From: Bacteroidota bacterium | GTDB lineage: Bacteria > Bacteroidota > Bacteroidia > Chitinophagales > Saprospiraceae | NCBI GenBank assembly: GCA_029781095.1 | Contig: JAKOXM010000302.1 | Span: forward strand, 1 to 63,633 | Length of the DNA stretch: 63,633 bases | Direction of reading: 5' to 3' | Shown: positions 1-63,633 of the stretch, piece by piece | Position numbering within the stretch: position 1 is the first letter of the stretch | Layout of the letters: each line of letters opens with the position of its first letter | Position numbers and translations under genes: made by a program | Notes under the pieces: generated by a model | The model's input: the letters and a program-made list of their open reading frames with translations, nothing else | Database searches by the model: none | What the model was told of the DNA's origin: nothing

Positions 1-271
1 GTTTGAACTCGAGCCTTGCCAGGTTGAAACTGTAGGAACTGTCGCGATAAGTGCGTTCCAGTGCGTTTTTGTATCGCACGATAAAATCTTCCACCCATTC
101 AAATTCCAGCGTCTGGAGCCCTGCCGCCACGACATTGTGGTATGTAAAACGCGATAATACGCCATTTTCCAGCAAATAGCCCCTGGGAACCCGTCTCGCA
201 AGGAGATTGCAGATGGTTTCTGAGAGATATTCCGGTACGACAACGGCTGATCCGAAGCCGCAGTATTTCAC
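1..271 (-). CDS. Partial CDS running off the left edge (N-terminal part only), unknown function
   Basis: A minus-strand frame is open from the window edge up to at least 424. It translates to protein-like ...PEYLSETICNLLARRVPRGYLLENGVLSRFTYHNVVAAGLQTLEFEWVEDFIVRYKNALERTYRDSSYSFNLARLEFK. It is absent from the ORF track, probably because it has no stop inside the window. The start is unresolved (GTG at 271 or ATG at 424). Confidence 0.35.
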   Translation of the reverse strand, partial: MKYCGFGSAVVVPEYLSETICNLLARRVPRGYLLENGVLSRFTYHNVVAAGLQTLEFEWVEDFIVRYKNALERTYRDSSYSFNLARLEFK

Positions 272-300
272 GGGGCGCCCGCTTTCGGGCGCCCTTTTTT
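272..300 (+). terminator. Textbook intrinsic-terminator-like hairpin oriented on the + strand
   Basis: gggcgcccg (273-281) pairs perfectly with cgggcgccc (286-294) around the tetraloop cttt, and is followed directly by tttttt (295-300). Confidence 0.5.
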
Positions 301-512
301 GTTCCGGTCGCGATTGATGCCTGACCGTGTGGCACAAGATGGCACAAGCTGGCGTGATCTGGCATGATATGTCGCAGAAAGAGTAAGCCTGCGGCGACAC
401 CTTTGCAATGTCGCCCCATATCATTTGTGAAATGCATTCATCAGGAAAATATGTACCTCGCTTATTCCGGTCCCGGGTCAGATTCAGTTAACCACTCAAA
501 TATTTCTCGATT

Positions 513-995
513 ATGAAAAAAGACATTTTGTTTTCTATCGCCATTGCATTGGGCTTTATGGCTGTTTTCGCTGCCTGTTTGAAAGATTCTGAAAATCAGA
601 ATGCCCCGATTGCCATAAAAGATCCGGTTCCAGTGACGGATGAAGGTGTTGCAGACAGGGGTTTGTGTAGCAACACTGTAACTATCGGCGGAGCGGCAGG
701 CTTGTATGTTTGTGGAAACTATAACTTCGGAGTGGGGGGATGTACAGGTTGCTCATCAGCGTATGACCGCATTGGCCCTATCGAGTCTAGTAACTACACA
801 ACCACAATGTTGAGCAGTTGTTTTACTCTTATAAACGATACCAATAGTGCAAGATCGGTTGGTTTTACTGTTGCCGGAAACTCCGGAATTTGCCCAATAA
901 CCGGCGGATATTCGGTTCCTGCACATGGCTCGGCCACATTTTGCATCGTAAGGGTCGGCTCATGCTGCCAGGTCACATCTGCCGATTGCGAATAG
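513..995 (+). CDS. Cysteine-rich putative lipoprotein, unknown function
   Basis: Signal peptide with lipobox MKKDILFSIAIALGFMAVFAAC. The mature part has 11 further Cys and is Gly/Ser/Thr-rich. Confidence 0.55.
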   Translation: MKKDILFSIAIALGFMAVFAACLKDSENQNAPIAIKDPVPVTDEGVADRGLCSNTVTIGGAAGLYVCGNYNFGVGGCTGCSSAYDRIGPIESSNYTTTMLSSCFTLINDTNSARSVGFTVAGNSGICPITGGYSVPAHGSATFCIVRVGSCCQVTSADCE

Positions 996-1234
996 CGTCA
1001 TCCCCTTCAGGCCAAAATTATGTATCATGAGGCCGTTCCCTGTCGGGGCGGCCTCATTTTGATTGGGCGAACAAAAACAACTCTTTCCAATGGCGTGCAA
1101 TTCAGCGATCATCTCCTGCCCGCTGCCGCAAGCAACAATATCTGCAACAGGGTGTTTTCAAACTATCTTACCCGATTGATTGTTTTGCGGTATTGTATGC
1201 ACTATTTTTGCCATAATTTTCGCCGACGCTGAAT

Positions 1235-1654
1235 ATGTTTCGCCGCACACCAAAGGAGTCACCGCTCGAACGCCTTGAACGCGAGGCCAATGACGATTTC
1301 CGCCTGCTCGAAGAGCTCGGCCCGGCGCATTTTGGGGCCGACCATCTTATGGAGATGCACGCCGTCGCGCGCGAACGACTTGCCATATTCAGGGGAAGAC
1401 AGCGATTCGCTATGGTCCTGGGCAGCACCGCTACCGGTTGGGTGCTGCTTGCATTCGTCGCCAACTTTTTGTCATTCAAGTGGTTAGCCTTTGGCGCATT
1501 GGGTGTTGCCGGTTTGAGTTTTGCAGCCTTTCTGGTGATCGTATTTTGGCAAAAAAAGCGGTTTGAAAGCCGGGGCGAACTCGAATACACCAGGCGCATC
1601 ATCGAAGAGGAACTGCGCCGGCGCGCTCAGATGCGCCGGGAAGCGAACCGCTGA
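1235..1654 (+). CDS. Hypothetical membrane protein
   Basis: Two hydrophobic helices (GSTATGWVLLAFVANFL and FGALGVAGLSFAAFLVIVFW). The stop lies 3 bp before the next start, suggesting translational coupling. Confidence 0.5.
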   Translation: MFRRTPKESPLERLEREANDDFRLLEELGPAHFGADHLMEMHAVARERLAIFRGRQRFAMVLGSTATGWVLLAFVANFLSFKWLAFGALGVAGLSFAAFLVIVFWQKKRFESRGELEYTRRIIEEELRRRAQMRREANR

Positions 1655-1657
1655 TCA

Positions 1658-2836
1658 ATGGCCTTGTCACAATTTATTTCCGTTTTTCGTACGGCCTTCG
1701 AATCGGGCCAATTCCTCAAGTGTACCTTGAGCAGGCCGGCGGCAGCTGCTCCCGCCGATCTGAAAAATGTTTACCTGCGCCCGGTATCACTGAAAAAGGG
1801 CGTGTTTGTTTCCTTTACTTTCCGGTATAAAACACGCGACGAAGTCAAAAATCTCGATCTGCAGGCCGCTCTGGATTACCTCTCCGAATGGCTGGGCAAA
1901 GGATTTTTGTCTGCCGACCTGTTCACCTCCGACCACACGTACAGCCTGCATTTTTCAAAATCGGGAGAAGCTACCCTGACTTCGAAAAAAACACACCGCG
2001 ATACTCCTGCAGACACATCGCACAACCGGGAAAAGCATCGCCTGATCGCTCCCTCGGCCCCCTGGCTGCACGCCCTCGGCATCACGAATGCGAAGGGAGA
2101 AGTGCTGCCGACCGCACAGGATAAATGGAAGCAGATCAACAAATTCCTCGAAATCATTGAAAGCCTGCTGCGGGCGCATCCATTGCCGCCCGGCGCCCAA
2201 ATCGCCGATATGGGCAGCGGTAAAGGCTATCTGACCTTTGCCCTGTATGATTTCCTGCGCAACAACCTGGGGCTGGATATCCGGGTAACAGGCATCGAAC
2301 TCCGGCAGAACCTGGTCGATTTTTGCAATAAAACGGCCGTTTCGGCTGGTTTCTCCGACCTGCATTTTGTCGCAGCAGATATCAACGACTACCGTCCCGA
2401 ACGCCTCGACGTGCTCATCGCCCTGCACGCCTGCGATACCGCAACCGACCTCGCTCTCGCGAAAGGCATACACGCCCGGGCCGGTATAGTCATCGTGGCG
2501 CCGTGCTGCCACAAACAGATACGCAGGGAAATGGATGCGCATAACGAACTTGCCCCTGTGCTCCGGCACGGCATCCTGGAAGAACGCCAGGCCGAGATCG
2601 TGACCGACGGCATCCGGGCGCTGCTGCTCGAAGCCAATGGCTACAAAACCAATGTGTTCGAATTCATATCGACGGAGCATACCGCAAAAAATGTAATGAT
2701 TACCGCGATTGAAGCCGGCCGCTCGACGACCGGCGGACAGCGGCGCGACGAAGCGCTTGAAAAAGTGGCCGCATTAAAATCCGGATTCGGAATACGGGAG
2801 CATTATCTGGAAGGGTTGTTGAAGGAGACTCCGTAG
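1658..2836 (+). CDS. Class I SAM-dependent methyltransferase (unknown substrate)
   Basis: Motif I IADMGSGKGYLTFAL, followed by acidic loop GIELR and a Rossmann-like pattern DVLIALHACD. Confidence 0.7.
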   Translation: MALSQFISVFRTAFESGQFLKCTLSRPAAAAPADLKNVYLRPVSLKKGVFVSFTFRYKTRDEVKNLDLQAALDYLSEWLGKGFLSADLFTSDHTYSLHFSKSGEATLTSKKTHRDTPADTSHNREKHRLIAPSAPWLHALGITNAKGEVLPTAQDKWKQINKFLEIIESLLRAHPLPPGAQIADMGSGKGYLTFALYDFLRNNLGLDIRVTGIELRQNLVDFCNKTAVSAGFSDLHFVAADINDYRPERLDVLIALHACDTATDLALAKGIHARAGIVIVAPCCHKQIRREMDAHNELAPVLRHGILEERQAEIVTDGIRALLLEANGYKTNVFEFISTEHTAKNVMITAIEAGRSTTGGQRRDEALEKVAALKSGFGIREHYLEGLLKETP

Positions 2837-2935
2837 ATATTTTGCCCACATTTATCGAATAGGGTCACTAAAAAGCAGCATTTCCCGTTCTTCGGGAGAG
2901 ATTTTCGTTTGCCGCACCTCCAACCCTGTCTGACA

Positions 2936-4168
2936 ATGCTGAAAAAAACGGTCCTTTCCTTCTCGCTGGCGATCCAGAATATCCGGTCCAACCTGTTCCA
3001 TACCCTGTTGTCCATCCTCGGCATCGTGATCGGCGTCGCCGCCCTCGTGTCTATACTGTCATTTATTGACGGCCTCGAGAAATATGCCCGGGACCAGATC
3101 ACAAACACCACCAGCCTCAACACAGTCATCATCAGCACCGAAAAGTTCAGGAACGTAGGGGATGTCAGAATAAAAAAAGACTCTTTTGCTTACTTCAATT
3201 ACGAGAAATACACCCGTTTGCTAAACGGCCTGCAGCATGTTTCCAGGTCGACCCTTGCCACGACCCGGACGCCGGTAGAGATCCGGACCGACAATAATGC
3301 CGGGCCCGCCGGCGCCATGATGGTCGCCATGACGGACGAAATGGGCAAAACGATGGAATTCGCAGCCGGTCGAAACCTCACTGCGGAAGATATATCGGGA
3401 CAGCAACGTGTTGCCATTGTAAACCAGTATCTGGCCCGCCAGATACTGGGCCATGACCGCTACGCGGAATTGACCGGCAAAACGCTGCAGATCAAAGACC
3501 GGACCCTCACGGTGGTCGGAATCGTCAAATCATCAGCCGAATTCCCGACGCCGGAGATATACGTGCCCCTTACCCTTTTGAGCGAGGCGGAGTTACAACA
3601 GGATCCGCCGGGCTGCTTCGTGGAAGCGGCTTCCGTAGAGCACGTTGAAGAACTCAAAAAAGCGGTAGAAAGCAGAATAAATGACATTTTCCCGGGAAAA
3701 AGCGGCGATTTCAAGGTGCTTACAAACGATTTTCGGGTCAGGCAAAGCGCACAGGGATTCAGGTTGTTTCGCATTATCATGGGGCTTATCGTGGGCATCT
3801 CCATCCTTGTAGGCGGCGTAGGCGTGATGAACGTTCTGCTGATCTCTGTCAAGGAGCGCACCGCTGAAATTGGCATCCGGAAAGCGGTAGGCGCAAAACG
3901 CCGCGATATCATGCGCCAGTTTCTGGCTGAATCCATCAGCATCTCCGTTTTTGGCAGTCTTTTGGGCTTGCTGGTCGGCATCCTGGCCACGATGGTTATA
4001 GTGCCAGTTATCAATGCGCTCACGGAATTATCGTTCAAGGCGGTGTACACCTGGAATACATTCAGCACCATTTCGGTAATTGCCGTGCTGGTGGGTGTGG
4101 TTTTCGGCACCTATCCGGCGATGAAAGCCGCCAGGCTTGACCCGGTAGAGGCGATCCGGCGGGAATAA
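2936..4168 (+). CDS. ABC transporter permease, FtsX/MacB-like
   Basis: N-terminal TM helix, a large extracytoplasmic domain, then an FtsX-type C-terminal 3-TM module with VKERTAEIGIRKAVGAKRRDIMRQFLAES. The ATG at 2936 is preferred over the TTG at 2909. Confidence 0.85.
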   Translation: MLKKTVLSFSLAIQNIRSNLFHTLLSILGIVIGVAALVSILSFIDGLEKYARDQITNTTSLNTVIISTEKFRNVGDVRIKKDSFAYFNYEKYTRLLNGLQHVSRSTLATTRTPVEIRTDNNAGPAGAMMVAMTDEMGKTMEFAAGRNLTAEDISGQQRVAIVNQYLARQILGHDRYAELTGKTLQIKDRTLTVVGIVKSSAEFPTPEIYVPLTLLSEAELQQDPPGCFVEAASVEHVEELKKAVESRINDIFPGKSGDFKVLTNDFRVRQSAQGFRLFRIIMGLIVGISILVGGVGVMNVLLISVKERTAEIGIRKAVGAKRRDIMRQFLAESISISVFGSLLGLLVGILATMVIVPVINALTELSFKAVYTWNTFSTISVIAVLVGVVFGTYPAMKAARLDPVEAIRRE

Positions 4169-4380
4169 GTACCCGGAAATCTCTGATCGACAGAATTGAC
4201 GCAGAATTGGCGCAAAAGACCAAAGTGGATTTTATCAATTTGATATGTCCGGGTACCTGAGCGCAATGAAGGCATGTATTTACGATCAGCAAGTATTTGG
4301 AAAGGAAATGGCTGGGTTTTGCCACATGCTGTACTATTTTTGTTCTTCCTAATCAGTCGATCATCGTTTAATACTATTTT

Positions 4381-5007
4381 ATGCTTCGTATTTTACTCCT
4401 TACCGTCTGCCTTCTTACCAGCCTCGTTGTACTTGTCGCACAAAAAACCGATACTGCTTTTACTTCCGGAATTGCGCGGCACCGCGAACATTACAAAGAA
4501 GAGTTCGTTATCGAAACTCGTTCTCCCCTAACCGAACAGGACACGGCGCTGCTCGATTTTTTCAGCCCCGATCCATCCTGGCTAATTGCCGCGCGATTCG
4601 AACGCACGCCCGATACCGAACCCTTCGATATGCCCTCGTACAGCGGCCGAAGCGCCAAATACCGGCAATACGGCACCATATACTTTGAAAAATCGGGTAA
4701 AACATACAGTTTGCAGTTGTACCAGAATATCCGGTTTCTGACCTCGCAAAAGTATTACGACTACCTGTTTTTGCCCTTTAATGACTCCACCAACGATGAT
4801 TCCACCTATGGCGGCGGGCGTTATCTCGATCTTCGTCTCGGCGATATCGGCAGCGACAATATACTGACGGTCGATTTTAATAAAGCCTATAACCCCTGGT
4901 GTGCCTACAGCGACGGGTACAATTGCCCCATTCCGCCGGCTACCAATCACCTCGACCTGGCGGTAGAGGCCGGAGAAAAAAAATTCCGGGGAGAAAAAAA
5001 GCATTGA
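4381..5007 (+). CDS. DUF1684 domain-containing protein
   Basis: Signal peptide plus the hallmark C-terminal pattern YGGGRYLD...DFNKAYNPWCAYSDGYNCPIPPATNHLDLAVEAGEK. Confidence 0.8.
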   Translation: MLRILLLTVCLLTSLVVLVAQKTDTAFTSGIARHREHYKEEFVIETRSPLTEQDTALLDFFSPDPSWLIAARFERTPDTEPFDMPSYSGRSAKYRQYGTIYFEKSGKTYSLQLYQNIRFLTSQKYYDYLFLPFNDSTNDDSTYGGGRYLDLRLGDIGSDNILTVDFNKAYNPWCAYSDGYNCPIPPATNHLDLAVEAGEKKFRGEKKH

Positions 5008-5162
5008 CGCATTTTGATAGCCGGGAACACCCCTGTCGCGGCGGCATTACGGCGCGTTGAATGCCGATTCACCTCACTTTTGTCGGAAAATTCGACCTAT
5101 TCCCGACTTTCGTTGTTTATTCGGCATCGTTATCTCCGGATATCCAAATAAAAGTGTAAAAC

Positions 5163-6305
5163 ATGAAAATCGGCATTGTTTGTTACCCCACCTACGGCGG
5201 CTCCGGCGTAATTGCCACCGAACTCGGCCTGGGGCTCGCCCGGAAAGGCCATGAAGTGCATTTCATTACCTATCGCCGTCCCGTGCGGCTGGCCCATTTC
5301 CACGAAAATGTGTTCTACCACGAGGTGGACAGCGAGGATTACCCGCTTTTTGAATACCCGCCTTATGATACGGCACTGACCTCCACCATCGTCGATGTCG
5401 TGCAGTACCAAAACCTGGACCTGCTGCACGTACATTACGCCATTCCGCACGCCGCAGTAGCGTATATGGCTAAGAAAATACTGCTTTCGCAGGGGCGGTA
5501 CGTTCCGGTGATCACTACATTGCACGGCACCGATATCACCCTCGTAGGAAACAACCGCGCTTTTGCGCCGGTGGTCGAATTCAGCATCAATAAAAGCGAC
5601 GGCGTCACGGCTGTGTCTCAAAACCTGAAAAACGACACGCTGCGGCTCTTCAATATCCAGCGGGACATCCGGGTCATTTACAATTTTATCGATTTTGAAA
5701 GGTTCCGGAAAACCAATAAAGAGCATTTTAAAAAGATCATAGCCCCTGATGGCGAACGCATTATCGCCCACACATCCAATTTCCGGAAAGTGAAACGGGT
5801 GGAGGATGTTATCCGCATCTTTCAAAAAGTTTACAAAAACGTGCCTTCCAAACTTCTGATGATCGGTGATGGTCCCGAAAGGCAGAATGCCGAGCGCCTG
5901 TGCCGCGATATCGGCCTCTGCGACGAAGTGCGTTTTCTGGGCAAACAGGACGCCATCGAAGAACTGCTGGCTATCTGCGATCTTTTTATCATTCCTTCGG
6001 AAAGCGAAAGTTTCGGCCTCGCGGCGCTGGAAGCCATGGCCTGCGAAGTGCCGGTTATTTCATCCGACAGCGGCGGTTTGCCCGAAATCAATATCCACGG
6101 CGTCACCGGCTTCACCAGCCAGCCCGGCAATGTGGATGCAATGGCGAAATACGCCATACAATTGCTGCAAAACGAGGAAATGCTGACCCAGTTCCGCGCC
6201 AACGCCCTCGCCCAGGCCCAGCGATTCGATATCGAAAATATCCTGCCGCAATACGAGGCCTACTACGAGGAGGTGCTGGAGAAGAGTGTTGTAAAGGTAG
6301 AGTGA
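5163..6305 (+). CDS. bshA: N-acetyl-alpha-D-glucosaminyl L-malate synthase (GT4 glycosyltransferase, bacillithiol pathway)
   Basis: N-terminus MKIGIVCYPTYGGSGVIATELGLGLARKGHEVHFI is typical of BshA. The GT4 E-x7-E region is IPSESESFGLAALEAMACEVPVISS. Confidence 0.75.
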   Translation: MKIGIVCYPTYGGSGVIATELGLGLARKGHEVHFITYRRPVRLAHFHENVFYHEVDSEDYPLFEYPPYDTALTSTIVDVVQYQNLDLLHVHYAIPHAAVAYMAKKILLSQGRYVPVITTLHGTDITLVGNNRAFAPVVEFSINKSDGVTAVSQNLKNDTLRLFNIQRDIRVIYNFIDFERFRKTNKEHFKKIIAPDGERIIAHTSNFRKVKRVEDVIRIFQKVYKNVPSKLLMIGDGPERQNAERLCRDIGLCDEVRFLGKQDAIEELLAICDLFIIPSESESFGLAALEAMACEVPVISSDSGGLPEINIHGVTGFTSQPGNVDAMAKYAIQLLQNEEMLTQFRANALAQAQRFDIENILPQYEAYYEEVLEKSVVKVE

Positions 6306-6322
6306 ATACCGCCAAAATAAAT

Positions 6323-6356
6323 TCGTCCCGTCGCACCCAAACGGGCGCGACGGGGC
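6323..6356. terminator. Hairpin between convergent bshA and E2 genes
   Basis: cgtcccgtcgc (6323-6333) pairs with gcgacggggcg (6346-6356) over 11 bp with one G-U pair. Confidence 0.4.
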
Positions 6357-6375
6357 GAATTGGTAATGCAGCAAT

Positions 6376-7692
6376 CTAGATACCCCTGTTTGCGTCGAAC
6401 TGCTCCAGATAATCGCCGACACGGCGCAGGAAGGAGCCGCCCAGCATCCCGTCCACTATGCGGTGGTCGTAGGATAGCGAAAGAAACATCATCTGGCGCA
6501 CGGCGATCACGTCCCCGTACTCGGTTTCCAGCACAGCCGGCTTTTTCCGGATCGCGCCCGTGGCCATAATGGCTGCCTGCGGCTGGTTGATGATGGGTGT
6601 GCCCATCACGTTGCCGAAGGTGCCGACGTTGGTGAGGGTGAAGGTGCCACCCTGGATATCTTCGGGTTTGAGCTGGTTCTGGCGGGCACGTGTGGCGAGG
6701 TCGTTCACCTGTTTGGTGAGTCCCGCGAGGTTGAGCAGATCGGCATTTTTGATGACCGGCACGATGAGGTTGCCGCTTGGCAGCGCCGCCGCCATACCGA
6801 TGTTGATGTCTTTTTTGACAATAATGCTCGTGCCGTCCACGGATACGTTGACCATCGGGAAGTCGCGTAGCGCGCGGGCGACGGCTTCCACAAAAATTGG
6901 CGTAAAAGTGATGTTTTCGCCGTATTTTTTCTTGAATTCGTCCTTGATGCGGTTGCGCCAGTTCACGAGGTTCGTTACGTCGGCCTCCACGAAAGAGGTC
7001 ACGTGCGGGCTGGTGTGTTTGCTCATCACCATGTGATCGGCAATGAGTTTGCGCATGCGATCCATTTCCACGATCTCTACGTTGCCTTCCGTAACGGCTG
7101 CCGGCTGCCGGCTGACGACGGACGGGGCAGTCTGTTGCTGGCTTCCATTGCCGGGTGCAGTGGCTTTCCCGCGGTTGGCCACATAGGCCAGAATATCCTT
7201 TTTCGTCACGCGGCCTTCCTGTCCGGAACCGGGAATACGGTCGAGTTCGGCCTGGCCGATATTTTCAGCCTGCGCAATAGTGCGTACAAGCGGCGAATAA
7301 AAGCGACCTTCCGATTGTGCCGTCAGCGGACGATTGCCGGCCGCGGATACGGCCGCGGGCACATATGGTACCTGCGATTGTGTCTCCTGCTTGCCGTTGA
7401 CGGGCGTCTGCTGGCTGACAGCCGGCGATGCGGCCGGTTGGGCGTTGGAGGCTTCTGTCTCGATGATGGCGATGGGTGTATTGATGGACACCACGTCGTT
7501 TTCCTTGAACAATACCTCGACGAGCACACCCGCTACGGGAGATGGCACCTCGCTGTCCACTTTATCGGTGGCAATATCGAGTACGGGTTCGTCTAGTTCG
7601 ACGCGGTCGCCCGGTTTTTTACGCCACGTGAGAATGGTGGCCTCCATGATACTTTCGCCCATCTTGGGCATCACAAGTTCTACGCGAGCCAT
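6376..7692 (-). CDS. 2-oxoacid dehydrogenase complex E2 (dihydrolipoamide acyltransferase)
   Basis: Lipoyl domain with DIATDKVDSEVPSP, subunit-binding domain FYSPLVRTIAQAENI, and catalytic motif LSLSYDHRIVDG. Confidence 0.9.
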   Translation of the reverse strand: MARVELVMPKMGESIMEATILTWRKKPGDRVELDEPVLDIATDKVDSEVPSPVAGVLVEVLFKENDVVSINTPIAIIETEASNAQPAASPAVSQQTPVNGKQETQSQVPYVPAAVSAAGNRPLTAQSEGRFYSPLVRTIAQAENIGQAELDRIPGSGQEGRVTKKDILAYVANRGKATAPGNGSQQQTAPSVVSRQPAAVTEGNVEIVEMDRMRKLIADHMVMSKHTSPHVTSFVEADVTNLVNWRNRIKDEFKKKYGENITFTPIFVEAVARALRDFPMVNVSVDGTSIIVKKDINIGMAAALPSGNLIVPVIKNADLLNLAGLTKQVNDLATRARQNQLKPEDIQGGTFTLTNVGTFGNVMGTPIINQPQAAIMATGAIRKKPAVLETEYGDVIAVRQMMFLSLSYDHRIVDGMLGGSFLRRVGDYLEQFDANRGI

Positions 7693-7897
7693 GTGTGATA
7701 AAGGTAAGGATTGTGTGAGCCGCGAGGAAAATGACAGAATCGGTTTTCTTTCGCTGACCTTTGACGCCCCTGTCTTTTACTTGTTGACAATAATTTGGTT
7801 AAAGCACCGCAAAGGTACGGATTCTGTCGGCAGTGGCATTATTTGGAGGGCAGTTTTAAAACGATATTTTGCCGGAAACATTGACCTTTGCGGGGTC

Positions 7898-8527
7898 ATG
7901 CAATCAGTAAAGAACATCATATTCGACTTCGGAAACGTCCTTTTCGACCTCGACCTGCCATCCATCGAACGCCAATTCAGACAACATTTCGGAGAACAAT
8001 TCGAAGCTGCCCGTGCAAAATTCCGGCGCGACCGGCTGTTTGAACTTTATGAAACCGGCGGACTCAGCACGGAAGAATTTGTAGATAGCCTCCGTTTTGC
8101 GGCTGATCCCCCGCTCCCGGGGGAAAAGATCGTCTCCGCCTGGAACTCTATTTTTATCAGCATGCCGAAAGAACGGTTTGATATGCTGCTCCGGCTGCGC
8201 CAACGCTATAAAGTGTTCCTGCTCAGCAATATAAACGACCTTCACGCGTCCTGGATCGATGCGTATATGGTGCAGGAACACGGCATACAGGATTTTCAGA
8301 CGCGCTATTTCGACGCGGTCTACTACTCGCACCTGATCCGGCTGCGCAAACCCGACCGCGAAATTTACGAGTACGCCCTGGCCGACGCCGAACTTGTACC
8401 CGAAGAAACCGTTTTTTTCGACGACCTGGAAATAAATATAGCGGCGGCCAAACAGGTTGGCATTCAGGGGATTCTGCATCCGCCTGGCAAGGAAATCAGG
8501 GACGTCGTGGAGGCTTCATTGTTGTGA
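7898..8527 (+). CDS. HAD-superfamily hydrolase (subfamily IA-like)
   Basis: HAD motif I IIFDFGNVLFDLD, motif II LLSN, and C-terminal FFDD. The ATG at 7898 was chosen because the longer ORF from 7334 is antisense to the E2 gene. Confidence 0.8.
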   Translation: MQSVKNIIFDFGNVLFDLDLPSIERQFRQHFGEQFEAARAKFRRDRLFELYETGGLSTEEFVDSLRFAADPPLPGEKIVSAWNSIFISMPKERFDMLLRLRQRYKVFLLSNINDLHASWIDAYMVQEHGIQDFQTRYFDAVYYSHLIRLRKPDREIYEYALADAELVPEETVFFDDLEINIAAAKQVGIQGILHPPGKEIRDVVEASLL

Positions 8528-8826
8528 TTTCTTCATTGCTATGATTGCCGCATTGTTCTGCTGGTGCATTGCCACATTGGGAGTGTTTATTTTTTTTCAC
8601 CCCGGACCCCTGAAGGGGAGTATATCACAAAAATCTAAATAATTGGTTTATTTTCAATGAATTAAGTATTCAACGAAATGTACTCCCCTTCAGGGGTCGG
8701 GAGTGGAAAAGGAGAATTGACACAGATTTCTGAACGCCCTCGCCACATTTGCTACTCGTGGGAGCAGATTGGTGTCAATAAAACAATCCAGGCAATGAAG
8801 CAATCACAACTCACAGGCAATCCCAA
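8516..8826. repeat. About 310 bp nested palindromic element between convergent genes (CATTG-rich outer arms, GC hairpin inner arms)
   Basis: Inner arms are cccggacccctgaaggggagta (8601-8622) and tactccccttcaggggtcggg (8681-8701). Each arm is itself self-complementary (cccctgaagggg). Outer arms at about 8516-8580 and 8770-8826 are rich in cattg/caatg units (gttgtgatttcttcattgctatgattg versus the reverse complement of caatccaggcaatgaagcaatcacaac). Confidence 0.7.
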
Positions 8827-9602
8827 TCGTACAACACCCGGGAAAAATCCCGGGCCACCAGGTCTTTTTCCCGGATGAAAAAATGCCCGACACCCATATC
8901 GCCCCACATGAGATCCATGAGCTGGTCGGAATCGAGTTGGAAAAGAAGCAGCATGGGGTCTTCGGCCCGGCGTGGGTCGTCCTGGGTAAAGTATGCGTAA
9001 CCGCCGATTTTGTGTCCCTGCGGACGTACAGCCTTGCCGAAATCATCCATCACATCCCATTCCTTTGCCCCGAATTGCTGAAAAAAATCGGCGCCGAAGC
9101 GCTGGTAGAACCGGTAATCGGTCATGGCTGCCACCTCTTCGGCGAGTTCGAATGTAAGAGGGTATGTTTCATCCGGATGGTGGGGCAGCAAATCATCGTA
9201 GTCGCGCAGCATTGCCGGCGGGGCCTGCAGAACGGATTCATCCTGAATCACTTCCGCATGGTACACGACCCGAAATGTATCCGGATTTTCTCCGTCGTCG
9301 AAATCCATGCCGTAGAGGTCGTCGTCGTTGATAAAAAACTGTACGATGCCCTGCGAGGGGAAGGGCGTAAGCGAAGGCATTTCGCCAAAATTGAGTTGGG
9401 CAAGGAAAAAGAGCTCCCGTCCGTCCGGTGCGGTGGGCCATACAGCACTTTTAGGCAGGTAAGGCTGGCCGCCAACCTTGCTTTCCCATGGCTTTGTCTG
9501 GCGCGAGGGATGGGCGGTGGCCCGGATGAACGGTAGCTGGGTTTGGAGCAGCCCTTCGCGGAAGGGTTCCATTGCGGTCGGGAGGGAAAGTTGAATTGAC
9601 AT
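8811..9602 (-). CDS. DUF1963 (YwqG-like) domain-containing protein
   Basis: Patterns SKVGGQPYLP...WP, HKIGGYAYFTQDDP and LLLFQLDSD are typical of the family. Confidence 0.65.
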   Translation of the reverse strand: MSIQLSLPTAMEPFREGLLQTQLPFIRATAHPSRQTKPWESKVGGQPYLPKSAVWPTAPDGRELFFLAQLNFGEMPSLTPFPSQGIVQFFINDDDLYGMDFDDGENPDTFRVVYHAEVIQDESVLQAPPAMLRDYDDLLPHHPDETYPLTFELAEEVAAMTDYRFYQRFGADFFQQFGAKEWDVMDDFGKAVRPQGHKIGGYAYFTQDDPRRAEDPMLLLFQLDSDQLMDLMWGDMGVGHFFIREKDLVARDFSRVLYDWDCL

Positions 9603-9638
9603 GCTGCAAACTTACGAAAGTAAAGCCTTCCATGTAAC

Positions 9639-9698
9639 GCCAACCTCCGGTTGGCCAACGAATGTTTTCATTCTCTGACGAGCCAACCGGAGGCTGGC
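9639..9698 (-). terminator. Twin-hairpin or long inverted repeat directly after the ybeY stop
   Basis: gccaacctccggttggc (9639-9655) and gccaaccggaggctggc (9682-9698) are inverted copies with one mismatch. Each arm is also self-complementary (gccaacc/ggttggc). Confidence 0.5.
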
Positions 9699-9699
9699 G

Positions 9700-10152
9700 T
9701 TACAGGGGAAGTTTCGTCAGATAAAAATCTTCCTTATTCCGCATAGCCGCCTCATCTTCAGGTGTTTTGTCCTTGTAGCCTGCCATGTGCAGCACACCGT
9801 GTACCATCACACGGCAAAGTTCGTGATGGAACGAAACACGGTTTGTTTCGGCATTTTCGGCCACCCTCTCCGAACTGATATAAATTTCGCCCTGCATCCG
9901 GGCGTCGTCGCTGTAGTCGAATGTGATGATATCGGTGTAATAGTCGTGGTCGAGAAACTCGACGTTGATGCCGCGGAGGTGCTCGTCGGAGCAGAAAATG
10001 TAGCCGATTTCCCAAATGGGCTTGCCTTCCGCTTCGGCTACCGACAGGAGCCATGCCTGCAGCGATTGTTCGTCCGGAAGCTCGAACGCGACGTCTTCAA
10101 AGAAGAAAGAAATGGATTGTTCCGGTTGTTCGGGCGATTCCGGGAAAATCAT
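9700..10152 (-). CDS. ybeY: rRNA maturation endoribonuclease YbeY
   Basis: Zinc-binding motif HGVLHMAGYKD near the C-terminus, and a size of 150 aa. Confidence 0.9.
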   Translation of the reverse strand: MIFPESPEQPEQSISFFFEDVAFELPDEQSLQAWLLSVAEAEGKPIWEIGYIFCSDEHLRGINVEFLDHDYYTDIITFDYSDDARMQGEIYISSERVAENAETNRVSFHHELCRVMVHGVLHMAGYKDKTPEDEAAMRNKEDFYLTKLPL

Positions 10153-10163
10153 GACGGGTCGAT

Positions 10164-10198
10164 AAAAAAACCTCCGGAGTTTTTCAAAACTCCGGAGG
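10164..10198 (-). terminator. Rho-independent terminator of the upstream minus-strand kinase-like gene
   Basis: cctccggagtttt pairs with aaaactccggagg over a 13-bp stem. It is followed on the minus strand by ttttttt (the complement of 10164-10170). Confidence 0.7.
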
Positions 10199-10225
10199 CT
10201 CGATCAAAAAACAATCTTGAGAAAT

Positions 10226-10633
10226 TCAATCAATTTTAAAACGCATTTCAACCGTACTGCCGTTGCGCGTAAACCTGCATTCGTCGCTCAGATGACGCAT
10301 GAGGAAAAGGCCGCGGCCGCCGCATTTTTCGATGCATTCGAGGCTTGTGGGATCGGGTACATTGGTTGGGTCGAAGCCGGGACCTTCATCGGAAACACGA
10401 ATGGACAAGGCATCTTTCTGACGGCGTAAAGAAATGGAAACGCATTTGTTGCCGTCGGCCTGGTTGCCATGCAAAATTGCGTTGGTAACGGCTTCTGTAA
10501 GGCTTACTAAAATGTTCCCGTGGACGTTGGGGGAAAGGTTGTATCGGGTGGCTACATCATGTACAAATGGTTCTACTTTGCATAAATTGTTGGGGTCGGA
10601 GGGGAGAGTTAAATTTGTGTGTAAATCGCTCAT
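10226..10633 (-). CDS. HATPase_c-type ATP-binding protein (RsbW/SpoIIAB-like anti-sigma serine kinase family)
   Basis: N-box EAVTNAILHGN, G1 DEGPGFD, and G2 GGRGLFLM. The ATG at 10633 gives the usual size of about 135 aa, and the ORF track extends to 10738. Confidence 0.7.
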   Translation of the reverse strand: MSDLHTNLTLPSDPNNLCKVEPFVHDVATRYNLSPNVHGNILVSLTEAVTNAILHGNQADGNKCVSISLRRQKDALSIRVSDEGPGFDPTNVPDPTSLECIEKCGGRGLFLMRHLSDECRFTRNGSTVEMRFKID

Positions 10634-11040
10634 TCGCCAATTTTTGTTAAAAAATCTGACTGCTCGGAATACGCTGTTCGATTGATTCATCGGGGTTAGG
10701 ATCGGTGCCGGGAAGTTTTTGGATAGCGTCACAGTCAAATAACCACAGTTAATTAATGGGTTAACAGGATTAACGGCAAGAGGATTATAACAGCCGTAGC
10801 ATGCGAATGTTTTGGGGGTGTTCGTCTCGAAATTCGATGCAATTTAAGATTTTGTTAATACCCGGCGCAAGGGGGTGTGGAAAAAAACTTGACTTTTCTG
10901 CTCTAAAAGGGCTTGTTTAGACTGAATACAAGTGATTTGGTCACTTTTTCCACAAAATTTTTTCTTAAAAAATTATCTGATGCCCCGAAAAGCAGCCGTC
11001 GGACGGTAAAAATCGTTCGGAAGGCGGCGGCATGAGCGGT

Positions 11041-12489
11041 TTAAAACTCGGCATTTCCCGGGAAACGGGGGAATGCAATCACGTCGCGTATGTTGGTCAT
11101 GCCGGTTACGAACAGCACCAGACGTTCGAAGCCGAGGCCAAATCCCGCGTGGGGGCATGAACCGAAACGGCGGGTATCGAGATACCAGTACAGTTCTTTT
11201 TCAGGGATATGCATCTCCTGCATGCGTTGCACGAGCCGGTCGTAGCGCTCTTCGCGCTGCGAACCGCCGACGATCTCGCCGATGCCCGGAAACAGGATAT
11301 CCATCGCCGACACAGTCGGGCCGGGCACGCCGTCTTTCGGGTCGTCCTGCCGCATATAAAAGGCTTTGATAACAGCCGGGTAGTTGGTCAGGATAACGGG
11401 CTTTTTAAAATGTTTTTCCACGAGGTAGCGCTCGTGTTCGCTTTGCAGATCGGTGCCCCAGCCTTCCACGGGAAACTGGAATTTTCCTTTCTTGTTCGGG
11501 TTGGAGTTTTTCAGGATGTCGATGGCCTCGGTATAGGTAAGCCGCACAAACTGGTTATCGGTCACGAAGCGCAGTTTTTCGGTCAGCGCCATTTCGCTGC
11601 GCTGGTCCTGCGGCTTGCTTTTTTCTTCCTCGATCAGGCGGTCTTCCAGTATTTTCAGATCATCGGCACAGTGCTCCAGCGCGTAGCGAATGACGTACTG
11701 GAGCATATCTTCCGCGAGGTTCATGTTGTCGGTGAGGTCATTGAAAGCAACTTCGGGTTCGATCATCCAGAATTCGGCGAGGTGGCGCGTAGTGTTGGAA
11801 TTTTCCGCCCGGAAAGTAGGTCCAAACGTGTACACTTCGCCGAGCGCCATGGCGGCCAGTTCGGCTTCCAGTTGGCCAGACACAGTCAGGTTGGTGGAGC
11901 GTTTGAAAAAGTCTTTGTCAAAATCAATTTCACCGGTTTCGGTGCGGGGGGCGTTTTCGAGGGGGAGCGTGGTCACGCGGAACATTTCCCCGGCGCCTTC
12001 GGCGTCGCTGGCAGTGATGATGGGGGTATGCTGATAAAAGAATCCCTTGTCGTTGAAAAACTTGTGGATGGCAAATGCCAGTGCGTGGCGAATGCGGAAT
12101 ACGGCTGCAAAAGTATTCGTGCGAAAGCGCAGGTGGGCTTGTTCGCGCAGAAATTCAAGCGTTTGCTTCTTGGGCTGCAGCGGGAACTCTTCAGGGTTGC
12201 AATCGCCGTAGATGGTGATCTCCGAGGCTTTCAGTTCCACTTTTTGTCCCTTGCCCTGCGACTCGACCAGGACGCCGCGGGCGCCGATGGCTGCGCCGAA
12301 CCTGATACGTTCGAGCGTAGCGGCGTCGAATTGTTCAAAGTCAACCACCACTTGCAGGTTGTGCGGCGTGGAGCCGTCGTTGAGAGCGATAAACTGGTTG
12401 TTGCGGAAGGCCTTTACCCAGCCTTTTACCAATATGTCAGAGCCTGTGGGTTCCGTGCGGAGGAGTTCGGCGATTTTCGTGCGGCGCAT
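11041..12489 (-). CDS. asnS: Asparagine--tRNA ligase
   Basis: OB-fold N-domain plus class II motifs [21 protein letters not shown] and [15 protein letters not shown]. Confidence 0.95.
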
Positions 12490-12816
12490 TGCGTGTTTGA
12501 CCGTTGTTCGTTGACCCTGCGGGTCAGTTTTTCCAAAAGAGCCGCAAAGGTACGCCGAAACTGAGATTTTGAAAGGGGTTTATTCAATTTTCAGGCTTTT
12601 TGCCTGTCCGGAGAGTGCCGTTACGATGAAATTCTTTTTCATGGCCGTTTTTCAATTGATTTGCTCTTGGGCAAAGTGCGGTAAATGTCGCGATGAAACG
12701 GCCGCGCCAAACTTTCTCGCATCGCTGTTGGTCGGGTCGGCAGAGGCCACTACTTTTGCAACCCGAATTGACTTTCGGCTGTTTTACCGTCGAAACAAGC
12801 CGGAAGGAGAAAAATC

Positions 12817-13176
12817 ATGCTGATAGAAGTCTTCAAAAGCAAAATACACCGCGTACGCGTTACGCAGGCCGATCTGAACTACATTGGCAGCATCACCATC
12901 GATGAAGAATTATTGGAAGCGGCCAATATCATCGAGGGTGAGAAAGTGCAGATCGTGAACAACAACAACGGAGAGCGCATCGAGACCTACACGATCCGCG
13001 GCGAGCGCGGCAGCGGGGTGATATGCCTCAACGGCGCGGCCGCGCGGCGCGTCCAGGTAGGCGATGTCGTCATCATCATATCTTACGCACTCCTGACGCC
13101 GGAAGAAGCCAAAACCTTCCGGCCCATCGCCCTGTTCCCCGATGAAAATAACAGGCTCGTGAAGAACGGGAAGTAG
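12817..13176 (+). CDS. panD: Aspartate 1-decarboxylase
   Basis: [29 protein letters not shown] contains the Gly-Ser self-processing site. The protein is 119 aa. Confidence 0.95.
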
Positions 13177-13179
13177 GCA

Positions 13180-13358
13180 CTGCTTCATTGTTTGTATTGC
13201 TTCATTGTTGCATTGTTTAATTGGCCGGACTGTTAGGTTCTGTATGCCACGTGTCGACTGGTTTACAAATCCATCCATCGTCGTACATCAAAATCAAAAC
13301 CCGCCGACCCGGTGTATAACAATGCATCAATGCAACAATAAAGCAATGCAACAATTCA
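13180..13358. repeat. Palindromic element with CATTG-repeat arms between convergent genes
   Basis: The left arm ctgcttcattgtttgtattgcttcattgttgcattgtt (about 13180-13217) pairs with the right arm aacaatgcatcaatgcaacaataaagcaatgcaacaattcaa (about 13318-13358). It uses the same cattg/caatg vocabulary as the 8516-8826 element. Confidence 0.65.
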
Positions 13359-14663
13359 ATACCTTTTCGGATCAAAGGCAGCCATCCCGATACTTGCCGG
13401 TTTGCCACCGGCCAGCTCCGCTACCAGTTTCCCGGTTCCTGCGCCCATACTGAGACCGAGCATGGCATGCCCGGTAGCGATGATCATGTTGCCGGTCTTT
13501 TTGGCAAAGCCGATATAAGGCATGCCGTCGGCTGAAACGGGCCGGAAACCGAACCACACTTTTTTCCGGATATCTTTTTTCAGTTTGTCAAAATCGGCGA
13601 GCTCACGAAAAACGGGATCGTCCTCGTAACCTGGCAGGAACTTGGGCACGGCCTCGAGGATACCCTGCACGCGGGGAAATAAAATGCGGTCGTTGAGCGC
13701 ACCGATTTCCATGGTGCTGCCGATGCGAAGGCTCCCGGCCCAGGGGGTCAGCGCCACTTTTGCTTCCAGCAAAATACAGGGATATCGAAGCAACTGGCGC
13801 GGGGTATCCACGGTCATCGAATAGCCTTTGCCGGGCATCAGCGGGATATATTCACCGGTCATTTTGGCAACCTTCGGCGACCAGGAACCGGCGGCCAGCA
13901 CGACCAGATCGGACGTAAGCGTATTGACGGCCTCACCCGAATCGGGACTGCCAATACGATATCCGACCGATATGATTTTTCCGTTTTCTTTCTGAAAATC
14001 AACGACTTCTGCATTTTTCAGGATTTTCACGCCGCGTTTTTCGAGCAGGGCCGGCAGCTGTTTCATCAGCGTATTGGGATGCAAATGCGCATCGTCTTTG
14101 AACCAGACGCCGCCGCGCACGTCGGGCCTGAGATCGGGTTCAAGCGACTGCGATTGCTCTCTGTCGAGGATTTCCACTTTCAAGCCCAGGTCTTCGGCCA
14201 TGCGGGCGTTTTCAAGTTCTTCCGCCTCCTTTTTGGCCGTTTGATAGTACATGATGCAGCCGTCGTCTCTGTATTCGAACGACATAAGACCGCTTTTTTG
14301 CCAATCTGCAGTGAGGTGTTTGGACAGCAACAACAGATCAACCAGCGGACGGGCGCTGCGTTCCACGTGCTTTTGCGTGGAGGCCCGGACGAACTTCAGA
14401 CCCCAGTCGATGAGGTCCCAACGCAGAGACGGGCGTACGTAGAAAGGACTTTTTTGCCGGAACATCCACAGGATACCCTGGCTGACAATACCCGGCGCCG
14501 CGAGCGGCACAAAATGCGAAGGCGACAGGTAACCCATGTTGCCGAAGGAGCAATTATCCGTCAAATCGCCTTTTTCAAGCACGGTGACGTCCCATCCGTC
14601 TTCGTTCAGAAAATACGCGGTGCTGAGGCCAATAATACCGCCGCCAATGATGGTTGCTTTCAT
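13356..14663 (-). CDS. FAD-dependent oxidoreductase (DAO / D-amino-acid dehydrogenase-like)
   Basis: Dinucleotide fold MKATIIGGGIIGLSTAYFL...VLEK. The ATG at 14663 is preferred over the ORF-track start at 14768. Confidence 0.8.
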   Translation of the reverse strand: MKATIIGGGIIGLSTAYFLNEDGWDVTVLEKGDLTDNCSFGNMGYLSPSHFVPLAAPGIVSQGILWMFRQKSPFYVRPSLRWDLIDWGLKFVRASTQKHVERSARPLVDLLLLSKHLTADWQKSGLMSFEYRDDGCIMYYQTAKKEAEELENARMAEDLGLKVEILDREQSQSLEPDLRPDVRGGVWFKDDAHLHPNTLMKQLPALLEKRGVKILKNAEVVDFQKENGKIISVGYRIGSPDSGEAVNTLTSDLVVLAAGSWSPKVAKMTGEYIPLMPGKGYSMTVDTPRQLLRYPCILLEAKVALTPWAGSLRIGSTMEIGALNDRILFPRVQGILEAVPKFLPGYEDDPVFRELADFDKLKKDIRKKVWFGFRPVSADGMPYIGFAKKTGNMIIATGHAMLGLSMGAGTGKLVAELAGGKPASIGMAAFDPKRY

Positions 14664-14695
14664 GTTTTTGTTGTTTTTGTCGGTCGTCACGACGC

Positions 14696-15997
14696 TCATT
14701 GACGAAATAACGCTACAAACCTGCCTTCCGCTACAGCCGCCAATGGCCGGAATGAAGAACCGTCCCATTCTCCAAACAACGCGAGCGGGTGGCCGCCGCC
14801 GAGTGCGACAAGCCGCCAGCCGGCGTCGTCCGGGATATTCAGCGGCAAAGACTTTCCATTTTTATCCATAAAAACGAACCGGCTGCCCGTCCGGCACGCA
14901 GTCGCTGCGCTGAAAACTGCCGGAAAATACGGCAACCAGGGCTGCTTTGCCAATGCTGTTGCGTAAGCGTTTGCAAAAGTGTCAAAATCTTCAAATCCGT
15001 GCAGTTTTTCCACCTTTTTTGGCAGTTCCGTCCAGTCATCCAGCAGCAGCGCGCGTTGTGCGAAGGCGGAAGGGTAGTAGGCCAGTGTGCCTTGCTGGAT
15101 ACTTCCCGGCATAAAACCGGGGGGGAAGCCTGCGCCGCCGAAGGAAAAATCCAGCAAAAGAGCCATGCGCCCCGATTTGCCGCCGGCCAGCCAGGTGCGC
15201 CGCAGAGCCAGTTTGTCTTCCAGCGGCTCTTCCAGTTGGCCGACGATTGCCCATACGTCATGCTGCCGTTCCCCGGATGTCAGCACGTTTTCTTTTTTTG
15301 CGGCTATGCCGACAAAATTCTGAAGATCGAAAGCCAGGTCGCGGGGCAGCGTATCCCGTTTGCGAAAGGCGCGCACTGCCAGGTAGCATTCGGCGAGACC
15401 GCCAGCCGTTTTGGCAGCCCAGTCGGGGTCGGAAGCGGGAATTTGTCCGAGCAGGCGCAAACTGCGGCTGAGACCCGGCATGGAAGCGTCTGCCATGCGC
15501 GCCGCAATGTTTTCCCACCAGCGCGGGTCCTCCGAAACGACGGTGGCCAGTCCGCGCCGTATGGTGTCGAGCAGCCAGGCTTCGAGGTCTTCAAAGCCGT
15601 TGGCGGCGCGCTCGAGCCGTTCAAAGCGACGCTGTGCCTGCGTCGCTACCCGGTCTTCGGGCGGGCCGGTCTGCCGGCCACGGCCTGCAGGGAGACCGGA
15701 GATCAATGCCGTGGCCCAATCCGGCAGCGCATCGATGCGGGTAAAACAAGATTCGCCTTCACGCGCATACATGGCACTCAGCGCCAGCGCATGTACGCAG
15801 GGTTTCGGGAAAAAAGGGCAGGAGCAAAAAAGCGCACGGGATGTCAGGTCCATTGCCACCGAATGGAAGCGGCCGTCGGCGGCTGGTATTCGGGAAAAAA
15901 TAATTTTCTCAAACATGAATCGCTCCGGGAAAAAAACGGGCCGGGCAAGCAGGTTTGCCCGGGTGCCGGTTTCCGTTTTTTCGCTGAGTTTTGACAC
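14696..15997 (-). CDS. SWIM zinc-finger family protein
   Basis: CxC-x(n)-CxH signature CSCPFFPKPCVHALAL near the N-terminus, followed by a long alpha-helical, Ala/Leu/Arg-rich remainder. Confidence 0.65.
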   Translation of the reverse strand: MSKLSEKTETGTRANLLARPVFFPERFMFEKIIFSRIPAADGRFHSVAMDLTSRALFCSCPFFPKPCVHALALSAMYAREGESCFTRIDALPDWATALISGLPAGRGRQTGPPEDRVATQAQRRFERLERAANGFEDLEAWLLDTIRRGLATVVSEDPRWWENIAARMADASMPGLSRSLRLLGQIPASDPDWAAKTAGGLAECYLAVRAFRKRDTLPRDLAFDLQNFVGIAAKKENVLTSGERQHDVWAIVGQLEEPLEDKLALRRTWLAGGKSGRMALLLDFSFGGAGFPPGFMPGSIQQGTLAYYPSAFAQRALLLDDWTELPKKVEKLHGFEDFDTFANAYATALAKQPWLPYFPAVFSAATACRTGSRFVFMDKNGKSLPLNIPDDAGWRLVALGGGHPLALFGEWDGSSFRPLAAVAEGRFVALFRQ

Positions 15998-16030
15998 GTT
16001 ATCGGTGTGGGTGAACGGACAGGATTGGGT

Positions 16031-16075
16031 AGTGATGAGTGATGAGTGATGAGTTTGTTATTGATTATCAATAAC
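16031..16075. repeat. Tandem heptamer (GTGATGA x3) followed by a 9-bp-arm perfect palindrome
   Basis: gtgatgagtgatgagtgatgag lies at about 16032-16053. gttattgat-t-atcaataac lies at 16057-16075. Confidence 0.7.
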
Positions 16076-16095
16076 CTGGAATCAAATAATCAGTC

Positions 16096-16125
16096 AAAAC
16101 CCGGCACTGCCGGGGATTTTATTTT
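16096..16125 (-). terminator. Rho-independent terminator downstream of the PIG-L family gene
   Basis: aaaa-cccggc-act-gccggg-gatttt. An A-tract and a T-tract on either side could make it bidirectional. Confidence 0.6.
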
Positions 16126-16203
16126 GCCATCTTCACCGGCATTTCGTAAAACCATATTGTGTACATCCTGCCAATCTTCTCTAAACAAACAAATACCTGT
16201 CTG

Positions 16204-18738
16204 TCAGGGCTGTTGCTTTCCGAGCGAGATCAGGTTGGCAAACAGCCGGTAGGCGCCGGGTACGCCGGCCGGGAGCTCGCGAAAGAACGAAAGACCGGTG
16301 TACACATAGTAACCTTTGCCGTATTTGGCCACCAGCAGTGAGCCGTCGGCGGGTGCTTCGCCGGGATCGTTGCTGGAGAGCGGCGCTTCAAAAGCCGCGT
16401 CCCATTCACCCGGGAAATAGAGCCCACGCTCCTGCACCCAACCGTTGAAATCTTTGGCCGTTATCTTGTTGGGGGTGTTCAATGCTTCGTTGTCGGGCAG
16501 GCGGAGCCGGATTTCGGCGTTTTCATCGGTCACGCGTGTGCGCGACAGTTTCATCGGATACGGCGCCAGCTGATCGAGAACGAGTTCATTGTTGGTATTA
16601 TACTGCGTCACCAGCGTGCCGCCGTTTTTCACGTATTCGAACAGTTTGGCCTGGTGAAATTTCAGGTCTTCCTTTGTGTTGTAAGCGCGGATGCCGATTA
16701 CGATGGCATCGAATTTTTTCAAATTTTCCGGGTCCATGTCCTTGTCACCAAGGAGCGTCACGTTACAACCCATGCGGTGCAATGCTTTCGGAATTTCGTC
16801 GCCGGCGCCCATGTAGTACCCGACATTTTTTGCCAAAACCTGCAGGTTCATGCGGGCGGCGTGGGCCGTCGCGGGCAGCAGTACGCTTTGCTGGGGAATA
16901 TGATCGTATTTGATCGGAATCAGGCTGAAAGGATAGGCAATATTCCCGATTTGTGCGGAGGCCGTCAGCGTTACTTCATCCGGGCCCGAAGAAGCCTGCA
17001 AATCGAATGTGACCTCACGCGTTTCACCCTTTTTGTTCAGATCGAACTCCGTTTGACCGGCATCGTATGCATTGGGCCAACCCGCCGGGCTGCCGAGAAA
17101 TATTTTACAATGCACGTTGTCGCGCCCGGCTTTTACGCGCAGGGTGACCGGACAGTGGCCGGAAGTGACCAGATAAGACGACTCGGTGAACTCGACGAAT
17201 ACCGGCGGGAGCACTTCAAAAGGTCGCCATACTTCGCCGATGGCCGATTCTTCGGCTTTGTACGCTACATCGGTATCATACTCCAGCGCTACGCCGTTCA
17301 CAATGATCGACCAGCGCACCGTCGCGAAGCGGGGTGTTTCCGGAAGACCCCGAAGTTGCTGTTTTTCAACATTATACATGCCGAGTGTCGGCGTTTTCGT
17401 CAGCCAGTAAGGCGCTGTAAAAAGCGCGTTTTCGGGAATTTTCACCGTCCGGTCGGCGGTAAAATCATTGTTTGACTTTAAAGCGACCGCATAAATTGTG
17501 TCATACATGGCCGGCTGGATAGAAACGCTGCCGAGCGTCACATCGCCAGCCGATGAAGGGGCCCGGTTGATGGCTTCGAGGTGGATTTTAACCGATTCGC
17601 CGGGCGTAGCCGTCGGCTCGCTGGCGGTAGCCTCGAGATAGAGCCCCAGACAGCCGCGGATCACGTCCTTGATATTGGCCAGTTTTACCTGCTTCCAGTG
17701 TCCGTCCGGGAGTGCCTTGATCATTTGCATGGCAGCGAGCAGATCAGGTACGCTGGCCGAGGGGTTATCGGAGCGGTATTCCCGGTCAATTTTAGAGAGC
17801 AACTCGCCAATTTTTTCGCCGCCTTCCACGCGCGTCCAGGTGGTATTGACACCGGCAAAGGGATCCTGGGCGGTAGGCCTGTCGCCTTTGATGAACTCGA
17901 ACCAGTCCACACTTTCGCCGCGCGTACCGAGGGAGCCGAAGCCCTGGCAGCGGTGCATCGAGCGCGCTTCGGCCGCTATTTCGCTGTTGCTTTTACCTTT
18001 CAGGGGAAGGTATACGCCCAGATCGAGGGGGTACAGGTTGGTTTTATCGGCTTTATCAAATGCTTCCCGGCTGCCGTAGAACCACCAGGAGGTATTGAAA
18101 AAGATGCGGGCGGGCTGCCAGGGTTTGGTGTATTTCAATTGCTCGGGATAGGCATCCGCCTTGCCTGCCAGATCGAATGCCTCTACCGACAGCATGGCCG
18201 AGGAGGTGTGGTGACCGTGCGTATTGTACTTAAGGTCGTGGTAAAAGCGATTGATCACCACGTCGGGCTGTGTCTCCCGGAAAGCCCATACCACGTCGGA
18301 AAGCACTGCGTCCTTGTCCCATATGCGGAGGGTTTCTTCCGGGCTTTTGGAAAAGCCGAAGTCGTTGGCGCGCGTAAAACGCTGTTTGCCGCCGTCGATG
18401 GAGCGCGCCATGAGCAGTTCTTCGGTGCGAAGTACGCCGAGCAGCTCGCGTATTTCCGGCCCGATGAGGTTTTGGCCGCCGTCGCCGCGGGTGAGCGACA
18501 GGTAAGTTACGTCATACAGTTTTTCGTTGGCGCAGTAGCTGATCAGGCGCTGGTTTTCGTCGTCGGGGTGGGCGGCAACGTACAACACGGAGCCGAGCAC
18601 GTTCAGTTTCTTGATAGCCTGGTGCAGGTCTGCGGCGTTGGGCTTGGCGGGTTTTTGCGAAAAAAGCAAAATGGGGAAAAGGAGAAATCCCACCTTCATC
18701 AGGAATATGGCGGGCGAAAAGATGTATTTGTTCATCAT
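16204..18738 (-). CDS. PIG-L (LmbE-like) family deacetylase, large multidomain form
   Basis: Signal peptide, then the PIG-L motif YVAAHPDDENQRL with downstream HGHHT. The protein is 844 aa with additional beta-rich and GATase1-like C-terminal regions (FDAIVIGIRAYNT...GGTLV). Confidence 0.7.
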   Translation of the reverse strand: MMNKYIFSPAIFLMKVGFLLFPILLFSQKPAKPNAADLHQAIKKLNVLGSVLYVAAHPDDENQRLISYCANEKLYDVTYLSLTRGDGGQNLIGPEIRELLGVLRTEELLMARSIDGGKQRFTRANDFGFSKSPEETLRIWDKDAVLSDVVWAFRETQPDVVINRFYHDLKYNTHGHHTSSAMLSVEAFDLAGKADAYPEQLKYTKPWQPARIFFNTSWWFYGSREAFDKADKTNLYPLDLGVYLPLKGKSNSEIAAEARSMHRCQGFGSLGTRGESVDWFEFIKGDRPTAQDPFAGVNTTWTRVEGGEKIGELLSKIDREYRSDNPSASVPDLLAAMQMIKALPDGHWKQVKLANIKDVIRGCLGLYLEATASEPTATPGESVKIHLEAINRAPSSAGDVTLGSVSIQPAMYDTIYAVALKSNNDFTADRTVKIPENALFTAPYWLTKTPTLGMYNVEKQQLRGLPETPRFATVRWSIIVNGVALEYDTDVAYKAEESAIGEVWRPFEVLPPVFVEFTESSYLVTSGHCPVTLRVKAGRDNVHCKIFLGSPAGWPNAYDAGQTEFDLNKKGETREVTFDLQASSGPDEVTLTASAQIGNIAYPFSLIPIKYDHIPQQSVLLPATAHAARMNLQVLAKNVGYYMGAGDEIPKALHRMGCNVTLLGDKDMDPENLKKFDAIVIGIRAYNTKEDLKFHQAKLFEYVKNGGTLVTQYNTNNELVLDQLAPYPMKLSRTRVTDENAEIRLRLPDNEALNTPNKITAKDFNGWVQERGLYFPGEWDAAFEAPLSSNDPGEAPADGSLLVAKYGKGYYVYTGLSFFRELPAGVPGAYRLFANLISLGKQQP

Positions 18739-18877
18739 GCCTGAATTGCTGTTTTAACGGCGAAAATAGGCACAATTAACAAGAGATGCCAAGTAAGGTT
18801 TCAATGCGCGTGACCGGGTGATTGCCGGTAACCCGGTCACGCATTATTTACAGACTCGCTCCAATGACTGTCAGGCT

Positions 18878-19468
18878 CTATTTCGCACCCGCCCAGTTGC
18901 TGATTTTTTTCAAAGATGAGGGTCTTGCACTGATCGTGACGGGGTCAGGACCGGCGTAGTACCGGAATTCCAGCTGGCGGCAGTTTTTTATCGCCTGTAC
19001 CTGTTCATCGGTGAACGGACAATAAAAATATGCCTGTTTCCAGTTGGTGGTGCTGCTTCCGGTGAGGACTGTGAGGGTGCTGGCGCCCGTCGTGTCCCGG
19101 ACGCTTTGCGCAGTGGTGGTGTTATCGGTACGGCTCAGGATGTTTTCGCGGCGGTCCTGCAATAGGACAGGGTACTTCCGGCCATCGATTTTGATAAAAC
19201 CTTCTTCTTTCAGATCGAAAGCGGCGGCAGATTTATTCACCTGTGCGTACACTCCGGCTTCCTCGCGGCCGTCGGCGTGGATAACACGGGCAAAAGTCAT
19301 GTCGATGGATTGTACTTCGTTGTCGTATTCCCTTACGGAAAATGACAGCAGCAAACGGATATTCCTGCTGTTTTGATAATCATCGGTCGTACTTCTGATG
19401 ACGCCGTAAGGGCTTGTACAGGATAACAGAAACAGGGTGGCGGCGAAGAAAAAGAGTCCGGTTTTCAT
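18878..19468 (-). CDS. Hypothetical lipoprotein
   Basis: MKTGLFFFAATLFLLSC lipobox. No recognisable domain. Confidence 0.5.
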   Translation of the reverse strand: MKTGLFFFAATLFLLSCTSPYGVIRSTTDDYQNSRNIRLLLSFSVREYDNEVQSIDMTFARVIHADGREEAGVYAQVNKSAAAFDLKEEGFIKIDGRKYPVLLQDRRENILSRTDNTTTAQSVRDTTGASTLTVLTGSSTTNWKQAYFYCPFTDEQVQAIKNCRQLEFRYYAGPDPVTISARPSSLKKISNWAGAK

Positions 19469-19596
19469 GATGAAAGCGTTTTATTGTTCCCAACAAATAA
19501 CACCCGCTTTTATCACAATCGCCGGTATTCAAATTCTGTTTAACTCAACTTTACGACCTTAACAGTTTTTAAGAAAACACCCGGCGATTAGCAATA

Positions 19597-19699
19597 AGTG
19601 ATGAATGATGAGTGATAAGCGATGAGTGGTAAAATTCGGTGCTAATCAAGCCCTTTGGGACACTCATCGCTTATCATTCATCACTCATCATTCATCACT
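19597..19699. repeat. Long inverted repeat with GATGA(G/A)T-repeat arms abutting the DPP3-family stop codon
   Basis: The left arm agtgatgaatgatgagtgataagcgatgagtg (19597-19628) pairs with the right arm cactcatcgcttatcattcatcactcatcattcatcact (19661-19699). The loop is about 32 nt. Confidence 0.75.
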
Positions 19700-21798
19700 C
19701 AGTTATTTACCGGTAAAAACGAATACTCTTTCCCGTAGCGCAGCATTTGCTGCACAAAATCGGTTTCCGTTTCCACTTTTATGTCGGTGATCTTGCCGGA
19801 AGCGTCTTTTACGGGCACGAGTCTGGGTTGTACGAATCCGGAATACGCTTTGGTCGGCAGCGCCGCGTAGCGATCTTTGACCTGCTTCCCGATGGCGGCA
19901 TCGGTCTTGACGCCGTAATTTTCTACCAGATCATGCGCCGCTTTGGAGTCGCCTTCCGATTTGATGCGTTGGATTTCGGAGAGCAGCTGGCCGAACAGCT
20001 CGCGTAGTTTGGCGTAATCGCGTATGTCGTAGTAGGTTTTGCCATTGCGCTCATTTCGCACGATCACGTTGTCCTTTTTACCTTTTTCGAAGGCCCAGGC
20101 TGCCACGAGCTGGCGGTTGCGCATGTGGTCTTCCTCGATATCGGCGCCGGGCGGCAGGCGGCGAAGCTGCTGCAGAAGGCCGTTGCGGATATAGTTGTCG
20201 TATTCCGCCTTGAAGGCATTGGCGTCGGGCATCAGCCCCCACTCCACGAGTTTCGGGTCGGGCATGAAGTAGAGCGCTACCAGATCGGCGCGGCCTTCTT
20301 CAAGGGTGCTGGCATATTGACCAAGGGTAACGTTGGGTTCCGCGACGGTGTCTTTGAGTTTGCCGCTGGCGTGGCCGATCACTTCGTGCAGGGCCGTGTG
20401 CATTTTGCCGCATGCTTCTGCGTACTTTTTTGCGTTTTCAATTTCCTCCGCGTCGTTGGCGAATTCGGCCGTGGCCAGCGCTCCGCCGGCTTTGTTGTAG
20501 GCGTTCTCGATGTTGTTCAGGCTGATGGACTTGGAGCCGTATAGTTCGCGCACCCAGTTGGAATTGGGCAGATTGACGCCGATGGGTGTGCTGGGAGCGC
20601 AGTCACCGCCTTCCATGGCTACATTGATAACGCGGTAGGACACGCCCTGCACGTTTTTCTTTTTATAAGCGGCAGGAATAGTGCTGTTGTCTTCAAAATA
20701 CTGGGCGTTTTTGCTCACAATGGCCATTTTTTCCGTGGCGTCGGGGTCATTGTACTGTACGATGGCTTCCCAGTCGGCTTTGTAGCCTTTAGGGTCGTGA
20801 TAGACCTCAATAAAGCCGTTGATAAAGTCGATGGCGCTTTTGGTATCCTTTACCCATGCCATATTGAATTCGTCGAATTTGCGCAGATCGCCGGATTTGT
20901 AGTATTCCACCAGCAGGCCGATCGCCTTTTTCTGTTGGTCATTTTCGGCAAAGGGAATGGCTTTTTCCAGATTTTCCACGATCCTGGAGATCGCAGCGCC
21001 GTACATATTACCGGCGCCGGCTTTCCAGACCTGTTCGCTGAGCTTTCCCGATTGATCGCCGACGAGTTTGGAGTTCAGACCGAACGACGGCGGGTTGGAT
21101 CCGGCTGCTTTCAGCAGTTTATCGTAATAGGCATCGACCTGTGCGGCCGTGACGCCTTCGTAAAAATTCACCGCGGAGGTTTTCACGACATCCATGGTTT
21201 TGTCCTTGTTGGTCCGCTTTGCCATAAAACCGGGGTCAAAAAGAACCGGATTGAGTTTCACGATCAGTGCATTGGCATCTTCGCCGGCAAGCAGCGGCAG
21301 TTTCTTCGGGTCGGAATTTTGTACCAGGGTGGTGAAGTATTGTTTGGAGAATCCGGGTACGATCTTCAACTCGTTGTAGTGGTGGTGGATACCGTTGCTG
21401 AACCACACCCGCTTGGCATAAGTCTGAAACGCTTTCCAGTCGGCCGAAGCGCGGTCGCCCTTGTAACTGCCGAAAATACCTTCCAGGGTTTTGCGCACCG
21501 TGAGGTTGTATTTGCAATGCTGGTCATAAATGATGTCGCGACCGGCAAGCGTTGCTTCGGAGAGGTAATAGATAAACGTTTTCTGGCGCAGGTCGAGTTT
21601 GTCCCAACCCGGCAGATCGTAGCGGAGTATCTGCAGGTCGGCAAAAGTGTCGAGCAGAATTTTGTCATTATTGGAAAGGGCCGGCGGGGTGGCTGTCTTT
21701 GCAGTTGCGCCCGGTTTGGCAGCTTTCTGATCGCATGAAAGGATCAGCAAAGCGGCTGCGCAGCAAAAAAGCGCAGGGGAAAAAAGAGTATGCTTCAT
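19699..21798 (-). CDS. Peptidase family M49 (dipeptidyl-peptidase III-like), secreted or lipoprotein
   Basis: Zinc motifs HEVIGH and EEGRADL (HExxGH ... EExR(A/K)(E/D)). The signal peptide carries LILSC. Confidence 0.75.
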   Translation of the reverse strand: MKHTLFSPALFCCAAALLILSCDQKAAKPGATAKTATPPALSNNDKILLDTFADLQILRYDLPGWDKLDLRQKTFIYYLSEATLAGRDIIYDQHCKYNLTVRKTLEGIFGSYKGDRASADWKAFQTYAKRVWFSNGIHHHYNELKIVPGFSKQYFTTLVQNSDPKKLPLLAGEDANALIVKLNPVLFDPGFMAKRTNKDKTMDVVKTSAVNFYEGVTAAQVDAYYDKLLKAAGSNPPSFGLNSKLVGDQSGKLSEQVWKAGAGNMYGAAISRIVENLEKAIPFAENDQQKKAIGLLVEYYKSGDLRKFDEFNMAWVKDTKSAIDFINGFIEVYHDPKGYKADWEAIVQYNDPDATEKMAIVSKNAQYFEDNSTIPAAYKKKNVQGVSYRVINVAMEGGDCAPSTPIGVNLPNSNWVRELYGSKSISLNNIENAYNKAGGALATAEFANDAEEIENAKKYAEACGKMHTALHEVIGHASGKLKDTVAEPNVTLGQYASTLEEGRADLVALYFMPDPKLVEWGLMPDANAFKAEYDNYIRNGLLQQLRRLPPGADIEEDHMRNRQLVAAWAFEKGKKDNVIVRNERNGKTYYDIRDYAKLRELFGQLLSEIQRIKSEGDSKAAHDLVENYGVKTDAAIGKQVKDRYAALPTKAYSGFVQPRLVPVKDASGKITDIKVETETDFVQQMLRYGKEYSFLPVNN

Positions 21799-21843
21799 CG
21801 TGTAAAAGAATGATTTACAATTATTTGGAAAAGGAAAAAAACC

Positions 21844-22338
21844 TTACTTTTTCACAAGTTCGTTCAGTTGTTTGAACATATCCTGGATATTGGAGTCCAC
21901 AGGACGGTCTTTTTCGCCCCAGCTGATACGATTGACCGAGTCGCCGCTCAACACCTCGATGAAACTGTAGGTATTCCCGGGATGCTGAAATTCGAGTGTT
22001 GCGAGCCCGAGGGATTCCATCAGTTCATACATCGCTTTCGCTTTTTTGGGCTTGGTGGCGGTTGTTTCGGTGAGTTTGCCGCCTGTTTCACGCATAAAGA
22101 TCTGCCCGTTGTCGAGCAGTGAGTAGGTGGTCTCTTTCCCTACATAACCACCTCCGCTTCCCCAGCGCAACTGGTGGTCGGGCAGGTTTTCGTTGGTATA
22201 TTGGGTTTGTTTACAGGCTAAAAAGAGAAAAAATGTGGCAAGACATGTGGGTACAAGAAGAGTTGCTTTCACGGAGTGCAGATATTTGAGTGGTGTATAA
22301 ATCGGTTTCCGGTAACAAAAATAGGTGAGTGCGGGCAT
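21844..22338 (-). CDS. Hypothetical lipoprotein
   Basis: An internal GTG at 22272 gives VKATLLVPTCLATFFLFLAC, a lipobox signal. The true start is probably there. Confidence 0.45.
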   Translation of the reverse strand: MPALTYFCYRKPIYTPLKYLHSVKATLLVPTCLATFFLFLACKQTQYTNENLPDHQLRWGSGGGYVGKETTYSLLDNGQIFMRETGGKLTETTATKPKKAKAMYELMESLGLATLEFQHPGNTYSFIEVLSGDSVNRISWGEKDRPVDSNIQDMFKQLNELVKK

Positions 22339-22473
22339 TTTATGGAAAACAAAATCCGCCGCATCGTCGGGATGCGGCGGATCGTGGATGAAATCCGGCC
22401 ATTACCGAATTGGTTTTGCCCGTCAGGCGCAGCGCTTTTCTGCATACCCGGTCAGACAAAGCGGCGGCCCCGG

Positions 22474-24099
22474 TCAGGCATTCAGCAGGACTTTTGGCGC
22501 GGCGGCCAGAATTTCCGCTTTGGCCTGGTCGGCGTATTTCGAAAAGTTATTGACAAACTCTTTCGCCAGGTGGTTGGCCATTTTGTCGTATGCGCTTTTG
22601 TCCGCCCAGGTGTTGCGCGGATTGAGCATTTCCGAAGGCACTCCCGGGCATGAGCTCGGGATACTCAGATCGAACACTTCATGGTTGTCGAAAGACACCT
22701 GGTCGAGTTCGCCGTTGAGCGCAGCCGTGATCATGGCGCGGGTAAAAGGCAGTTTGATACGGCTGCCGGTACCGTAGGCGCCGCCACTCCAGCCGGTGTT
22801 GATGAGCCACACTTTCGCCCTGCTTCTGCGCAGTTTTTTGCCAAGCACGTCGGCATATCTGGCAGGGTGCAGCGGTAGAAACGGCGCGCCAAAGCAAGCG
22901 GAAAAGGTCGATTTCGGCTCTTTTACACCTACTTCCGTGCCTGCAACACGAGCGGTATAACCACTGATAAAGTAATACATGGCCTGCTCGGGCGTAAGGC
23001 GCGAGATGGGCGGCAGCACGCCATAGGCATCGCAGGTGAGGAAGAAAATGTTTTTCGGGTCTCCCTCCGCGCGGCTGGGCGACACCGCATTGCCGATGTG
23101 GTGTATCGGGTACGACACACGGGTGTTCTCGGTAACGCTCCTGTCGGAAAAGTCCACCGTCCGGGTGCCGGGGTAAAATTTGATATTTTCGAGGATGGCT
23201 CCGTGTCGGATGGCGCGGAAAATATCGGGCTCTTTCTCTTCCGTCAGGTCGATGGTTTTGGCGTAGCAGCCGCCTTCGAAGTTGAAAACCTCGTTTTCGC
23301 CCCAGGCGTGTTCGTCGTCTCCGATCAGCGGGCGGTTGGGGTCGGCGCTGAGCGTCGTTTTGCCGGTGCCCGACAGGCCGAAAAACAGGGCGATATCGCC
23401 GTTTTTACCCACGTTGGCGGAGCAGTGCATAGGCAACGCATCCTTGGCGCGGGTGGGCAATACGAAGTTGATGACCGAGAAAATGCCTTTTTTGATCTCG
23501 CCGGTGTAACCGGTTCCGCCGATCAGGAGCCGGCGTTTTTTGACATTTACAATGGCAAAATTGTGCTGGCGCGTGCCGTCTTCCGCCGGGTTGGCCCTGA
23601 AACCGGGAACGCACAATACTGTCCAGCGCGGTTCGAAGTGCTCCAGTTCGTCGTGGTAGGGACGCAGAAACATGTTGTAAGCAAACTGGTTGCTCCACGG
23701 GAACTCGGTCACAATGCGGGCGCGAAGGTGATAATCGGGGTTGGCGCTGGCGTTGGCGCGCACATCGCGGACATATACATCCTTCTTTTTCAGGTAGTTG
23801 CAGCACTTTCGCCAGAGCTTGTCGAATTTGCGGCTTTCGAAGGGAAGGTTGACTTTTCCCCAGTTTACCTTGTTGGCAGTTTCGCTGTCCTTTACAATAA
23901 AGCGGTCTTCCGGCGATCGGCCGGTAAACTCTCCGGTGTGGATGACCAGTGCGCCGCTATCGGCCAACTGGCCCATTCCCTTGCATACGGAGTGTTCGAC
24001 AAGTTCTTCGGGCGTGAGATTCCAGTAGGCGGTTTTCCAGTTTTTGAGTCCGATTTCTTCCAGGTTTGCAGACGGGTTCCTGAGTCCGATTTCTTGCAT
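22474..24099 (-). CDS. pckA: Phosphoenolpyruvate carboxykinase (ATP)
   Basis: Kinase-1a loop FFGLSGTGKTTLS, IGDDEHAW, and full-length colinearity with the ATP-PEPCK family by eye. Confidence 0.95.
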   Translation of the reverse strand: MQEIGLRNPSANLEEIGLKNWKTAYWNLTPEELVEHSVCKGMGQLADSGALVIHTGEFTGRSPEDRFIVKDSETANKVNWGKVNLPFESRKFDKLWRKCCNYLKKKDVYVRDVRANASANPDYHLRARIVTEFPWSNQFAYNMFLRPYHDELEHFEPRWTVLCVPGFRANPAEDGTRQHNFAIVNVKKRRLLIGGTGYTGEIKKGIFSVINFVLPTRAKDALPMHCSANVGKNGDIALFFGLSGTGKTTLSADPNRPLIGDDEHAWGENEVFNFEGGCYAKTIDLTEEKEPDIFRAIRHGAILENIKFYPGTRTVDFSDRSVTENTRVSYPIHHIGNAVSPSRAEGDPKNIFFLTCDAYGVLPPISRLTPEQAMYYFISGYTARVAGTEVGVKEPKSTFSACFGAPFLPLHPARYADVLGKKLRRSRAKVWLINTGWSGGAYGTGSRIKLPFTRAMITAALNGELDQVSFDNHEVFDLSIPSSCPGVPSEMLNPRNTWADKSAYDKMANHLAKEFVNNFSKYADQAKAEILAAAPKVLLNA

Positions 24100-24258
24100 A
24101 AATTTAGTTTTAACTGGTTAGGCGAATAGCAGATATACGTGCCGTTGGGTGCGGATATTTCATGAAGAAATGGTGGTGGTCGCAACGGCGCGGCAAAGAT
24201 ACGGCAGGGCATTCATTTTCCGGTCGGGGCCCGGAAGTTTTAGAATTGATCCAAAAAC

Positions 24259-25017
24259 CTACAACTCGAAGTTCGGCGACAGTTTTTCCACCCGGTCGCC
24301 TGCGTAGAAATGATTGATATACTGCGCAACCTCATCCGGATCGTCGGTGATAAAAAACAAATCGAGGTCATCGGCGCCGACGTTGTGGTGGCGTTCGAGC
24401 ATGACTTCGATGATCCAGTGCTTCAGCCCTTCCCAAAATTCTTTGCCGACCAGTACGATCGGCACGGGTGTGATCTTTTTGGTCTGTACCAGCGTAAGCA
24501 CTTCGAACATCTCGTCGAGGGTGCCGAAGCCGCCGGGCATGACGACAAATCCCTGCGCGTATTTGACAAACATGACCTTGCGCACGAAGAAATACCTGTG
24601 TTTGAGGTTGTTATCGGGAGAAATGAAGGTATTGTGGTTTTGCTCGAAAGGCAGGTCGATGTTCAGTCCGACCGAAGGGCCGCCTTTCATCCAGGCGCCT
24701 TTGTTGCCTGCTTCCATGATGCCGGGACCGCCGCCTGTGATAATACCGTAGCCTTCTTCCGTAAGTCGGCTGGCTATTTTGACAGCCAGTTCGTAGTAAT
24801 GCGTGCCGGGTTTGGTCCTTGCCGAACCGAATATGGAGATACAGGGCCCGATTTTGTTGAGGGTCTCAAATCCATCTACAAACTCCGCCATGACTTTAAA
24901 CATCGTCCAGGCATTCTCGCCGCGCATCTTGCTCCATTTCTTCATTTTATGGGGTGCTTCGCCGTTCTCCTGCGATTTAAAGGCGGCTCCGTTCTCTTCT
25001 TTTTCCTGATTAATCAT
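24259..25017 (-). CDS. LOG family protein (TIGR00730 Rossmann fold; nucleotide 5'-monophosphate nucleosidase-like)
   Basis: Signature motifs GGGPGIMEAGNKGA and PGGFGTLDEMFE. Confidence 0.85.
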   Translation of the reverse strand: MINQEKEENGAAFKSQENGEAPHKMKKWSKMRGENAWTMFKVMAEFVDGFETLNKIGPCISIFGSARTKPGTHYYELAVKIASRLTEEGYGIITGGGPGIMEAGNKGAWMKGGPSVGLNIDLPFEQNHNTFISPDNNLKHRYFFVRKVMFVKYAQGFVVMPGGFGTLDEMFEVLTLVQTKKITPVPIVLVGKEFWEGLKHWIIEVMLERHHNVGADDLDLFFITDDPDEVAQYINHFYAGDRVEKLSPNFEL

Positions 25018-25254
25018 ACTTTATAAATTAAAATGGTGAGGACAAAAGAGCCTTTCCGAATGCATCGGAAAGGCTCTCGTGTTTTGCGGTTGCAAAGTTT
25101 TATCTAAAATATTGAGAAAATCAACCTTTTGAAAGCAAAATTATTACAAGTCTTGTGTCATATAACCAAATTTTGCATCAATAAAGCAGATATGTTCGTT
25201 TGAACATAAGCAAACCCGAATCAAACATTATATTCATATCAAGACTTTCCCAAG

Positions 25255-26880
25255 ATGAAAAGATCAACGCTCCTACTTGCCGCTTTTATGCTTTCCTGTT
25301 TTGCCGCAACCGCACAAACCATTCCTGCCCGAACGGTCACGGTGTTCAAAAACAACCAGTCGCTCATTTTCAAATCCGGAAAAGTACCCGTCATTAACGG
25401 CCGGTACGAAACCAAAGAACTGCCGGATGCACTGTTCGGCACGTTCTGGGTTACTTCTCCCACCGGCGACCTCGGTTCCGTGTTTTCACACCAGGATTCG
25501 GTGGAGGTGAAAGAAAAAGACAATGACAACGTAGCCTTGTTACAGGCTAATCTGGGGAAAAACGTTACAATCCGGCTTAATGTCGGCCCCGGTTCAGTGC
25601 CTGATATCATAAGGGGATCGGTTGCGAAGGTCGAAAAACTGTCTTCACAACCGGGCTATTCCGGCAGTTATGCTACTTACCGGGTATACATTCAGGAGGC
25701 AATAACAGGCAATTGGGTAACCTTCAATTCCACACAAATTGCCCGGATCGATTTTTCTGAAAAACCGGTGTTCGACTTCGAATCCAAAACGCTTTATAAA
25801 AAGACCGAAGAAACGCTTACCCTGAATTTTAAAAATAACAACCCCGAACAGGAGATCGGCATGCTTTATCTGACCGGCAACCTCGGCTGGACACCGGTGT
25901 ACAGCCTCATCCTGGCCAATAAGGGTAAAAGCCGCCTCAGCCTGCGCGCCGAGATCGCCAATGACGCCGAAGACCTCGGCGATGCCGAACTGCGCCTTGC
26001 GGTGGGCAACCCGAATTTTACTTTCGCCAATCGCCCCGACTGGCTGGTAAATTTCTCCAGACAATGGCTTATGCCATACCAGGGGAACGCCTATAATTTG
26101 ATCAATGCTCAGCAAAATTTGCTATCATCCAACTACAGGCAGTCGAATTCATATGACTACCTCGACGAGGCGGTGGTGACGGCCCAGGGTGAAAATTTCG
26201 AAGGCGCCCAGGCCGAAGATTTCTTTTTCTACACCGTCCGGCCCGGCAATTTTCCCAAAAACAGCCGCTATCAGTTCCCGATCTTCGACGCCGAGGTAGA
26301 ACCTGTGCATTTTTACGAATGCAAACTTCCCGACGCAGGCCCTACCAGTATCGGAGCCTATTATGATCAGCGTCCCAATCCGAACGAACCGCAAAACCCG
26401 GTGTCGCATTATGTGGAATTTACCAACCCCACCCAATATCCCTTCACAACCGGTGTTGCAAATATCACATCGCAGTCAGGCGGTATTACCTATCCGCTTA
26501 GTCAGGACAAACTGCCTTATACGCCGCCGTCTGCCAAATGCAAGGTAAAAATTGCACAAACGCCCGAAATAAAAGTAACCCACGGCGAAGGCGACGTGGA
26601 GCGCAAGGAAAATACCTTCATGTTTTTCAGCCGAAGCTATGATGAAATAAAAGTGGAAGGGCAGGTATGTGTCGTCAACTATAAAAAAGAACCGGTCAGG
26701 CTGAAAATCAAACGAAGCATAGAGGGCTCGCCGCTTTCTTCCGAGGGGAAATGGACGACTACGCAGGAACAGGCTACCTTGCGTGTCAACCCTTCCTATG
26801 AAGTAGAATGGGAGATCGAACTGAAGCCCGGAGAAGAGAAAAAATGGAAGTACACTTATAAGGTTTATGTCAATCTTTAA
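25255..26880 (+). CDS. Secreted DUF4139-like protein
   Basis: Signal peptide MKRSTLLLAAFMLSCFAATAQ. The central pattern LTGNLGWTPVYSLIL...LRAEIANDAEDLGDAELRLAVGNPNF resembles the DUF4139 core (W-P-Y ... N-x-(S/T)GEDW ... L-V-A-G). Confidence 0.45.
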   Translation: MKRSTLLLAAFMLSCFAATAQTIPARTVTVFKNNQSLIFKSGKVPVINGRYETKELPDALFGTFWVTSPTGDLGSVFSHQDSVEVKEKDNDNVALLQANLGKNVTIRLNVGPGSVPDIIRGSVAKVEKLSSQPGYSGSYATYRVYIQEAITGNWVTFNSTQIARIDFSEKPVFDFESKTLYKKTEETLTLNFKNNNPEQEIGMLYLTGNLGWTPVYSLILANKGKSRLSLRAEIANDAEDLGDAELRLAVGNPNFTFANRPDWLVNFSRQWLMPYQGNAYNLINAQQNLLSSNYRQSNSYDYLDEAVVTAQGENFEGAQAEDFFFYTVRPGNFPKNSRYQFPIFDAEVEPVHFYECKLPDAGPTSIGAYYDQRPNPNEPQNPVSHYVEFTNPTQYPFTTGVANITSQSGGITYPLSQDKLPYTPPSAKCKVKIAQTPEIKVTHGEGDVERKENTFMFFSRSYDEIKVEGQVCVVNYKKEPVRLKIKRSIEGSPLSSEGKWTTTQEQATLRVNPSYEVEWEIELKPGEEKKWKYTYKVYVNL

Positions 26881-27632
26881 TGACGTCTATGCAGCTGTAC
26901 GGACTCATCGGCTACCCGCTCGGGCATTCATTTTCCAAAAAGTATTTTTCGGAAAAGTTTGCCCGGGAAGGTATCGACGATGCGCAGTTTGAACTGTTTC
27001 CGCTTCCGGATATCGCCGGCCTGCCCGGTCTGTTGTCGGCGCACCCGTCGCTTCGGGGGCTCAGCGTCACGATTCCGCACAAGCAAACCGTTATTCCATT
27101 TCTCGATGTCCTCGATGAAACGGCACAGGCCGTCGGGGCCGTCAATTGTATTAAAATTGAACCGGGGCAACTCAGGGGCTATAATACCGACGTTATCGGT
27201 TTTGAGCAATCTTTGGCGACGATAGCCCCGGAACAGTGGACAGCGGACGGTGGAGCGGCGATTGTCCTGGGTACCGGCGGCGCATCGAGGGCCGTGGCGT
27301 ATGTACTGAAAAAGCGGGGTATCCCGTTCCGGTTCGTTTCCCGGAATCCGGCAGGTGACAACAGCATGTCGTACGATGATTTTCATCACCTTTCGACCAG
27401 TCAATATAGCCTGATCGTTAATACAACGCCCGTAGGGACCTTTCCTGACGCAGACAATTGCCCCGAGGTGCCGTTCGAGCGACTGACGCCCAAACATTTA
27501 GTATACGACCTCATATACAATCCTTCCGAAACACTACTTTTGCAGCGTGCCAGAGCGCAGGGTTGCTTCGTAAAGAACGGACTGGAAATGTTGCATTTGC
27601 AGGCGGAAGCAAACTGGAGGATCTGGCAGTAA
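26880..27632 (+). CDS. aroE: Shikimate dehydrogenase
   Basis: YGLIGYPLGHSFSKKYF, SVTIPHK, NTD, and the NADP site GTGGASRAV. The ATG overlaps the preceding TAA (taATG). Confidence 0.85.
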   Translation: MTSMQLYGLIGYPLGHSFSKKYFSEKFAREGIDDAQFELFPLPDIAGLPGLLSAHPSLRGLSVTIPHKQTVIPFLDVLDETAQAVGAVNCIKIEPGQLRGYNTDVIGFEQSLATIAPEQWTADGGAAIVLGTGGASRAVAYVLKKRGIPFRFVSRNPAGDNSMSYDDFHHLSTSQYSLIVNTTPVGTFPDADNCPEVPFERLTPKHLVYDLIYNPSETLLLQRARAQGCFVKNGLEMLHLQAEANWRIWQ

Positions 27633-27641
27633 AAACCATCG

Positions 27642-28844
27642 ATGACTGCCCTGTCCGAATCGAAACCGAATATGCCGATAGTTGATTTTTCAAACACGGA
27701 AATTGCTTTTTCGCATCTCACCGATCGCGAATTGAAAAAATCTGCCTGGTTGTTCAACATGATGAGCAAACCCTGGCTGGTAAAATACGGCTCCCAACTC
27801 GCGTTGTGGGCCGTGGAAAACGGACTGCCTTTTGCCGAAATGATCGTCAAAAAAACCGTTTTTGAACAATTTGTAGGCGGAAGCACCCTGCTCGACAGCC
27901 AGCGGAAAATAGACAAACTGGCCGAACACAACGTGCTGACCATACTCGACTACGGTGCGGAAGCCAAGGAAACGGAGACCGATTTCAACCATACGATGAA
28001 CGAGAATATCCGTGCCATCGACTTTGCTTCGCGTTCGAAACACATTCCGGTGGTAAGTACCAAGGTTACCGGTCTGGCGCGCTTTCATTTGCTCGAAAAA
28101 GTGCAGCACCGGCCCACCCTCACGCGCGAAGAACTCAGCGAATACCGAAACGTCCTGAAAAGAATAGACGCCGTCTGTTACCACGCCGCCAACAAGGGCG
28201 TGGCCGTTTTTATCGATGCCGAAGAGAGCTGGATACAGGATACGATCGACCACCTCGTGTGGCTGATGATGAAGCGCTACAACAAGAAGCGCGTGGTTGT
28301 GTACAACACCTTCCAGATGTACCGGAAAGACCGCCTGCAGTTTCTTATCGACAGCTACGACCGCGCCCGGAAAGCCGGTTTTTTACTCGGCGCCAAACTG
28401 GTGCGCGGCGCCTATATGGAAAAAGAAGCCTTCTATGCCGCTTCCTACGGCAATGAAAACCCGATCAACCCGGATAAAAACGCAACCGACGATCATTACA
28501 ATACCGCTTTGCGCTTTTGTATCGATCACCTGGATTCGCTCGCTTTTTGCAATGCCAGCCACAACGTCGACAGCGCCGCCCTGCAGGTTGATCTTATGGA
28601 AAAAAAGGGTATTGCGCACGATCACCCGAATACCATGTGCAGCCAGCTGTTCGGCATGAGCGACAACCTCACGTTCAACCTCGCCGCCGCGGGGTTCCGG
28701 GTGAGCAAATACGTGCCTTACGGACAGGTCAGGGAAGTGATACCATACCTGATCCGGCGCGCGCAGGAAAACACCACCGTCACGGGCGATGCGGGCCGCG
28801 AACTATCCTTTATTATGCAGGAAGTGAAGCGCCGGGGCCTTTGA
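27642..28844 (+). CDS. Proline dehydrogenase (monofunctional PutA-type)
   Basis: LVRGAYMEKE, QLFGMSDNLTFNLA and YVPYGQVREVIPYLIRRAQENT are typical of the proline dehydrogenase TIM barrel. Confidence 0.8.
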   Translation: MTALSESKPNMPIVDFSNTEIAFSHLTDRELKKSAWLFNMMSKPWLVKYGSQLALWAVENGLPFAEMIVKKTVFEQFVGGSTLLDSQRKIDKLAEHNVLTILDYGAEAKETETDFNHTMNENIRAIDFASRSKHIPVVSTKVTGLARFHLLEKVQHRPTLTREELSEYRNVLKRIDAVCYHAANKGVAVFIDAEESWIQDTIDHLVWLMMKRYNKKRVVVYNTFQMYRKDRLQFLIDSYDRARKAGFLLGAKLVRGAYMEKEAFYAASYGNENPINPDKNATDDHYNTALRFCIDHLDSLAFCNASHNVDSAALQVDLMEKKGIAHDHPNTMCSQLFGMSDNLTFNLAAAGFRVSKYVPYGQVREVIPYLIRRAQENTTVTGDAGRELSFIMQEVKRRGL

Positions 28845-28866
28845 CAAAAAGGCCGGCAATTGTCTT

Positions 28867-29937
28867 TTATACGATGCGGCTTTCTTTGGCAGACAGCGAA
28901 TGCGCCGACTTCCGGAACGCCTTGTAAACGCCTTTTCCGAAGCTGGAACCACTGAATACCTCCGTTTTTGCGCGCTCTTTTTGCGCTTCGGCCGGCAGCT
29001 GACGGAAATCACGGCATTTGTCGGAACAACAACCTTCGTATTTCTCCCGGCATTCGTCGCACTGAATAAAGAGAATATGGCAATAGTCGTTGGCGCAGTT
29101 GGTGTGCGAGTCGGCCGGCCGACCACACTGGTGGCAGTGGGCGATCACATCCGGGCCAATCCGTTCGCCAAGCCGCTCGTCGAAGACGAAATTTTTTCCT
29201 AAAAACTTGTTTTTCAGGCTTTTGGCCTGCACTTGCCGGGCGTATTCGATAATGCCGCCTTCCAGCTGAAATACGTTGTCAAAACCCCGGTATTTGAGGT
29301 AAGCGCTCGCTTTTTCGCAGCGGATTCCGCCGGTACAGTACATCAGGATATTTTTGTCTTTCCGGTCGGCCAGCATGTCGGCCACCAGGGGCAGCTCTTC
29401 CCGGAAAGTGGCTACATCGGGGGTGATGGCGGATTCAAAATGCCCGACTTCGCTTTCGTAGTGGTTGCGCATGTCCACCACGATGGTATCGGGCGATTCG
29501 GAAAGGCGGTTCCATGCTTCGGCGTCGAGGTGAATACCGGTTTGCGACGGGTCGAAGGCCGGATCGTCGATGCCGTCGGCCACAATTTTGTCGCGGACCT
29601 TGATAATGAGCGTGAAAAACGATTTTCCGTCGTCGTCTACGGCGATATTGAGGCGAAGGTTTCTGAAAAAAGGAATTTCGTCCATCGCGGCTTTGAAGGC
29701 TTCAAAACCGGACGCCGGCACGGAAATCTGTGCATTGACGCCCTCGCCGGCCACGTAAATACGGCCCAGAACGCCGAGGTTTTGGTACATTACATACAAC
29801 TCGTCGCGGAATTGCTGCGGATCGGCGAGTTGAACATATTTGTAATAGGAAAGCGTGATGCGGGGTTCGTTGCTCCGGCGCAGCCGTTCCTTGAGCTCGC
29901 GCCGGTTGACCCGGTTGTGAAGATGTTTGCCCATCAT
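28867..29937 (-). CDS. trhO: Rhodanese-domain tRNA uridine(34) hydroxylase (UPF0176/YceA family)
   Basis: Rhodanese active-site loop [13 protein letters not shown] and a C-terminal Cys cluster CHQCGRP...CANDYC...CDEC. Confidence 0.8.
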
Positions 29938-30001
29938 GATATAGGTCCGTTTGCAATACGGATGGCGGACGCAAAAGTAGACATTGCCGCCAAATTCGGG
30001 T

Positions 30002-33000
30002 TCAATCTCCTTCCTTTTTTGCTTCGTTCAGTTTCAAAACATCTTTTCGGATCAGGCTGACTTTCCGTGCATTTTCAGGACTGAGTTTCAGCGTTTTTTC
30101 TATTTCCTTGAAGTCATCTTCAAAGACTTCCCGGAAGGTGGGGAAACGATTGTCTACCCATGCTCTTTCCAGATTTTCCGTGTAAAATGCCTTGGCTTTT
30201 TGATAGTCCTGTTCGGTTTTGCCGGAAAGCAGCATTGCGATGGCTTTATTGGAAATGATGCCGTTTTTTTCTTCATTTTCCGAGGGCACGGCCAGCCCCG
30301 CGTCTGCGGCTTCCAGCCCGGCACGGAAATCGCCGCTTAATATGACGTACCAGGAATAATTCCAGTAGGCGTTGTACAATTTTGTACGCGTGCGCTCCGA
30401 AAGCGGCTCCAGATCATAGGCTTTTTTTGTCAATTCGACTTGAGACAATGAATAAATGCTCGCTTCTTTATAGTTCTGGCTTTGTACAAAATGATCGGAC
30501 CGTGTGCTGAACAGGCTGGCATAATCAAGCCAGTCGTCCACAGTCGGATTTATTTTAGTCAATTTTCGGTAGAGGGAGTCGGTAGTTGCGAATAAATTGT
30601 TGTCTTCCGGCTGCTCCAGGCAACGGTTATAAAAATAATCGGCACAGTCGCGAATCTCTTCCATGTTGGATGAAAGCAAACACTCTTCGCCATCGTATTC
30701 AATATCGAACTTTTTTCGTTGATCGGCGGAAATGCGCGGGATCACTTTGCCGCGGGCGATCTCGCTGATCTGGTTGTGTATCAGTACCGGCCCGGTACGT
30801 TTGCCGAATACGACAATGCTGTCACTGGACAAAAATGCGGCATTCACAATTTCATCGTCATCAAGGCTGAACTGTTGCAGGCAATAAACCGCCTTTTTTT
30901 CAGCCGTGGCATCCCATAAAGATGCCCTGCCGCTGCCATCGATCGTGAGCAAATACCGGTCGTCGGGTGAAAAAACGATCTTTTGTTCGAAAGTTGAACC
31001 ACTAAGGGTTTTTATGGGCTTGCGTGTTCGGGTATCCCAAATTCTTACACCGCTCCAGCTACCGCCCGACGCGAACCGATCCTCATTATTTGAAAAGGCG
31101 ATGCTTTGAATCTCCCATATCTCCTTTATCCGTGATACTGCCGAATCGCCCGTACAATCCCACAGATAATCGTAGAATGTATAATTGCTGTCTTTAACGC
31201 TCAACAGCGCATATTGACCGGTTTGGGAAAATCTGGCAGCGGTGATGGGTAACCCGAAATTATGCTCATATACCTTTTCCAGACTGAAATCATTGTTCTT
31301 GCGATATATCCGCATATTTCCCCGGTCATCGGCGGCAAGCAGTTTTTGTTCATTTGCGGAAAAATGAACGGAAATAACCGAACCGGCAAATCGATCGAGC
31401 GTAACCGTATCGCGGGTATACGGGCCGATTCGGCCTAATTTGCCGTCCCTGCAACCAACGATGAAATACCGCTCGCCCGGCTGGACGATGTCGAAAGCGG
31501 TGATGCTGTCGCTTTTATCATAAGTATCCGCCTTATAGCGTATGGTATGAATGATCGAGTCCGGCAGTTGCCAAACGTTAAGTTGAAAGTCATCATCCAG
31601 CGTTGCCACCTTCTTTTCTTTTCCTGTTCTCAGGGGCAGGCCTTGCGTGATGGAACCAAGGTGCCCGCGCAAGGTTTTTATGACGGATAATTTTTTCATG
31701 TTCCACAGACGCGCCCGGCCGTCCGCCCCGGCCGACACCATCCGCGCGGTATTGCCGAGGCGGCGTATGTCATAGATATAGCCCAAATGTCCCGAATAGG
31801 TCAGCAATGAACTTCCGTTTGCCCAGGACTGAATGATTCCCAGGGAAGTGCCTGTTATGATGGTATCGCCGGTAAAGGAAAAATCTGCGGTATAGAAATC
31901 GCCGTATCCGGCATTGTATGGCAGCGAGAACAGCGAATCTCCTGCCGCGCTGAATACCTGCAAGGGCCCCTGACCATAACAGACCAGGAATTTTCTGCCG
32001 TCGCGGGAAAACCTCACGCAATTCACAGCGCCGGGAAACCGCAGCGTTTTGGTTAACCTGCCGTTGTAGGGGCTGATTTGCACGGTGGCGTCCCAACTGC
32101 CGGTAATGACGGTCTTCCCGTCAGACGACCAGTCTACCGTGCTGACGTATCCCTTGTGGGAAATGGTATTGACGAGATTACCCTCCAAAGTCCAGATTTT
32201 GGCGGTATTATCGTAGCTGCCGGTAATGAACTTGCTACCGTCCGGGGAGAAAGCCAGGGAGCGGACCGAAGAGTTGTGTTGGCCTTCCCAGTTGTGGAGG
32301 AGAAGGCCGTTTCGATCGAACAGCAGGAATATGCTGTTCCATAAACCGGCAATAATATGCTGCCCGTCTGCGGACCAGTCGACGGCAATTACCTGGTCGG
32401 AGGCTTTGTAGGTCCAGACGACTTTTCCGGTTTTTAAATTCCAGATTTTCAACATTTTATCCAATCCTCCTGTCACGATAAGACTGTCGCCGGGCCCGTT
32501 GGCGACGCTGACGATACCTTTATGGTGCGGCAGGTTTTCGAACAACTGGCTGTTTTCGAGCGGCCAGAAGCGGAGATTGCCCTCATAATCACCGGTTACG
32601 ATCAGGCTGTCTTTGGCGATAATCGCCGCTGACCGCCCGAAAATATCGTTATCCCAGTGCATCGTGGCCACACAATCGCCGTTTCGGTTCCAGATTTTCA
32701 GCGAACGGTCGGTACTCGCAGTAAAGACGAGGTCGCTGTTTTTGAAAAAACCGACCTGTCTCACATGATTGTCGTGACCTTTTAGTGTACGGATCACTTT
32801 TCGCCGTTTCAGATCCCAGATTTTGGCGGTGTTATCCGTTGCGCCGGTTATGAAGTAATCGCCGTCCTGGGAAAATGCAGCACAGATGACACTTTGGGTG
32901 TGTCCCGGATATTCCACTATTGCATTATTCCGGAGATCGATGAGCAAAACCTGAAAAGTACGAAGGCCCACCAGGACGTGATGCCCGTCTGGCGCAAATG

Positions 33001-33862
33001 CCACGCAATTGGGCATGGCTTCATTGGGTATTGAAATTATCTGCCGGATATGGAAGCCGCTGTCGATTTTTGCTACGACGACAGAAGAATTAAGCGCAGC
33101 AACGACCACGTCGCCCTCCGGAGAAATGGCGGCATCGCTAATCGGTTCGCCCAGATTAAGGGTTGCAAGGGTATCTCCTGCCAGATTCCACAGGACTAAT
33201 TCTCCGTTACTGTCTCCCGTAAGGAGTTTATCGCTGTTTGAGGAAAAAACAATGGCATTGACATATCCTGAGCTTGTATAATCTTCCGCCAGGTCAACCC
33301 AATCGCCTTTGGAACGGTCGTACAATTTGAAAGGATCGGACTGGCAACTTACGGCAATATAGCGATCGTCGGGTGAAGCGCTTAATGCCAATATCTTGCA
33401 CTTGCAATCTATGCTTACGCTGTAATATTTAGCATCCTTTTTCTCCAGTAATTTGCGGCGTATCCCGACCGCGAGCTCATTTTTATTCTTTGTAAAGCGG
33501 GAGGCTTCGTTGGCCAGCTGGAGGGCCAGGGTAGGATTCGCATCGGCGTTGTCCAGGGCTTTATTGGTGAGTTCGGCAATTTTTGCCTGTAATTTGAACT
33601 CAACGTTCTGTTTATCAATGTTGTTCTCTTCGACCTTGATGAGCGAGTCAAGCCGCAGGGATTCTTTTTCCGGCATGTCAAGGCATGCGCCGGCTGCCTC
33701 AAAATAATAAAGTGCCGCTTTATAATCGGCGCTTACGGTATCGGCGACAAGCCCCTTGCTCAGGAAGAACGTATAGCAATTCTCGGTACCGGCTGTCTGC
33801 GATTCAGCGCGATAACAGGCAAGGACGGACAGGACGGCAAGCAGGGTGATTTTTGTTCTCAT
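30002..33862 (-). CDS. Exported (lipobox) WD40-repeat protein with TPR-like N- and C-terminal helical regions
   Basis: [16 protein letters not shown] lipobox. About 20 WD40 units are visible, for example [96 protein letters not shown] and [28 protein letters not shown]. The last 270 aa or so are helical. Confidence 0.85.
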
Positions 33863-33869
33863 TGTAAAA

Positions 33870-35948
33870 TCATTTTTGGGTGTTGTGACATTTGCCCCAT
33901 ATCCGGTCGCGCTCCACGCTGGTTTTTTCGGGCAGTACCGCCAGAATCGGGTCTATTTTTTCCTGGATGATCCGGCTTGCCCAGCCGCAATCCTGGCCTT
34001 TCTCCAAAAAGGTGTTGGCGCGGCGGAGCAGGTCTTTCAGGTCTTCCCGCATATCGCGTTCACAGAGTTCAATCCCCTGTTTGGCTTTCTCAACGTCGAT
34101 GTCGAGTGCCTTTGCCTGCCCGTATAGCTTGTGTGCTTCGATATAATTGCGTTCGGCGCGGTGATTTTCGGCAGAACTGATCAGTTGTTCGAATTTTTCA
34201 AATTTCACGGCGCCTTCCCGGCATTGCTCGATCAGCGCGTGCAATTCGGGCGCGTTGCGCCTGGGCGTATCGATTGCCAGGCATTGAGCAAACTCGTTCA
34301 TGGCGCCTTTGTATTGCTTTTGGTCGAGGTAGAGCTTTCCCTGCTGGTAGTGCTGCACGTAGTTTTGCGCCAGAATGGTATCCTTGGCAGACTGGAGCTC
34401 AATAGCGAGGCCTTTCGCGCTGTCGCGCTGCAATTGCGCCACCCGCATCAGCGAGTCGGATGCCTGCCGGGCAATCTGAAGATCGATCTGTTGCTTTTGC
34501 AGGTCCCGTTTTTGGAAAAAAGCAAGCCCGGCCAATCCCAGTGCGATAACTGCGAGCCCGAATCCGGCAATGGAGCGATAGAAGTAAGCAACCCTTTCCC
34601 GCCGGATGCGTTCCTGCCGCTCGGCTTCCGCTTCACGCCGCCGGTTTTCGATCGCTTCAGCCGTTTGTGCTTTTTCCAGCTCTTCCGCCACCCTCAGTTT
34701 TTTCGCGTCCAGGATGGGCTCGACCAGCGAATCGTGGCTTATCTCATACACAAAGCTGCCGCTCGGGTGCATGTCCACGCGCAGGAGGTGATGTTCATTG
34801 ACGAGCCTGGCCAGGGTTTGTGCCTCCACCTGGTAGTTATTCAGAATCTGGCCTTCGAAAAGGCTCAGCCTGCGGAGTTCCTGTTCGAAGATCATTCCGT
34901 CTTCTATCATAAACCGCACTTTGTGCTGATCTTCTTCAAGCAGGGAGGCGATTATGCTATCGTAATAATTTTTATATATGCTTTTGATGTCGCCCAGTTC
35001 GGCCAGTTGTATTTCCTGGCCTTCGCGCTGAACGAGGTTGTTTTCAACATATTGGCAAATGACCTGCAGCTGAGTGGTTTCAACCGGCTTGGTATTTTGC
35101 TCGGTCAGGAAGTTGAGAATGGCTTCGAGGGTATCGCCCGAATACCGGAAGGAGGGTGTGGCAAAAAGCCCCGGTTCGCTTGCCGGCCTTAAAATGGCTT
35201 CCTGTGCCTGCGCCCGGTTGAGGGGGTTCAGTTCATAGCGATTTTTCAGAATGTTCGAATAATAAGGGGCAATCCGTTCCAGCAGGCTCAGGCGGTCGGA
35301 GCGAATACCCAGAACGATTTTCAGGGGCAGCGACTGGTGTATGAAATTGATTTGTTCGGCCCCTTCCGGCGTGGATTTTATGGCCGGAAGGTTTTTGTAA
35401 AACATTTCCCTGAAAGGGGCGGGCATTTTATTGTCCAGCAAATCGGCAAACTGGCGGATAAATTCCTGCACTTCGGGCTCCGGATAAGAAAAAATCTCTT
35501 CGAACTGGTCGAACACGACCACCAGCCCGGGCAAGCTCGAACGTTGATGCCACTGGATGGATTTGAACAGTTGCCAAAGCGTTTGTTTCTCCGGATCCGG
35601 TTGTACGGTGGACAGGAATACCGTTTCCTGCTTGGTCGACGGGTCGGTGGAATAGAAGCGCAAATGCGCGAGGATGCCTTTCAGCGGGCTGGAATGCTCT
35701 TTTTGGCTATAGGCATAGAAGCGGGGAAAAAGAGCAATGAGGCCTGCTCCGGTGAATTTCGGAACGACACCTGCATTGAGCAGCGACGTTTTTCCGAGAC
35801 CCGATTTGCCGTGCAAGACAGTGAGGTCGTTTATACTGATGGTTTGGTACAGATTGACGATATCCAGTTCGCGGCCAAAGAAAACCCTGGATTGCTCTTT
35901 GGCGAATGGCTGCGAACCGGGATACCGCTTCAGTGGTTTGTTTTCCAT
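33870..35948 (-). CDS. STAND-class P-loop NTPase (nSTAND-like) with a single TM helix and TPR-like C-terminal region
   Basis: N-terminal signature YPGSQPFAKEQSRVFFGRE. Walker A is LHGKSGLGKTSLL (DNA 35787-35810) and Walker B is GLVVVFDQFEE, followed by LGIRSDRL. The TM helix is FYRSIAGFGLAVIALGLAGLAFF (DNA about 34515-34583). The 214-aa helical tail contains YKGAMNEFAQCLAID and YIEAHKLYGQAKALD. The ATG at 35948 is preferred over 36041, which overlaps the upstream gene. Confidence 0.75.
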   Translation of the reverse strand: MENKPLKRYPGSQPFAKEQSRVFFGRELDIVNLYQTISINDLTVLHGKSGLGKTSLLNAGVVPKFTGAGLIALFPRFYAYSQKEHSSPLKGILAHLRFYSTDPSTKQETVFLSTVQPDPEKQTLWQLFKSIQWHQRSSLPGLVVVFDQFEEIFSYPEPEVQEFIRQFADLLDNKMPAPFREMFYKNLPAIKSTPEGAEQINFIHQSLPLKIVLGIRSDRLSLLERIAPYYSNILKNRYELNPLNRAQAQEAILRPASEPGLFATPSFRYSGDTLEAILNFLTEQNTKPVETTQLQVICQYVENNLVQREGQEIQLAELGDIKSIYKNYYDSIIASLLEEDQHKVRFMIEDGMIFEQELRRLSLFEGQILNNYQVEAQTLARLVNEHHLLRVDMHPSGSFVYEISHDSLVEPILDAKKLRVAEELEKAQTAEAIENRRREAEAERQERIRRERVAYFYRSIAGFGLAVIALGLAGLAFFQKRDLQKQQIDLQIARQASDSLMRVAQLQRDSAKGLAIELQSAKDTILAQNYVQHYQQGKLYLDQKQYKGAMNEFAQCLAIDTPRRNAPELHALIEQCREGAVKFEKFEQLISSAENHRAERNYIEAHKLYGQAKALDIDVEKAKQGIELCERDMREDLKDLLRRANTFLEKGQDCGWASRIIQEKIDPILAVLPEKTSVERDRIWGKCHNTQK

Positions 35949-36003
35949 AAAAGGGGTTTGACTCGTTATTTCAATGCACGGATAAAGGGGGCGAAACTTC
36001 TTG

Positions 36004-37134
36004 TCATTCCTGCGCAGGCCGGTTGCGCAGGTATTTGACAATATTGGAAAGCGAGCTGCGTATCAGGGCCATTTGTCTCGAATATGGATCGAAATCTATT
36101 TTGCCGAGGTTAAATTCGCGCTCAACGCCCGCAAGATTGCCTTCCTGCACAATGAGTTCCCCTTTGTCGATACCCCATCGGTCGGCCGCCTGAAGCAGTA
36201 GACTGATGGCCTCTTTCAATTCATCATTTCGTATGTGTTTTTCCACCTGATCGACCATCAGCCTTTTTATTTCTCCCGCATCCTGTATTCCGGCAGGTCC
36301 GGCGGGTCCGGGCTGGGCGGAGTGTTCGGATACCGATTTGTCCAGCTCTTTTATCAGCATCTCACTGTCTGCCTGCAGGACGATAAAAGTGGTGGAAAGC
36401 TTGTGCTCATTTTCAGGCTTCACAGGCGCGTCCTGCGTGAGAATGGAATAGTGCTCTTTTTTCGTATTCGTTCGGTCGTCTTTGTTGAGTTTGCGAATAA
36501 TAAGCGGCATATACCATTTGTCCAGATCGAAGCCGAGCAACATAAAGAATTTGGCTTCCTGCAGCACGAATTGCAGCGATACGGGCATTTGCATGTTATC
36601 GCTCAGCAGCGATACGAAAAACTTGAAAAAATCTTCATACGTAACGATCAGAGAATCCTGATTTCGGGCATCCCCGAACAGGTTGAAAAGATGCGTCACG
36701 TCGTCGGAAGATGTATTCGATGCGGGTGCATTGGGGTCTTTCGGGTGAAATTCGTGGGGAATTTTGAGGTTATCGAACGTTTTTTTCAGCATCAAATCCG
36801 GCGTGCAGGATATGATGGCCCTGAACGGAAGCCGGACGATCGTTTCATAAATTTCACCCGGTTCGAGGGACTGGTAATGTTCGGAAAGGTGCCAGCGGAG
36901 ATCCAGACTTCGCCCGGGATCGGGGTTTTTCAGGATAAAAAGATTATCGAAGTCATTGTCGATGTCTTTCAGCAGATCGGGCGCATTTTCTGAAAGGTAG
37001 TTCCGGACGCTGTCTCCCGCCGGAATTCCTTCCCGGGTGGTTCCAAAATGGGGTCCCAGAAAAAGAATAAATTTCTTCTCAAGGATATTTTTGGTGTGTT
37101 GCTTGATGAAGACGGAAATAGATTTGGTATCCAT
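36004..37134 (-). CDS. SIR2-fold-like (SIR2_2-like, apparently degenerate) protein with a C-terminal helical adaptor-like domain
   Basis: The block order resembles SIR2_2: KKFILFLGPHFG (versus lvlFlGAGvS), LPFRAIISCTPDLMLKKTF (versus viTTNYDdllE), THLFNLFGDARNQDSLIVTYEDF (versus vklHGs...lvlteedY), and FFMLLGFDLDKWYMPLIIRKL (versus lFlGySlsDpdl). A Pro/Gly linker follows, then a roughly 90-aa helical module ...IRNDELKEAISLLLQAADRW...GNLAGVEREFNLGKIDFDPYSRQMALIRSSLSNIV. Confidence 0.4.
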   Translation of the reverse strand: MDTKSISVFIKQHTKNILEKKFILFLGPHFGTTREGIPAGDSVRNYLSENAPDLLKDIDNDFDNLFILKNPDPGRSLDLRWHLSEHYQSLEPGEIYETIVRLPFRAIISCTPDLMLKKTFDNLKIPHEFHPKDPNAPASNTSSDDVTHLFNLFGDARNQDSLIVTYEDFFKFFVSLLSDNMQMPVSLQFVLQEAKFFMLLGFDLDKWYMPLIIRKLNKDDRTNTKKEHYSILTQDAPVKPENEHKLSTTFIVLQADSEMLIKELDKSVSEHSAQPGPAGPAGIQDAGEIKRLMVDQVEKHIRNDELKEAISLLLQAADRWGIDKGELIVQEGNLAGVEREFNLGKIDFDPYSRQMALIRSSLSNIVKYLRNRPAQE

Positions 37135-37192
37135 AAATTGGTTTTATGAGTAATGGCGCAAAGATTGTTCCCTGTTTTCAGGCAGGGGCATG

Positions 37193-37200
37193 CAAATGTA
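37193..37200 (-). promoter_or_regulatory. Candidate Bacteroidota -7 promoter element (TAnnTTTG) for the three-gene locus
   Basis: The minus strand reads TACATTTG, 59-66 nt upstream of the ATG at 37134 and downstream of the strong hairpin at 37253-37290. Confidence 0.25.
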
Positions 37201-37252
37201 TCGCAATTCCATGTATAACAATGAAATCCCTTTCGAAAATTAATCTATACGC

Positions 37253-37290
37253 AAAATCCCCGTTTGAGCATTAACTCAAACGGGGATTTT
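37253..37290 (-). terminator. Strong hairpin terminator after the TlpA-like gene
   Basis: aaaatccccgtttgag (37253-37268), loop cattaa, then ctcaaacggggatttt (37275-37290). This is a 16-bp perfect stem whose ends are A/T tracts. Confidence 0.75.
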
Positions 37291-37311
37291 GGCCTGGAGG
37301 ATAAGTCTGAT

Positions 37312-38739
37312 CTATTCTCCGAAAATCTCCTTCAGTTTCTCTCCCAATTGTTCGCCGCGCAGGTTGCGGACGATGATCTTGCCTTCCCGGTCGATCAGCA
37401 GGGTTTGGGGAATGGACGTTACGGAGTAAAGGGCGGCGTGTTCGCTTTGCCAGCCTTTCAGATCGCTGATATGGTGCCACGGAAGGCCATCCTGCTGGAT
37501 CGCCTTGCGCCATGCGCTGATATCGCGGTCGAGGCTGACGCCGAGCACGTCGAAACCTTTGTCCTTGTATTTTTTGTAATTCTCCACCACGTTGGGGTTC
37601 TCCCGGCGGCAGGGACCGCACCAGCTGGCCCAGAAATCGACCATGACGATCTTTCCGCGCAGTTGCTTGAGGGAATAATTGCTGCTGTCGGGCGTCATGC
37701 CGATGAGGTCGGGCGCTTCGAAACCGGGCATGAAGGTGCCGGCTTTCTTGATGTCGTATTCCAGTCGGGCCACTTCACCCAGGCTGTTGTTGCGGTACAA
37801 ATTGAGATAGTCTGATGTATAGGCCGTGCACAACTGGCCGTTGGTGGTTTTCAGTCCCGAGATAGCGCCGCCGAGCGCCATGCGGTATGCTTTCGATTTT
37901 GCCGGTATCTGCGACAATTGCAGATCGATTGCCTGCTTTACTTTTTCCGAAGAGGCGGCGATCTGCGCGAGATACGTGACGTATTTTTCAAAACTGTTGA
38001 AAACGTCGGGGATATTATCGAAACCGGTGCTGTTGAAATCGGCGTTGCGGAAATAGTTTTTTGTGTAAAAGTCAACTTCGGTTGTGGCCGCCGATTTTTC
38101 TGCAAGGTACTCCGGCGTAATATACAGGCTTGCCATGCGCCACAGCATCGGATTGGCTGTTTTCAACGAATCGAGATACCTGCTCTTCGACTTGGCCAGC
38201 TGTTTGATGCTTTCTTCCACGGGTGTGCGCGCGACAGCGCCCAGGTTTCCATCCGAATTATAGTATTTGGTGCGCAGCACCTCGCTTTCCGATTGAAAAT
38301 CGGCAATCTGCCGCTGTACGTTTTCCAGGGCTTTGTTGGCGGGCGAATTGACCGTGCGGCCTTTTTCCATAAAATTGCAATTGGCCCAGAGCGTCACTTC
38401 CTTCTCCTGCCCGAGCACGACCTTCGCCATTGCGTTGTCGCCCAGTCCGACGCCGTAAAAACGCGGATCGGACATGGGTATCCGGAACACGAAAGCACTG
38501 TCGGGCATACGGCGGCCGGCGCGTGCCACCACCCGGTTGGCCAGGCCAAGCATCTCGTACAGATTGACGCTGTCCGTATTGGCGGGTACGCCCCATATTT
38601 TGCAGACAAGCGTGACTTTATCGTTGGCGGCAGCGGCGGTAGCAGCCGCTTTAGGTGCCGGTGTGCGCGTTTTGGCGGTTTTCTGAGCCTGCAAGGCAAG
38701 CACGGGAAGCAGGAACAGTAGAATAAGCAGTTTTTTCAT
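37312..38739 (-). CDS. TlpA-family thiol:disulfide oxidoreductase (thioredoxin fold) with a long N-terminal domain
   Basis: Signal peptide and C-terminal thioredoxin domain VMVDFWASWCGPCRRENP. Confidence 0.85.
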   Translation of the reverse strand: MKKLLILLFLLPVLALQAQKTAKTRTPAPKAAATAAAANDKVTLVCKIWGVPANTDSVNLYEMLGLANRVVARAGRRMPDSAFVFRIPMSDPRFYGVGLGDNAMAKVVLGQEKEVTLWANCNFMEKGRTVNSPANKALENVQRQIADFQSESEVLRTKYYNSDGNLGAVARTPVEESIKQLAKSKSRYLDSLKTANPMLWRMASLYITPEYLAEKSAATTEVDFYTKNYFRNADFNSTGFDNIPDVFNSFEKYVTYLAQIAASSEKVKQAIDLQLSQIPAKSKAYRMALGGAISGLKTTNGQLCTAYTSDYLNLYRNNSLGEVARLEYDIKKAGTFMPGFEAPDLIGMTPDSSNYSLKQLRGKIVMVDFWASWCGPCRRENPNVVENYKKYKDKGFDVLGVSLDRDISAWRKAIQQDGLPWHHISDLKGWQSEHAALYSVTSIPQTLLIDREGKIIVRNLRGEQLGEKLKEIFGE

Positions 38740-38866
38740 GTTAGAATCAAGATCAACAAGTTCTGAATGTGTTTACAGGCGGGGTTTTTCAGAAAACAGC
38801 GCAAAATTACGTCTTTTGTCACCGCTCAGGCAGGGTTGAAACGTTAACAAGCGCTTAAAATGGGAA

Positions 38867-38968
38867 GCAGTGGGCAGTAGCAGTAGCAATCCGCAGATCG
38901 CAGTTCGATTTTCGCCGGGCCCGAAACAGGATCATCGGTACCCTTGAATAACCACTGCTGCTGCCCGC
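38867..38968. repeat. Imperfect inverted repeat with GCAGTA/GCTGCT-type arms at the 3' end of the lipoprotein gene
   Basis: gcagtgggcagtagcagtagc (about 38867-38887) pairs with ccactgctgctgcccgc (about 38952-38968), matching 15 of 17 bp. Confidence 0.4.
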
Positions 38969-39630
38969 TATTTCACTTCGATCGTATCCGTTTTTGTATA
39001 ATACTCGATGATGCCGCTGTTAGCCACGCCGTCGGCATCTGTCTTGGTGAGTTTTTTCCGGACGAGGTACAGCGTCCATGTGCCTGCATCGAGTTTGGCG
39101 ATCTGGGCTGCCGGAAATTCGATGATCGGCATGCCGCCCGTGTTGTATATTTCCATCGGAACGGTTTTGCCCAGTGCGGCATTTTCCCAGAGAAAAACGA
39201 TGGTTTCGCCCTTTCCCAGCGGCAGGCCGCTCCAGCGAAAAGACGCGGGCTTTTGCCTTGAAATTGTTTTGCTGCCGAAACCGAAATCGGTTATCGGTGA
39301 CAGGTCCATTTCAAAATCGTGCGATACGCCTTTTTCGTCCTTCCAGGAAAAAATGTGTTTCAACTGCACCCCGCCGCTGCTCTCCGTTTTGTACGAAAAT
39401 CCGGCCGCTTGCCGCAGCGTCATGGGTTTTTTCTGGTAGGTAATGCCGCCGGGCGCCTCTACCGGCTGCGGATTGGCGTCGCCTTCGCGCAGGGTCGCCT
39501 CCGCGCGGATGCGGCCTTCGGATTCGAGAAAGCGAACATAGCAATCGAGCGAATATTTTTTGGGTTTGTCCGCTGTTTTGCAGGAAGAAAATGCCAGTGC
39601 CGTCAGAATGAAAAAAAAGATGTGTTTCAT
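38968..39630 (-). CDS. Hypothetical lipoprotein
   Basis: An ATG at 39630 gives MKHIFFFILTALAFSSC, a lipobox signal. The ORF-track extension to 39714 lacks a signal sequence. Confidence 0.5.
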   Translation of the reverse strand: MKHIFFFILTALAFSSCKTADKPKKYSLDCYVRFLESEGRIRAEATLREGDANPQPVEAPGGITYQKKPMTLRQAAGFSYKTESSGGVQLKHIFSWKDEKGVSHDFEMDLSPITDFGFGSKTISRQKPASFRWSGLPLGKGETIVFLWENAALGKTVPMEIYNTGGMPIIEFPAAQIAKLDAGTWTLYLVRKKLTKTDADGVANSGIIEYYTKTDTIEVK

Positions 39631-39846
39631 GTGTTCGTCTAAATATCTTTGCCGCCGGTCGAGGCGCCGGTAGCGTTGGTGGTAGTCGTGAACCGACGGG
39701 CAAATTTCCGTCAAGTAGCCTGAAATGCCAACTTTAGTGCAATTCTTTCACGAATTCAACCGGCGTGTTCACCCTCCCCTTGCTGCCATTCACACATTCA
39801 ACAAACGCCATTATTATTATGGCGGTTATTTTCGACGGACGTTAGC

Positions 39847-40791
39847 ATGAAAAGAGTGCTAATTACGGATGATTGCCATCCGATTTTGACAGAAGGATTG
39901 ACAAAACTGGGTTTTGTATGCGATTTTTTCCCGGATATTACCCCGGGAGAAACCCGTCGTATCATTCCGGACTATGAAGGTCTGATCATCAACAGCAAAA
40001 TCATCGTCGACCGTGCATTCCTCGATACTGCGAGGTTGCTTCGCTTCGTTGGGCGGCTTGGTTCGGGAATGGAGATCGTTGACCGGGTGTATGCCGCAGC
40101 GCGCGGCGTCGCTGTCGTGAGCAGCCCTGAAGGCAACCGGAATGCCGTAGCCGAACAGGCGCTCGGTATGCTGCTTGCCCTGGCCAACAACCTGCTCCGC
40201 GCCGACCGGGAGGTCCGCCGCGACGAATGGCGCCGGGAAGACCGCCGGGGTTGGGAACTGCGGGGCAAAACGCTCGGGATCATCGGATTTGGCCATACAG
40301 GCAGCCAGTTTGCCCGAAAACTGGCGGGCATGGAAATGACGGTGCTTGCATATGACAAATACAAACCCGGCGGATACGCGGCAGATATGCCGTGGGTGGA
40401 AGAGACGACCGCCGGCGAGATACAGCAGCGAAGCGACATCATCAGTCTGCACCTGCCGCTGACGCCGGAAACAAAACACCTCGTGGACGAAGCGTTCATC
40501 GCGGGTTGCAAACCGGGTTTTGTGCTGATCAATACCGCGCGGGGCAATTGCATCAAAACGGAAGATGTGGTGGCGGCGCTGGAAGACGGCCGGATCGGCG
40601 GCGCCTGCCTCGATGTGTTTGAAAATGAAAAACCGGAAACGTATTCAGGAACGGAGGAGCAACTGTACGAACGGCTCCACCGGATTGAAAACGTAGTACT
40701 TACGCCGCACATTGCCGGCTGGACCCAAGAATCGAAAAGGCTGCTGGCAGAGGTGTTGCTGGACAAAATAAAAACAGTGCTCACGGAGTGA
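39847..40791 (+). CDS. D-isomer-specific 2-hydroxyacid dehydrogenase (phosphoglycerate dehydrogenase-like)
   Basis: NAD site LGIIGFGHTGSQFARKL, LINTARG, and the catalytic region LTPHIAGWT. Confidence 0.85.
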   Translation: MKRVLITDDCHPILTEGLTKLGFVCDFFPDITPGETRRIIPDYEGLIINSKIIVDRAFLDTARLLRFVGRLGSGMEIVDRVYAAARGVAVVSSPEGNRNAVAEQALGMLLALANNLLRADREVRRDEWRREDRRGWELRGKTLGIIGFGHTGSQFARKLAGMEMTVLAYDKYKPGGYAADMPWVEETTAGEIQQRSDIISLHLPLTPETKHLVDEAFIAGCKPGFVLINTARGNCIKTEDVVAALEDGRIGGACLDVFENEKPETYSGTEEQLYERLHRIENVVLTPHIAGWTQESKRLLAEVLLDKIKTVLTE

Positions 40792-40987
40792 TTTGTCAAA
40801 ATGCGAACATTCTTTTGTAATATTTACCGGGCGGCATGGTGGTTTTACTATCATTGCAGCCATTTTCAATTGAGTCCTTGACCAATAAAATAATCGAAAA
40901 CTCGGAGAATTCGGGCGGAGCCAGTGAGAAATGATGAATTCCTCGCCATCTGTTGCGCTCAAATGCACACTTTTTAACTACTGTTCT

Positions 40988-43900
40988 ATGGTACGTTCTT
41001 TACTCTTAACTTTTGCTTTGCTTCTCAGTGCCGGAGCCGTGCTTGCCCAAACCGTGTTGTCGGGCAAGGTGTCGGGCGACGACGGTGAGGCGCTTATTGG
41101 GGCAACCGTCAAAGTGTTGCGCGGCGCCGACTTTGTGCGCGGTACGATTACCGATTACGACGGCAATTACCGGGTAGCCCCGCTGGACCCCGGCACGTAC
41201 GATGTGGAAATTTCATACACGGGTTTTGCTGTACAGCGGATTACCGGTGTGAAAGTGCTCACAAACCAGATCACCTTTCTCGACGCCACGATGTCCAGTA
41301 ATACGGTCATTCAGGGTGTGGAAGTGACGGCGTTCAAGGTGCCCCTGATCGAACAGGATAAAACATCGGGCGGTCAGACGCTCACATCCGACCAGATCAA
41401 AAACCTGCCTACCAGAAGCGTAAACGCCATTGTAGCCACCACTGCCGGCACCACGTCCATTGACGGCGGCGCGGTGAACATCAAAGGCTCGCGCTCCAAC
41501 GCCACCAACTATTATATCGACGGTATTCGCGTGTCGGGCTCTTTGCCGCCGGTACAGGATATCGAGCAGTTGCAGGTGATCACAGGCGGTCTCGGCGCCG
41601 AGTACGGCGACGTTACGGGCGGTGTCATCTCCCTGATCACCAAAGGCCCGGCCGGCGAATACCACGGCGGCATCGAGGTGGAAAACTCCCACGGCCTCGA
41701 CCCCTACGGATGGCTGCTCGCGACGGGCAACCTCAGCGGACCGATCTGGAAAAAGAAATTTGAAGACGGCTCGTCGCGCACGGTCGTCGGTTTCCGTCTG
41801 TCGGGACAGTACTGGACCCAGAAAGACGACAGCCCCTCGGCACTTCCGGTTTACAAGGCAAAACCGGACGTCGAAGCGCGCCTCGTCGAGCACCCGTTGT
41901 CCAAAATCAACGGAAATATCGTATCCACCGCCGAATCGTTTACGAATGACAGCGTGGATGTGCTGAATTACCGCCCGAACGAAAATCGCAAGGATCTGGA
42001 CCTGACGGGAAAACTGGACTTCCGGCTGGCGGATAATGTTGATTTCAGCGTAACCGGTACGTTCAAGGACCAGCAGGACAAATTTACGCCCGGAGGCTGG
42101 CGTTTGCTCAACTCTGATAACAACCCTACGAACTACGGACGCCGGTACCGCGGAATCGCACGCTTCCGCCACCGCCTCGGCAGTTCGGACAACAGTGGTA
42201 GCGACGCCAACCGCGTGAGCATTTCCAATGCAAACTATCAGTTGCAGCTGGGTTTTGAACGCGCCGACAATCATACATATGACCCGCGCCATGAAGACCG
42301 GCTCTTCGAATACGGTTATATCGGACGTTTTAAAGTCGATCTTATGCCGATTGCCGGTCCGGATGATACCGGAAACAAATATATACACCTGGGTAATCTC
42401 GAATCCTTTGCCGGCTTCGAACCTGGTTATGTCAACAGTGCCGGACAATTGGTCAATCCCAACCCGGGATTGAACGCCTACAATGAATTTGCGCTGACCG
42501 ATCTCGGAAACCCCGGCGCGGCATTCAACTCCTACCTCGCGCAGAACGGTCGTTTTTCTACCGTATATGACGATATCTGGAGCGGTATGCACAGCAATAC
42601 CAGTCTGGTCTATAACAGCTATACCAGAAGCCAAAGCGATGTTCTTACCATTACGGCCACCGCGGGCTTCGACCTGAGACTCGGCCGTTCCGGTACGCAC
42701 AGCATCCAGTTCGGTCTGCTTAACGAGCAGCGCACCGACCGCAGTTATGGCGTAGCGCCATTCGGCCTGTGGGCGCTTGCCAACCAGTCTATCAACGAAC
42801 ATTTCAACGGCCTCGATTCCACCAAGGTAATCGGGAAGTTTTTCTGGCCGCAGATTCAGGACTCCGTAGACCGCTACGCATATTCCATTCTGAGTGCTGA
42901 CAAACTGGGCGATGACAAGTTTTACAAGAAAGTCCGGGAAGGACTCAACGTGCCCATCGAGACCTGGCTTAACTCGGACGAACTGACCCCCGAGCAACTG
43001 AGTCTCGGCATGTTCTCCGCACGTGAATTAAATGACCAGGGCTATGTGGGTTACTACGGCTATTCCTACACGGGTGAAAAGCTCGCACAGAACGTCACGT
43101 TCAACGACTTTTTTACCAGCAGGGACGCCGATGGCATCCGTGATTTTCCGGTGGCTCCGCTCCGCCCGCTGTACCAGGCCGCTTTCATCAAGGACAAATT
43201 CACGTTCAACAAGATGATCTTCAGCCTTGGTCTGCGCGTCGAACGTTTTGACCTGAATACCAAGGTGATGCGTGATCCGTACTCTTTATACAAGGTTGCT
43301 ACGGCAAAGGAATACTATGCACAGAATTCCGCCCCGCCCCGCCCCGCCAATGTTGGCGATGACTTTAAAGTGTATATCGAAGGGCAGAACGATCCGTCAC
43401 CAAAGGCCTTCCGCAACGGTGATACCTGGTATTTTGCCGACGGTCGCCAGGCCAATGACGGTAACCTTATTTTCGGCGGCGGTGTCGTGACGCCCCTGCT
43501 CAGCGATACCATCTCGGGCGACAATATCTTCGATACGCGTTTCGATCCCAACACGGCGTTTGAAGACTACACCCCGCAGGTCAACTGGCTGCCCCGTCTG
43601 GCGTTCTCTTTCCCGATCTCGGAAGATGCCAACTTTTTTGCGCACTACGATATCCTCGTGCAGCGCCCGCCGAGCAGCTGGCAGGTGACGCCGCTGGACT
43701 ATATGTACTTCTACACGCCAAACCGCACAACGTCCAACAATGCCAATCTGAAGCCGGAACGCGTGGTGGATTATGAAGTCGGTTTCCAGCAGAGGCTCAA
43801 TCAAAACTCGGCGCTCAAATTTTCGGCCTACTACCGCGAAATGCGCGATATGATCCAGAGTCGCACCATCCTGTACGTGCCGACGATCGGCCAATACGAG

Positions 43901-44626
43901 ACCTCGGGCAACATCGACTACGGCACTGTGAAAGGGTTTACCGTACAGTACGACCTGCGCCGTATTCAGAATGCAGAATTGCGTCTGGCATATACCCTGC
44001 AATTCGCAGACGGTACGGGCTCCAATGCCACTTCGCAGCGCGGCCTCACCTCACGCGGCAATATTCGCGCGCTTTTCCCCCTCGATTTCGACGAGCGGCA
44101 TAACCTGAATGCCATCCTCGACTATCGTTTTGACGAAGGGAAGCGCTACAACGGACCTCGTGTTGCCGGTAAAGACATTTTGTCCAACTTCGGCGTAAAT
44201 ATCCAGGCCTACACAGTTTCCGGACGTCCGTACACGGCCAAGCAACGCTCCATCCGTTTCGGCGGCGAAGGCACCCTCGGTGCCATCAACGGCAACCGGC
44301 TGCCATGGCGTTTCAACATCGACCTTCGTGTGGACAAAACCTTTAACCTGGCATCAGAAGGTAAAAACCCGCTCAACCTCAACGTATACTTCCGCGTGGC
44401 AAACCTGCTCAATCGCAAGAACATCATCGGGGTTTACTCCGCTACGGGTTCTCCGACGGACGACGGTTACCTGGCAACTGCAGAAGGCCAAACGATCGTG
44501 CAAAGTATCGCAGATACGGGTCGCAATTCGGAGGCATTCCTGGATGCATATTCCTGGGTGGTGCGCAACGGCGGCAACTTTACACAACCGCGCCGCCTGT
44601 ATGTAGGCGCTGTATTCGGGTTCTGA
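40988..44626 (+). CDS. TonB-dependent-receptor-like outer-membrane protein with an N-terminal CarboxypepD_reg domain
   Basis: Signal MVRSLLLTFALLLSAGAVLAQ. CarboxypepD_reg region LSGKVSGDDGEALIGATVKV...DYDGNYRV. Plug-like region QIKNLPTRSVNAIVATTAGT...IKGSRSNATNYYIDGIRV. The terminal sequence is VGAVFGF, ending in an aromatic residue. Confidence 0.75.
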   Translation: MVRSLLLTFALLLSAGAVLAQTVLSGKVSGDDGEALIGATVKVLRGADFVRGTITDYDGNYRVAPLDPGTYDVEISYTGFAVQRITGVKVLTNQITFLDATMSSNTVIQGVEVTAFKVPLIEQDKTSGGQTLTSDQIKNLPTRSVNAIVATTAGTTSIDGGAVNIKGSRSNATNYYIDGIRVSGSLPPVQDIEQLQVITGGLGAEYGDVTGGVISLITKGPAGEYHGGIEVENSHGLDPYGWLLATGNLSGPIWKKKFEDGSSRTVVGFRLSGQYWTQKDDSPSALPVYKAKPDVEARLVEHPLSKINGNIVSTAESFTNDSVDVLNYRPNENRKDLDLTGKLDFRLADNVDFSVTGTFKDQQDKFTPGGWRLLNSDNNPTNYGRRYRGIARFRHRLGSSDNSGSDANRVSISNANYQLQLGFERADNHTYDPRHEDRLFEYGYIGRFKVDLMPIAGPDDTGNKYIHLGNLESFAGFEPGYVNSAGQLVNPNPGLNAYNEFALTDLGNPGAAFNSYLAQNGRFSTVYDDIWSGMHSNTSLVYNSYTRSQSDVLTITATAGFDLRLGRSGTHSIQFGLLNEQRTDRSYGVAPFGLWALANQSINEHFNGLDSTKVIGKFFWPQIQDSVDRYAYSILSADKLGDDKFYKKVREGLNVPIETWLNSDELTPEQLSLGMFSARELNDQGYVGYYGYSYTGEKLAQNVTFNDFFTSRDADGIRDFPVAPLRPLYQAAFIKDKFTFNKMIFSLGLRVERFDLNTKVMRDPYSLYKVATAKEYYAQNSAPPRPANVGDDFKVYIEGQNDPSPKAFRNGDTWYFADGRQANDGNLIFGGGVVTPLLSDTISGDNIFDTRFDPNTAFEDYTPQVNWLPRLAFSFPISEDANFFAHYDILVQRPPSSWQVTPLDYMYFYTPNRTTSNNANLKPERVVDYEVGFQQRLNQNSALKFSAYYREMRDMIQSRTILYVPTIGQYETSGNIDYGTVKGFTVQYDLRRIQNAELRLAYTLQFADGTGSNATSQRGLTSRGNIRALFPLDFDERHNLNAILDYRFDEGKRYNGPRVAGKDILSNFGVNIQAYTVSGRPYTAKQRSIRFGGEGTLGAINGNRLPWRFNIDLRVDKTFNLASEGKNPLNLNVYFRVANLLNRKNIIGVYSATGSPTDDGYLATAEGQTIVQSIADTGRNSEAFLDAYSWVVRNGGNFTQPRRLYVGAVFGF

Positions 44627-44730
44627 TATAAACAGAGCATCTTTGCATTCAACCGAGTTAAAGACTGGACGGAAAATTTTGAACCCGGGTCTTTGCTAAA
44701 CAGTTAAAAAAAAATAAAAAAATTAATAAC

Positions 44731-47700
44731 ATGCGTACTTACAGACTTTGGATAGCAGCTTTGCTGGCCAGTATTGCCTGGAGCGGAGCCTTTGCGCACG
44801 CACCGGTCGGTGCGAGTCGGCCGAGCAAAACCAACAAAGTAAAATACCGCGATGTGTGTGCCAACTCCGAGGATCAGATCGATCAGGAGATCAACAACGT
44901 GCGTGCCCGTTTGCTGGGCGGCGGCGACTGCTGGTGGGACTTTAACGACGGTCGTTACATCGTTCCGAAGGTAGATCCGGCCTCCGGTCAGCGCGAGGTT
45001 TCTTCCATTTTCGCCGGCTCGGTATGGCTCGGCGGACTTGACCCTGCCGGCAACCTGAAACTGGCATGCCAGGACTATCGTGCCGGTGGTAAAAACGACT
45101 TCTGGCCCGGCCCGCTCAACGAACTCGGCCTTACCGAGCGCGCTATTTGCGACAACTGGGACCGTCACTTTCGCGTCACCGGCAATGAGGTTCGCCGCCA
45201 CCTGGCAAACCTGTCTGAAGGCCGCCTCGACCCGGCCGATATTCCGCGCGGTGTGAAAGGCTGGCCTGCACGTGGCAATCCTTATTTCGTGGATGTATGG
45301 GGTTTTGACCTCCCTTACACCCAACAGGGACTTGCCGGCTTTTTCGATGCTGACGGCGACGGCGATTATGATCCGCTTAAAGGTGATTATCCTTCTATCG
45401 ATATCCGGGGATGTCCGCTTGACCGGTACCCGGATGAGATGATCTTCTGGATTTACAACGACCAGGGCGGTGGCGCCGAACACGCGCGTACGCAAGGCGA
45501 TGCGATCCAGATGGAAGTTCAGGTGCAGTCATTCGGCTACGTCACCACCGACGAACTGAACGATATGACGTTCCAGCGCTACAAACTGATCAACCGTGCC
45601 ACGGCACGTATCGACTCCACGTTCTTTGCCATGTGGGTCGACCCTGATCTGGGCTGCTATACGGATGACTATATCGGTTGCGATACGACGAAAAACCTGA
45701 TGTACGTGTACAATCAGGATGCTACAGACGGCCAGCCGGGCTGTAACTGCGACCAGGGCGTGGCAACCTATTGCGACAAAATTCCGATTCTTGGCGTCGA
45801 CTATTTCCGCGGACCGCTGGATACTTTCGCCAACGAGATCGGTATGTCCTCGTTCGTTTATTATAACAACCCCGGCGTAGGCAACCCGCTCCCCGGTACC
45901 ACGGACCCGGATTTGCCGGCTGAGTTTTATAATTATCTTACGGGTACGTGGCGCGACGGCTCCCCCTTCCAGTTTGGTGGAAGCGGATATCAAAGCGGTG
46001 GCGCTACTATTAAATACGCCTTCCCCAACCCTCCGGGCGACCAGACCGGTTGGTCGATGTGTACGGCAGGTCTGCCATACAGCGACCGCCGGACCCTTCA
46101 GGCTTCCGGACCCTTCTCGCTGAAACCCGGCGCCGTCAACGAGCTGATCATCGGTGTGCCGTGGGTACCGGATATCACGTATCCATGCCCCGATCTGGAA
46201 GGCTTGTTCCGCGCCGACAAACTGGCCCAGGGCTTGTTTGACAACTGCTTCGAACTGCTCGATGGTCCGGACGCTCCGAATGTGGACTGGATCGAACTGA
46301 ACCAGGAGATCATTGCGGTACTGACTAACGTTGCGCCGTCAAACAACCTTAATGAGCAATACCGGCAGCAGGACTTTCTCGCACCCGATGTTTTGAAACA
46401 AAGCACCGACTCGGCTGTACTGGAAAGCACCTACTACAAGTTCGAGGGATACAAGATTTACCAACTGTCAGACCCGAACGTGTCGAACGCCGAGTTTGAA
46501 ACGAACCCGGACAAGAGCCGGATCGTATACGAGGTGGATCTCAAAAATAAAGTGAGCAAGGTGTATAACTGGATTGAAGCGCTGGATCCGAACTCGGGCA
46601 ACAAGGTCTACTTCCCGGAATTAAAAGTTGAAGGAGAGGACAAAGGTATCCGCCACACTTTCAAAATTTCTGACGACAAGTTTGCCCTCGGTAATGACAG
46701 GCGGCTGATCAACCACAAAAAATATTACTTCGCAGTCATTGCCTATGCCTATAATAACTGGGGTGTTTTCGATCCTCTTGCATCACCGGCTACCGGCCAG
46801 CAGCGCCCCTACCTGCCGGGTCGCAGAGGCTCCGACGGCGGCCAGGTGGAGATCATTACAGTGATCCCGCGTCCTGTCGTCGATCAGTCGCTTCAGTCTG
46901 CTTATGGCGACGGCGTTGTGATAACCCGTTTGGAAGGGGCAGGGGCAGGCGGCCAGTTCCTCGATCTGGATGATGCTACCCGCGACGCGCTTTGGTCCGG
47001 TGCGCTCACCGGCGACACTGTGCTGACGTACAAACTGGGCCACGGCCCGCTGGCTGTTACCATCTTCAATCCTTTCGAGGTAAAAGACGGTGACTACGAG
47101 CTGAGCATTGTCGACAGTGACCTGGGAGACACCAAACTGGATAAAAATGCGCGCTGGCAATTGCGGAAACTGCCCGACGGGCCGGTAATTGCCTCTGACA
47201 GAAGTATCGAAACGGTAAACGAGCAGATATTCGCCGATTACGGGTTCTCCGTTACCGTGGCACAAACCGCCGCCCCGGGCAGTAATAACGACGACCGCAA
47301 CGGCGCTATCGGCGGCGAGGTCAGTTACACGAACCCCGATGAGCAGTGGTTACTGGGGTTCCCGAACCAGGATCTCGGCTTTTTCAACTATGTGAAAACG
47401 AGTTCCATCGCACAGCCCGATTATGATCCCGACGGCGACGGCATACCAATGGATCCGAAGCAGGGCCTGAGTACGATCGGCAACGGCTGGTTCGTACCTT
47501 ATACCCTGTGCGACTGGCGTTTGTCCGCTCTCAGCCCGACCCAAAGGATGATCACGCCGGCCTGGACTGAAAAAGGCGGCTCATCACAAGGGCAGCTGAA
47601 CAACAGCGCCAACGGCAGTGAAACGACGCGACGCGCCAAACTCGCTGCCTTGCCCAACGTGGATATCGTCCTTACCAAGGACAAATCCAAGTGGAGTCGT

Positions 47701-48798
47701 TGCATGGTCGTGGAATCTGCTTCCTACTACTACACCAGTCCGGCGAATGAATATCCGAAAGACCAGTCCCTGAAGACACAAAGTCCGGCCAACAGGACCC
47801 GTCAGATGTTTGACGTCCGCTACCAGTTGTCGGTGGGTAAGGACGGGAAACCGGATGGCGCCGTCAACCCGGCCGGAGCAGGCATACCGAGCGCACAGGT
47901 CGGACAGCCTGTATACGGTATGGGCTGGTTCCCCGGATATGCGCTCGATGTTGAAACCGGTCAGCGTCTCAATATCTTCTTTGGCGAAAACTCCTGCTAC
48001 TCTTCCGATATTGATCCGACCTATACCGGTCGCGACATGTTGTGGAACCCGACGGAGCAGGTAGTCCGCCAGGACAACGGAGGCTTGCCGTTTGACTACT
48101 ACGACCTTGTATTGGGTGGCCAGCACTGGGTATATGTGATGTACACGCCTTACGACTCCTGCGAAGCAGTACGCCGCAAGTTCACACCCGAATTCAACGG
48201 TAACCCGGGCATCGCCAAGATCAGCCAGGTTAAAAACATCGCATGGGCAGGTATGATACAACTGGCTCCCGGAAACAAGATGAAGTCGATCGACGAGGGC
48301 CTTATCCCGAACGATGTTATCGTGAAACTGCGGGTGGAAAGCCCGTACGAAACCTGGTATCAGGATGACAATAGCGGCAAGAAAACCGGTCATCCCAAGT
48401 ACCAGTTCCGGGTGCAGAACCAGCAACCCAACGGACTTGATGGTATCCAGATAGCCAACGCGCTGGACTCCGTCAAAGCGGTGCCCAATCCGTATTACGG
48501 CTTCTCGCAGTATGAAACGTCGCAGTTCACCAACACTGTGAAGATCACAAACCTTCCAGGCAAGTGCACCGTAACGATCTACTCGCTCGATGGCAAATTT
48601 ATTCGCCAGTATCAGCGCGACGAAACGTACGCTCCTTATCAGCAGATCACACCTGCGATTGAGTGGGATATGAAAAACAATAAGGGCATACCCGTTGCCA
48701 GCGGCGTTTACCTCATACAGTTACAAGCGCCGGGAATGGGTGAGCGAACGATCAAATGGTTCGGTATAGGCCGACAGTTTGACCCGTCGGGATTGTAA
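44731..48798 (+). CDS. Large secreted protein with a T9SS-type C-terminal sorting domain, unknown function
   Basis: Signal MRTYRLWIAALLASIAWSGAFA. The last 90 aa or so, VKAVPNPYYG...VKITNLPGKCTVTIYSLDGKFIRQY...GVYLIQLQAPG...IKWFGI, match the type-A CTD pattern (PNP ... v.IydlxGk ... GvYfv). Confidence 0.6.
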   Translation: MRTYRLWIAALLASIAWSGAFAHAPVGASRPSKTNKVKYRDVCANSEDQIDQEINNVRARLLGGGDCWWDFNDGRYIVPKVDPASGQREVSSIFAGSVWLGGLDPAGNLKLACQDYRAGGKNDFWPGPLNELGLTERAICDNWDRHFRVTGNEVRRHLANLSEGRLDPADIPRGVKGWPARGNPYFVDVWGFDLPYTQQGLAGFFDADGDGDYDPLKGDYPSIDIRGCPLDRYPDEMIFWIYNDQGGGAEHARTQGDAIQMEVQVQSFGYVTTDELNDMTFQRYKLINRATARIDSTFFAMWVDPDLGCYTDDYIGCDTTKNLMYVYNQDATDGQPGCNCDQGVATYCDKIPILGVDYFRGPLDTFANEIGMSSFVYYNNPGVGNPLPGTTDPDLPAEFYNYLTGTWRDGSPFQFGGSGYQSGGATIKYAFPNPPGDQTGWSMCTAGLPYSDRRTLQASGPFSLKPGAVNELIIGVPWVPDITYPCPDLEGLFRADKLAQGLFDNCFELLDGPDAPNVDWIELNQEIIAVLTNVAPSNNLNEQYRQQDFLAPDVLKQSTDSAVLESTYYKFEGYKIYQLSDPNVSNAEFETNPDKSRIVYEVDLKNKVSKVYNWIEALDPNSGNKVYFPELKVEGEDKGIRHTFKISDDKFALGNDRRLINHKKYYFAVIAYAYNNWGVFDPLASPATGQQRPYLPGRRGSDGGQVEIITVIPRPVVDQSLQSAYGDGVVITRLEGAGAGGQFLDLDDATRDALWSGALTGDTVLTYKLGHGPLAVTIFNPFEVKDGDYELSIVDSDLGDTKLDKNARWQLRKLPDGPVIASDRSIETVNEQIFADYGFSVTVAQTAAPGSNNDDRNGAIGGEVSYTNPDEQWLLGFPNQDLGFFNYVKTSSIAQPDYDPDGDGIPMDPKQGLSTIGNGWFVPYTLCDWRLSALSPTQRMITPAWTEKGGSSQGQLNNSANGSETTRRAKLAALPNVDIVLTKDKSKWSRCMVVESASYYYTSPANEYPKDQSLKTQSPANRTRQMFDVRYQLSVGKDGKPDGAVNPAGAGIPSAQVGQPVYGMGWFPGYALDVETGQRLNIFFGENSCYSSDIDPTYTGRDMLWNPTEQVVRQDNGGLPFDYYDLVLGGQHWVYVMYTPYDSCEAVRRKFTPEFNGNPGIAKISQVKNIAWAGMIQLAPGNKMKSIDEGLIPNDVIVKLRVESPYETWYQDDNSGKKTGHPKYQFRVQNQQPNGLDGIQIANALDSVKAVPNPYYGFSQYETSQFTNTVKITNLPGKCTVTIYSLDGKFIRQYQRDETYAPYQQITPAIEWDMKNNKGIPVASGVYLIQLQAPGMGERTIKWFGIGRQFDPSGL

Positions 48799-48819
48799 CG
48801 CGGTCTGTCGTTTGTTGAA

Positions 48820-48887
48820 TTGCCCGTCGACCGCCTGACTTTATCAAAAATCGTATTTTCTGGTAAAGTCGGGCGGTTGACGGGCAA
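48820..48887 (+). promoter_or_regulatory. Long intercistronic hairpin between the T9SS cargo gene and the PorV-like gene
   Basis: ttgcccgtcgaccgcctgacttta (48820-48843) pairs with taaagtcgggcggttgacgggcaa (48864-48887), matching 22 of 24 bp. The loop is 20 nt. Confidence 0.5.
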
Positions 48888-48942
48888 ATCTCGACTGCTG
48901 ACAGCCTATGTTCATTGTTAAAACTTTTAATTCGAAAGCAAC

Positions 48943-49995
48943 ATGAATCATAAATATACATTTCTGCTTCCCTGGATGATACTGCTATTGTCGGGCGCGG
49001 CATTTGCCGGCAACCCTGATCGCCAGGGTGAGGCGGGCGCGAACCAATTGCTGGTCAATCCATGGGCGCGCAGTGCAGGATTGCACACCATGGGCACCGC
49101 CAATGTCATCGGCACGGAAGCGATGTTTCTGAATGTAGCCGGCCTTTCGCGCATCAATAAAACGGAGGTGCAACTCGGGCATGCCCGTTACCTCGTCGGT
49201 TCTGATATCAACATAAATGCGCTCGGCTTCGGTCAGCGGATCGGCAAGGGTGGCACCTTCGGTATCAGTCTGGTAGCCTTCGATCTGGGCGACTTCGACT
49301 ATACGACGGAAGAAGTGCCGGAAGGCTCGGGCGCTACTTTCAGCCCTTCGTTTTTTAACATGGGCATTTCTTACGCACACCTTTTTGCCAATAAGGTATC
49401 GGTAGGCATTACCGCCAAGTTTGTGAATGAAAGCATTACCAATGCGCGCGCAAGCGCCATGGCGCTCGATGCAGGCGTTCAATATGTTACGGGCGAAAAG
49501 GATAATTTTAAATTCGGTATTTCGCTGCGCAACATCGGTACGAAGATGCGTTTTCAGGGCGAGGGCCTTTCAAAACCCCTCCCCAACCCGGGCCCGACTT
49601 TCCCGTATAACAACACGTATTACGAAAGGTCTGCCGGTTACGAACTGCCGTCTCAACTGAACATCGGCCTTTCCAACGACTGGCTGCTGGGCGGCGTGAG
49701 CCGGCTCACGATGGTGCTGAACTTTACGTCCAACGCTTTCTCGCGCGACCAGATCGGCGGTGGCCTCGAGTTTGCCCTCGGTCAGAATTTTGCCCTGCGC
49801 GCCGGTTACAAATATGAATTCGATGCGGCTCCGGGCAGCACGGAAGCGACCCTCGACAACGGTTTCAGCGGCGGCCTGACCGTCTCGCTGCCGGTGAAAA
49901 AAGGCTCCGACACCCGTGTTTCCCTTGATTATGCATACCGGAATACCGAAATTTTCCAGGGAATTCACAACATTGGCCTGCGACTCGACCTGTAA
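48943..49995 (+). CDS. PorV/PorQ-family outer-membrane beta-barrel protein (T9SS-associated)
   Basis: Signal peptide, then GNPDRQGEAGANQLLVNPWARSAGLHTMGTANV...AMFLNVAGLS, and alternating beta-strand patterns to a C-terminal ...IGLRLDL. Confidence 0.55.
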   Translation: MNHKYTFLLPWMILLLSGAAFAGNPDRQGEAGANQLLVNPWARSAGLHTMGTANVIGTEAMFLNVAGLSRINKTEVQLGHARYLVGSDININALGFGQRIGKGGTFGISLVAFDLGDFDYTTEEVPEGSGATFSPSFFNMGISYAHLFANKVSVGITAKFVNESITNARASAMALDAGVQYVTGEKDNFKFGISLRNIGTKMRFQGEGLSKPLPNPGPTFPYNNTYYERSAGYELPSQLNIGLSNDWLLGGVSRLTMVLNFTSNAFSRDQIGGGLEFALGQNFALRAGYKYEFDAAPGSTEATLDNGFSGGLTVSLPVKKGSDTRVSLDYAYRNTEIFQGIHNIGLRLDL

Positions 49996-50077
49996 AATCA
50001 GGCTTGAAACGAAAAAGGGACATAAAATTTTCCATTTTCGTTCTGAGGGCATAACTTTGTGGCAACTTTTATAAATA

Positions 50078-50120
50078 CAGGAACGTTTCTATCTGCCCGG
50101 TAGGAACGTTCCTGTTTTTT
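50078..50120 (+). terminator. Rho-independent terminator after the PorV-like gene
   Basis: caggaacgtt (50078-50087) pairs with aacgttcctg (50105-50114) and is followed by tttttt. Confidence 0.65.
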
Positions 50121-50230
50121 CTGCTTCGCTTAAGTAAGAAGGTTTACGCAATCGAAAAGATTGGTAAACCTTTTTTCTGCGAAGGCACGGCCACTACAGG
50201 CAATTTCTCATTCATTCAAAGTATAATACA

Positions 50231-50707
50231 ATGGTTAACTACACGTATTTGACGCAGGGTGGTTATGACAAACTAAAAGCAGAACTCGATGAATTGAAAT
50301 CGACAGGCCGCCGGGAGGCTGCCCATGCGATTTCGGAGGCGCGCGCGCAGGGAGATCTTTCGGAAAACGCGGAATATGATGCTGCTAAAAATGCCCAGGG
50401 GATGCTGGAACTGAAAATCAGCGAATTGGAAACGATATTGTCGAACGCCCGCGTTATCGATGAAAGCCAACTGGATGACTCCAAAGTAGCTATCCTTTCA
50501 AATGTGACCATTCAAAACCTCAAAACAGGCAAAGAAATGACCTATAAACTGGTATCGGAAACGGAAGCCGATGCCAAACTGATGAAAATTTCCGTTACCT
50601 CCCCCATCGGCCACGGTCTGCTTGGCAAGGAAAAGGGCGATGTCGCTGAAATCCAGACGCCCGCCGGCGTCATGAAATTTAAAGTCGTTAATATCACTAT
50701 CGGATAA
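50231..50707 (+). CDS. greA: Transcription elongation factor GreA
   Basis: LTQGGYDKLKAELDELK...ISEARAQGDLSENAEYDAAK coiled-coil plus a C-terminal FKBP-like domain. The protein is 158 aa. Confidence 0.95.
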   Translation: MVNYTYLTQGGYDKLKAELDELKSTGRREAAHAISEARAQGDLSENAEYDAAKNAQGMLELKISELETILSNARVIDESQLDDSKVAILSNVTIQNLKTGKEMTYKLVSETEADAKLMKISVTSPIGHGLLGKEKGDVAEIQTPAGVMKFKVVNITIG

Positions 50708-50712
50708 TTTAT

Positions 50713-50772
50713 CAGGTTTCAAGGTTGCAAAGGTTTCACCTGAAACCCTGAAACCTTTGAAACCCTGAAACC
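50713..50772. repeat. Inverted repeat built from TGAAACC(C/T)T units at the greA 3' end
   Basis: The reverse complement of aggtttcaaggttgcaaaggtttca (about 50714-50738) matches tgaaacctttgaaaccctgaaacct (about 50749-50773) at 23 of 25 positions. Confidence 0.6.
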
Positions 50773-50782
50773 TTCCTAAAGT

Positions 50783-51184
50783 ATGCCCAGCATCTTCACC
50801 CGCATTGTCAACGGCGAAATTCCCTGCTATAAAATAGCGGAAACCGCCGATTACCTGGCATTTCTGGACGTGCGCCCGCAAACGAAAGGCCATACCCTCT
50901 GCATTACGAAACAGGAGATCGACTACATCTTCGATGTGGATGACGAGTTGTATACCGGCCTGTGGCTCTTCGCCAAAAAAGTGGCCAAAGGCGTCAAAAA
51001 GGCGGTTCCCTGCAAACGTGTTTGCATCGTGGTCATCGGCGACGAAGTGCGGCATACGCATGTACACCTGCTCCCGTTCAACAGCATGGCCGACGTAACG
51101 TTCAGCGGGCAGGCCAAGGTGAACATCCCGGCCGATGAAATGGCTGCCCTGGCGGAGAAAATCGCTGCGGAAGTGACACTATAA
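50783..51184 (+). CDS. HIT family protein (histidine triad nucleotide-binding)
   Basis: Histidine triad VRHTHVHLLP, and the N-terminal IFTRIVNGEIPCYKI. Confidence 0.9.
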   Translation: MPSIFTRIVNGEIPCYKIAETADYLAFLDVRPQTKGHTLCITKQEIDYIFDVDDELYTGLWLFAKKVAKGVKKAVPCKRVCIVVIGDEVRHTHVHLLPFNSMADVTFSGQAKVNIPADEMAALAEKIAAEVTL

Positions 51185-51246
51185 AAGATTGCGTTGTACA
51201 TTTCAACCCCGCCGGCTCGTTCAACACCCGGCGGGGTTGATTTTTT

Positions 51247-52317
51247 ATGAGATATCCGCGCTACGCCTTGTCGTTTCTGCTGCTCCTGTTCGTTTGCTGC
51301 AACAGCGTTACGCAATCCCCGGCATATAACACCCAGTCCTTGTCTCCCGTCCTGCCTGCGCATACGAAAGCGGAAAAGAAAATGAACGGGCTGACGCTCG
51401 TGGCTCCGCCGGAGCCTTTTGACGGGAATCCCATGAAGGCGGTAAGGGAAGTCGGCGCGGGCTGGATCGCCGTAGTGCCCTATGCTTTTACCCGGCCGGG
51501 CGATCCGGATGTGCAATACCATGACCAGGGGTCGCACTGGTGGGGCGAAAAGCCTGCGGGTGTTTGTGAAACCATTCGACTGGCTCATGAAAACGGGGTA
51601 AAAACCATGCTCAAACCACAGGTCTGGATTCCGCGCGGCTGGACGGGCAATCTGTCATTTGACACCGACAAAGAATGGGCCAGCTGGGAGGCCGGCTATG
51701 AACGCTACATACTGCGCTTCGCCGCGATAGCCGATTCCATGCACTCGGATATGTTTTGTATCGGTACGGAATTCCGGTCTTCGATCGAAAAACGGCCGCA
51801 ATTCTGGAGCGCCTTGATTCTGAAAATCAAACAGGTATACCACGGGAAACTCACTTACTCATCCAATTGGGACGACTGGGACAAGGTGCCTTTCTGGCGC
51901 GAACTGGATTATATCGGCCTGGGAGGCTATTTTCCGCTGGTGACCGGAACCACCCCGGATGTGGCGGCCCTGAAAAGCGCGTGGCAGCCCGTATTGAACC
52001 GGCTGAAGACCTTCAGCAAAGAACAGGGCAAGCCCGTGCTGTTTACGGAATTCGGCTATATGAGCGTAGACAGCTGCGGCTGGCGCAACTGGGAACTCGA
52101 ACGCGGCATCGAGGGCCGGAATATCAACGAACAGGCACAGGCCAACTGCTACGAGGCGCTTTTTGCCACTTTCCAGCCGGAAGACTGGTGGGCAGGCGGT
52201 TTTTTGTGGAAATGGTTTCCCAACATGCGCGGACACGAAGGCTACCCGGAACGCGACTATACGCCGCAGGGAAAAATGGGGCTGAAGACCTTGCAGAAGT
52301 GGTATAAGGGAGAATGA
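51247..52317 (+). CDS. Putative TIM-barrel glycoside hydrolase (clan GH-A, GH113-like), lipoprotein
   Basis: Lipobox LLLLFVCC. Candidate catalytic Glu residues lie in CIGTEF and VLFTEFGY. The family assignment is tentative. Confidence 0.45.
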   Translation: MRYPRYALSFLLLLFVCCNSVTQSPAYNTQSLSPVLPAHTKAEKKMNGLTLVAPPEPFDGNPMKAVREVGAGWIAVVPYAFTRPGDPDVQYHDQGSHWWGEKPAGVCETIRLAHENGVKTMLKPQVWIPRGWTGNLSFDTDKEWASWEAGYERYILRFAAIADSMHSDMFCIGTEFRSSIEKRPQFWSALILKIKQVYHGKLTYSSNWDDWDKVPFWRELDYIGLGGYFPLVTGTTPDVAALKSAWQPVLNRLKTFSKEQGKPVLFTEFGYMSVDSCGWRNWELERGIEGRNINEQAQANCYEALFATFQPEDWWAGGFLWKWFPNMRGHEGYPERDYTPQGKMGLKTLQKWYKGE

Positions 52318-52325
52318 AAAAGCGC

Positions 52326-52706
52326 CTAGTCGCAAACAAGTATCTTAAACCCATTGCAGTCGCGCACCACAAACTCCCTGTTCCCGTAAACGCGCTGTAC
52401 GATCCCTTCAACGATATCGGCATTGCGCGATACCAGTTCTTCATAAAACCGGTCTATTTCCGGCACCCAGATGATAAAATCGGAGATGGCCTTGCGAAAG
52501 GCTTCGTTGGTTTTTATGTCCCCGCCGTCGGATTTGGCGAAATGGATCTGAAAATTGTCTCTTTTCACCATCGCATACAAGGGCGGATCGGGAAAATAAC
52601 CGATGATCTCGAAACCGAGCACGTCCCGGTAATATTCGGCAGTTTTGACCACATCGTTTACCACTAACAGTGGGGCGATCCCGATAAGATCGGCTTTGTT
52701 GTCCAT
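52326..52706 (-). CDS. VOC (glyoxalase/bleomycin-resistance) family protein
   Basis: LLVVNDVVKTAEYYRDVLGFE...IHF...FVVRDCNGFKILV. The ATG at 52706 gives the usual 126 aa. Confidence 0.6.
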   Translation of the reverse strand: MDNKADLIGIAPLLVVNDVVKTAEYYRDVLGFEIIGYFPDPPLYAMVKRDNFQIHFAKSDGGDIKTNEAFRKAISDFIIWVPEIDRFYEELVSRNADIVEGIVQRVYGNREFVVRDCNGFKILVCD

Positions 52707-52889
52707 TTTTTCCGGTAAAATTACGATTGAGTTTCCTGGTGTTGCACACCCTTTTAAATATTCAAATGCCCCCTTTTCCCCAGTCAATGATCATGCGTCT
52801 ACACGATACTATGTTTTATCTCCTCGTGTTTTCCGGCTAGCACTGTAGCGTAGCGGCGCAAAAATTCGTGATAAGGCTGAAGAGATTGC

Positions 52890-53528
52890 CTATTGCCTTA
52901 CTGCCACGATCAACAAATCCGTCGTGGTTGTCCCGTCTTGCGCGGGGTAGCGCTCCCGCCTCAAATCAATGATTTTGAAACCGTTTTCTTTTAGCGCCCC
53001 GGCCAGGTAATCTGCCTGGTGGTAATGGATGTATACCTTATCCTCGCTATTGGAACTTGATTCCCTGAGTCCTGATTTGCTGTAATCATCCTCCATGGTA
53101 CTCAGATAAAATGCGCCGTCAGGTTTTAACAGCCCCGAAGCGTTATGTATCAATTTGATGGATTCTTCCCTTGTCAGATAAGGCAGGCAAAAGCCGCACA
53201 TGATGCCGTCATATTTTTTATCAATCCGGTCGATATCCCTGCAATCCATCAACCGGAATTCGGCCGCCGGGTTATTGACTTTGGCAAGGGAGATCATATT
53301 TGGCGACAGATCAATTCCTGTAATTTTAAAATCGGGTCGCTTTTTCAGCAAATATTTTGTGATGTTGCCGGGCCCGCAGGCGATCTCGAGCACATCGGCA
53401 TTTTTATTTGCGATGTTGTCGCAAAACAGATCGAACGTCTCATGGTACAAACCCACATCCATGTACTTCTCCTGATACAGGTTTGCATATTTATCGAATA
53501 TTTCTATCGCGATTTTTGTCTTGTCCAT
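52890..53528 (-). CDS. Class I SAM-dependent methyltransferase
   Basis: Motif I VLEIACGPGNIT, post-I GIDLS, and motif II-like YDGIMCGF. Confidence 0.85.
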   Translation of the reverse strand: MDKTKIAIEIFDKYANLYQEKYMDVGLYHETFDLFCDNIANKNADVLEIACGPGNITKYLLKKRPDFKITGIDLSPNMISLAKVNNPAAEFRLMDCRDIDRIDKKYDGIMCGFCLPYLTREESIKLIHNASGLLKPDGAFYLSTMEDDYSKSGLRESSSNSEDKVYIHYHQADYLAGALKENGFKIIDLRRERYPAQDGTTTTDLLIVAVRQ

Positions 53529-53550
53529 ACGGAGGGTATTAAACTGGGTA

Positions 53551-54345
53551 TTATTTACAAACGCCCTGAACGGCAATTGCTCTTGCCAGCAGTTTTATTG
53601 AACCGTCAGATTCGAGCGGCAGTTTCCTATGGATAGTCATTTTTAATTTTTCCTGTAAATCTTCACGCAGGGCAGCCAGATAACCTGGTGCGGGCCCTTG
53701 TCCGCCCAGAAAAGGATTCCAGTAGTCTTCGAAGTTCCTGAAAGTGGTGGTTATGTCCAGGTACGAGGTTTTAATATCTGCCAAGCCGGCTTCCTGAAAA
53801 GCATTTTCCAGGTTATCGATATTGCAGATGGGGAAACGAATGCCTTCATCAAGCCTGCTTGCTTCGGGGTCCACCTCGCCGGCTGCATCCCAGAAAAGCC
53901 TCAGGAAATCCATTCGACCGGCATAATCCCAGACATATGCCGCAACAACCCCGTTTGGTTTCAGAACCCTTTTCATTTCAGAAAATGCGCCGCTCAAGTC
54001 AGGAAAGAAATTAAGCGCAAGACCGGAAACGACCATATCAAACGTTTTATCCGGTTTCGGGATATTCGAGGCATTTCCAGGCACAAAATCGCCTCCCTCA
54101 GGCAGCCGCTCTCTTGCGCTTTCCAGAAATTCGGCAGAAGGGTCGATACCCGACAGGCCGGCCGGTTTGCAATGGCTGTAAATGGCCTCGCTTAGCGCCC
54201 CTGTGCCGCACCCCACGTCGAGCCATGACAAGCCCCCGGCCGCCTTCAGCCATTGAAGGAATACGGGAGCCATTAACTTGCTCCACCTCCCCATAAAGTA
54301 TTCATACGGGTAACCGCTATTCCAGGTATCGCCTGTGTTTTTCAT
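53551..54345 (-). CDS. Class I SAM-dependent methyltransferase
   Basis: Motif I WLDVGCGTGALS, GIDPS, and FDMVVSGLALNF. The ATG at 54345 is preferred over the non-ATG ORF-track start at 54363. Confidence 0.85.
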   Translation of the reverse strand: MKNTGDTWNSGYPYEYFMGRWSKLMAPVFLQWLKAAGGLSWLDVGCGTGALSEAIYSHCKPAGLSGIDPSAEFLESARERLPEGGDFVPGNASNIPKPDKTFDMVVSGLALNFFPDLSGAFSEMKRVLKPNGVVAAYVWDYAGRMDFLRLFWDAAGEVDPEASRLDEGIRFPICNIDNLENAFQEAGLADIKTSYLDITTTFRNFEDYWNPFLGGQGPAPGYLAALREDLQEKLKMTIHRKLPLESDGSIKLLARAIAVQGVCK

Positions 54346-55066
54346 GCTGGTTGCGTATTGCAAAATACGGGGATTGGCCGGTATTTTTTAGCACGGGGAA
54401 GATCATGCCTGCGAATCCCAAAACCGGAATCTCTACTTTAAACTGGATACGGGTAAACGACGGGTAGGACATATCCGTTTCTTGCCAAAGTGCACAGTGA
54501 TTTCCCAATATTTCTTTTCCGCAAATATGACAGTACTTTTTATTGTTTTTTGGCTTGATCGTCTGCAGCAGTTAACCCCGTTGTCGCGGCGGGCAATACT
54601 TTGATGATGCCCCTCAGTTTGTGGAGCAACAGGCTCAAACATCAATACTGCCCAAATGCAGGATCATCGCTCAAAATCAATTCAATGCCTTCAGGTCCGG
54701 TGTTACAAATATAGTCAACCAATCCCGGATTTATTTCCGCCCGCCGGGTCGCGATTTTTCATGGTGCGGTTTTTCCCTTGTTGCGCCAAAGCCTCTGCTT
54801 CTGAAAAGGTCCTTTTTTTCGGTGAAAATGCCACCGAGGCGTATGATTGCAATGCATACCTGCTCTTTGGCGCCTGTCTTTTCCGAAACAGGGTTTTCCG
54901 ATGTCGTCGAGGCAAATGGCCGGGGCGCTACCCTGATCTTTTCTTCGCCCGGGTATAAGTATATTTCGGACCTGCTTTTAAGCACTTGAGGCATCCGGAT
55001 AGCTGATTCAGCATACGACAATCGCGCCTTATTCGGTTTGGATTTATCTTGGGCAAAATTTTATCC

Positions 55067-55840
55067 ATGAAAATATTAATTGTAGAAGACGAGGAACTGG
55101 CCGTAAAAAAACTGCGCCGTCTGTTGAAGGAGGTGAAACCCGATGCGGAGATCCTGGCGGATACGGACTCCATCGAATCGACCGTTGAATGGCTGGAAGC
55201 ACATCCTACCCCCGATATTATCCTGATGGATATCGAATTGGTGGATGGTCAGAGTTTCGAAATTTTTGAACGCACCGAGATAAAATGCCCGGTCATCTTT
55301 ATTACATCATATGATGAATTCGCCATTCAGGCTTTTACGGTAAACAGTGTGGCCTATTTGCTGAAACCCGTTGAAAAGGAAGATATTATTGCTGCCCTTG
55401 AAAAGTTCAACCGGGTAAAGGCATTTTACAGTACCGGCGCGCCGGGCTTTTCAATCAACAACCTGATGGAAGAATTACAGGCCAGGCTGCAACCCAGATC
55501 ATATCGCAAACGCTTTCTGACGAAATACGCGAACAAACTGGTCGCGGTGGAAACGCACGAGATCGCCTATTTCTTTGTAGAGGACAGGATCTCCCTGTTC
55601 CGTTCCTATGATAACCGCAAGATCACGGTGGATTATACCCTGGAAGAATTGGAACAAATGCTCGATCCCGCCGAATTCTTCCGCATTAATCGATCGTACC
55701 TGATCGCGATCAAGTCGGTCCAAAAAATCGACGATTATTACGGACAGCGATTGATCCTGCAGTTGAAGCCGCCGGCTGCCGACCAGGTGATCGTCAGCAG
55801 GGAAAAAGTAAGTGCATTCAAAACATGGATGGGTAAATAA
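55067..55840 (+). CDS. LytTR-family response regulator
   Basis: Receiver MKILIVEDEELA...DIILMDIEL, and LytTR domain FFRINRSYLIAIKSV. Confidence 0.9.
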   Translation: MKILIVEDEELAVKKLRRLLKEVKPDAEILADTDSIESTVEWLEAHPTPDIILMDIELVDGQSFEIFERTEIKCPVIFITSYDEFAIQAFTVNSVAYLLKPVEKEDIIAALEKFNRVKAFYSTGAPGFSINNLMEELQARLQPRSYRKRFLTKYANKLVAVETHEIAYFFVEDRISLFRSYDNRKITVDYTLEELEQMLDPAEFFRINRSYLIAIKSVQKIDDYYGQRLILQLKPPAADQVIVSREKVSAFKTWMGK

Positions 55841-55847
55841 CGCAGGT

Positions 55848-56888
55848 ATGCTGAAAGCGCAATTGGAACTGGAAAAATTCAGGTGGATGATGATCATGCT
55901 TGTGCCCGCACTGGCCGTCAGCCTCAATATCATCATGTTCGGGTCTGCGTACTGGTCGCAGGTAAACATCCTGTTTCTATCGAGTCTGCTCCTGCTCGTA
56001 TGTATAGCCCTGCTCTCCGCAATACAGATATTCATCGCAAATTATATGCGGAGCAGGCAAACCACCGAATGGAAACTCATCCGGCGGATGTTGCTGGCCG
56101 CCTGTATCCATTTTCCTGTTACGGGTATATTCGTTGCGGGATATCTACTGCTGTACGACTACCTGAACCTGTTCGGGTACCGGTTATCAACACCAGATTT
56201 GAAGTGGGGATTGTTGGCGGGATTTGTATGCGACGTTATCGGCATCGCCATGAATGAAAGCATCTACAGCTATCACAAATGGAAAGAAACAAAACTGGAG
56301 GCTGAACAACTCAGCAAGGAGAAACTCCAGACACAATTGAACAGCCTGCTGCAGCAAATTAATCCGCACTTTTTGTTTAACAGCCTGAATACGCTCTCCG
56401 CTTTAATAGACGATAATCCGAAGGATGCCCAGAATTATTTGAGCGATTTGAGCAAGGTATATCGCTACCTGCTCCGCACCAATGAAAATGAACTGACCTC
56501 CCTGGCAAACGAAATTAATTTTATTGATTCGTATTTCCACCTGCTGCAAACGCGGTTTGGCAAGGGTGTTAAACTTCTGCAGAGCATACAGCCCGATGAT
56601 TACGGCAAGTTGCTGCCGCCATTGACGCTTCAGTTGCTTGTGGAAAACGCCGTGAAACACAATACGGTAGGAAAGAACAAGCCGCTTGTGATTGAAATCA
56701 CGACTTCCGGCGATTATTTGACGGTGCGGAATAACCTGCAGCGAAAAACGCTGAAAGTGGAAAGCAGCAAGGTGGGTCTGTCCAATATTGCCGAAAAATA
56801 CCGGCTGATCAATAAAAGCGCTATTGAAATCTCGGAAGCAGAAGGATATTTTTCGGTCACCGTTCCGCTGATTGGCAGCGGCGCGTAA
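55848..56888 (+). CDS. Sensor histidine kinase (LytS/YehU-type, His_kinase domain)
   Basis: Multi-TM N-terminus, LQQINPHFLFNSLN phosphoacceptor box, and N-box LQLLVENAVKHN. Confidence 0.9.
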   Translation: MLKAQLELEKFRWMMIMLVPALAVSLNIIMFGSAYWSQVNILFLSSLLLLVCIALLSAIQIFIANYMRSRQTTEWKLIRRMLLAACIHFPVTGIFVAGYLLLYDYLNLFGYRLSTPDLKWGLLAGFVCDVIGIAMNESIYSYHKWKETKLEAEQLSKEKLQTQLNSLLQQINPHFLFNSLNTLSALIDDNPKDAQNYLSDLSKVYRYLLRTNENELTSLANEINFIDSYFHLLQTRFGKGVKLLQSIQPDDYGKLLPPLTLQLLVENAVKHNTVGKNKPLVIEITTSGDYLTVRNNLQRKTLKVESSKVGLSNIAEKYRLINKSAIEISEAEGYFSVTVPLIGSGA

Positions 56889-56959
56889 CGCCGCCGCAGG
56901 AGTAGTTTTCCTGGCGCACCCCGCTGCGTTTTTGGATACGCCTGATAAACGGGATTGCA

Positions 56960-57100
56960 TCAAAAGTCTTTTACAAAAAGTTGCTGGAAAATAATATTTT
57001 GAAAAGCGTGAGATTATTCACCGGGTGACTTAAAGCCACCCGGTGAATGACGCTTTAGCCGTATAAAATTTTTCAGACAGAGGATCAAAAAGACTTTTGA
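56960..57100. terminator. Nested inverted repeats between the convergent kinase and cupin genes
   Basis: Inner stem: attcaccgggtg (57016-57027) with cacccggtgaat (57037-57048). Outer stem: tcaaaagtctttt (56960-56972) with aaaagacttttga (57088-57100). Confidence 0.55.
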
Positions 57101-57130
57101 CACAACCCCGATCTTGACGCAGCCGGCTGC

Positions 57131-57664
57131 TCAATTTTCGAAAAACACTCTATTTATCCCGGCCATCAACTTTACCACGAACTGCGGCGGTTTTACGCTT
57201 TGCGTCACATCGGGAAAATCAGCCATCACCCGGCACATATAAGTAACGGATTTGAAATCAGTCCCTTTGATCTTGCCCTGTTTTACGTAGACGTCCATCG
57301 CCTCGAGCATTTTCCTGAATCGCACAAGAGGCGTAATGTGAAACTCAAACAGGACCGGGCTTTTGGAGGTGTTTTTGTAACTGTGCGGGGTTTTTGCCGG
57401 TATGGTCAATAAATCGCCCGCCTTCAAGGTGATCCACCTGTCCTGTTTATAGACCGCGAGTTCTCCCTGCTGGATATAAAATGTTTCTTCCTGCGTCGGA
57501 TGAAAGTGAATGGGCGGGCCGTCGGTTTCGGCCGCCAGCAGAACCGTTCCGGCTTCTGCGTTTTCAATATCCAGCCATTGAATTTGTGTGCCCAGGGTTT
57601 CCATCTGGTCGATGTCAGGCCTGAAGCCGCCTGTTGTTTTGGTACTCAAGATTGTTGTTTCCAT
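57131..57664 (-). CDS. Cupin domain-containing protein
   Basis: Cupin motif PIHFHPTQEETFYIQQGEL...GDLLTIPAKTPHSY. Confidence 0.7.
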   Translation of the reverse strand: METTILSTKTTGGFRPDIDQMETLGTQIQWLDIENAEAGTVLLAAETDGPPIHFHPTQEETFYIQQGELAVYKQDRWITLKAGDLLTIPAKTPHSYKNTSKSPVLFEFHITPLVRFRKMLEAMDVYVKQGKIKGTDFKSVTYMCRVMADFPDVTQSVKPPQFVVKLMAGINRVFFEN

Positions 57665-58022
57665 ATCTCATTGTTTTAAAATTCGGGTCAAAGGTATTTG
57701 GCCCGCACAGGCCTGTAAATGGCGGGCAGGCTGAGTTGATTATTCCTCCGATTGAAGTAGCTGAAACGGGTGTCTGCAATTCTATGGCCTGTATTTGCCT
57801 GTCCGAAACCGGGATGCATGTGCCGGGAGCAGCCGTGTTTGCAGCAGAATAGCCAGTGTTTTCGGGCGCTTCTGCCTGCCGGGACAACATGGAGCGGCCT
57901 GCAATCAATTCATTCATTGAAATACGCAACTCATCCGGATGGCTGTTCCGCAGCCCTCAGTGCCGATTTTTCTTTGTGCAAGAATTCATGCGAATGCTCC
58001 GGCAACAACAAAAAAAATTGGT

Positions 58023-59765
58023 ATGGAAACAAAAACTTTACTCTCGCAATCCGGTATCCTGATCACCATTTTCCTTATTCTCGTGCCACTCGTGATCGCT
58101 GCCGTCCTGGTGATGATCAAGGCGGACACCGTGATCAAGAACTACCGGCGCAGACTGGCTTTGGCCGCGTCTGAAAAGCGGATCAAAAGCCTTTCAGCGG
58201 CGGAGCTGGATCAATTGCAGCAGCGCAAAGCAGAGCTGGAATTTTCTTTGCAGCACAACGAACTGGGCGGCACCCTGGCGGCGGCTGACAAGACAGGCCT
58301 GATCAACGGCATCGATACCTCGCCGGGGCTGCATTTTATCGAAACCAAAAAACGGGCGCAACCCAAACACGATATGCCGCCGGATTTAGTCAGGCTTATT
58401 ACCTGGTACCTCGGCTGTGCGGTATTTTGGCTGGTGTTTGGCACCACAGCAGGTGAATATCTCGGGATAAAATTTTCGGCTCCCGATATCGACCACGCCC
58501 CCTGGCTGAGTTTCGGAAGGCTGAGGCCCGTTCACACGAACGCCGTGTTCTGGGGCTGGGCCTCGATCGCCATGACAGGCCTGGCGTATTATGTCGTACC
58601 GCGCATTTGCAATGCGGCCATACACAAGGTCCGATGGGGGTATCACGCGCTCCTGGCTATGAATGCCGCCGTTGTGCTCGGTTCGCTCCAGTTGATGGCC
58701 GGCGTGAATAACGGCGGCGGCGAATACCGCGAATATACCTGGCCTGTGATGGCTATTTTTGGCTGCGGCATCCTGCTTACCCTGTTCAATTTTATCAAAA
58801 CGATTGGCCGGCGAACCACCAAGGAGATCTATGTCTCCAATTGGTATGTGATCTCTGCCCTGATGTTTCTGCTCGTCATCGCCTTCGTGGCATATTTTCC
58901 TGCGTGGCAAAACGGTTTGGGCGAGACGATCATACAAGGCTATTACATGCACCAGGGCGTCGGCATGTGGTTCATGCTGTTTTGTCTCGGACTGATGTAT
59001 TACTTCCTGCCGCAGCAGTTGAACAAACCCATTTATTCATACGGTCTGGGAATCCTGGCTTTTTGGGCGCAAATACTGTTTTACACACTTATTGGTACAC
59101 ACCACTTTATTTTCAGCGCTATTCCCTGGTGGCTGCAGACGGTTGCAATTGTCGGCAGTGCAGGAATGGTCATCCCGGTCATTGCCGGTACGACCAATTT
59201 CCTCATGACTTTCCGGGGCGCCTGGAATAAAGTAGCGCACAGTTATACACTGCCTTTTTATTTGATCGGTATCATATTTTATTTCACCGGCTCACTGCAG
59301 GGAACGGCAGAGGCATTCCGGTTTACCAACCTGTTGTGGCATTTTACCGATTTTACGGTTGCGCACTCCCACCTAACGATGTATGGAATAATCACATTCA
59401 TGTTGTGGGCTTTTATTTATACGCTTATGCCCAGGCTCACCGGCAACGAACCGTCGCAACTTGCAGTAGGGGCGCATTTCTGGCTCGCCTTGATCGGACT
59501 GCTTTTTTACACCATTCCACTCATGATCGGCGCTACCTTCAAAGGTATGATGTGGATGGACGGTAAACCGTTCATAGAAAGCGTGGTGCTGATGAAACCA
59601 TACTGGCTTTGGCGGGCGATAGGCGGCTCTTTAATGTGGTTGTCACATTTGGTATTTGCCTGCAATTACTACGTTATGATAAAAGGAAGAAATGAAATAC
59701 AGATGCCGGAATCGGCCATCGATATTTTAAACGCAAGGGAACAAATGGATCTGCAGACAATCTAA
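58023..59765 (+). CDS. ccoN: cbb3-type cytochrome c oxidase subunit I (CcoN) with a TM plus coiled-coil N-terminal extension
   Basis: FGRLRPVHTNAVFWGWASIAMTGLAYYVVPR and HFTDFTVAHSHLTMYG. The ATG at 58023 is preferred. Confidence 0.85.
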   Translation: METKTLLSQSGILITIFLILVPLVIAAVLVMIKADTVIKNYRRRLALAASEKRIKSLSAAELDQLQQRKAELEFSLQHNELGGTLAAADKTGLINGIDTSPGLHFIETKKRAQPKHDMPPDLVRLITWYLGCAVFWLVFGTTAGEYLGIKFSAPDIDHAPWLSFGRLRPVHTNAVFWGWASIAMTGLAYYVVPRICNAAIHKVRWGYHALLAMNAAVVLGSLQLMAGVNNGGGEYREYTWPVMAIFGCGILLTLFNFIKTIGRRTTKEIYVSNWYVISALMFLLVIAFVAYFPAWQNGLGETIIQGYYMHQGVGMWFMLFCLGLMYYFLPQQLNKPIYSYGLGILAFWAQILFYTLIGTHHFIFSAIPWWLQTVAIVGSAGMVIPVIAGTTNFLMTFRGAWNKVAHSYTLPFYLIGIIFYFTGSLQGTAEAFRFTNLLWHFTDFTVAHSHLTMYGIITFMLWAFIYTLMPRLTGNEPSQLAVGAHFWLALIGLLFYTIPLMIGATFKGMMWMDGKPFIESVVLMKPYWLWRAIGGSLMWLSHLVFACNYYVMIKGRNEIQMPESAIDILNAREQMDLQTI

Positions 59766-59774
59766 AGCCTTCTT

Positions 59775-60782
59775 ATGGAATTCTTCAATCAACACACCAA
59801 ACTGTTTGGCGCGGCCCTGAGTCTGTTTTTGTCTCTGACGCTCGTCGTAGCCATTTTACCGGCATGGAACAACCAGCAAAACAACAAGCCGTTACCCGGC
59901 GCCCGTTCATTGACGGCAGATGAAATGGAGGGCAAGAAAATATACATCGCCAACGGATGCGTGGCCTGCCACAGCCAACAGGTGCGCAATGTGGACATGG
60001 ATAAAGTATTCGGCGACCGCCCGAGCATTGCCGCCGATTTTGCAGGGGTTGTCCGGACGGATTTATGGAGCAACACCGCCACCTTGATGGGCACCGAAAG
60101 AACCGGCCCGGACCTGATCAATATCGGCAAGCGCCAGCCAAGTATGGCCTGGCACCTCTTGCACCTGTACCAGCCGCGCGCCGTAGTAGAGCAATCGATC
60201 ATGCCCGCCTATCCCTGGCTGTTTGAAGTCAGGGAAAAGACGGGCCCGGAGGATGTGGAAGTAACTGTGCCGGATAAATACCGGTCAGGCATATCGGGCA
60301 GGATTGTTGCCACAAAGGCAGCCCTGCAATTGGTAGCATACCTGCAAAGTCTCAAACAGCAGGCGTTGCCCGACGGAAGCCCGCCCGCCGATTTTCTGTA
60401 TAAAAAAGAAAAAACCGGCTCTGAAAGCACCGGCAATTCTTCACTGCCCGATGGGGCTCAATTGTACGTGCAAAACTGCCAGAGCTGCCATCAGGCAAAT
60501 GGCGAGGGTTTGCCGGGCGCATTCCCGCCCTTAAAGGGAAGCCCTGTTGTGAATGGTAATGACCTCGATTTGTATGTGAATATCATTATGCGAGGCTACG
60601 ACCCCAGACCCGAATATGCTTCCATGCCGGCAATCGGCCTGGTCAACGGGCTCTCCCCGGAAGAAGTGACGGCTATCATCAATCACGAACGTTCGAGTTG
60701 GGGCAATAATGCCAGACCCGTTTCGCCGGACGAGGTAAAAAAGATTATGGACTTTATTCTTTTAACAGAAAAACAACAATGA
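59775..60782 (+). CDS. ccoO: CcoO-like monohaem subunit fused to an additional class I cytochrome c domain
   Basis: N-terminal TM helix. First haem site IANGCVACHSQQVRN with ERTGPDLINIGKR...SIMPAYPWLF (FixO-like). Second haem site CQSCHQANGEG ... MPA. Confidence 0.75.
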   Translation: MEFFNQHTKLFGAALSLFLSLTLVVAILPAWNNQQNNKPLPGARSLTADEMEGKKIYIANGCVACHSQQVRNVDMDKVFGDRPSIAADFAGVVRTDLWSNTATLMGTERTGPDLINIGKRQPSMAWHLLHLYQPRAVVEQSIMPAYPWLFEVREKTGPEDVEVTVPDKYRSGISGRIVATKAALQLVAYLQSLKQQALPDGSPPADFLYKKEKTGSESTGNSSLPDGAQLYVQNCQSCHQANGEGLPGAFPPLKGSPVVNGNDLDLYVNIIMRGYDPRPEYASMPAIGLVNGLSPEEVTAIINHERSSWGNNARPVSPDEVKKIMDFILLTEKQQ

Positions 60783-60807
60783 CATGAAGACAAGATTATT
60801 ACGCCAC

Positions 60808-60925
60808 CGGACATTTTTCTCGCAGATTTTACGCAGATTAATCCTCGCAGATTTCACACAGAAAATTCTGCGTAAAATCTGTGCGATTCTCTGTGTGAAA
60901 TCTGTGCGAAATAAAAATGTCCGGC
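60808..60925. repeat. Compound palindromic element with interleaved arm pairs (CGCAGATTT family)
   Basis: Outer arms ccggacattttt (60808-60819) and aaaaatgtccgg (60914-60925) are perfect. Inside lie A cgcagattttacgcaga (60821-60837), B cgcagatttcacacaga (60846-60862), A' tctgcgtaaaatctgtgcg (60867-60885) and B' tctgtgtgaaatctgtgcg (60890-60908). Confidence 0.75.
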
Positions 60926-60978
60926 AGTTTGCAAAAATTTTCACCGTCCTGTTATGCGTCACTGCACAAACTGTTGCA

Positions 60979-61182
60979 ATGGCTTGCCCCGTATGTGAAA
61001 AACAACAGCCCAGGCTGTTGCGCGGGATCACCCACGGCGCCGGTCCGGAATCCGAATGGGACTGGATCATTGTTGGCATTTCCCTGACGATCACCCTGTA
61101 CACGTTCTTTCGCTCATTAAAATTGCTCGTCCGCCCGGGTGAAAACGAGCAAAGCCATATCAAACAATCGATCCTCTTCTAA
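60979..61182 (+). CDS. Possible small membrane protein in the cbb3 cluster
   Basis: MACPVCEKQQPRLLRG... followed by one TM helix WDWIIVGISLTITLYTFF. The upstream half of the ORF-track ORF (60784-60978) is the palindromic repeat and is unlikely to be coding. Confidence 0.25.
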   Translation: MACPVCEKQQPRLLRGITHGAGPESEWDWIIVGISLTITLYTFFRSLKLLVRPGENEQSHIKQSILF

Positions 61183-61202
61183 CCGATTCAAGCCCTTTTG
61201 TT

Positions 61203-61607
61203 ATGCACACGGAAAAAAGCAAAGTGTTGATTTTTATCGACGATCATCCGCAGCCGGTTGCAGCATTGCAAACACCGGTAAAGTTTGAAATGGATACCCG
61301 GAAACTGACCGACGGCGAGCATCTGATGAAGATCGTCAGCAAGTCCCCCACAGGGCGGGAAGGGATTCGCCTGATAAAATTTATTGTCCGCAACGGCCCG
61401 TCGATCGCCCTGGAAGGGCTAAAGGAAGATGAGGTAGTGGATGGCGTCATTCCGTTGCTCATCAATGCGTACGACAAAGGCAATCAGAAATCATTTGTAA
61501 TCGAAGGAAGTGAAACGCCCCATAGCGTACCCAGCTGGCTCTGGATATTGTTGATTGGCTTTTCCGGGTGGGCCATGTTCTATTGTGTTACCAGTTTTCA
61601 TTTGTAA
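61203..61607 (+). CDS. Hypothetical C-tail-anchored protein (beta-rich domain plus C-terminal TM helix)
   Basis: C-terminal helix SWLWILLIGFSGWAMFYCVTSF. No recognisable family. Confidence 0.4.
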   Translation: MHTEKSKVLIFIDDHPQPVAALQTPVKFEMDTRKLTDGEHLMKIVSKSPTGREGIRLIKFIVRNGPSIALEGLKEDEVVDGVIPLLINAYDKGNQKSFVIEGSETPHSVPSWLWILLIGFSGWAMFYCVTSFHL

Positions 61608-61750
61608 AAAGATGGGAACAGGATATCTTTTTGCCTCCTCGATATCCGCAAACTTCAAGTCATGCAATTTGGTAAAAAATACAAAACCTGTTGTGGAAGC
61701 CCGGCTTATTCCGCTTATGTGTAATAGCCGCAATTTCCGCTTGCTGTTGA

Positions 61751-61953
61751 TGGCACACTGATGACACGGATCGGACTGATTTACACTGCCTCAAGCGAAG
61801 TTGCAGAGAAATCTGTGTATATCTGTCTGATCCGTGTCATCAGTGTGCCATTGCCTGATACGCAGATTTAACTGATTCGCAATGTCGCCAATCGGATTTG
61901 CCGAGAAAAAACCGTGTGAATCAGTTAAATCCGTGTTCTCAGTGTGCCATTTC
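61751..61953. repeat. Two consecutive hairpins plus a trailing half-site between convergent genes
   Basis: tggcacactgatgacacggatc (61751-61772) pairs perfectly over 22 bp with gatccgtgtcatcagtgtgcca (61829-61850). gatttaactgattc (61865-61878) pairs with gaatcagttaaatc (61918-61931). An extra half-site tctcagtgtgccatttc lies at 61937-61953. It shares cgcagattt / aaatctgtg words with the 60808 element. Confidence 0.75.
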
Positions 61954-63633
61954 AAATCTGCTTCAAATAACTCAGTTTCACGATCGCATGATCCTCCACC
62001 TGCCGGACGCTCAAATCATCATGAAAATCGAATTTGTTCAGCACGATGTACAGGTACGACAGCGGCGCGTACTCCCATGACAGGCGAATATTGTAGTTTT
62101 TGGAGCGGTCCTCCGCATTTTGCTGATAAAACCCGATCAGTTGCAGCCGTGGATTGAGCGCAAGGCGCCCTTCGATACTGTACAGGTCGACGGTTTTCGT
62201 CACCTGCGGCGCGCCGACCTTGTCGAAACGGTTGCGGTTGAAGCGACCCGAGAGCGACAGGTGCGGCGAGGGCGCGAACTGCAAAGTGCAGTCGACCGAG
62301 GTCAGGCGGCCGTTGAAATAGGTGCCCCAGTCGACCTGCCCGAGCAGGTTGACGATCTTCGAAGGGTCGGTACTCAACCAGACCTGCTGCCGGAAAAAAT
62401 GGTAATCGGCCGCATCGATGTGCACACCCAGCGGCTCGAAAGGCTCCGTCAGGCCCTGGTAAATGGGATTGACGGAATAGCCGAGGTAGCCGCCGTTCTG
62501 CAAATTGAACCACAGGGGGAAAAACCACATCTGCCGCTCGATCAGTTTGCCCGTCGACGCCTGCCAGTAAAGTTCGGGCAGAAAGCCGGGCTCGAAGGCG
62601 CGCAACGCCTTGCGGAACGGCAGCAGGCTGCCCCGGTAAAACCAGTTCATGCCCGTGGAGGTGCCGATGATGTCTTTCCGCGCGACAAAGCCGGTTTCCG
62701 GGTTGAAATCCTTCGTCACGACCGACTGCGTGAACCAGATCTTGTGATGGTTTGTCGAGTGGTAGTATTGCGCGATACCGGCGAAGCCGGGCTTGTCGAC
62801 GGCGCCGCCCGTGGTGTGCATGACGAAAGCGTTCACCGACTGCGCTTCGCCGAGGCGGAAAAAGCCGTCGATCGTGCTGACAACATTGGAGCCGTCGGGG
62901 CGGTTTTTGACGGTCAGCATGCCTCCGATGCGGTTTTGCTCGCCGAAATTCCGGGAATACCGCCCCACGAAAAAGTTGGTGCCCGGATTGTCGTCGAGTT
63001 TCCGCTGCCGCATGGCGATGGCGCCGAAGTTCTGCCGGTCCGAGCGGTAGACGATCCGCCCGCCTGCATCGATGGGAATGGGCCGCCCGGCGTCGTCGAG
63101 GCCGATGGTACGGCTGAAAAAAGGCTGGATGCGCATGGAACCGCCCGAGCCGTCGGTGGCCGGGCCGACGTTAAAGCCGAACAACGAGGCGTTTTCGAGA
63201 AAAAACTGCCGGCGTTCGGGGAAAAACACCGAGAAGCGCGACACATTGTTCACCTGCCGGTCGGCGTCGGCCTGCGCGAAGTCGGTATTTGCGGTCAGGT
63301 CGAGTACGGTATTCGTGTTGATGACCCATTTTACGTCACCGCCGGGTTTGAAGTGGTTTTCATCCGACTTCGCGTCGGTATCGGGCGTGCGGAAGCGGTC
63401 GTAGGAGTAGAGGACATAAGGCTGCAGGCGGATGTTGGGGCGCGGCGGCGGCGGTTGCAGGTTGCGGAGCAGGCCCGCGTAGTCCATGCGCGTGGCTGTG
63501 AAGGCGCGGGGAAAGGGCGAAAAGGACGTGATCTCGTTGGTAGAGCGGCGGTTGCGATACAGGTTGAAGCCCCATTGCTGCAGCGTATCCGCCGACTTCG
63601 GGTAGCGGAACGTCTGCCAGGGAATGGCGATCT
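61952..63633 (-). CDS. Partial CDS (C-terminal about 560 aa; continues past the right edge), DUF5916-like outer-membrane or carbohydrate-binding family protein
   Basis: The frame stays open upstream of the ORF-track Met (63487) to the window end (...IAIPWQTFRYPKSADTLQQWGFNLYRNRRSTNEITSFSPFPRAFTATRMDYAG...). The internal stretch RIQPFFSRTIGLDDAGRPIPIDAGGRIVYR resembles DUF5916 proteins. The family call is tentative. Confidence 0.45.
   Translation of the reverse strand, partial: IAIPWQTFRYPKSADTLQQWGFNLYRNRRSTNEITSFSPFPRAFTATRMDYAGLLRNLQPPPPRPNIRLQPYVLYSYDRFRTPDTDAKSDENHFKPGGDVKWVINTNTVLDLTANTDFAQADADRQVNNVSRFSVFFPERRQFFLENASLFGFNVGPATDGSGGSMRIQPFFSRTIGLDDAGRPIPIDAGGRIVYRSDRQNFGAIAMRQRKLDDNPGTNFFVGRYSRNFGEQNRIGGMLTVKNRPDGSNVVSTIDGFFRLGEAQSVNAFVMHTTGGAVDKPGFAGIAQYYHSTNHHKIWFTQSVVTKDFNPETGFVARKDIIGTSTGMNWFYRGSLLPFRKALRAFEPGFLPELYWQASTGKLIERQMWFFPLWFNLQNGGYLGYSVNPIYQGLTEPFEPLGVHIDAADYHFFRQQVWLSTDPSKIVNLLGQVDWGTYFNGRLTSVDCTLQFAPSPHLSLSGRFNRNRFDKVGAPQVTKTVDLYSIEGRLALNPRLQLIGFYQQNAEDRSKNYNIRLSWEYAPLSYLYIVLNKFDFHDDLSVRQVEDHAIVKLSYLKQI

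Follow-up and report, generated by a model that had tools for sequence, protein, structure and literature searches.

Hundreds of predicted systems in which an nSTAND1+TM+BetaPropeller protein is preceded by a 'TIR+DrHyd', TIR or caspase gene have been catalogued (Kaur, Iyer, Burroughs & Aravind, 2021; eLife 10:e70394, Figure 2-source data 1). The same source data contain the architecture 'nSTAND1+TM+TPR+TPR', and EAD11 occurs in them only on LRR+AP-GTPase+COR proteins of Haliscomenobacter. EAD11 has thus been catalogued earlier with AP-GTPases and not with nSTAND1 or SIR2-like proteins, and a search of the paper and its supplements for a SIR2+EAD combination gave 0 matches. In the EAD-coupled NTPase systems (Kaur et al., 2020; eLife 9:e52696), a small helical adaptor is located at one terminus of an effector or signalling protein, near the NTPase core. 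Antiviral STAND (Avs) and bacterial NLR-like systems with SIR2, TIR or nuclease effectors at the N-terminus also combine a STAND NTPase, a repeat sensor and an NAD-directed effector class. Each Avs protein is one polypeptide located in the cytosol, where it binds phage proteins.

The locus described here was analysed in a window of 63.6 kb, the whole stretch of DNA under study, from a probable Saprospiraceae chromosome. ORF calling reproduced the three minus-strand genes and the gaps given in an earlier note on this DNA: g1 (36004-37134, 376 aa), g2 (33870-35948, 692 aa counted from the ATG, MENK) and g3 (30002-33862, 1286 aa), with 55 bp between g1 and g2 and 7 bp between g2 and g3. The ORF lister extended g2 to an alternative TTG start at 36041; a length of 692 aa is shared by the closest homologues. 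All features given below are on the minus strand. The NTPase family, its topology and the effector or adaptor gene immediately upstream are the same as in the fused propeller systems. However, a gene of its own encodes the propeller here, as a secreted protein of 1286 aa, the NTPase retains only a TPR-like ectodomain of ~200 aa, and the upstream gene encodes SIR2_2-like+EAD11, set apart by label from 'TIR+DrHyd'. By its predicted domains, the trio is a split version of an already predicted class of bacterial immunity or cell-death receptors. The novelty is lower than the earlier note implied, since the fused arrangement with an upstream effector is already listed; no match to a characterised system was found. 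The framing as an Aravind-type NTPase conflict system with an adaptor fits, and the helical tail of g1 is EAD11. We assign a probability of about 0.55 to the reading that the trio is one transcription unit and that its three polypeptides together make up an NTP-gated, nSTAND1-class receptor spanning the envelope.

In g2, a STAND-type NTPase whose Walker motifs are intact is followed by a stalk, a single membrane-spanning helix and a TPR-like domain in the periplasm. Pfam detects nSTAND1 with E 3e-29 (103.5 bits versus a cut-off of 27.1), and all the motifs that had been noticed, the YPGxxPF...FFGRE lead-in (RYPGSQPF and FFGRE), Walker A GKSGLGKT and Walker B VVVFDQFEE, are present. The cytoplasmic NTPase module (residues 1-415; 34704..35948) has helical and winged-helix parts after the Walker motifs, and shows an AF2 pLDDT of about 90. 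Its fold matches are PAB2304, ORC/Cdc6 and Avs4. PADLOC gave no significant match for g2, and none of the Avs type. An Arg-rich coiled-coil stalk (residues 406-457) is located ahead of the transmembrane helix IAGFGLAVIALGLAGLAFF (residues 460-478; 34515..34571), which has a hydropathy of 2.33 and is a long helix in the AF2 model. The proposal that g2 spans the membrane is borne out by a single helix, which is found at the corresponding place in 8/8 orthologues and in 63/69 metagenomic relatives. According to the alignment and a custom HMM, residues 479-692 (33873..34514) form an extracytoplasmic helical TPR-like domain, which is clade-specific and has semi-conserved cysteines. In this ectodomain, Pfam TPR_2 matches residues 533-560, and the pLDDT is about 90.

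The g3 protein is exported to the periplasm, and about 21 WD40 blades are flanked by two helical modules containing cysteines. The Sec signal peptide corresponds to residues 1-21 (33800..33862). In 7/7 orthologues the N-terminal hydrophobic segment ends with A/S followed by Gln, which indicates cleavage by signal peptidase I, here probably at AES|Q. The earlier note had described an exported lipoprotein. Export is supported by the signal peptide in all orthologues and by conserved paired cysteines, whereas the lipobox Cys16 is present in only 1/7 orthologues, and the sequences suggest that g3 is probably not a lipoprotein. The N-terminal helical module (residues 22-150; 33413..33799) has no Pfam match. 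Its Cys29 and Cys60 are invariant in 7/7 orthologues, and it partly resembles the g2 ectodomain (hhalign probability 89%, E 2e-6), a modest similarity. The blades (residues 160-1013; 30824..33385) were detected by Pfam WD40 (E 1e-70) and propeller families. An iterated repeat HMM located 19 blades within residues 163-1013, and the gap at 721-829 fits about two more, in agreement with the original estimate of about 20. These blades probably form three propellers. The C-terminal helical domain (residues 1014-1286; 30005..30823) also has no Pfam match, and according to the conservation profile its Cys1061 and Cys1073 are kept in 6/7 orthologues.

The g1 protein is cytoplasmic and consists of two domains, each exceeding its Pfam gathering score. 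The SIR2_2-like Rossmann domain (E 6e-10; residues 1-255; 36370..37134) and EAD11 (E 5e-10; residues 288-372; 36019..36273) correspond to the SIR2_2-type domain and the ~90-aa helical tail of the earlier note. EAD11, a four-helix effector-associated adaptor domain, is modeled as four helices with a pLDDT of 84-90, whereas AF2 models g1 as a whole poorly (pLDDT 61). The best PDB fold matches of the N-terminal domain, obtained with this poor model as the query, are ThsA, KomC, DSR2 and SIR2-HerA; PADLOC gave only weak ThsA/LmuA SIR2 matches for g1. Unlike these relatives, g1 has no SLOG or other sensor domain and carries EAD11 at its C-terminus instead. The domain is degenerate, as had been suspected: according to the ThsA alignment and the family tabulation, Thr111 replaces the canonical catalytic Asn, Phe153 replaces the catalytic His, and the GAG loop is changed to Gly27-Pro28. 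Among the top 154 representatives of the family, the His position is occupied by F, L or Y and never by His, and the Asn position by S or T in 130. The residues D113, N151, G154, S161 and W207-Y208 are conserved in the clade. Since D113, N151, S161 and W207 are strongly conserved polar positions (N151 is replaced by His in TIR-fused relatives), the SIR2-like domain may bind a ligand or catalyse a reaction, rather than act as a passive adaptor.

The earlier note had proposed g1 as a SIR2-type effector. In such a case, g1 would be an unusual NAD+-consuming or ADP-ribosylating enzyme activated by NTPase oligomerisation, and EAD11 would serve only in self-assembly. The SIR2_2 score and the top PDB matches in sequence as well as in fold, all defence NADases, are compatible with this idea. 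A canonical SIR2 (TTNYD, KLHG, GAG) is located upstream of nSTAND1, at the same position as g1, in two relatives (L040 and L049), so that the ancestral gene was plausibly an active effector. The very strong retention of D113, N151, S161, K206 and W207-Y208 suggests a functional pocket, and some His-less members (L030, L015 and L016) have no recognisable second domain. However, the catalytic residues of SIR2 are required in ThsA and DSR2, as is also seen in the titles of PDB entries for H171A mutants. The SIR2-like module is the constant part of the family, and the partner varies among EAD11, C-terminal TIR, N-terminal TIR, CHAT and cyclase. These partners, to which the His-less members are usually joined, would be superfluous if the SIR2-like domain were the effector. 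In one relative (L013) two copies of SIR2-like+EAD11 are fused to nSTAND1. Because the module is constant, its partner is variable and the His is absent from 154/154 representatives, the sequences suggest that g1 is more likely an adaptor or coupling subunit than an effector, and we regard an effector role of g1 itself as unlikely.

The trio order, SIR2-like gene, nSTAND1-TM gene and secreted propeller gene, was found in nine further independent loci with NTPase identities of 33-87% and mostly different flanks (L001, L002 (=L011), L003/L004, L005, L006/L007, L008, L009, L010 and L012; L010 and L012 are from Saprospiraceae MAGs). This result supports the trio as a conserved unit, as the earlier note had supposed from the single locus. 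When 80 metagenomic loci of g2 relatives were collected by NTPase motifs alone, a co-oriented SIR2-like gene immediately preceded the NTPase gene in 70. Among the 10 exceptions, just two contigs extend 1 kb or more upstream of the NTPase gene, and the proportion is thus 70/72 evaluable loci. A signal peptide is present in all the downstream proteins, whether propeller, Kelch or accessory. In other relatives (L014 and L030), nSTAND1+TM+WD40 is a single protein.

In the preferred reading, the split receptor, g3 would be the ligand-binding sensor, which in many relatives is fused right after the transmembrane helix. The g3 protein would dock on the g2 ectodomain, possibly via the related TPR-like modules of both proteins. 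Binding of a periplasmic ligand would be transmitted through the helix and the stalk, and NTP-dependent oligomerisation of the NTPase would follow at the inner membrane face. Thus, if this reading is true, sensing would take place outside the cytoplasm. Within g1, the SIR2-like domain would be the constant module coupled to the NTPase; we infer this contact from the adjacency of the genes and the one fusion. Clustering of EAD11 would then recruit or activate EAD11-tagged effectors by homotypic contacts. Candidates of this kind are the TIR+EAD11 protein of L014, whose gene adjoins the SIR2-like+EAD11 gene, and the EAD11-TM-X protein of L009, an extra EAD11-TM protein found there together with a CHAT protein. 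Such a pattern, with exchangeable partners of the SIR2-like module and further EAD11 proteins in the same locus, is the one by which EAD adaptors are defined in section 30 of PMC7159879. The likely output would be NAD+-directed, nucleotide-directed or proteolytic self-damage, or signalling, and the response would be immunity or programmed death in a filamentous Saprospiraceae lineage. As for the EAD-coupled systems, the Saprospiraceae/Haliscomenobacter lineage is shared and two EAD11 genes per locus are present in L014 and L009, whereas here the core NTPase of g2 has no EAD11 and a custom HMM detected no second copy in the 63.6 kb. No recognisable effector or EAD11 partner was found in g2, g3 or the window, so the output step is without support in this genome; EAD11 effectors, if they exist, would be encoded beyond the window. 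In contrast to Avs, the locus divides the system among three genes, places the sensor in the periplasm and has a SIR2-like domain without catalytic residues. By analogy, the arrangement resembles Toll-like receptor-MyD88 signalling, in which an extracytoplasmic repeat sensor with a single membrane pass acts through a helical adaptor in the cytoplasm, to which TIR or death-type effectors are recruited by homotypic contacts. The sensor and membrane protein are not homologous, a STAND NTPase is located on the membrane protein here, and we infer the likeness from this arrangement.

An immune function is suggested by the domain content, and the genomic context gives a different impression. The locus is chromosomal and syntenic across Saprospiraceae: in the window, L001, L002, L010 and L012, it occupies the same site beside TlpA-like and 2-hydroxyacid dehydrogenase genes. 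The immediate flanks, a TrhO-like rhodanese and a TlpA-like thioredoxin, are the housekeeping genes named earlier, and PEPCK and proline dehydrogenase are also among the flanking genes. PADLOC gave no match in the 10 surrounding proteins, which places the locus outside any defence island, and no relatives of the system were found among viral contigs. The absence of an island and of viral relatives and the fixed position fit poorly with typical mobile defence systems. Thus, the trio might be a non-immune, resident envelope-signalling device of filamentous Saprospiraceae, sensing the periplasm or cell wall, or contact with prey or kin, with output via EAD11 partners. The identities track those of the neighbours, which indicates vertical inheritance. 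ECF sigma-factor genes adjoin the system in L002 and L005, and the sensor is periplasmic, where few phage proteins would be expected. However, the SIR2-like partners (TIR, CHAT/caspase, cyclase and canonical SIR2) are the standard set of conflict and cell-death effectors, and in L013 the module lies within a MoxR-vWA-caspase ternary system. In addition, g3 and g1 diverge faster than the flanking genes; g3 shares 74% identity with its L001 orthologue, versus 80-89% for the neighbours and 86-87% for g1 and g2, and in L002, L010 and L012, g3 is 30-36% identical, versus 55-78% for TlpA and 2-Hacid_dh. The nSTAND1 and EAD families were themselves defined in conflict systems (PMC8195603, PMC7159879). 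We consider a non-immune, resident signalling role doubtful.

It is very improbable that g3 is an unrelated neighbour, adjacent to a g1-g2 system by chance or sharing its transcript: the g1-g2 dyad is far commoner than the triad and the third gene differs in L006, L008 and L009 (Kelch, a 284-aa protein and a smaller WD40), but a secreted propeller follows the NTPase in 9/9 further loci with differing flanks, the g2-g3 gap is just 7 bp, relatives have the propeller fused past the transmembrane helix, and a conserved, Cys-flanked module resembling the g2 ectodomain is common to the N-termini of the propeller proteins.

The transcription unit of the preferred reading, the three-gene receptor, is supported by the two short gaps, one promoter-like box and a strong upstream hairpin. 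The hairpin (37253..37290), noticed earlier as a terminator, was confirmed 22 nt past the stop codon of the TlpA-like gene that precedes g1. Its stem of 16 bp is perfect and encloses a loop of 6 nt. The hairpin has a predicted RNA folding energy of -31.6 kcal/mol (z -7.7; 0/200 shuffles equally stable), and shields the trio from upstream transcription. The -7 box TACATTTG (37193..37200) matches the Bacteroidota consensus TAnnTTTG and is located, as described before, 59-66 nt 5' of the g1 ATG. It is the only minus-strand copy from 30003 to 37200, and neither intergenic gap contains one. Since TAnnTTTG is not enriched over the window (34 observed versus 31 expected), the box supports a promoter by its position only. 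Throughout the window, many copies are located 25-70 nt 5' of start codons in the sense orientation.

The three genes are all located on the minus strand: g1, the SIR2-like gene, at 36004-37134 (376 aa), g2, the nSTAND1 NTPase gene, at 33870-35948 (692 aa), and g3, the secreted WD40 gene, at 30002-33862 (1286 aa). For g2, the ORF lister gave an upstream TTG as the start; the ATG beginning MENKPLKRYPG was taken, and the closest homologues likewise have 692 aa. The intergenic gaps are 55 bp between g1 and g2 and 7 bp between g2 and g3, so that the ORFs confirm the gene coordinates of the earlier note. The TlpA-like gene located 5' of the trio ends at 37312, and a perfect 16-bp hairpin is present 3' of this gene (37253-37290). 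The hairpin folds at -31.6 kcal/mol (z -7.7), and none of 200 shuffled sequences was equally stable. The TAnnTTTG box TACATTTG is located at 37193-37200, 59-66 nt upstream of the g1 ATG. Both signals had been proposed earlier and are present. The TAnnTTTG motif shows no window-wide enrichment (34 observed, 31 expected). More than ten sense-oriented copies in the window are located 25-70 nt 5' of start codons, for example at 38802, 29972, 25136, 24194, 12545 and 7810, and this placement fits Bacteroidota promoters. Inside the trio, no minus-strand copy was detected. No significant hairpin or terminator was found in the interval from the g3 stop to the start of trhO (29938-30001; z -0.45), and trhO has its own box TACTTTTG at 29972-29979. 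Thus, read-through from the trio to trhO is possible.

The trio is set among housekeeping genes, as the earlier note had stated for trhO and the TlpA-like gene: PEPCK, proline dehydrogenase, TrhO, the TlpA-like gene, 2-hydroxyacid dehydrogenase and PorV. According to Pfam and PADLOC, the flanking ORFs belong to housekeeping families and include no defence genes, and PADLOC gave no match for ten neighbouring proteins. The window and the related loci L001, L002, L010 and L012 carry the trio at one shared chromosomal site. Compared with L001, the identity is 74% for g3, 86-87% for g1 and g2, and 80-89% for the neighbours. Compared with L002, L010 and L012, the identity of g3 is 30-36%, whereas that of TlpA and 2-Hacid_dh is 55-78%. 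Judged from these identities, the trio proteins diverge faster than their flanks. No relatives were found in viral contigs. The shared site, the faster divergence and the lack of viral relatives indicate a vertically inherited, resident and fast-evolving locus, and not a mobile island. Residence in a defence island, which had been raised for checking, was not borne out, since the flanks are housekeeping genes, PADLOC found no match in them, and the site is syntenic across Saprospiraceae. Upstream of the PorV-like gene, at 40931-48798, are two very large ORFs of 1231 and 1355 aa, without a PADLOC match. The sole defence-related neighbour seen in any locus is a Cas6b gene at 20395-21111 of the distant relative L006, 9 kb downstream of the system. 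The host probably belongs to the Saprospiraceae, a largely filamentous family. This habit would fit the enrichment of such conflict systems reported for multicellular bacteria (PMC7159879).

The conservation of the triad was read from contigs encoding g2 homologues. The common order is SIR2_2 (with or without EAD11), then nSTAND1, then one or more secreted propeller proteins. This order is observed in the loci L001 (87% identity, flanks as in the window), L002 (46%), L003/L004 (41%, different flanks), L005 (40%), L006/L007 (34%), L008 (34%) and L009 (33%), and in the Saprospiraceae MAG loci L010 and L012. The check for co-occurrence in other genomes, suggested with the original claim, therefore gave a positive result. 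Members of the closer group have a WD40 protein of 1286-1316 aa as the third gene product. In the distant group, the third position is occupied by a secreted set consisting of a Kelch protein, a 284-294-aa protein and a 538-579-aa WD40 protein. The third-position proteins of the examined loci all begin with a signal peptide.

A metagenome scan seeded by the NTPase motifs alone confirmed at least 431 relatives, and the best 80 were analysed. In 70 of these best 80 loci, the NTPase domain is preceded on its strand by a SIR2-like domain, at a distance of 193-1435 nt from the end of the latter. As the upstream sequence is shorter than 720 nt in eight of the ten exceptions, the SIR2-like domain is located upstream in 70 of the 72 evaluable loci. 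The exhaustive profile search with g1 gave 1382 clusters at 50% identity (E ≤ 1e-3), 889 of them at E ≤ 1e-10. The word-indexed search with g1 gave 7 proteins, and the family is visible only by the exhaustive profile search. Using an alignment of five g1 relatives against GTDB genomes, at least three loci were found, all in Saprospiraceae MAGs; this small number reflects the clade-specific patterns of the alignment and says nothing on the true prevalence.

The g2 protein is an nSTAND1 NTPase (Pfam PF20703, residues 9-411, E 3e-29, 103.5 bits against a cut-off of 27.1), in which Walker A (GKSGLGKT) and Walker B (VVVFDQFEE) are intact. In 22 relatives, the residues G50, G52, K53, D147, Q148, E150 and E151 show no variation. 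In the AF2 model (pLDDT 85), the NTPase with its helical and winged-helix elements extends to about residue 405; a long helix (406-457), a hydrophobic helix (460-478) and a well-predicted helical domain to residue 692 follow. The best PDB fold matches are PAB2304, ORC2/Cdc6 and Avs4; the shorter length of the target proteins explains their low TM-scores. A single TM helix is found at the equivalent place in all eight NTPases examined, followed in each by a conserved, Cys-containing ectodomain of about 200 aa. In the metagenome set, 63 of 69 relatives have a TM helix no more than 160 residues beyond the NTPase module, and the sampled relative L022, with no detectable TM helix, has TPR repeats instead. 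These results agree with the earlier assignment of gene 2 as an nSTAND-type, membrane-spanning protein. The ectodomains after the TM helix vary among the metagenomic relatives (WD40, BNR plus PDZ, Sel1 or of no known type), and this variability is typical of a sensor.

The g3 protein begins with a signal peptide, followed by a helical module with Cys29 and Cys60. Nineteen WD40 blades were detected in residues 163-1013, and the gap at 721-829 has space for two more, close to the twenty or so blades counted before. The C-terminal 270 aa form a helical domain with no Pfam match. Cys29 and Cys60 are conserved in all seven g3 orthologues, and three further cysteine pairs are mostly conserved, which is consistent with an oxidising compartment. 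According to the signal peptides and the cysteine pairs, g3 is predicted to be exported, as had been supposed. The earlier note had also described g3 as a lipoprotein. The putative lipobox Cys16 is present in only one of the seven orthologues, that of the window, and the L001 orthologue (74% identical) reads LSVLTHFSAAAQ; the lipoprotein assignment was therefore rejected. The Cys-flanked N-terminal module of the secreted propeller proteins (in g3, 33413-33799) resembles part of the g2 ectodomain (33873-34514; hhalign probability 89%, E 2e-6). No match between the g2 ectodomain and the g3 termini was obtained by BLASTP, and the likeness is seen by profile-profile comparison only. With this shared module, the periplasm may have an equivalent of homotypic adaptor coupling.

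In g1, Pfam detects SIR2_2 at residues 113-245 (E 6e-10, 39.7 bits against a cut-off of 24.5) and EAD11 (PF19964) at residues 295-369 (E 5e-10). The helical tail described earlier corresponds to EAD11, which forms four helices with pLDDT 84-90 in the AF2 model. The EAD principle includes an EAD at one end of a signalling or effector protein, and g1 has this arrangement. By sequence, the closest solved structures are those of ThsA proteins (PDB 7uxt, a ThsA homologue, E 6e-5). The AF2 model of g1 is poor (7 sequences, pLDDT 61, residues 173-284 below 50), and its top PDB fold matches, ThsA, KomC, DSR2 and SIR2-HerA, have a TM-score of about 0.3 and indicate the fold class only.

Catalytic SIR2 proteins and defence sirtuins of the ThsA and DSR2 type have the SIR2_2 fold and profile in common with g1, but the His, the Asn and the GAG loop of the catalytic proteins are all missing from g1. 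The sequence SCTPD stands in place of the ThsA-type TTNYD, so that Thr111 is located at the catalytic Asn site and the Asp of the TTN(Y/I)D motif is kept as D113. In the alignment to ThsA, NLFG without the catalytic His stands in place of KLHG, and LGP in place of the GAG NAD-binding loop. Among all 154 top family representatives, the site of the catalytic His is occupied by F, L or Y and never by H, and that of the catalytic Asn by S or T in 130. In the same set, G27-P28, D113, N151, G154, S161 and W207-Y208 are near-invariant. The clade keeps invariant polar residues of its own, so that the description of the domain as simply a dead pseudo-enzyme was rejected as too strong; given the strong conservation of these residues, the SIR2-like domain may bind a ligand or catalyse unusually. 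Nearly all relatives other than L040 and L049 are without canonical SIR2 motifs. In these two loci, the genes upstream of nSTAND1 (L040, 921-2003; L049, 3518-4435) both have canonical TTNYD/TTNFD and KLHG; of this pair, the GAG-type loop is visible in L049 only. These motifs suggest an active SIR2 as the ancestral gene, and we infer that an ancestral SIR2 effector was turned into a coupling module.

The domains joined to the SIR2-like module vary, whereas the module itself is constant. The partner is EAD11 in the clade of the window, a C-terminal TIR in six representatives and six sampled loci, an N-terminal TIR in some relatives, CHAT in the family representative P0207 (with nSTAND1 directly downstream) and a nucleotide cyclase in L036, and some SIR2-like relatives have no recognisable partner domain. 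The custom TIR HMM detected TIR in 11 loci, which is an underestimate: with Pfam, 7 of 10 upstream genes sampled contained TIR. According to Kaur et al. (PMC7159879), a constant core joined to an interchangeable effector, or to an EAD instead, is the signature of an adaptor domain, and the SIR2-like module with its variable partners matches this signature. Thus, of the SIR2 effector candidate of the earlier note, the fold, the profile and the degenerate sites stand, and the effector role is less likely than an adaptor role. In the related locus L096, a 645-aa protein (707-2644) has the order SIR2_2, EAD11, SIR2_2 with no nSTAND1 gene within 6 kb, indicating that the module also occurs apart from the NTPase.

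In the EAD-coupled systems (Kaur et al., 2020, eLife 9:e52696), a second EAD copy is carried by the core or a neighbouring gene. This feature is absent from the window and present in relatives. A custom EAD11 HMM run on all six-frame ORFs of the 63.6 kb found no EAD11 beyond that of g1, and g2 and g3 have none. The homotypic partner of EAD11, and hence the effector, is therefore not encoded within these 63.6 kb. The EAD11 profile found one protein in a set of 5.8 billion, the domain being too short for a database of such size. In L014 (7339-12361), TIR+EAD11 is followed by SIR2-like+EAD11 and a fused nSTAND1-WD40; two EAD11 proteins located side by side are what the EAD principle predicts. Flanking genes of the L009 system encode an EAD11-TM protein and a CHAT protein. 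In L013 (8001-11477), a single 1158-aa protein consists of nSTAND1 fused to two SIR2-like+EAD11 units, adjoined by AAA (MoxR-like), vWA and three caspase/CHAT genes, a neighbourhood of the ternary conflict system type. The interpretation of the trio as a split NTPase conflict system is thus upheld for its anatomy, and not for an effector in the locus.

The closest known systems are the nSTAND1+TM+BetaPropeller systems (Kaur et al., 2021, eLife 10:e70394), which share with the trio the TM helix after the NTPase and the extracytoplasmic sensor. Their propeller is fused to the NTPase, whereas that of the trio is the separate secreted g3. In the text of Figure 2-source data 1, 'TM+BetaPropeller' occurs 280 times, the displayed examples being all nSTAND1+TM+BetaPropeller, and 'nSTAND1+TM+TPR' occurs 22 times in that of the supplement. 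Upstream of those entries, 'TIR+DrHyd', TIR or caspase genes are often located. In the same material, EAD11 appears only on LRR+AP-GTPase+COR proteins of Haliscomenobacter, and no mention of SIR2+EAD11, of a split secreted propeller or of an experiment was found in the paper or its supplement. The main texts treat nSTAND1 only briefly. A 2026 preprint classifying defence STANDs has nSTAND merely as a named clade, and nSTAND1 and EAD11 are existing Pfam families. The split sensor with the SIR2-like/EAD11 adaptor is a new form of these predicted systems. In Thoeris, ThsA carries a SLOG/STALD sensor and is accompanied by the TIR gene ThsB. In contrast, g1 matches only the SIR2 part of the ThsA profiles (PADLOC E 1.7e-6, residues 4-234), and neither a SLOG domain nor a TIR gene was found in the window. 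Avs and bacterial NLR proteins are one cytosolic polypeptide, whereas the trio consists of three genes with a membrane-spanning g2 and a secreted sensor, and PADLOC gave no Avs match for the trio. The PADLOC check suggested before gave a weak match to the SIR2 part of the ThsA profiles and none to Avs.

The anatomy and the conservation of the trio are observed; from these we infer the following interactions and output. The periplasmic WD40 sensor g3 would dock on the g2 ectodomain, both having a related TPR-like module; the profile likeness is modest evidence that this module would be the basis of docking. The signal would pass the membrane via the single helix and the coiled-coil stalk of g2, and the NTPase would oligomerise at the inner face of the membrane. 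Then g1 would cluster through its SIR2-like domain, and its EAD11 would recruit effectors. In the most far-reaching reading, to which we give a probability of roughly 0.3, the trio would be an NLR-like receptor sensing outside the cytoplasm: a periplasmic WD40 'ectodomain' supplied in trans would activate a membrane-spanning STAND ATPase, the former SIR2 effector would be a MyD88-like adaptor, and EAD11 would recruit TIR/caspase effectors encoded elsewhere, as a prokaryotic counterpart of Toll-like-receptor logic.

To our knowledge, the characterised bacterial STAND/NLR-like immune sensors all detect their triggers in the cytoplasm. If the NLR-like receptor reading is true, trans-membrane action would be shown for a STAND immune sensor for the first time. 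The family places the repeat sensor beyond the inner membrane and is abundant (889 clusters for the SIR2-like partner; at least 431 NTPase relatives). Should the family function as a switch for immunity or cell death, danger signals from the periplasm or the cell exterior would be coupled to TIR, caspase or NAD-directed outputs, and the family would be a clear case of an enzyme effector (SIR2) made into a docking module. The interest is tempered, as the fused architecture is already catalogued and an identifiable effector is absent from the locus. The family is a testable case of trans-membrane STAND sensing and of effector-to-adaptor conversion, and the three-protein split suits experiments, because the sensor, the switch and the adaptor can be separately expressed and mutated. 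A second system with another kind of split lies 5 kb 5' of the triad in L003 (1-3940) and also in L004. Here, an nSTAND1 fragment is accompanied by a secreted 932-aa WD40 protein and by a 368-aa protein whose TM helix and ectodomain are as in g2 (custom HMM E 2e-27).

Follow-up and report, generated by a model that had tools for sequence, protein, structure and literature searches.

The stretch of DNA that we analyzed (63.6 kb, from here on the window) contains on its minus strand three co-directional genes, here called A, B and C, with intergenic gaps of 55 nt (A-B) and 7 nt (B-C) (Table 1). This cassette is kept at 40-87% identity across differing genomic contexts; a homologue of A lies directly upstream of the NTPase gene in at least 56 of 77 loci, and gene C is the third gene in L001, L002, L003 and L005. 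The cassette genes of L003 abut or overlap, including the predicted exported partner gene with respect to B. Promoter and terminator scans gave counts at the level of chance and no internal operon boundaries, although the sigma-70 consensus may not suit Bacteroidota, and neither an Rfam nor a tRNA scan of the window gave a hit. We think it probable that the locus is a three-gene operon in the order A, B, C on the minus strand, coding for a membrane-spanning STAND receptor.

Table 1. Genes of the cassette and their features, with positions in the window and residues in each protein.
Feature	Position	Strand	Residues	Remarks
Gene A	36004..37134	(-)	376 aa	degenerate SIR2-like domain and C-terminal EAD11; first gene of the putative operon
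SCTPD	36796..36810	(-)	109-113	site of the catalytic-Asn motif (TTNYD in ThsA); Asn replaced by Thr111
NLFGD	36670..36684	(-)	151-155	site of the catalytic-His motif (KMHGD in ThsA); His replaced by Phe153
EAD11 domain	36028..36252	(-)	295-369	four-helix; PF19964, 39.6 bits (cut-off 26)
Gene B	33870..35948	(-)	692 aa	ATG start; nSTAND1 NTPase, TM helix and TPR-like tail
N-terminal motif RYPGSQPF	35904..35927	(-)	8-15	conserved family-wide
nSTAND1 NTPase module	34716..35924	(-)	9-411	Pfam PF20703
Walker A GKSGLGKT	35787-35810	(-)	47-54	
Walker B LVVVFDQFEE	35496-35525	(-)	142-151	
Winged helix	about 34734-34937	(-)	365-403	helix-turn-helix and beta-hairpin in the AlphaFold2 (AF2) model
Long charged helix, predicted cytoplasmic	34584..34733	(-)	406-455	ends in an Arg-rich juxtamembrane stretch
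Single predicted TM helix FYRSIAGFGLAVIALGLAGLAFF	34515..34583	(-)	456-478	
Predicted periplasmic stalk helix	34323..34514	(-)	479-542	runs on from the TM helix
Predicted periplasmic TPR-like six-helix bundle	33876..34313	(-)	546-691	AF2 pLDDT about 90-97
Gene C	30002..33862	(-)	1286 aa	predicted exported WD40 partner; start codon 7 nt past the stop of B
Signal peptide of C	33797..33862	(-)	1 to about 22	
Cys29-x30-Cys60 TPR-like hairpin	33683..33778	(-)		N-terminus of mature C
WD40 beta-propeller region of C	30890..33397	(-)	about 156-991	some 20 blades
C-terminal helical domain of C	30005..30889	(-)	about 992-1286	

An earlier note on this DNA had read gene B as a STAND NTPase followed by a winged-helix-like region, and both parts of that reading are borne out. 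The nSTAND1 match reaches 103.5 bits against a cut-off of 27.1, above the curated threshold of Pfam, and the AF2 model of B (mean pLDDT 88.7) contains the winged helix. Residues G50, G52, K53, D147, Q148, E150 and E151 are invariant in an alignment of 50 sequences, and since these Walker A and B residues go together with a STAND/AAA+ fold, the NTPase is predicted to be of the active type and catalytically competent. Indeed, the model matches Orc1/Cdc6, CED-4, Apaf-1, the NB-ARC modules of plant resistosomes, the STAND-TPR protein 6mfv and EfAvs5 (9jap); these matches were dominated by the NTPase module, with nothing specific for the tail. The elements of a STAND protein are found in B in the form of an NTPase, a helical domain, a winged helix and a sensor region beyond the membrane helix. 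A search of the family profile against the PDB found no nSTAND1 structure. At the N-terminus, R8, Y9, G11 and F15 of the RYPGSQPF motif are invariant in the same 50 sequences and P10 and P14 are kept in at least 90% of them; as a speculation, this motif might be a docking site. No EAD or effector is fused N-terminally to B, the nSTAND1 match starting at aa 9 and the clade alignment being free of an N-terminal extension.

Beyond the winged helix, a modeled helix spans aa 406-457, and the strongly charged coiled segment quoted in the earlier note lies verbatim within it (aa 421-455). The hydrophobic helix of 23 residues that the same note had placed next, FYRSIAGFGLAVIALGLAGLAFF, was found at exactly the coordinates given. 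Its Kyte-Doolittle mean over 19 residues peaks at 2.33, and its Hessa biological hydrophobicity sums to -1.2 kcal/mol, the runner-up window of the protein coming to +6.0. A survey of homologues, as the earlier note had proposed, found a TM helix after the NTPase in 114 of the 120 closest homologues, in about 117 of another 125 cluster representatives and in 74 of 77 genome loci, which come from four phyla; the clade as a whole comprises 1,484 clusters (E<=1e-30) from at least four phyla. Being conserved across homologues, the helix is far beyond a chance feature and, on these comparative grounds, is a family trait and not a local peculiarity. Regarding its orientation, B has no N-terminal signal peptide and its N-terminus is not hydrophobic, and positive charges do precede the helix: the 15 flanking residues hold on average 6.3 K+R on the NTPase side vs 3.1 on the tail side (114 homologues), the NTPase side being the richer one in 99 of the 114. 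Thus B combines the features of a signal anchor, that is one span of at least 19 residues, no cleavable signal and positive-inside flanks, and would be a type II (N-in, C-out) single-pass inner-membrane protein.

It is highly improbable that the hydrophobic segment does not span the membrane or that the topology is inverted, with the tail in the cytoplasm. The AF2 confidence is low at aa 456-466 and 36 of 2000 shuffles of B (1.8%) are equally hydrophobic, which leaves some room for such a reading. However, the segment keeps its position in relatives at 26%-99% identity, the positive-inside bias is strong, and a folded N-terminal domain of 455 aa that lacks a signal peptide would hardly be exported; extracytoplasmic hallmarks are also seen in the partner and in the fused sensors described below.

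The remainder of B is a tail of 214 aa whose TPR-like nature, proposed from the letters, finds support at two levels. Alone it matches TPR_2 at E 1.6e-5 (25.1 bits, just under the cut-off of 27), and a PDB search with the family profile brings up consensus TPR proteins (E 5e-18). In the AF2 model one unbroken helix runs from aa 466 to 542 and leads into the six-helix bundle. The tail holds five cysteines vs one in the predicted cytoplasmic part of 455 aa. Conservation of Cys576, 629, 654 and 687 is limited to the closest subfamily, and two members show odd patterns, so that the tail cysteine pairs give only partial support for a disulfide signature.

Gene C, whose product the earlier note had called exported, starts with what looks like an export signal, a basic n-region followed by a hydrophobic core of 11 residues (Kyte-Doolittle mean 2.75), too short a core to be a membrane span. 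All 17 separate WD40 or hairpin partners that we found carry a signal peptide of the same kind, its n-region basic and its hydrophobic core short, which suggests that C is exported by the Sec pathway. We dropped a lipoprotein reading of C, since its VLAC is lipobox-like but Cys16 is missing in an 87%-identical orthologue; the signal is more likely of type I than of the lipoprotein kind. The N-terminal hairpin of the mature protein has both cysteines in 14 of the 17 partners and neither in the remaining three, a single one never being found, and this both-or-neither behavior is the pattern that would be expected of a disulfide. The central part matches the Pfam WD40 family at E 1.1e-70 together with many propeller families, the matches running to about aa 991. 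The C-terminal domain matched no Pfam family; among the partner orthologues it is kept at 26-77% identity.

The distribution of the exported partner over the clade follows the length of the NTPase protein. A separate exported partner accompanies 9 of 14 short NTPases vs 0 of 40 long ones, while WD40 repeats are fused beyond the TM helix in 11 of the 40 long proteins. In place of a separate partner, the long proteins have WD40, FGE-sulfatase, TPR or PDZ domains on the far side of the helix. In two fused proteins (L014 and L016) an HMM detected the N-terminal hairpin motif of the partner just past the helix; BLASTP of the terminal domains of C against fused nSTAND1-WD40 proteins returned nothing, and only the more sensitive HMM found the hairpin. 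Overall, the domains that relatives place beyond the helix are FGE-sulfatase, TPR, WD40 and a BNR propeller with PDZ, in addition to a sub-threshold YfdX-like match. PDZ, YfdX-like, BNR propeller and FGE-sulfatase domains are known mostly from extracytoplasmic proteins. As far as domain composition tells, the fused and split forms are complementary, C replacing in trans a fused sensor. The tail is placed outside the cytoplasm by four independent though indirect lines, namely the positive-inside flanks, the signal peptides of the partners, the both-or-neither Cys pair and the complementarity of fused and split forms. The proposal of a cytoplasmic NTPase with a periplasmic tail gains support from helix conservation and from the domains beyond the helix as well.

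We also considered that the helix could be a membrane tether only, the STAND trigger being cytoplasmic or intramembrane and the tail and WD40 protein structural or unrelated. In its favor, seven relatives (P0017, P0038, P0042, P0046, P0051, P0084 and P0131) cross the membrane with two helices and keep hardly any domain outside, so that the constant of the family would be membrane attachment. Yet most members put 100-1400 residues of classic ligand-binding repeats beyond the helix, and the exported partner is tightly linked to B, even abutting or overlapping it in L003, and complementary to the fused sensors as counted above. We regard a mere tether as improbable.

In Pfam, gene A matches SIR2_2 (PF13289, E 6.4e-10) and EAD11 (E 5.4e-10), and its family profile finds ThsA in the structures 6lhx and 8bto (E about 5e-14). 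The catalytic sites were placed by HMMER alignment to ThsA 7uxt and 6lhx: N112 and H152 of ThsA align to Thr111 and Phe153 of A, and both residues are lost in 64 of 65 linked orthologues. The first glycine-rich motif also differs, LGP in A where ThsA has GAG. Mutagenesis of ThsA showed that N112 and H152 are needed for activity; the PDB entries 8bto (TTAYD at the Asn site) and KomC(H146N) are consistent with the need for the catalytic residues. The sole orthologue with intact motifs (TTNFD and KLHG), L043, carries no extra domain. Among 34 A orthologues, EAD11 stands at the C-terminus of 17 and TIR_2 of 10, TIR replacing EAD11 in other phyla, and either domain is appended exactly to proteins with a degenerate SIR2 part. 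For A, the AF2 model built from 7 sequences reaches a pLDDT of 61, poorest over most of the SIR2-like part (below 50 across aa 173-284) and about 84-90 for the helices at 286-370, which was too poor for a fold search or a view of the pocket. A second EAD11 was absent from B and C by BLASTP and Pfam and from all other ORFs of the window by a custom HMM, so that the adaptor lacks a visible partner in the window; second EAD11 genes adjoin the cassette in L027 (an EAD11-CHAT protease) and L018.

Because the SIR2-like domain has lost both the catalytic Asn and His, A does not look like a canonical NADase; from its motifs and domain pattern it looks like a constant coupling adaptor rather than an NADase effector. 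This loss weakens the view of the locus as a classical STAND defence protein whose effector would be a SIR2 NADase. According to that reading A itself would be the effector, an NADase switched on by STAND assembly as in Avs5 or ThsA, and the locus an NAD+-depleting abortive-infection module. The homology of A to ThsA-type SIR2, the position of its gene directly upstream of the STAND gene, which mimics a split Avs5, and the Avs5 structure 9jap among the fold matches of B speak for it. Against it stand the replacement of both catalytic residues and of GAG by LGP, a loss both ancient and conserved, and the addition of TIR or EAD11 exactly to the degenerate proteins and not to the intact one. We find it quite improbable that A is the NADase effector.

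The window around the cassette is housekeeping DNA in which no other defence genes were found, and one flank is syntenic with that of an orthologue of 46% identity. A phage or plasmid origin was discarded, as the viral contigs of IMG/VR contained no relatives. The syntenic flank together with the lack of viral-contig relatives is not the typical behavior of a defence island. Moreover, PADLOC models gave no meaningful match to B and C (best E 0.012, P-loop only). These observations, along with the catalytic degeneration of the enzyme-like partner A and the interspersion of defence and non-defence STAND clades (2026 preprint), would fit a non-immune device for envelope or cell-cell signalling; in filamentous Saprospiraceae-like bacteria it would report on stress of the envelope, contact with kin or a cue for development. 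On the other hand, the coupled TIR and EAD11 domains and the EAD11-CHAT neighbor are typical of conflict or cell-suicide systems (Kaur et al.), the variety of sensors resembles a diversification of the antigen-receptor type, and the cassette occurs in unrelated contexts with a patchy spread over four phyla, which suggests horizontal mobility. A non-immune role seems to us unlikely.

The closest described relatives are the nSTAND1 conflict systems (Kaur, Iyer, Burroughs, Aravind, eLife 2021, PMC8195603), which have in common with our cassette the NTPase family PF20703, a sensor repertoire of FGE-sulfatase (FGS), WD40 and TPR and the use of EADs and TIR, and which are frequent in filamentous or multicellular bacteria. 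In those systems EADs or effectors are fused N-terminally to the NTPase, and a membrane helix between NTPase and sensor is unmentioned (PMC8195603). In the present cassette no domain precedes the NTPase in its chain, a separate protein with a degenerate SIR2-like domain carries the adaptor, and the sensor is partly split off as a predicted secreted protein. Likewise, EAD-coupled systems carry the same EAD on NTPase and effector (Kaur et al., 2020), whereas in the window EAD11 is found on gene A only.

Avs5 (SIR2-STAND) and other antiviral STAND (Avs) proteins share with the cassette the STAND fold and the order of a SIR2-type module, a STAND NTPase and a C-terminal repeat sensor. An Avs protein is one soluble chain that stays in the cytoplasm and binds phage proteins there. 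In contrast to Avs1-5, the cassette has a separate and catalytically degenerate SIR2 gene, no fused effector and a membrane helix between switch and sensor, and it matches no Avs model of PADLOC. A subset of membrane-associated STAND proteins was suggested to sense intramembrane or periplasmic signals (Kibby et al., preprint 10.1101/2022.07.19.500537); the bNACHT class with 'TM regions' of that study belongs to the NACHT clade and not to nSTAND1, usually carries several membrane segments, in some cases within the NTPase, and was described with no conserved single-pass design plus exported partner. The earlier note had called the topology of B unusual, and this holds against the characterized Avs and bNACHT proteins but not within the nSTAND1 clade, where it is the rule.

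Both cytoplasmic and periplasmic placements have been discussed for the DGR-diversified STAND-CLec targets, which join nSTAND1 or NACHT to an FGE/C-type-lectin sensor, and one nSTAND1 example (DGR 6) that carries EAD8 was judged likely cytoplasmic (Dore et al., PNAS 2024, PMC10907252). The sensor here is TPR and WD40 instead of CLec, and no reverse transcriptase (DGR) gene was found among the window genes scanned with Pfam for domains generally. Thoeris ThsA, a SIR2-SLOG NADase, provides through 6lhx and 8bto the best structural-database relatives of the N-terminal domain of A; A lacks the SLOG domain, and ThsB was not found in the window. By analogy only, Toll-like receptors also have a repeat sensor outside, a single membrane helix and a death-fold or TIR-type output inside, and sister cassettes carry TIR on the coupled protein; there is no sensor or whole-chain homology, and a STAND NTPase is interposed here. 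A search of the literature for a prior description of a membrane-spanning nSTAND1 protein or of a SIR2-like/nSTAND1 pair returned general remarks only. From these comparisons, the cassette is a real, conserved and undescribed variant of nSTAND1 conflict systems.

A possible mechanism can be drawn as follows. The NTPase and winged helix of B would stay in the cytoplasm while a stalk helix of about 64 residues would hold the TPR-like bundle in the periplasm, and C would supply in trans a large sensor of about three WD40 propellers flanked by helical domains, which paralogous systems have fused. A ligand or disturbance of the envelope, bound by C, by the tail or by both, would shift the oligomeric state of B across the membrane; oligomerization is assumed because a single helix cannot pass the signal as a monomer. 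This change would license the NTP-dependent assembly of the cytoplasmic NTPase modules, which may then engage protein A, whose EAD11 could bring in effectors that carry an EAD11 tag and are encoded at other sites, for example the EAD11-CHAT protein of L027. We infer the actual topology, the contact between tail and partner, the transmembrane signalling, the kind of signal and an output in immunity or cell suicide, and hence that this membrane-spanning cassette would monitor the cell envelope and not the cell interior. As a tentative proposal, the whole clade might represent a surface-receptor-like immunity in which an outside repeat sensor, either fused or a secreted WD40 protein, detects envelope molecules of phages, predators or competitors before or without their entry into the cytoplasm, and a single helix signals to an NLR-type switch that acts on TIR or EAD effectors through the pseudo-SIR2 adaptor.

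To our knowledge, all bacterial STAND/NLR-like immune sensors characterized so far detect their trigger inside the cell, and we know of no solved precedent for STAND switching across a membrane. If the nSTAND1 clade indeed reads the periplasm, STAND switches would work across the membrane, and the clade would offer a concrete candidate for the detection of phage or competitor attack at the level of the envelope, as well as an evolutionary parallel to the eukaryotic surface receptors with TIR outputs. Additionally, a degenerate SIR2-like subunit with swappable TIR or EAD11 domains is a caution against annotating such genes as NADase effectors. Should the surface-receptor proposal be true, these proteins would constitute a widespread and uncharacterized branch of prokaryotic immunity that unites TLR-like and NLR-like features in one machine.

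The single hydrophobic helix of gene B, the NTPase gene of the three-gene cassette, proved to be a constant of its family. An earlier note on this DNA had described a charged stretch, the hydrophobic segment FYRSIAGFGLAVIALGLAGLAFF and a tail of 214 aa, in a protein devoid of an N-terminal signal peptide; all these elements were confirmed, with the charged stretch at aa 421-455 and the segment at aa 456-478. Its Kyte-Doolittle mean over 19 residues is 2.33 and its summed Hessa hydrophobicity -1.2 kcal/mol, vs +6.0 for the next best window in B, and only 1.8% of shuffled B sequences are as hydrophobic. The survey of homologues that the note had proposed bore out its conservation. We scored a segment with a Kyte-Doolittle mean of at least 1.6 directly after the NTPase module. 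Among the 120 best homologues in a search of 5.8 billion proteins, 114 had it, most exceptions being truncated, as did about 117/125 further representatives obtained by phmmer. The phmmer query was the NTPase module by itself, searched against 1.84 billion cluster representatives, and it gave 15,399 matches at E<=1e-3, 1,484 of them at E<=1e-30. Of 77 ORFs that extend more than 40 residues beyond the NTPase match, taken from 80 GTDB genome loci, 74 also had the helix; two of the three exceptions (loci L014 and L016) have a weaker hydrophobic stretch in the same place. The loci belong to Saprospiraceae, Lewinellaceae, other Bacteroidota, Acidobacteriota, Gamma- and Betaproteobacteria and Verrucomicrobiota. 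After the helix, relatives carry different modules, namely short tails or TPR, WD40, FGE-sulfatase (C-type-lectin fold), BNR propeller plus PDZ (added in L038) or a YfdX-like stretch scoring below the Pfam cut-off, and the number of membrane segments rises to two, four or seven in a few members (proteins P0017, P0038, P0042, P0046, P0051, P0084, P0131 and P0134; locus L038). Since the modules after the helix differ and some members span the membrane several times, membrane attachment is the constant of the family and the outside module its variable. The topology that the note called unusual is so only outside its own family; within it the helix is the rule.

Features of the cassette, its surroundings and related loci
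Feature	Positions	Strand	Length
Gene A, SIR2-like + EAD11	36004-37134	-	376 aa
Gene B, nSTAND1 NTPase + helix + TPR-like tail	33870-35948	-	692 aa
Gene C, exported WD40 partner	30002-33862	-	1286 aa
Hydrophobic segment of B	34515-34583		
RYPGxxPF of B	35904-35927	-	
SCTPD of A	36796-36810	-	
NLFGD of A	36670-36684	-	
Exported AhpC/TSA-thioredoxin-like protein	37312-38739	-	475 aa
GT4 glycosyltransferase	5163-6305	+	
ORF upstream of the 1355-aa ORF	40931-44626		1231 aa
ORF with no Pfam match	44731-48798	+	1355 aa
PorV-like (type IX secretion) gene	48943-49995	+	
EAD11-CHAT (caspase-like protease) gene	L027:3773-4873	-	
EAD11 + domain of unknown type	L018:2329-3162	-	
NTPase relative with BNR propeller + PDZ	L038:5986-9462		

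With the NTPase inside and the tail outside, as the note had it, comparison across homologues agrees, and five lines point to an N-in/C-out topology of B as highly probable: the positive-inside bias, the exported partner, a disulfide signature, the fused and split forms and the types of domain found after the helix. Within the 15 residues flanking the helix, lysines plus arginines average 6.3 on the NTPase side vs 3.1 on the tail side. Of 114 homologues, 99 have more of them on the NTPase side and 7 fewer, with no difference in 8. A folded domain of 455 aa that lacks a signal peptide would not normally be carried across the membrane. Export of the WD40 partner was likewise upheld by a signal peptide-like start in C and in all 16 orthologous or analogous downstream partners, each of the 17 having a basic n-region followed by a short hydrophobic core. 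The core of C, at 11 residues, is too short for a membrane span, and as its Cys16 (VLAC) is missing from the 87% orthologue, a type I signal peptide appears more likely than a lipoprotein signal. Right after the signal peptide comes a TPR-like hairpin with a cysteine on either side (Cys29 and Cys60 in C), both present in 14 partners, neither in 3 and never one alone, a pattern that we read as a putative disulfide signature. The tail of B holds five of its six cysteines; they constitute weaker evidence because the four conserved ones are kept in the closest subfamily and not beyond. Of the complete loci, 54 had sufficient sequence downstream. In these, 9 of the 14 short NTPases (780 aa or less) are accompanied by a separately encoded, exported hairpin-WD40 partner vs none of the 40 long ones; in 11 of the latter, WD40 is part of the NTPase chain itself, beyond the helix, and in L014 and L016 the partner's N-terminal hairpin motif stands right behind the helix. 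This distribution indicates that one and the same module comes after the helix in fused proteins and after the signal peptide in split ones. Several of the domains found after the helix (PDZ, YfdX-like, BNR propeller and FGE/CLec) occur mostly in extracytoplasmic proteins. That the topology is wrong is hardly credible to us.

The NTPase itself (aa 9-411) matches Pfam nSTAND1 (PF20703) at 103.5 bits (cut-off 27.1), and the residues of its Walker A (GKSGLGKT, aa 47-54) and Walker B (LVVVFDQFEE, aa 142-151) motifs are invariant in a 50-sequence alignment. The AlphaFold2 model (mean pLDDT 88.7) runs from the NTPase through a helical domain and a winged helix (aa 365-403) to a long helix (aa 406-457), a low-confidence break (aa 456-466), one unbroken helix (aa 466-542) and a six-helix bundle (aa 546-691). 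In Foldseek, the N-terminal 430-470 residues resemble Orc1/Cdc6, CED-4, Apaf-1, plant resistosome NB-ARC modules, 6mfv (STAND-TPR) and EfAvs5; by sequence, no solved structure is related to the NTPase, and TPR proteins matched the tail only. The likely start of B is the ATG at 35948, because RYPGxxPF, the N-terminal stretch conserved throughout the family, starts 7 residues further on and a TTG at 36041 would overlap gene A. Across 50 diverse homologues the R, Y, G and F of this motif are invariant and both prolines reach at least 90%; we speculate that it may be a docking site for the SIR2-like subunit.

Gene A has Pfam matches to SIR2_2 and EAD11. A profile of the NTPase-linked SIR2-like family (34 sequences) matched ThsA structures at E ~5e-14, so the homology is real, and the catalytic residues are lost: Asn112 (TTNYD) and His152 (KMHGD) of ThsA align to Thr111 (SCTPD) and Phe153 (NLFGD) of A, and the first glycine-rich motif GAG to LGP. 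Such substitutions recur in 64 of 65 orthologues upstream of nSTAND1 genes, in all four phyla; the single one keeping TTNFD and KLHG (L043) has only 285 aa and no appended domain. That A is nevertheless an active SIR2 effector seems improbable. The C-terminal domain of the degenerate proteins is EAD11 in 17/34 and TIR_2 in 10/34; in other phyla TIR_2 replaces EAD11 in the gene upstream of the NTPase (L080, L047, L085, L059, L022, L015, L037, L038 and L034), so that in sister cassettes the outside sensor, membrane helix and STAND switch are combined with output through TIR. The simplest reading of these sequences is that the SIR2-like domain became a constant coupling subunit of the NTPase, output being provided by TIR in cis or by effectors that EAD11 recruits. 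It agrees with the EAD-coupling idea of Kaur et al. 2020, as do the divergently transcribed neighbours of the L027 (EAD11-CHAT) and L018 (EAD11) cassettes, which are candidate trans effectors. No second EAD11 was found in B, C or any other ORF of the 63.6-kb window, and the effector of this system may therefore be encoded elsewhere in the genome.

The three genes are co-directional, with gaps of 55 nt and 7 nt, and the order SIR2-like, nSTAND1-TM-tail and WD40 protein of about 1300 aa is kept in L001 (a Saprospiraceae MAG, 46% identity), L002 (87%), L003 and L005 (40-41%, unrelated genomic contexts); in L003 the genes abut or overlap. Conservation among these cassettes extends to the tail of B and to the two helical ends of C. 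The more distant L004 (34%) retains the SIR2-EAD11 gene and the NTPase and encodes, further downstream, a 544-aa exported protein with WD40 and an N-terminal hairpin as in C. L001 and L002 share with the window the AhpC/TSA-like neighbour on one flank, which may be simple synteny. The remaining window genes are Bacteroidota-like housekeeping genes (PEPCK, proline dehydrogenase, TonB-type receptor, PorV/T9SS, cytochrome oxidase). The 1355-aa ORF lies directly upstream of the PorV-like gene and downstream of a 1231-aa ORF whose L001 orthologue has TonB-receptor Plug and CarboxypepD_reg domains. The GT4 glycosyltransferase is probably an ordinary enzyme, as it matches Glycos_transf_1 (E 5e-43) far better than PF20706, 'GT4 in conflict systems' (E 3e-11). 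The 63.6-kb window contained no tRNA gene and no Rfam family at gathering threshold, a Pfam scan of about 25 other window genes detected no defence-related gene, and viral contigs yielded no relatives. A role in non-immune signalling, the strongest of the rivals, is in our view unlikely; the location outside any defence island, the partial synteny and the lack of a meaningful PADLOC model match speak for it.

In the mechanism that we regard as most likely, B would be a membrane receptor of type II, C the sensor subunit detached from it in the periplasm and A a pseudo-enzyme adaptor. An envelope cue, bound by C and/or by the TPR-like tail, which may contact each other, would act through the continuous stalk, the membrane helix and the charged helix to change the oligomeric state of B, permitting an NTP-dependent assembly of the cytoplasmic modules that would engage A and, via EAD11, downstream effectors. 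The helix could instead be a mere membrane tether, which we consider improbable, though less so than catalysis by A.

The locus is a variant of the nSTAND1 conflict systems. Kaur et al. 2021 (PMC8195603) named nSTAND1 as an NTPase of STAND-FGS conflict systems with N-terminal EADs or effectors; their text mentions neither a membrane helix nor a SIR2-like partner, whereas the window cassette has both. Dore et al. 2024 (PMC10907252) discuss cytoplasmic vs periplasmic placement of DGR-diversified STAND-CLec proteins and judge their own nSTAND1 example likely cytoplasmic, and for bacterial NACHT proteins that have TM regions Kibby et al. (10.1101/2022.07.19.500537) consider sensing of intramembrane or periplasmic signals possible. 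FGE and WD40 sensors are listed in a 2026 survey of STAND sensors, which frames recognition as intracellular. The literature texts that we searched describe neither a single-pass design conserved in this way nor export of a WD40 subunit or a degenerate adaptor of the SIR2-like type. We tentatively suggest that these cassettes could be an envelope-surveillance arm of bacterial immunity; if true, surveillance of the envelope by TLR/NLR-hybrid receptors would constitute a branch of it.

Follow-up and report, generated by a model that had tools for sequence, protein, structure and literature searches.

A SIR2-like domain without the catalytic Asn and His, joined to EAD11 and encoded beside an nSTAND1 NTPase in Saprospiraceae

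The stretch of DNA analysed here (63,633 nucleotides, contig JAKOXM010000302.1 of a Bacteroidota bacterium of the family Saprospiraceae; hereafter the window) contains a trio of genes on the minus strand that code for a SIR2-like protein with a helical tail, a STAND NTPase and a WD40 protein. We use SIR2* as a label for the His-less SIR2_2-like domain of the first. The genes and the features of their products are the following.

36004..37134, minus strand: SIR2*-EAD11 gene, stop codon included (ATG start, 376 aa; ORF list)
36319..37134, minus strand: SIR2-fold (Rossmann-type) domain, residues 1-272 (DSSP and pLDDT, Foldseek, hhalign)
37042..37056, minus strand: G27-P28-H29-F30-G31, in place of the GAGxS dinucleotide-binding loop (alignments)
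36796..36804, minus strand: T111-P112-D113, the catalytic Asn site and the retained Asp (alignments)
36673..36684, minus strand: N151-L152-F153-G154, with F153 at the catalytic His site and N151 a family-specific conserved Asn (alignments)
36511..36534, minus strand: G201-F-D-L-D-K206-W207-Y208, family signature replacing the GFSFxDPN loop of ThsA-type SIR2 (alignments)
36280..36318, minus strand: Pro/Gly-rich linker of low confidence, residues 273-285 (pLDDT <50 at 274-283)
36022..36279, minus strand: EAD11 four-helix bundle, residues 286-371 (Pfam and AlphaFold2)
33870..35948, minus strand: nSTAND1 STAND NTPase gene, 692 aa from the ATG (Pfam nSTAND1 PF20703, E=3e-29)
34515..34574, minus strand: predicted single transmembrane helix of the nSTAND1 protein, residues 459-478 (hydropathy scan, conservation)
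30002..33862, minus strand: WD40 multi-propeller protein, 1,286 aa (Pfam WD40, E=1e-70)

The limits of the first gene are those given in an earlier note on this DNA, an ATG-initiated ORF of 376 aa on the minus strand. In Pfam its product exceeds the gathering scores of both SIR2_2 (PF13289; E=6.4e-10, 39.7 bits with a cutoff of 24.5, residues 113-245) and EAD11 (PF19964; E=5.4e-10, 39.6 bits with a cutoff of 26, residues 295-369), while NCBIfam contained no match for it. Annotation pipelines name this protein "SIR2 family protein". The AlphaFold2 model of the 376 aa had a pLDDT of 90.8, and the linker between the two domains (273-285) is the fastest-evolving segment of the protein. In the comparison with an 87%-identical orthologue the dN/dS was 0.075 over the whole protein, with 0.054 in the SIR2 domain and 0.10 in EAD11; the gene is under strong purifying selection.

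The register of the SIR2 domain was examined by phmmer against the PDB chains of ThsA (7uxt, 8wc0, 8bto and 6lhx), by hhalign and by Foldseek. The single-sequence E-values obtained with phmmer were modest (6e-5 to 0.19). The hhalign comparison of a 29-sequence family profile with a ThsA profile gave a probability of 93% (E=3.4e-7), and the top Foldseek matches of the full model were ThsA, KomC, DSR2 and Avs5, with E-values from 1e-10 to 1e-7. The best of them was 8btp (1.1e-10), and 6lhx, 7uxt, DSR2, KomC and Avs5 (9nc9) were all recovered with probability 1.00. The structural comparison recovers the SIR2 fold with ThsA among the best matches, and the option left by the earlier note that the domain is not SIR2 at all is refuted by Pfam, hhalign and Foldseek. 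The by-eye alignment of that note had placed SCTPD on TTNYD, NLFGD on KLHG and LGPHFG on the GAGxS loop, and the three placements were reproduced by both phmmer and hhalign (SCT111PD113 with TTN(112)YD, NLF153G with KMH(152)G and L-G27-P28-H29-F-G31 with A-G-A-G-L-S). T111 sits at the position of the catalytic Asn (N112 in BcThsA, N133 in DSR2) and F153 at that of the catalytic His of the HG motif (H152 in BcThsA, H171 in DSR2), and the profile alignment keeps these two residues there rather than restoring Asn and His. The GAGxS loop has lost its second Gly and its Ser, and the Asp of TTNYD is retained as D113. A wrong register is ruled out by the concordance of phmmer, hhalign and Foldseek.

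Beyond what the earlier note had seen, the substitutions define a whole large family, composed of more than 1,000 sequence clusters. The eight closest homologues all have C110, T111, D113 and F153. Across 158 members the His position is occupied by F (116), L (17), Y (13) or M (5) and never by His (0/158), and the Asn position by S (69), T (64) or N (18), so that S or T appear in 133 of the 158. The loop has the consensus LGPxF[G/A], with G27 in 147 and P28 in 143 of the 149 aligned members. D113 is kept in 153/157 members, N151 in 146/157 and G154 in all 157, and the residues of the family signature are nearly as constant (G201 in 155/155, W207 in 154/155 and Y208 in 146/155). In the model, the conserved residues (G27, P28, S/T111-P-D113, N151, G154, S161, G201 and K206-W207-Y208) cluster at the C-terminal ends of the beta-strands. 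No His that had migrated to another position and no second conserved Asp or Glu could be found in the family alignment. There was no solved structure of the SIR2* clade among the hmmsearch matches of the 29-member profile (A4), the best of which had E=0.07 and which were only unrelated helical proteins; this profile no longer picks up any solved SIR2. Our searches of the open-access literature brought up neither a naturally inactive SIR2 clade nor a SIR2+EAD11/nSTAND1 system.

The tail is formed by four helices (286-302, 306-320, 324-342 and 348-371), with pLDDT >90 in the full-length model, and four helices were also obtained when it was modelled alone (pLDDT 94.7). It is an ordered helical bundle and not a disordered extension, with the all-alpha, non-enzymatic character, small size and terminal location typical of EAD11, and the effector-associated adaptor domain suspected at this C-terminus is borne out, specifically as the Pfam EAD11. 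The label "Death-like" given to it did not stand, as the tail has four helices versus the six of the Death fold. Furthermore, a Foldseek search of the isolated tail in the PDB found no Death, CARD, PYD or DED domain in the top 50 (best E=0.9, designed bundles), and EAD11 connects solely to itself in the published profile-profile network (Kaur et al. 2021, PMC8195603, supplementary file 1); both results rule out a Death-like fold. The nSTAND1 clade and EAD11 were named by Kaur, Burroughs, Iyer and Aravind (PMC7159879, PMC8195603), and their definition of EAD11 came from LRR-AP-GTPase-COR proteins of Haliscomenobacter, a saprospiracean, which carry it C-terminally (PMC7159879, PMC8195603). We found neither a SIR2*+EAD11/nSTAND1 system nor a His-less SIR2 clade in PMC7159879, PMC8195603 and their supplements. 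The neighbouring NTPase, identified here as nSTAND1, carries no matching copy of the domain, as the first inspection had already indicated. The family HMM found no second EAD11 copy among the six-frame ORFs of at least 50 aa in the 63.6-kb window (best other E=0.38), and there is none in the profiles of the nSTAND1 or WD40 orthologues (hhalign probability <1%).

The nSTAND1 gene starts 55 nt after the stop codon of SIR2*-EAD11. Its mechanical ORF reaches back to a TTG at 36041; the orthologues all begin a few residues ahead of the RYPG motif, part of an invariant N-terminal RYPGxxPF segment. The Walker A (GKSGLGKT at residue 47) and Walker B (hhhhDQFEE, here VVVFDQFEE, at residue 143) motifs are both intact. 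The predicted transmembrane helix divides the NTPase from a helical/TPR tail of ~210 aa with a conserved Cys and a weak TPR_2 match. The start codon of the WD40 gene lies 7 nt past the nSTAND1 stop. Its product is predicted to begin with a Sec-type signal peptide and ends in a helical region, and signal peptides are also predicted in four WD40 orthologues and, once the start is extended upstream, in the WD40 homologue of locus L008. A membrane-anchored NTPase and a secreted WD40 protein are thus predicted, neither of which the earlier note had seen. A recognisable, catalytically competent effector domain was found in none of the three genes with Pfam, PADLOC and NCBIfam, and there is no TIR gene adjacent to SIR2*-EAD11 in the window. 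PADLOC did not match any system; the SIR2 part gave only weak matches to ThsA and LmuA, and nSTAND1 gave none.

The trio is a fixed syntenic locus in Saprospiraceae. Its upstream housekeeping flank is common to six Saprospiraceae assemblies and contigs, the downstream flank varies by sub-lineage, and the operon is kept across genomes in which the flanking genes are just 43-78% identical. The locus is vertically inherited and not sporadic. A mobile anti-phage defence island was considered and rejected, given the fixed synteny, the lack of a PADLOC system and a dN/dS of the SIR2*-EAD11 gene that resembles that of its neighbours. Distant relatives, however, are located near AbiEii or a DGR.

The family is strictly coupled to nSTAND1, a second point absent from the earlier note. 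An nSTAND1 gene is immediately downstream of SIR2* in 19/19 non-redundant loci with downstream sequence, and in a 20th, P0046, nSTAND1 is fused to two SIR2*-EAD11 units; these 20 are all the evaluable loci. The all-Bacteroidota search for related loci used one narrow pattern from the 29-sequence alignment and under-samples the family. The SIR2*-associated nSTAND1 proteins inspected start from a few to ~20 residues before RYPG, without an N-terminal effector domain, indicating that the upstream SIR2*-X gene fills the position of the N-terminal module in a split STAND protein. SIR2* is joined to different modules in different members. EAD11 takes this place in 128 of the 159 top members, a count that is partly circular (custom EAD11 HMM) and biased toward the SIR2*-EAD11 architecture because the members were ranked with an EAD11-containing profile. 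The attached module is TIR in P0061, P0068, P0070, P0144, P0159-P0168 and P0107, and CHAT in P0013, P0090, P0169 and P0170. The attached CHAT modules retain the His-Gly/Cys dyad, and the TIR modules the C-x-Y-E motif, which on the sequence is read as probably catalytic. With SIR2* constant beside nSTAND1 and EAD11, TIR or CHAT alternating as its partner, SIR2* looks like the constant coupling module and not the variable effector.

An EAD11 partner, which is missing from the window, is visible in sister operons of Chitinophaga, Mucilaginibacter and Flavihumibacter. These contain CHAT proteases of 281-291 aa with an EAD11-like N-terminus that was detected by the EAD11 family HMM with E=6e-7 to 1e-4 in five of six operons (0.044 in the sixth) and aligned with EAD11 in hhalign at 92.7% (E=4e-7). 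The Chitinophaga operon has five genes; in locus L014 of Chitinophaga niastensis, SIR2* with its EAD11 tail is encoded at 9935-11140 and the CHAT protein at 14496-15350. The sister operons also hold an uncharacterised protein of 250 aa at the place where a protease substrate would be expected; it had no match in Pfam, PADLOC or PDB sequences, gasdermins included. In the two- or three-gene relatives L008, L020 and L021 there is no other obvious effector domain and no second EAD11 in the operon.

Among characterised proteins the closest in fold are the defence NADases ThsA, DSR2 and KomC. They belong to the same PF13289 family and were the best Foldseek matches, and they share with SIR2* the SIR2_2 landmarks LP...D, xxxG, hhhT..DF and hhhhGF. 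Unlike them, SIR2* has other residues in place of both the catalytic pair (Asn and His) and the GAGxS loop, its polypeptide has an EAD11 tail and no SLOG, HEAT or other sensor domain, and its partner is always an nSTAND1 NTPase. It does not correspond to a Thoeris ThsA either, which has a C-terminal SLOG domain and a ThsB TIR partner gene, since here the C-terminus is EAD11 and no TIR gene is adjacent. Small helical homotypic domains join a STAND/NLR-type NTPase to a caspase-like protease in inflammasomes (through ASC) and in the CARD-bearing bacterial gasdermin systems. The sister operons, with their nSTAND1, SIR2*-EAD11 and CHAT protease, appear by analogy to follow a similar adaptor logic; they differ in that a SIR2 fold and a four-helix EAD11 take the place of the Death-fold, and the window has no protease. 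In EAD-coupled conflict systems the "EAD principle" places the same EAD on two components of one operon or genome (PMC7159879). The sister operons carry EAD11 on two proteins in just this way, whereas in the window EAD11 is unpaired and its locus is passed on vertically in fixed synteny, without a sporadic distribution.

Two other systems combine a SIR2-like module with a STAND NTPase. In Avs5 (AVAST type 5; SIR2, nSTAND3 and TPR), the module likewise works together with repeat sensors and an NTPase of the "novel STAND" type, but it is fused N-terminally to the NTPase, still has N110, D112 and E202 and has been shown to be an NADase (PMC12931631), whereas SIR2* is a separate gene that also lacks the Asn, and its NTPase is of the nSTAND1 clade and predicted to be anchored in the membrane. 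In SAMD9/SAMD9L, STAND-like antiviral proteins of animals, a variant Sir2-like domain lies directly beside the STAND NTPase and TPRs (PMC5445408), and for that of SAMD9L no enzymatic activity is reported (bioRxiv 10.64898/2026.02.01.703102). These are eukaryotic single polypeptides, unlike SIR2*, and their effector is an AlbA domain; the likeness is functional and architectural only.

Taking all this into account, we propose that SIR2*-EAD11 serves an nSTAND1 STAND-NTPase signalling system as its coupling (adaptor) subunit in the cytoplasm and is not a ThsA-type NAD+ hydrolase, a reading to which we give about an even chance. Of the options in the earlier note, comparative genomics favours the inactive scaffold or sensor, and SIR2* probably works as a connector and not as a killing enzyme. 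We infer that SIR2* engages nSTAND1 at its effector-less N-terminus, by docking there or by oligomerising with it, possibly via a ligand or peptide bound in the conserved crevice, and that it has no NADase activity. Through homotypic contact the EAD11 bundle would bring in partners tagged with EAD11, among them a presumed one encoded in the source genome. The NTPase would be anchored in the inner membrane by its one helix, with the helical/TPR tail on the periplasmic side; the co-transcribed WD40 protein, which bears a signal peptide, may also reside there, so that the input would probably be extracytoplasmic and the output cytoplasmic. In support of an adaptor, the top structural neighbours (ThsA, KomBC, DSR2 and Avs5) form tetramers or helical filaments, according to their PDB entry titles. 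A precedent is the Sir2-like domain of SAMD9L, for which a regulatory or scaffolding role beside the STAND NTPase was proposed and which forms a dimer interface (bioRxiv 10.64898/2026.02.01.703102). Against it, if SIR2* were merely an adaptor the system would be left without an effector in cis, as none was found in the window, L008, L020 or L021. Moreover, the family-conserved residues at the ligand-binding strand ends of the model resemble a functional pocket more than they do a mere scaffold.

This pocket is the basis of an alternative that we regard as unlikely, in which SIR2* is the effector. A re-wired active site (D113, N151, S161, K206 and Y208) would consume NAD+, another nucleotide or a cofactor, or carry out other chemistry, EAD11 would only tether it, and activation of nSTAND1 would switch it on as in Avs5 and ThsA. 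The invariant polar residues do sit where the Rossmann strands end C-terminally, which is the canonical active-site crevice, and D113 is the TTNYD Asp that corresponds to the essential D112 of PaAvs5-1, which still hydrolyses NAD+ with NG in place of HG (PMC12931631); both the Asp and this example count against an adaptor. SIR2*-EAD11 is also the sole candidate effector in the window, L008, L020 and L021 operons, it occupies the effector-module position of the split STAND protein, and it is under strong purifying selection. However, PaAvs5-1 retains its Asn, and Ala or Gln at N153 abolishes its function (PMC12931631), whereas SIR2* has jointly changed the Asn to S/T, the His to F/L/Y/M and GAGxS to GPxx[G/A], and nowhere in the family is a His or a further acidic residue conserved. 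The constant SIR2* is, besides, repeatedly fused or EAD-linked to bona fide effectors (TIR, CHAT), the pattern of a coupling module, and in one protein the NTPase is followed by two SIR2*-EAD11 units in tandem.

A quite improbable possibility is that SIR2* is a small-molecule receptor that binds NAD+, ADPR or a TIR-made signal of the cADPR type without turnover and gates nSTAND1 or the attached effector allosterically, in the manner of the ThsA SLOG, SAVED or CARF domains. The crevice is conserved though the catalytic residues are absent, and the fusion of SIR2* with TIR is recurrent. Thoeris TIR domains make NAD-derived signals, and two structures of ThsA with gcADPR (8bto and 8btp) are among the fold matches. 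In sirtuins the Asp touches the nicotinamide/ribose region, and this residue is kept as D113. On the other hand, the pyrophosphate-binding GAGxS loop has been altered to GPxx[G/A], which makes canonical dinucleotide binding doubtful, the operons of most members (that of the window included) lack a TIR or cyclase that could make a signal, and STAND systems usually sense via C-terminal repeats, here supplied by TPR and WD40. Finally, an artefact or relic (wrong register, a non-SIR2 fold or a decaying, functionless pseudo-enzyme), for which the modest ThsA E-values of 6e-5 to 0.19 and the failure of the A4 profile to find solved SIR2 structures might speak, is barely credible given the Pfam scores above gathering, the hhalign probability of 93%, the Foldseek E=1e-10 on a model of pLDDT 90.8, more than 1,000 clusters with invariant motifs, a dN/dS of 0.05-0.08 and an operon conserved between genomes with 43-78% identical flanks.

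Returning to the coupling subunit, a more specific version of it can be drawn, which we consider rather unlikely as a whole. The SIR2 fold would have turned into a non-enzymatic, ASC-like obligate partner of nSTAND1 and the output arm of a trans-envelope pathway. The secreted WD40 protein would sense the periplasm or the outside and pass the signal to the periplasmic TPR tail of the membrane-anchored NTPase, after which SIR2*-EAD11 would polymerise and bring in executioners tagged with EAD11, for example caspase-like CHAT proteases encoded elsewhere. Such a pathway would be vertically inherited and housekeeping-like, not a mobile phage defence.

The SIR2 domains of bacterial immunity are currently treated as NAD+-depleting executioners. 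A strongly constrained clade of more than 1,000 clusters without the Asn/His pair, tied to one STAND clade, indicates that many predicted "SIR2 effectors" may not be NADases, and, if this is true, censuses of defence systems would count effectors differently. It would also provide a tractable bacterial model for the unexplained Sir2-like domain beside the STAND NTPase of human SAMD9/SAMD9L, and the inflammasome-like adaptor logic (NLR, adaptor, caspase) would extend to a new fold. The predicted membrane-anchored NTPase and secreted WD40 protein suggest that STAND systems also monitor the cell envelope and not the cytoplasm alone.

The minus-strand gene at 36004-37134 encodes a protein that a Pfam search, suggested in the earlier note, matched to both SIR2_2 and EAD11, and it is followed on the same strand by genes for an NTPase and a WD40 protein:

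36004-37134, minus strand, SIR2-EAD11 gene (376-aa ORF, ATG start)
residues 113-245 of this protein, SIR2_2 (PF13289), Pfam E=6.4e-10, above the curated cut-off
residues 295-369 of this protein, EAD11 (PF19964), Pfam E=5.4e-10, above the curated cut-off
33870-35948, minus strand, nSTAND1 NTPase (Pfam PF20703, E=3e-29)
30002-33862, minus strand, WD40 protein (1,286 aa, multi-propeller)

The fold of the first protein is SIR2. Its only phmmer matches among all PDB chains were the ThsA chains 7uxt, 8wc0, 8bto and 6lhx, with SCT111PD113 placed on TTNYD, NLF153GD on KMHGD and FLGPHFG on FAGAGLS, and the identical register was obtained by comparing the 29-member family profile (A4) with a ThsA profile (hhalign, 93% probability, E=3.4e-7). 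With hmmsearch, A4 detected no solved SIR2 structure. The AlphaFold2 model, built from a 140-sequence alignment, was confident (pLDDT 90.8, pTM 0.76), and its closest PDB neighbours by Foldseek were ThsA (E=1.1e-10), KomC, DSR2 and Avs5. The catalytic Asn is replaced by Thr and the catalytic His by Phe, the GAGxS loop lacks its second Gly and its Ser, and the Asp of TTNYD is kept (D113). The earlier note had read by eye a SIR2-like fold with Asn, His and glycine-rich loop substituted; its register was borne out by phmmer and hhalign and the fold by Foldseek. The option that the protein is not SIR2 at all is refuted by these alignments and structural neighbours together with the SIR2_2 match.

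Word-indexed searches gave about 11 close relatives, those with names being Saprospiraceae MAGs, and aligning eight of them showed no variation at C110, T111, D113 or F153. Against 1.84 billion cluster representatives HMMER found 1,381 matches at a threshold of E<=1e-3, of which 887 passed E<=1e-10 and 113 passed E<=1e-30; the majority are 350-400 aa long and span the entire profile. When 158 retrieved sequences were aligned to the family HMM, the His position (F153) was Phe in 116, Leu in 17, Tyr in 13, Met in 5 and another residue in 7, with His in 0 of 158, and the Asn position (T111) was Ser in 69, Thr in 64 and Asn in 18. This alignment has neither a conserved His nor a second conserved acidic residue at any position. 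G27, P28, D113, N151, G154, S161, G201, W207 and Y208 are at least 90% conserved and K206 is conserved in 79%. Conserved residues fall at or just past the C-terminal ends of the model strands 22-26, 106-109, 147-151 and 196-200, and when mapped on the model they would line the classical Rossmann/SIR2 ligand crevice. Cys directly precedes the LGP loop in 130 of 157 members (consensus KCVLFLGP); in the window protein (F22, 37069-37071) and the two relatives closest to it this residue is Phe.

The tail had been described as a Death-like adaptor. It is an effector-associated adaptor domain, EAD11, and its likeness to Death domains did not hold. The full model folds residues 286-371 into four helices at pLDDT >90, preceded by a Pro/Gly linker of low confidence (residues 274-283), and four helices were again predicted for the isolated tail (pLDDT 94.7); the tail is ordered. 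Foldseek gave the isolated tail no significant PDB match (top E-value 0.9, designed helical bundles), with no Death, CARD, PYD or DED entry among the top 50, and EAD11 was connected only to itself in a published profile-profile network (Kaur et al. 2021, PMC8195603). In the supplement of that study EAD11 is recorded as the C-terminal domain of LRR-AP-GTPase-COR proteins from the saprospiracean Haliscomenobacter hydrossis. No copy of the tail had been seen by eye on the neighbouring NTPase, and indeed EAD11 is absent from the nSTAND1 and WD40 orthologue profiles (hhalign probability <1%) and from all other six-frame ORFs of the window (best other match E=0.38).

The nSTAND1 gene starts 55 nt 3' of the SIR2-EAD11 stop codon. 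Its mechanical ORF extends through 35949-36041 to a TTG at 36041, with a 38-nt overlap at that stop; judging by aligned orthologues, the ATG at 35948 is the probable true start. The protein has Walker A (GKSGLGKT) and Walker B-like (VVVFDQFEE) motifs, and it begins a few residues ahead of the invariant RYPG motif and therefore lacks an N-terminal effector or EAD. After one hydrophobic helix (residues 459-478) comes a tail of about 210 aa, helical/TPR in nature, in which cysteines are conserved. The WD40 start codon lies 7 nt past the nSTAND1 stop, and a Sec-type signal peptide is predicted on this protein, on four orthologues and, after upstream extension of its start, on the homologue of the Chitinophagales locus L008. 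The SIR2-EAD11 protein and the NTPase would thus be cytoplasmic, and the NTPase tail (33870-34514) and WD40 protein periplasmic, a sensor arm that is unusual for a STAND system. PADLOC recognised no defence system in the window; its CARF4--CARF_PDDEXK model weakly matched residues 51-191 (33290-33712) of the WD40 protein, in the helical region at its N-terminus (E=4.7e-5).

These three genes occupy one common site in six Saprospiraceae assemblies or contigs, flanked by AhpC/TSA-thioredoxin, 218-220-aa, 2-hydroxyacid dehydrogenase and TonB-type receptor genes. Amino-acid identity is 43-78% for the flanking genes, 37-40% for the SIR2 protein, 40-46% for nSTAND1 and 30-36% for the WD40 protein. 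The trio is passed on vertically at one fixed site and changes faster than the genes around it, which sets it apart from typical mobile defence islands. Synteny is kept upstream and lost downstream (28867-29937 compared with L001, L003, L004 and L017), where a UPF0176/rhodanese gene follows the WD40 gene in the window and in the orthologous locus L025, and a 455-aa gene and an ECF sigma factor follow it in other Saprospiraceae.

A scan of GTDB species genomes with a single narrow pattern, which under-samples the family, gave 13 loci, all in Bacteroidota, and further loci were added by looking up distant members. The nSTAND1 gene directly follows the SIR2 gene in all 19 non-redundant loci with downstream sequence, and in a 20th (P0046, L019 8001-11477) nSTAND1 is joined to two SIR2-EAD11 units in tandem within one protein of 1,158 aa; its gene adjoins Peptidase_C14, CHAT, AAA and vWA genes. 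The NTPase C-terminus is variable: TM and TPR with WD40 as a separate protein (window, L008), fused WD40 (L024), FGE-sulfatase/C-lectin beside a bAvd-reverse-transcriptase diversity-generating retroelement (L021), Lcl_C (L022) or long uncharacterised tails (L011-L018). In L021 (7450-12993) the order is SIR2-EAD11, the nSTAND1-FGE-sulfatase (C-lectin-type) fusion, bAvd and reverse transcriptase, and the retroelement apparently targets the sensor of the NTPase. EAD11 is attached to the SIR2 domain in 128 of the 159 top members, C-terminally in 127, a count biased by the query profile. Other members carry TIR or CHAT instead; the CHAT modules retain their catalytic signature, and the TIR modules probably do so too.

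Five-gene operons of Chitinophaga, Mucilaginibacter, Flavihumibacter, Daejeonella and Ginsengibacter have a 281-291-aa CHAT protease after the NTPase. Its N-terminus is EAD11-like by the family HMM (E=6e-7 to 1e-4 in five of six operons, 0.044 in the sixth) and by hhalign (92.7%, E=4e-7); Pfam's EAD11 model did not reach E=0.01 on these N-termini. These operons are a case of the "EAD principle", in which one small adaptor is present on two proteins of an operon (Kaur et al. 2020, PMC7159879). Their first two genes encode a 113-aa signal-peptide protein and a well-conserved 250-aa protein (8796-9137 and 9170-9919 in L014, Chitinophaga niastensis; alignment A5), a pair also found in L011, L012, L015, L016 and L018. 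Neither protein had a Pfam or PADLOC match and the 250-aa profile matched no PDB sequence; the 250-aa protein occupies the position expected of a substrate or pore-former for the operonic protease.

The His-less SIR2 domain behaves like a coupling module and not like a variable effector, because it is constant, always lies beside or is fused to one NTPase clade, and bears interchangeable catalytic or recruiting modules. The upstream gene holds the N-terminal-module position of a split STAND protein. Every top structural neighbour found by Foldseek is an oligomerising SIR2 domain, and in human SAMD9L a Sir2-like domain (first noted in PMC5445408) beside a STAND NTPase has been proposed as a scaffold forming the dimer interface (bioRxiv 10.64898/2026.02.01.703102). 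We therefore favour an adaptor, a reading that we hold at about even chances: the domain would dock onto, or co-assemble with, nSTAND1 and would be no NADase, and the EAD11 tail would bring in EAD11-tagged partners.

Both a re-wired enzyme and a small-molecule receptor without catalysis would fit the conserved crevice, the retained D113 and the absence of another recognisable effector in cis from the window operon and several relatives. Both also gain from PaAvs5-1, a working SIR2 NADase with NG replacing HG, although that enzyme still requires its Asn (PMC12931631). We consider the enzyme less likely than the adaptor, and the receptor rather improbable. That the protein is an artefact or a relic can be all but dismissed. 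Its dN/dS against the 87%-identical orthologue in L025 (gene 0.075, SIR2 domain 0.054, EAD11 0.10, with 0.05-0.16 for neighbouring housekeeping genes) shows strong purifying selection on the protein, which is therefore not a relic.

By fold the window protein is a SIR2_2 family member, and its EAD11 is bona fide. It lacks the three tested features that define ThsA/DSR2-type NADases (Asn, His and GAGxS) and is therefore not to be classed with them; by analogy it seems to resemble most the adaptor of the EAD-coupled NTPase systems of the Aravind group. We found neither a His-less SIR2 clade nor a SIR2-EAD11/nSTAND1 system described in the papers and supplements of that group or in the open-access texts searched. 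The substitutions follow a genuine and general pattern, the rule of nSTAND1 adjacency in genomes is striking, and the hypotheses on the role of the domain are directly testable.
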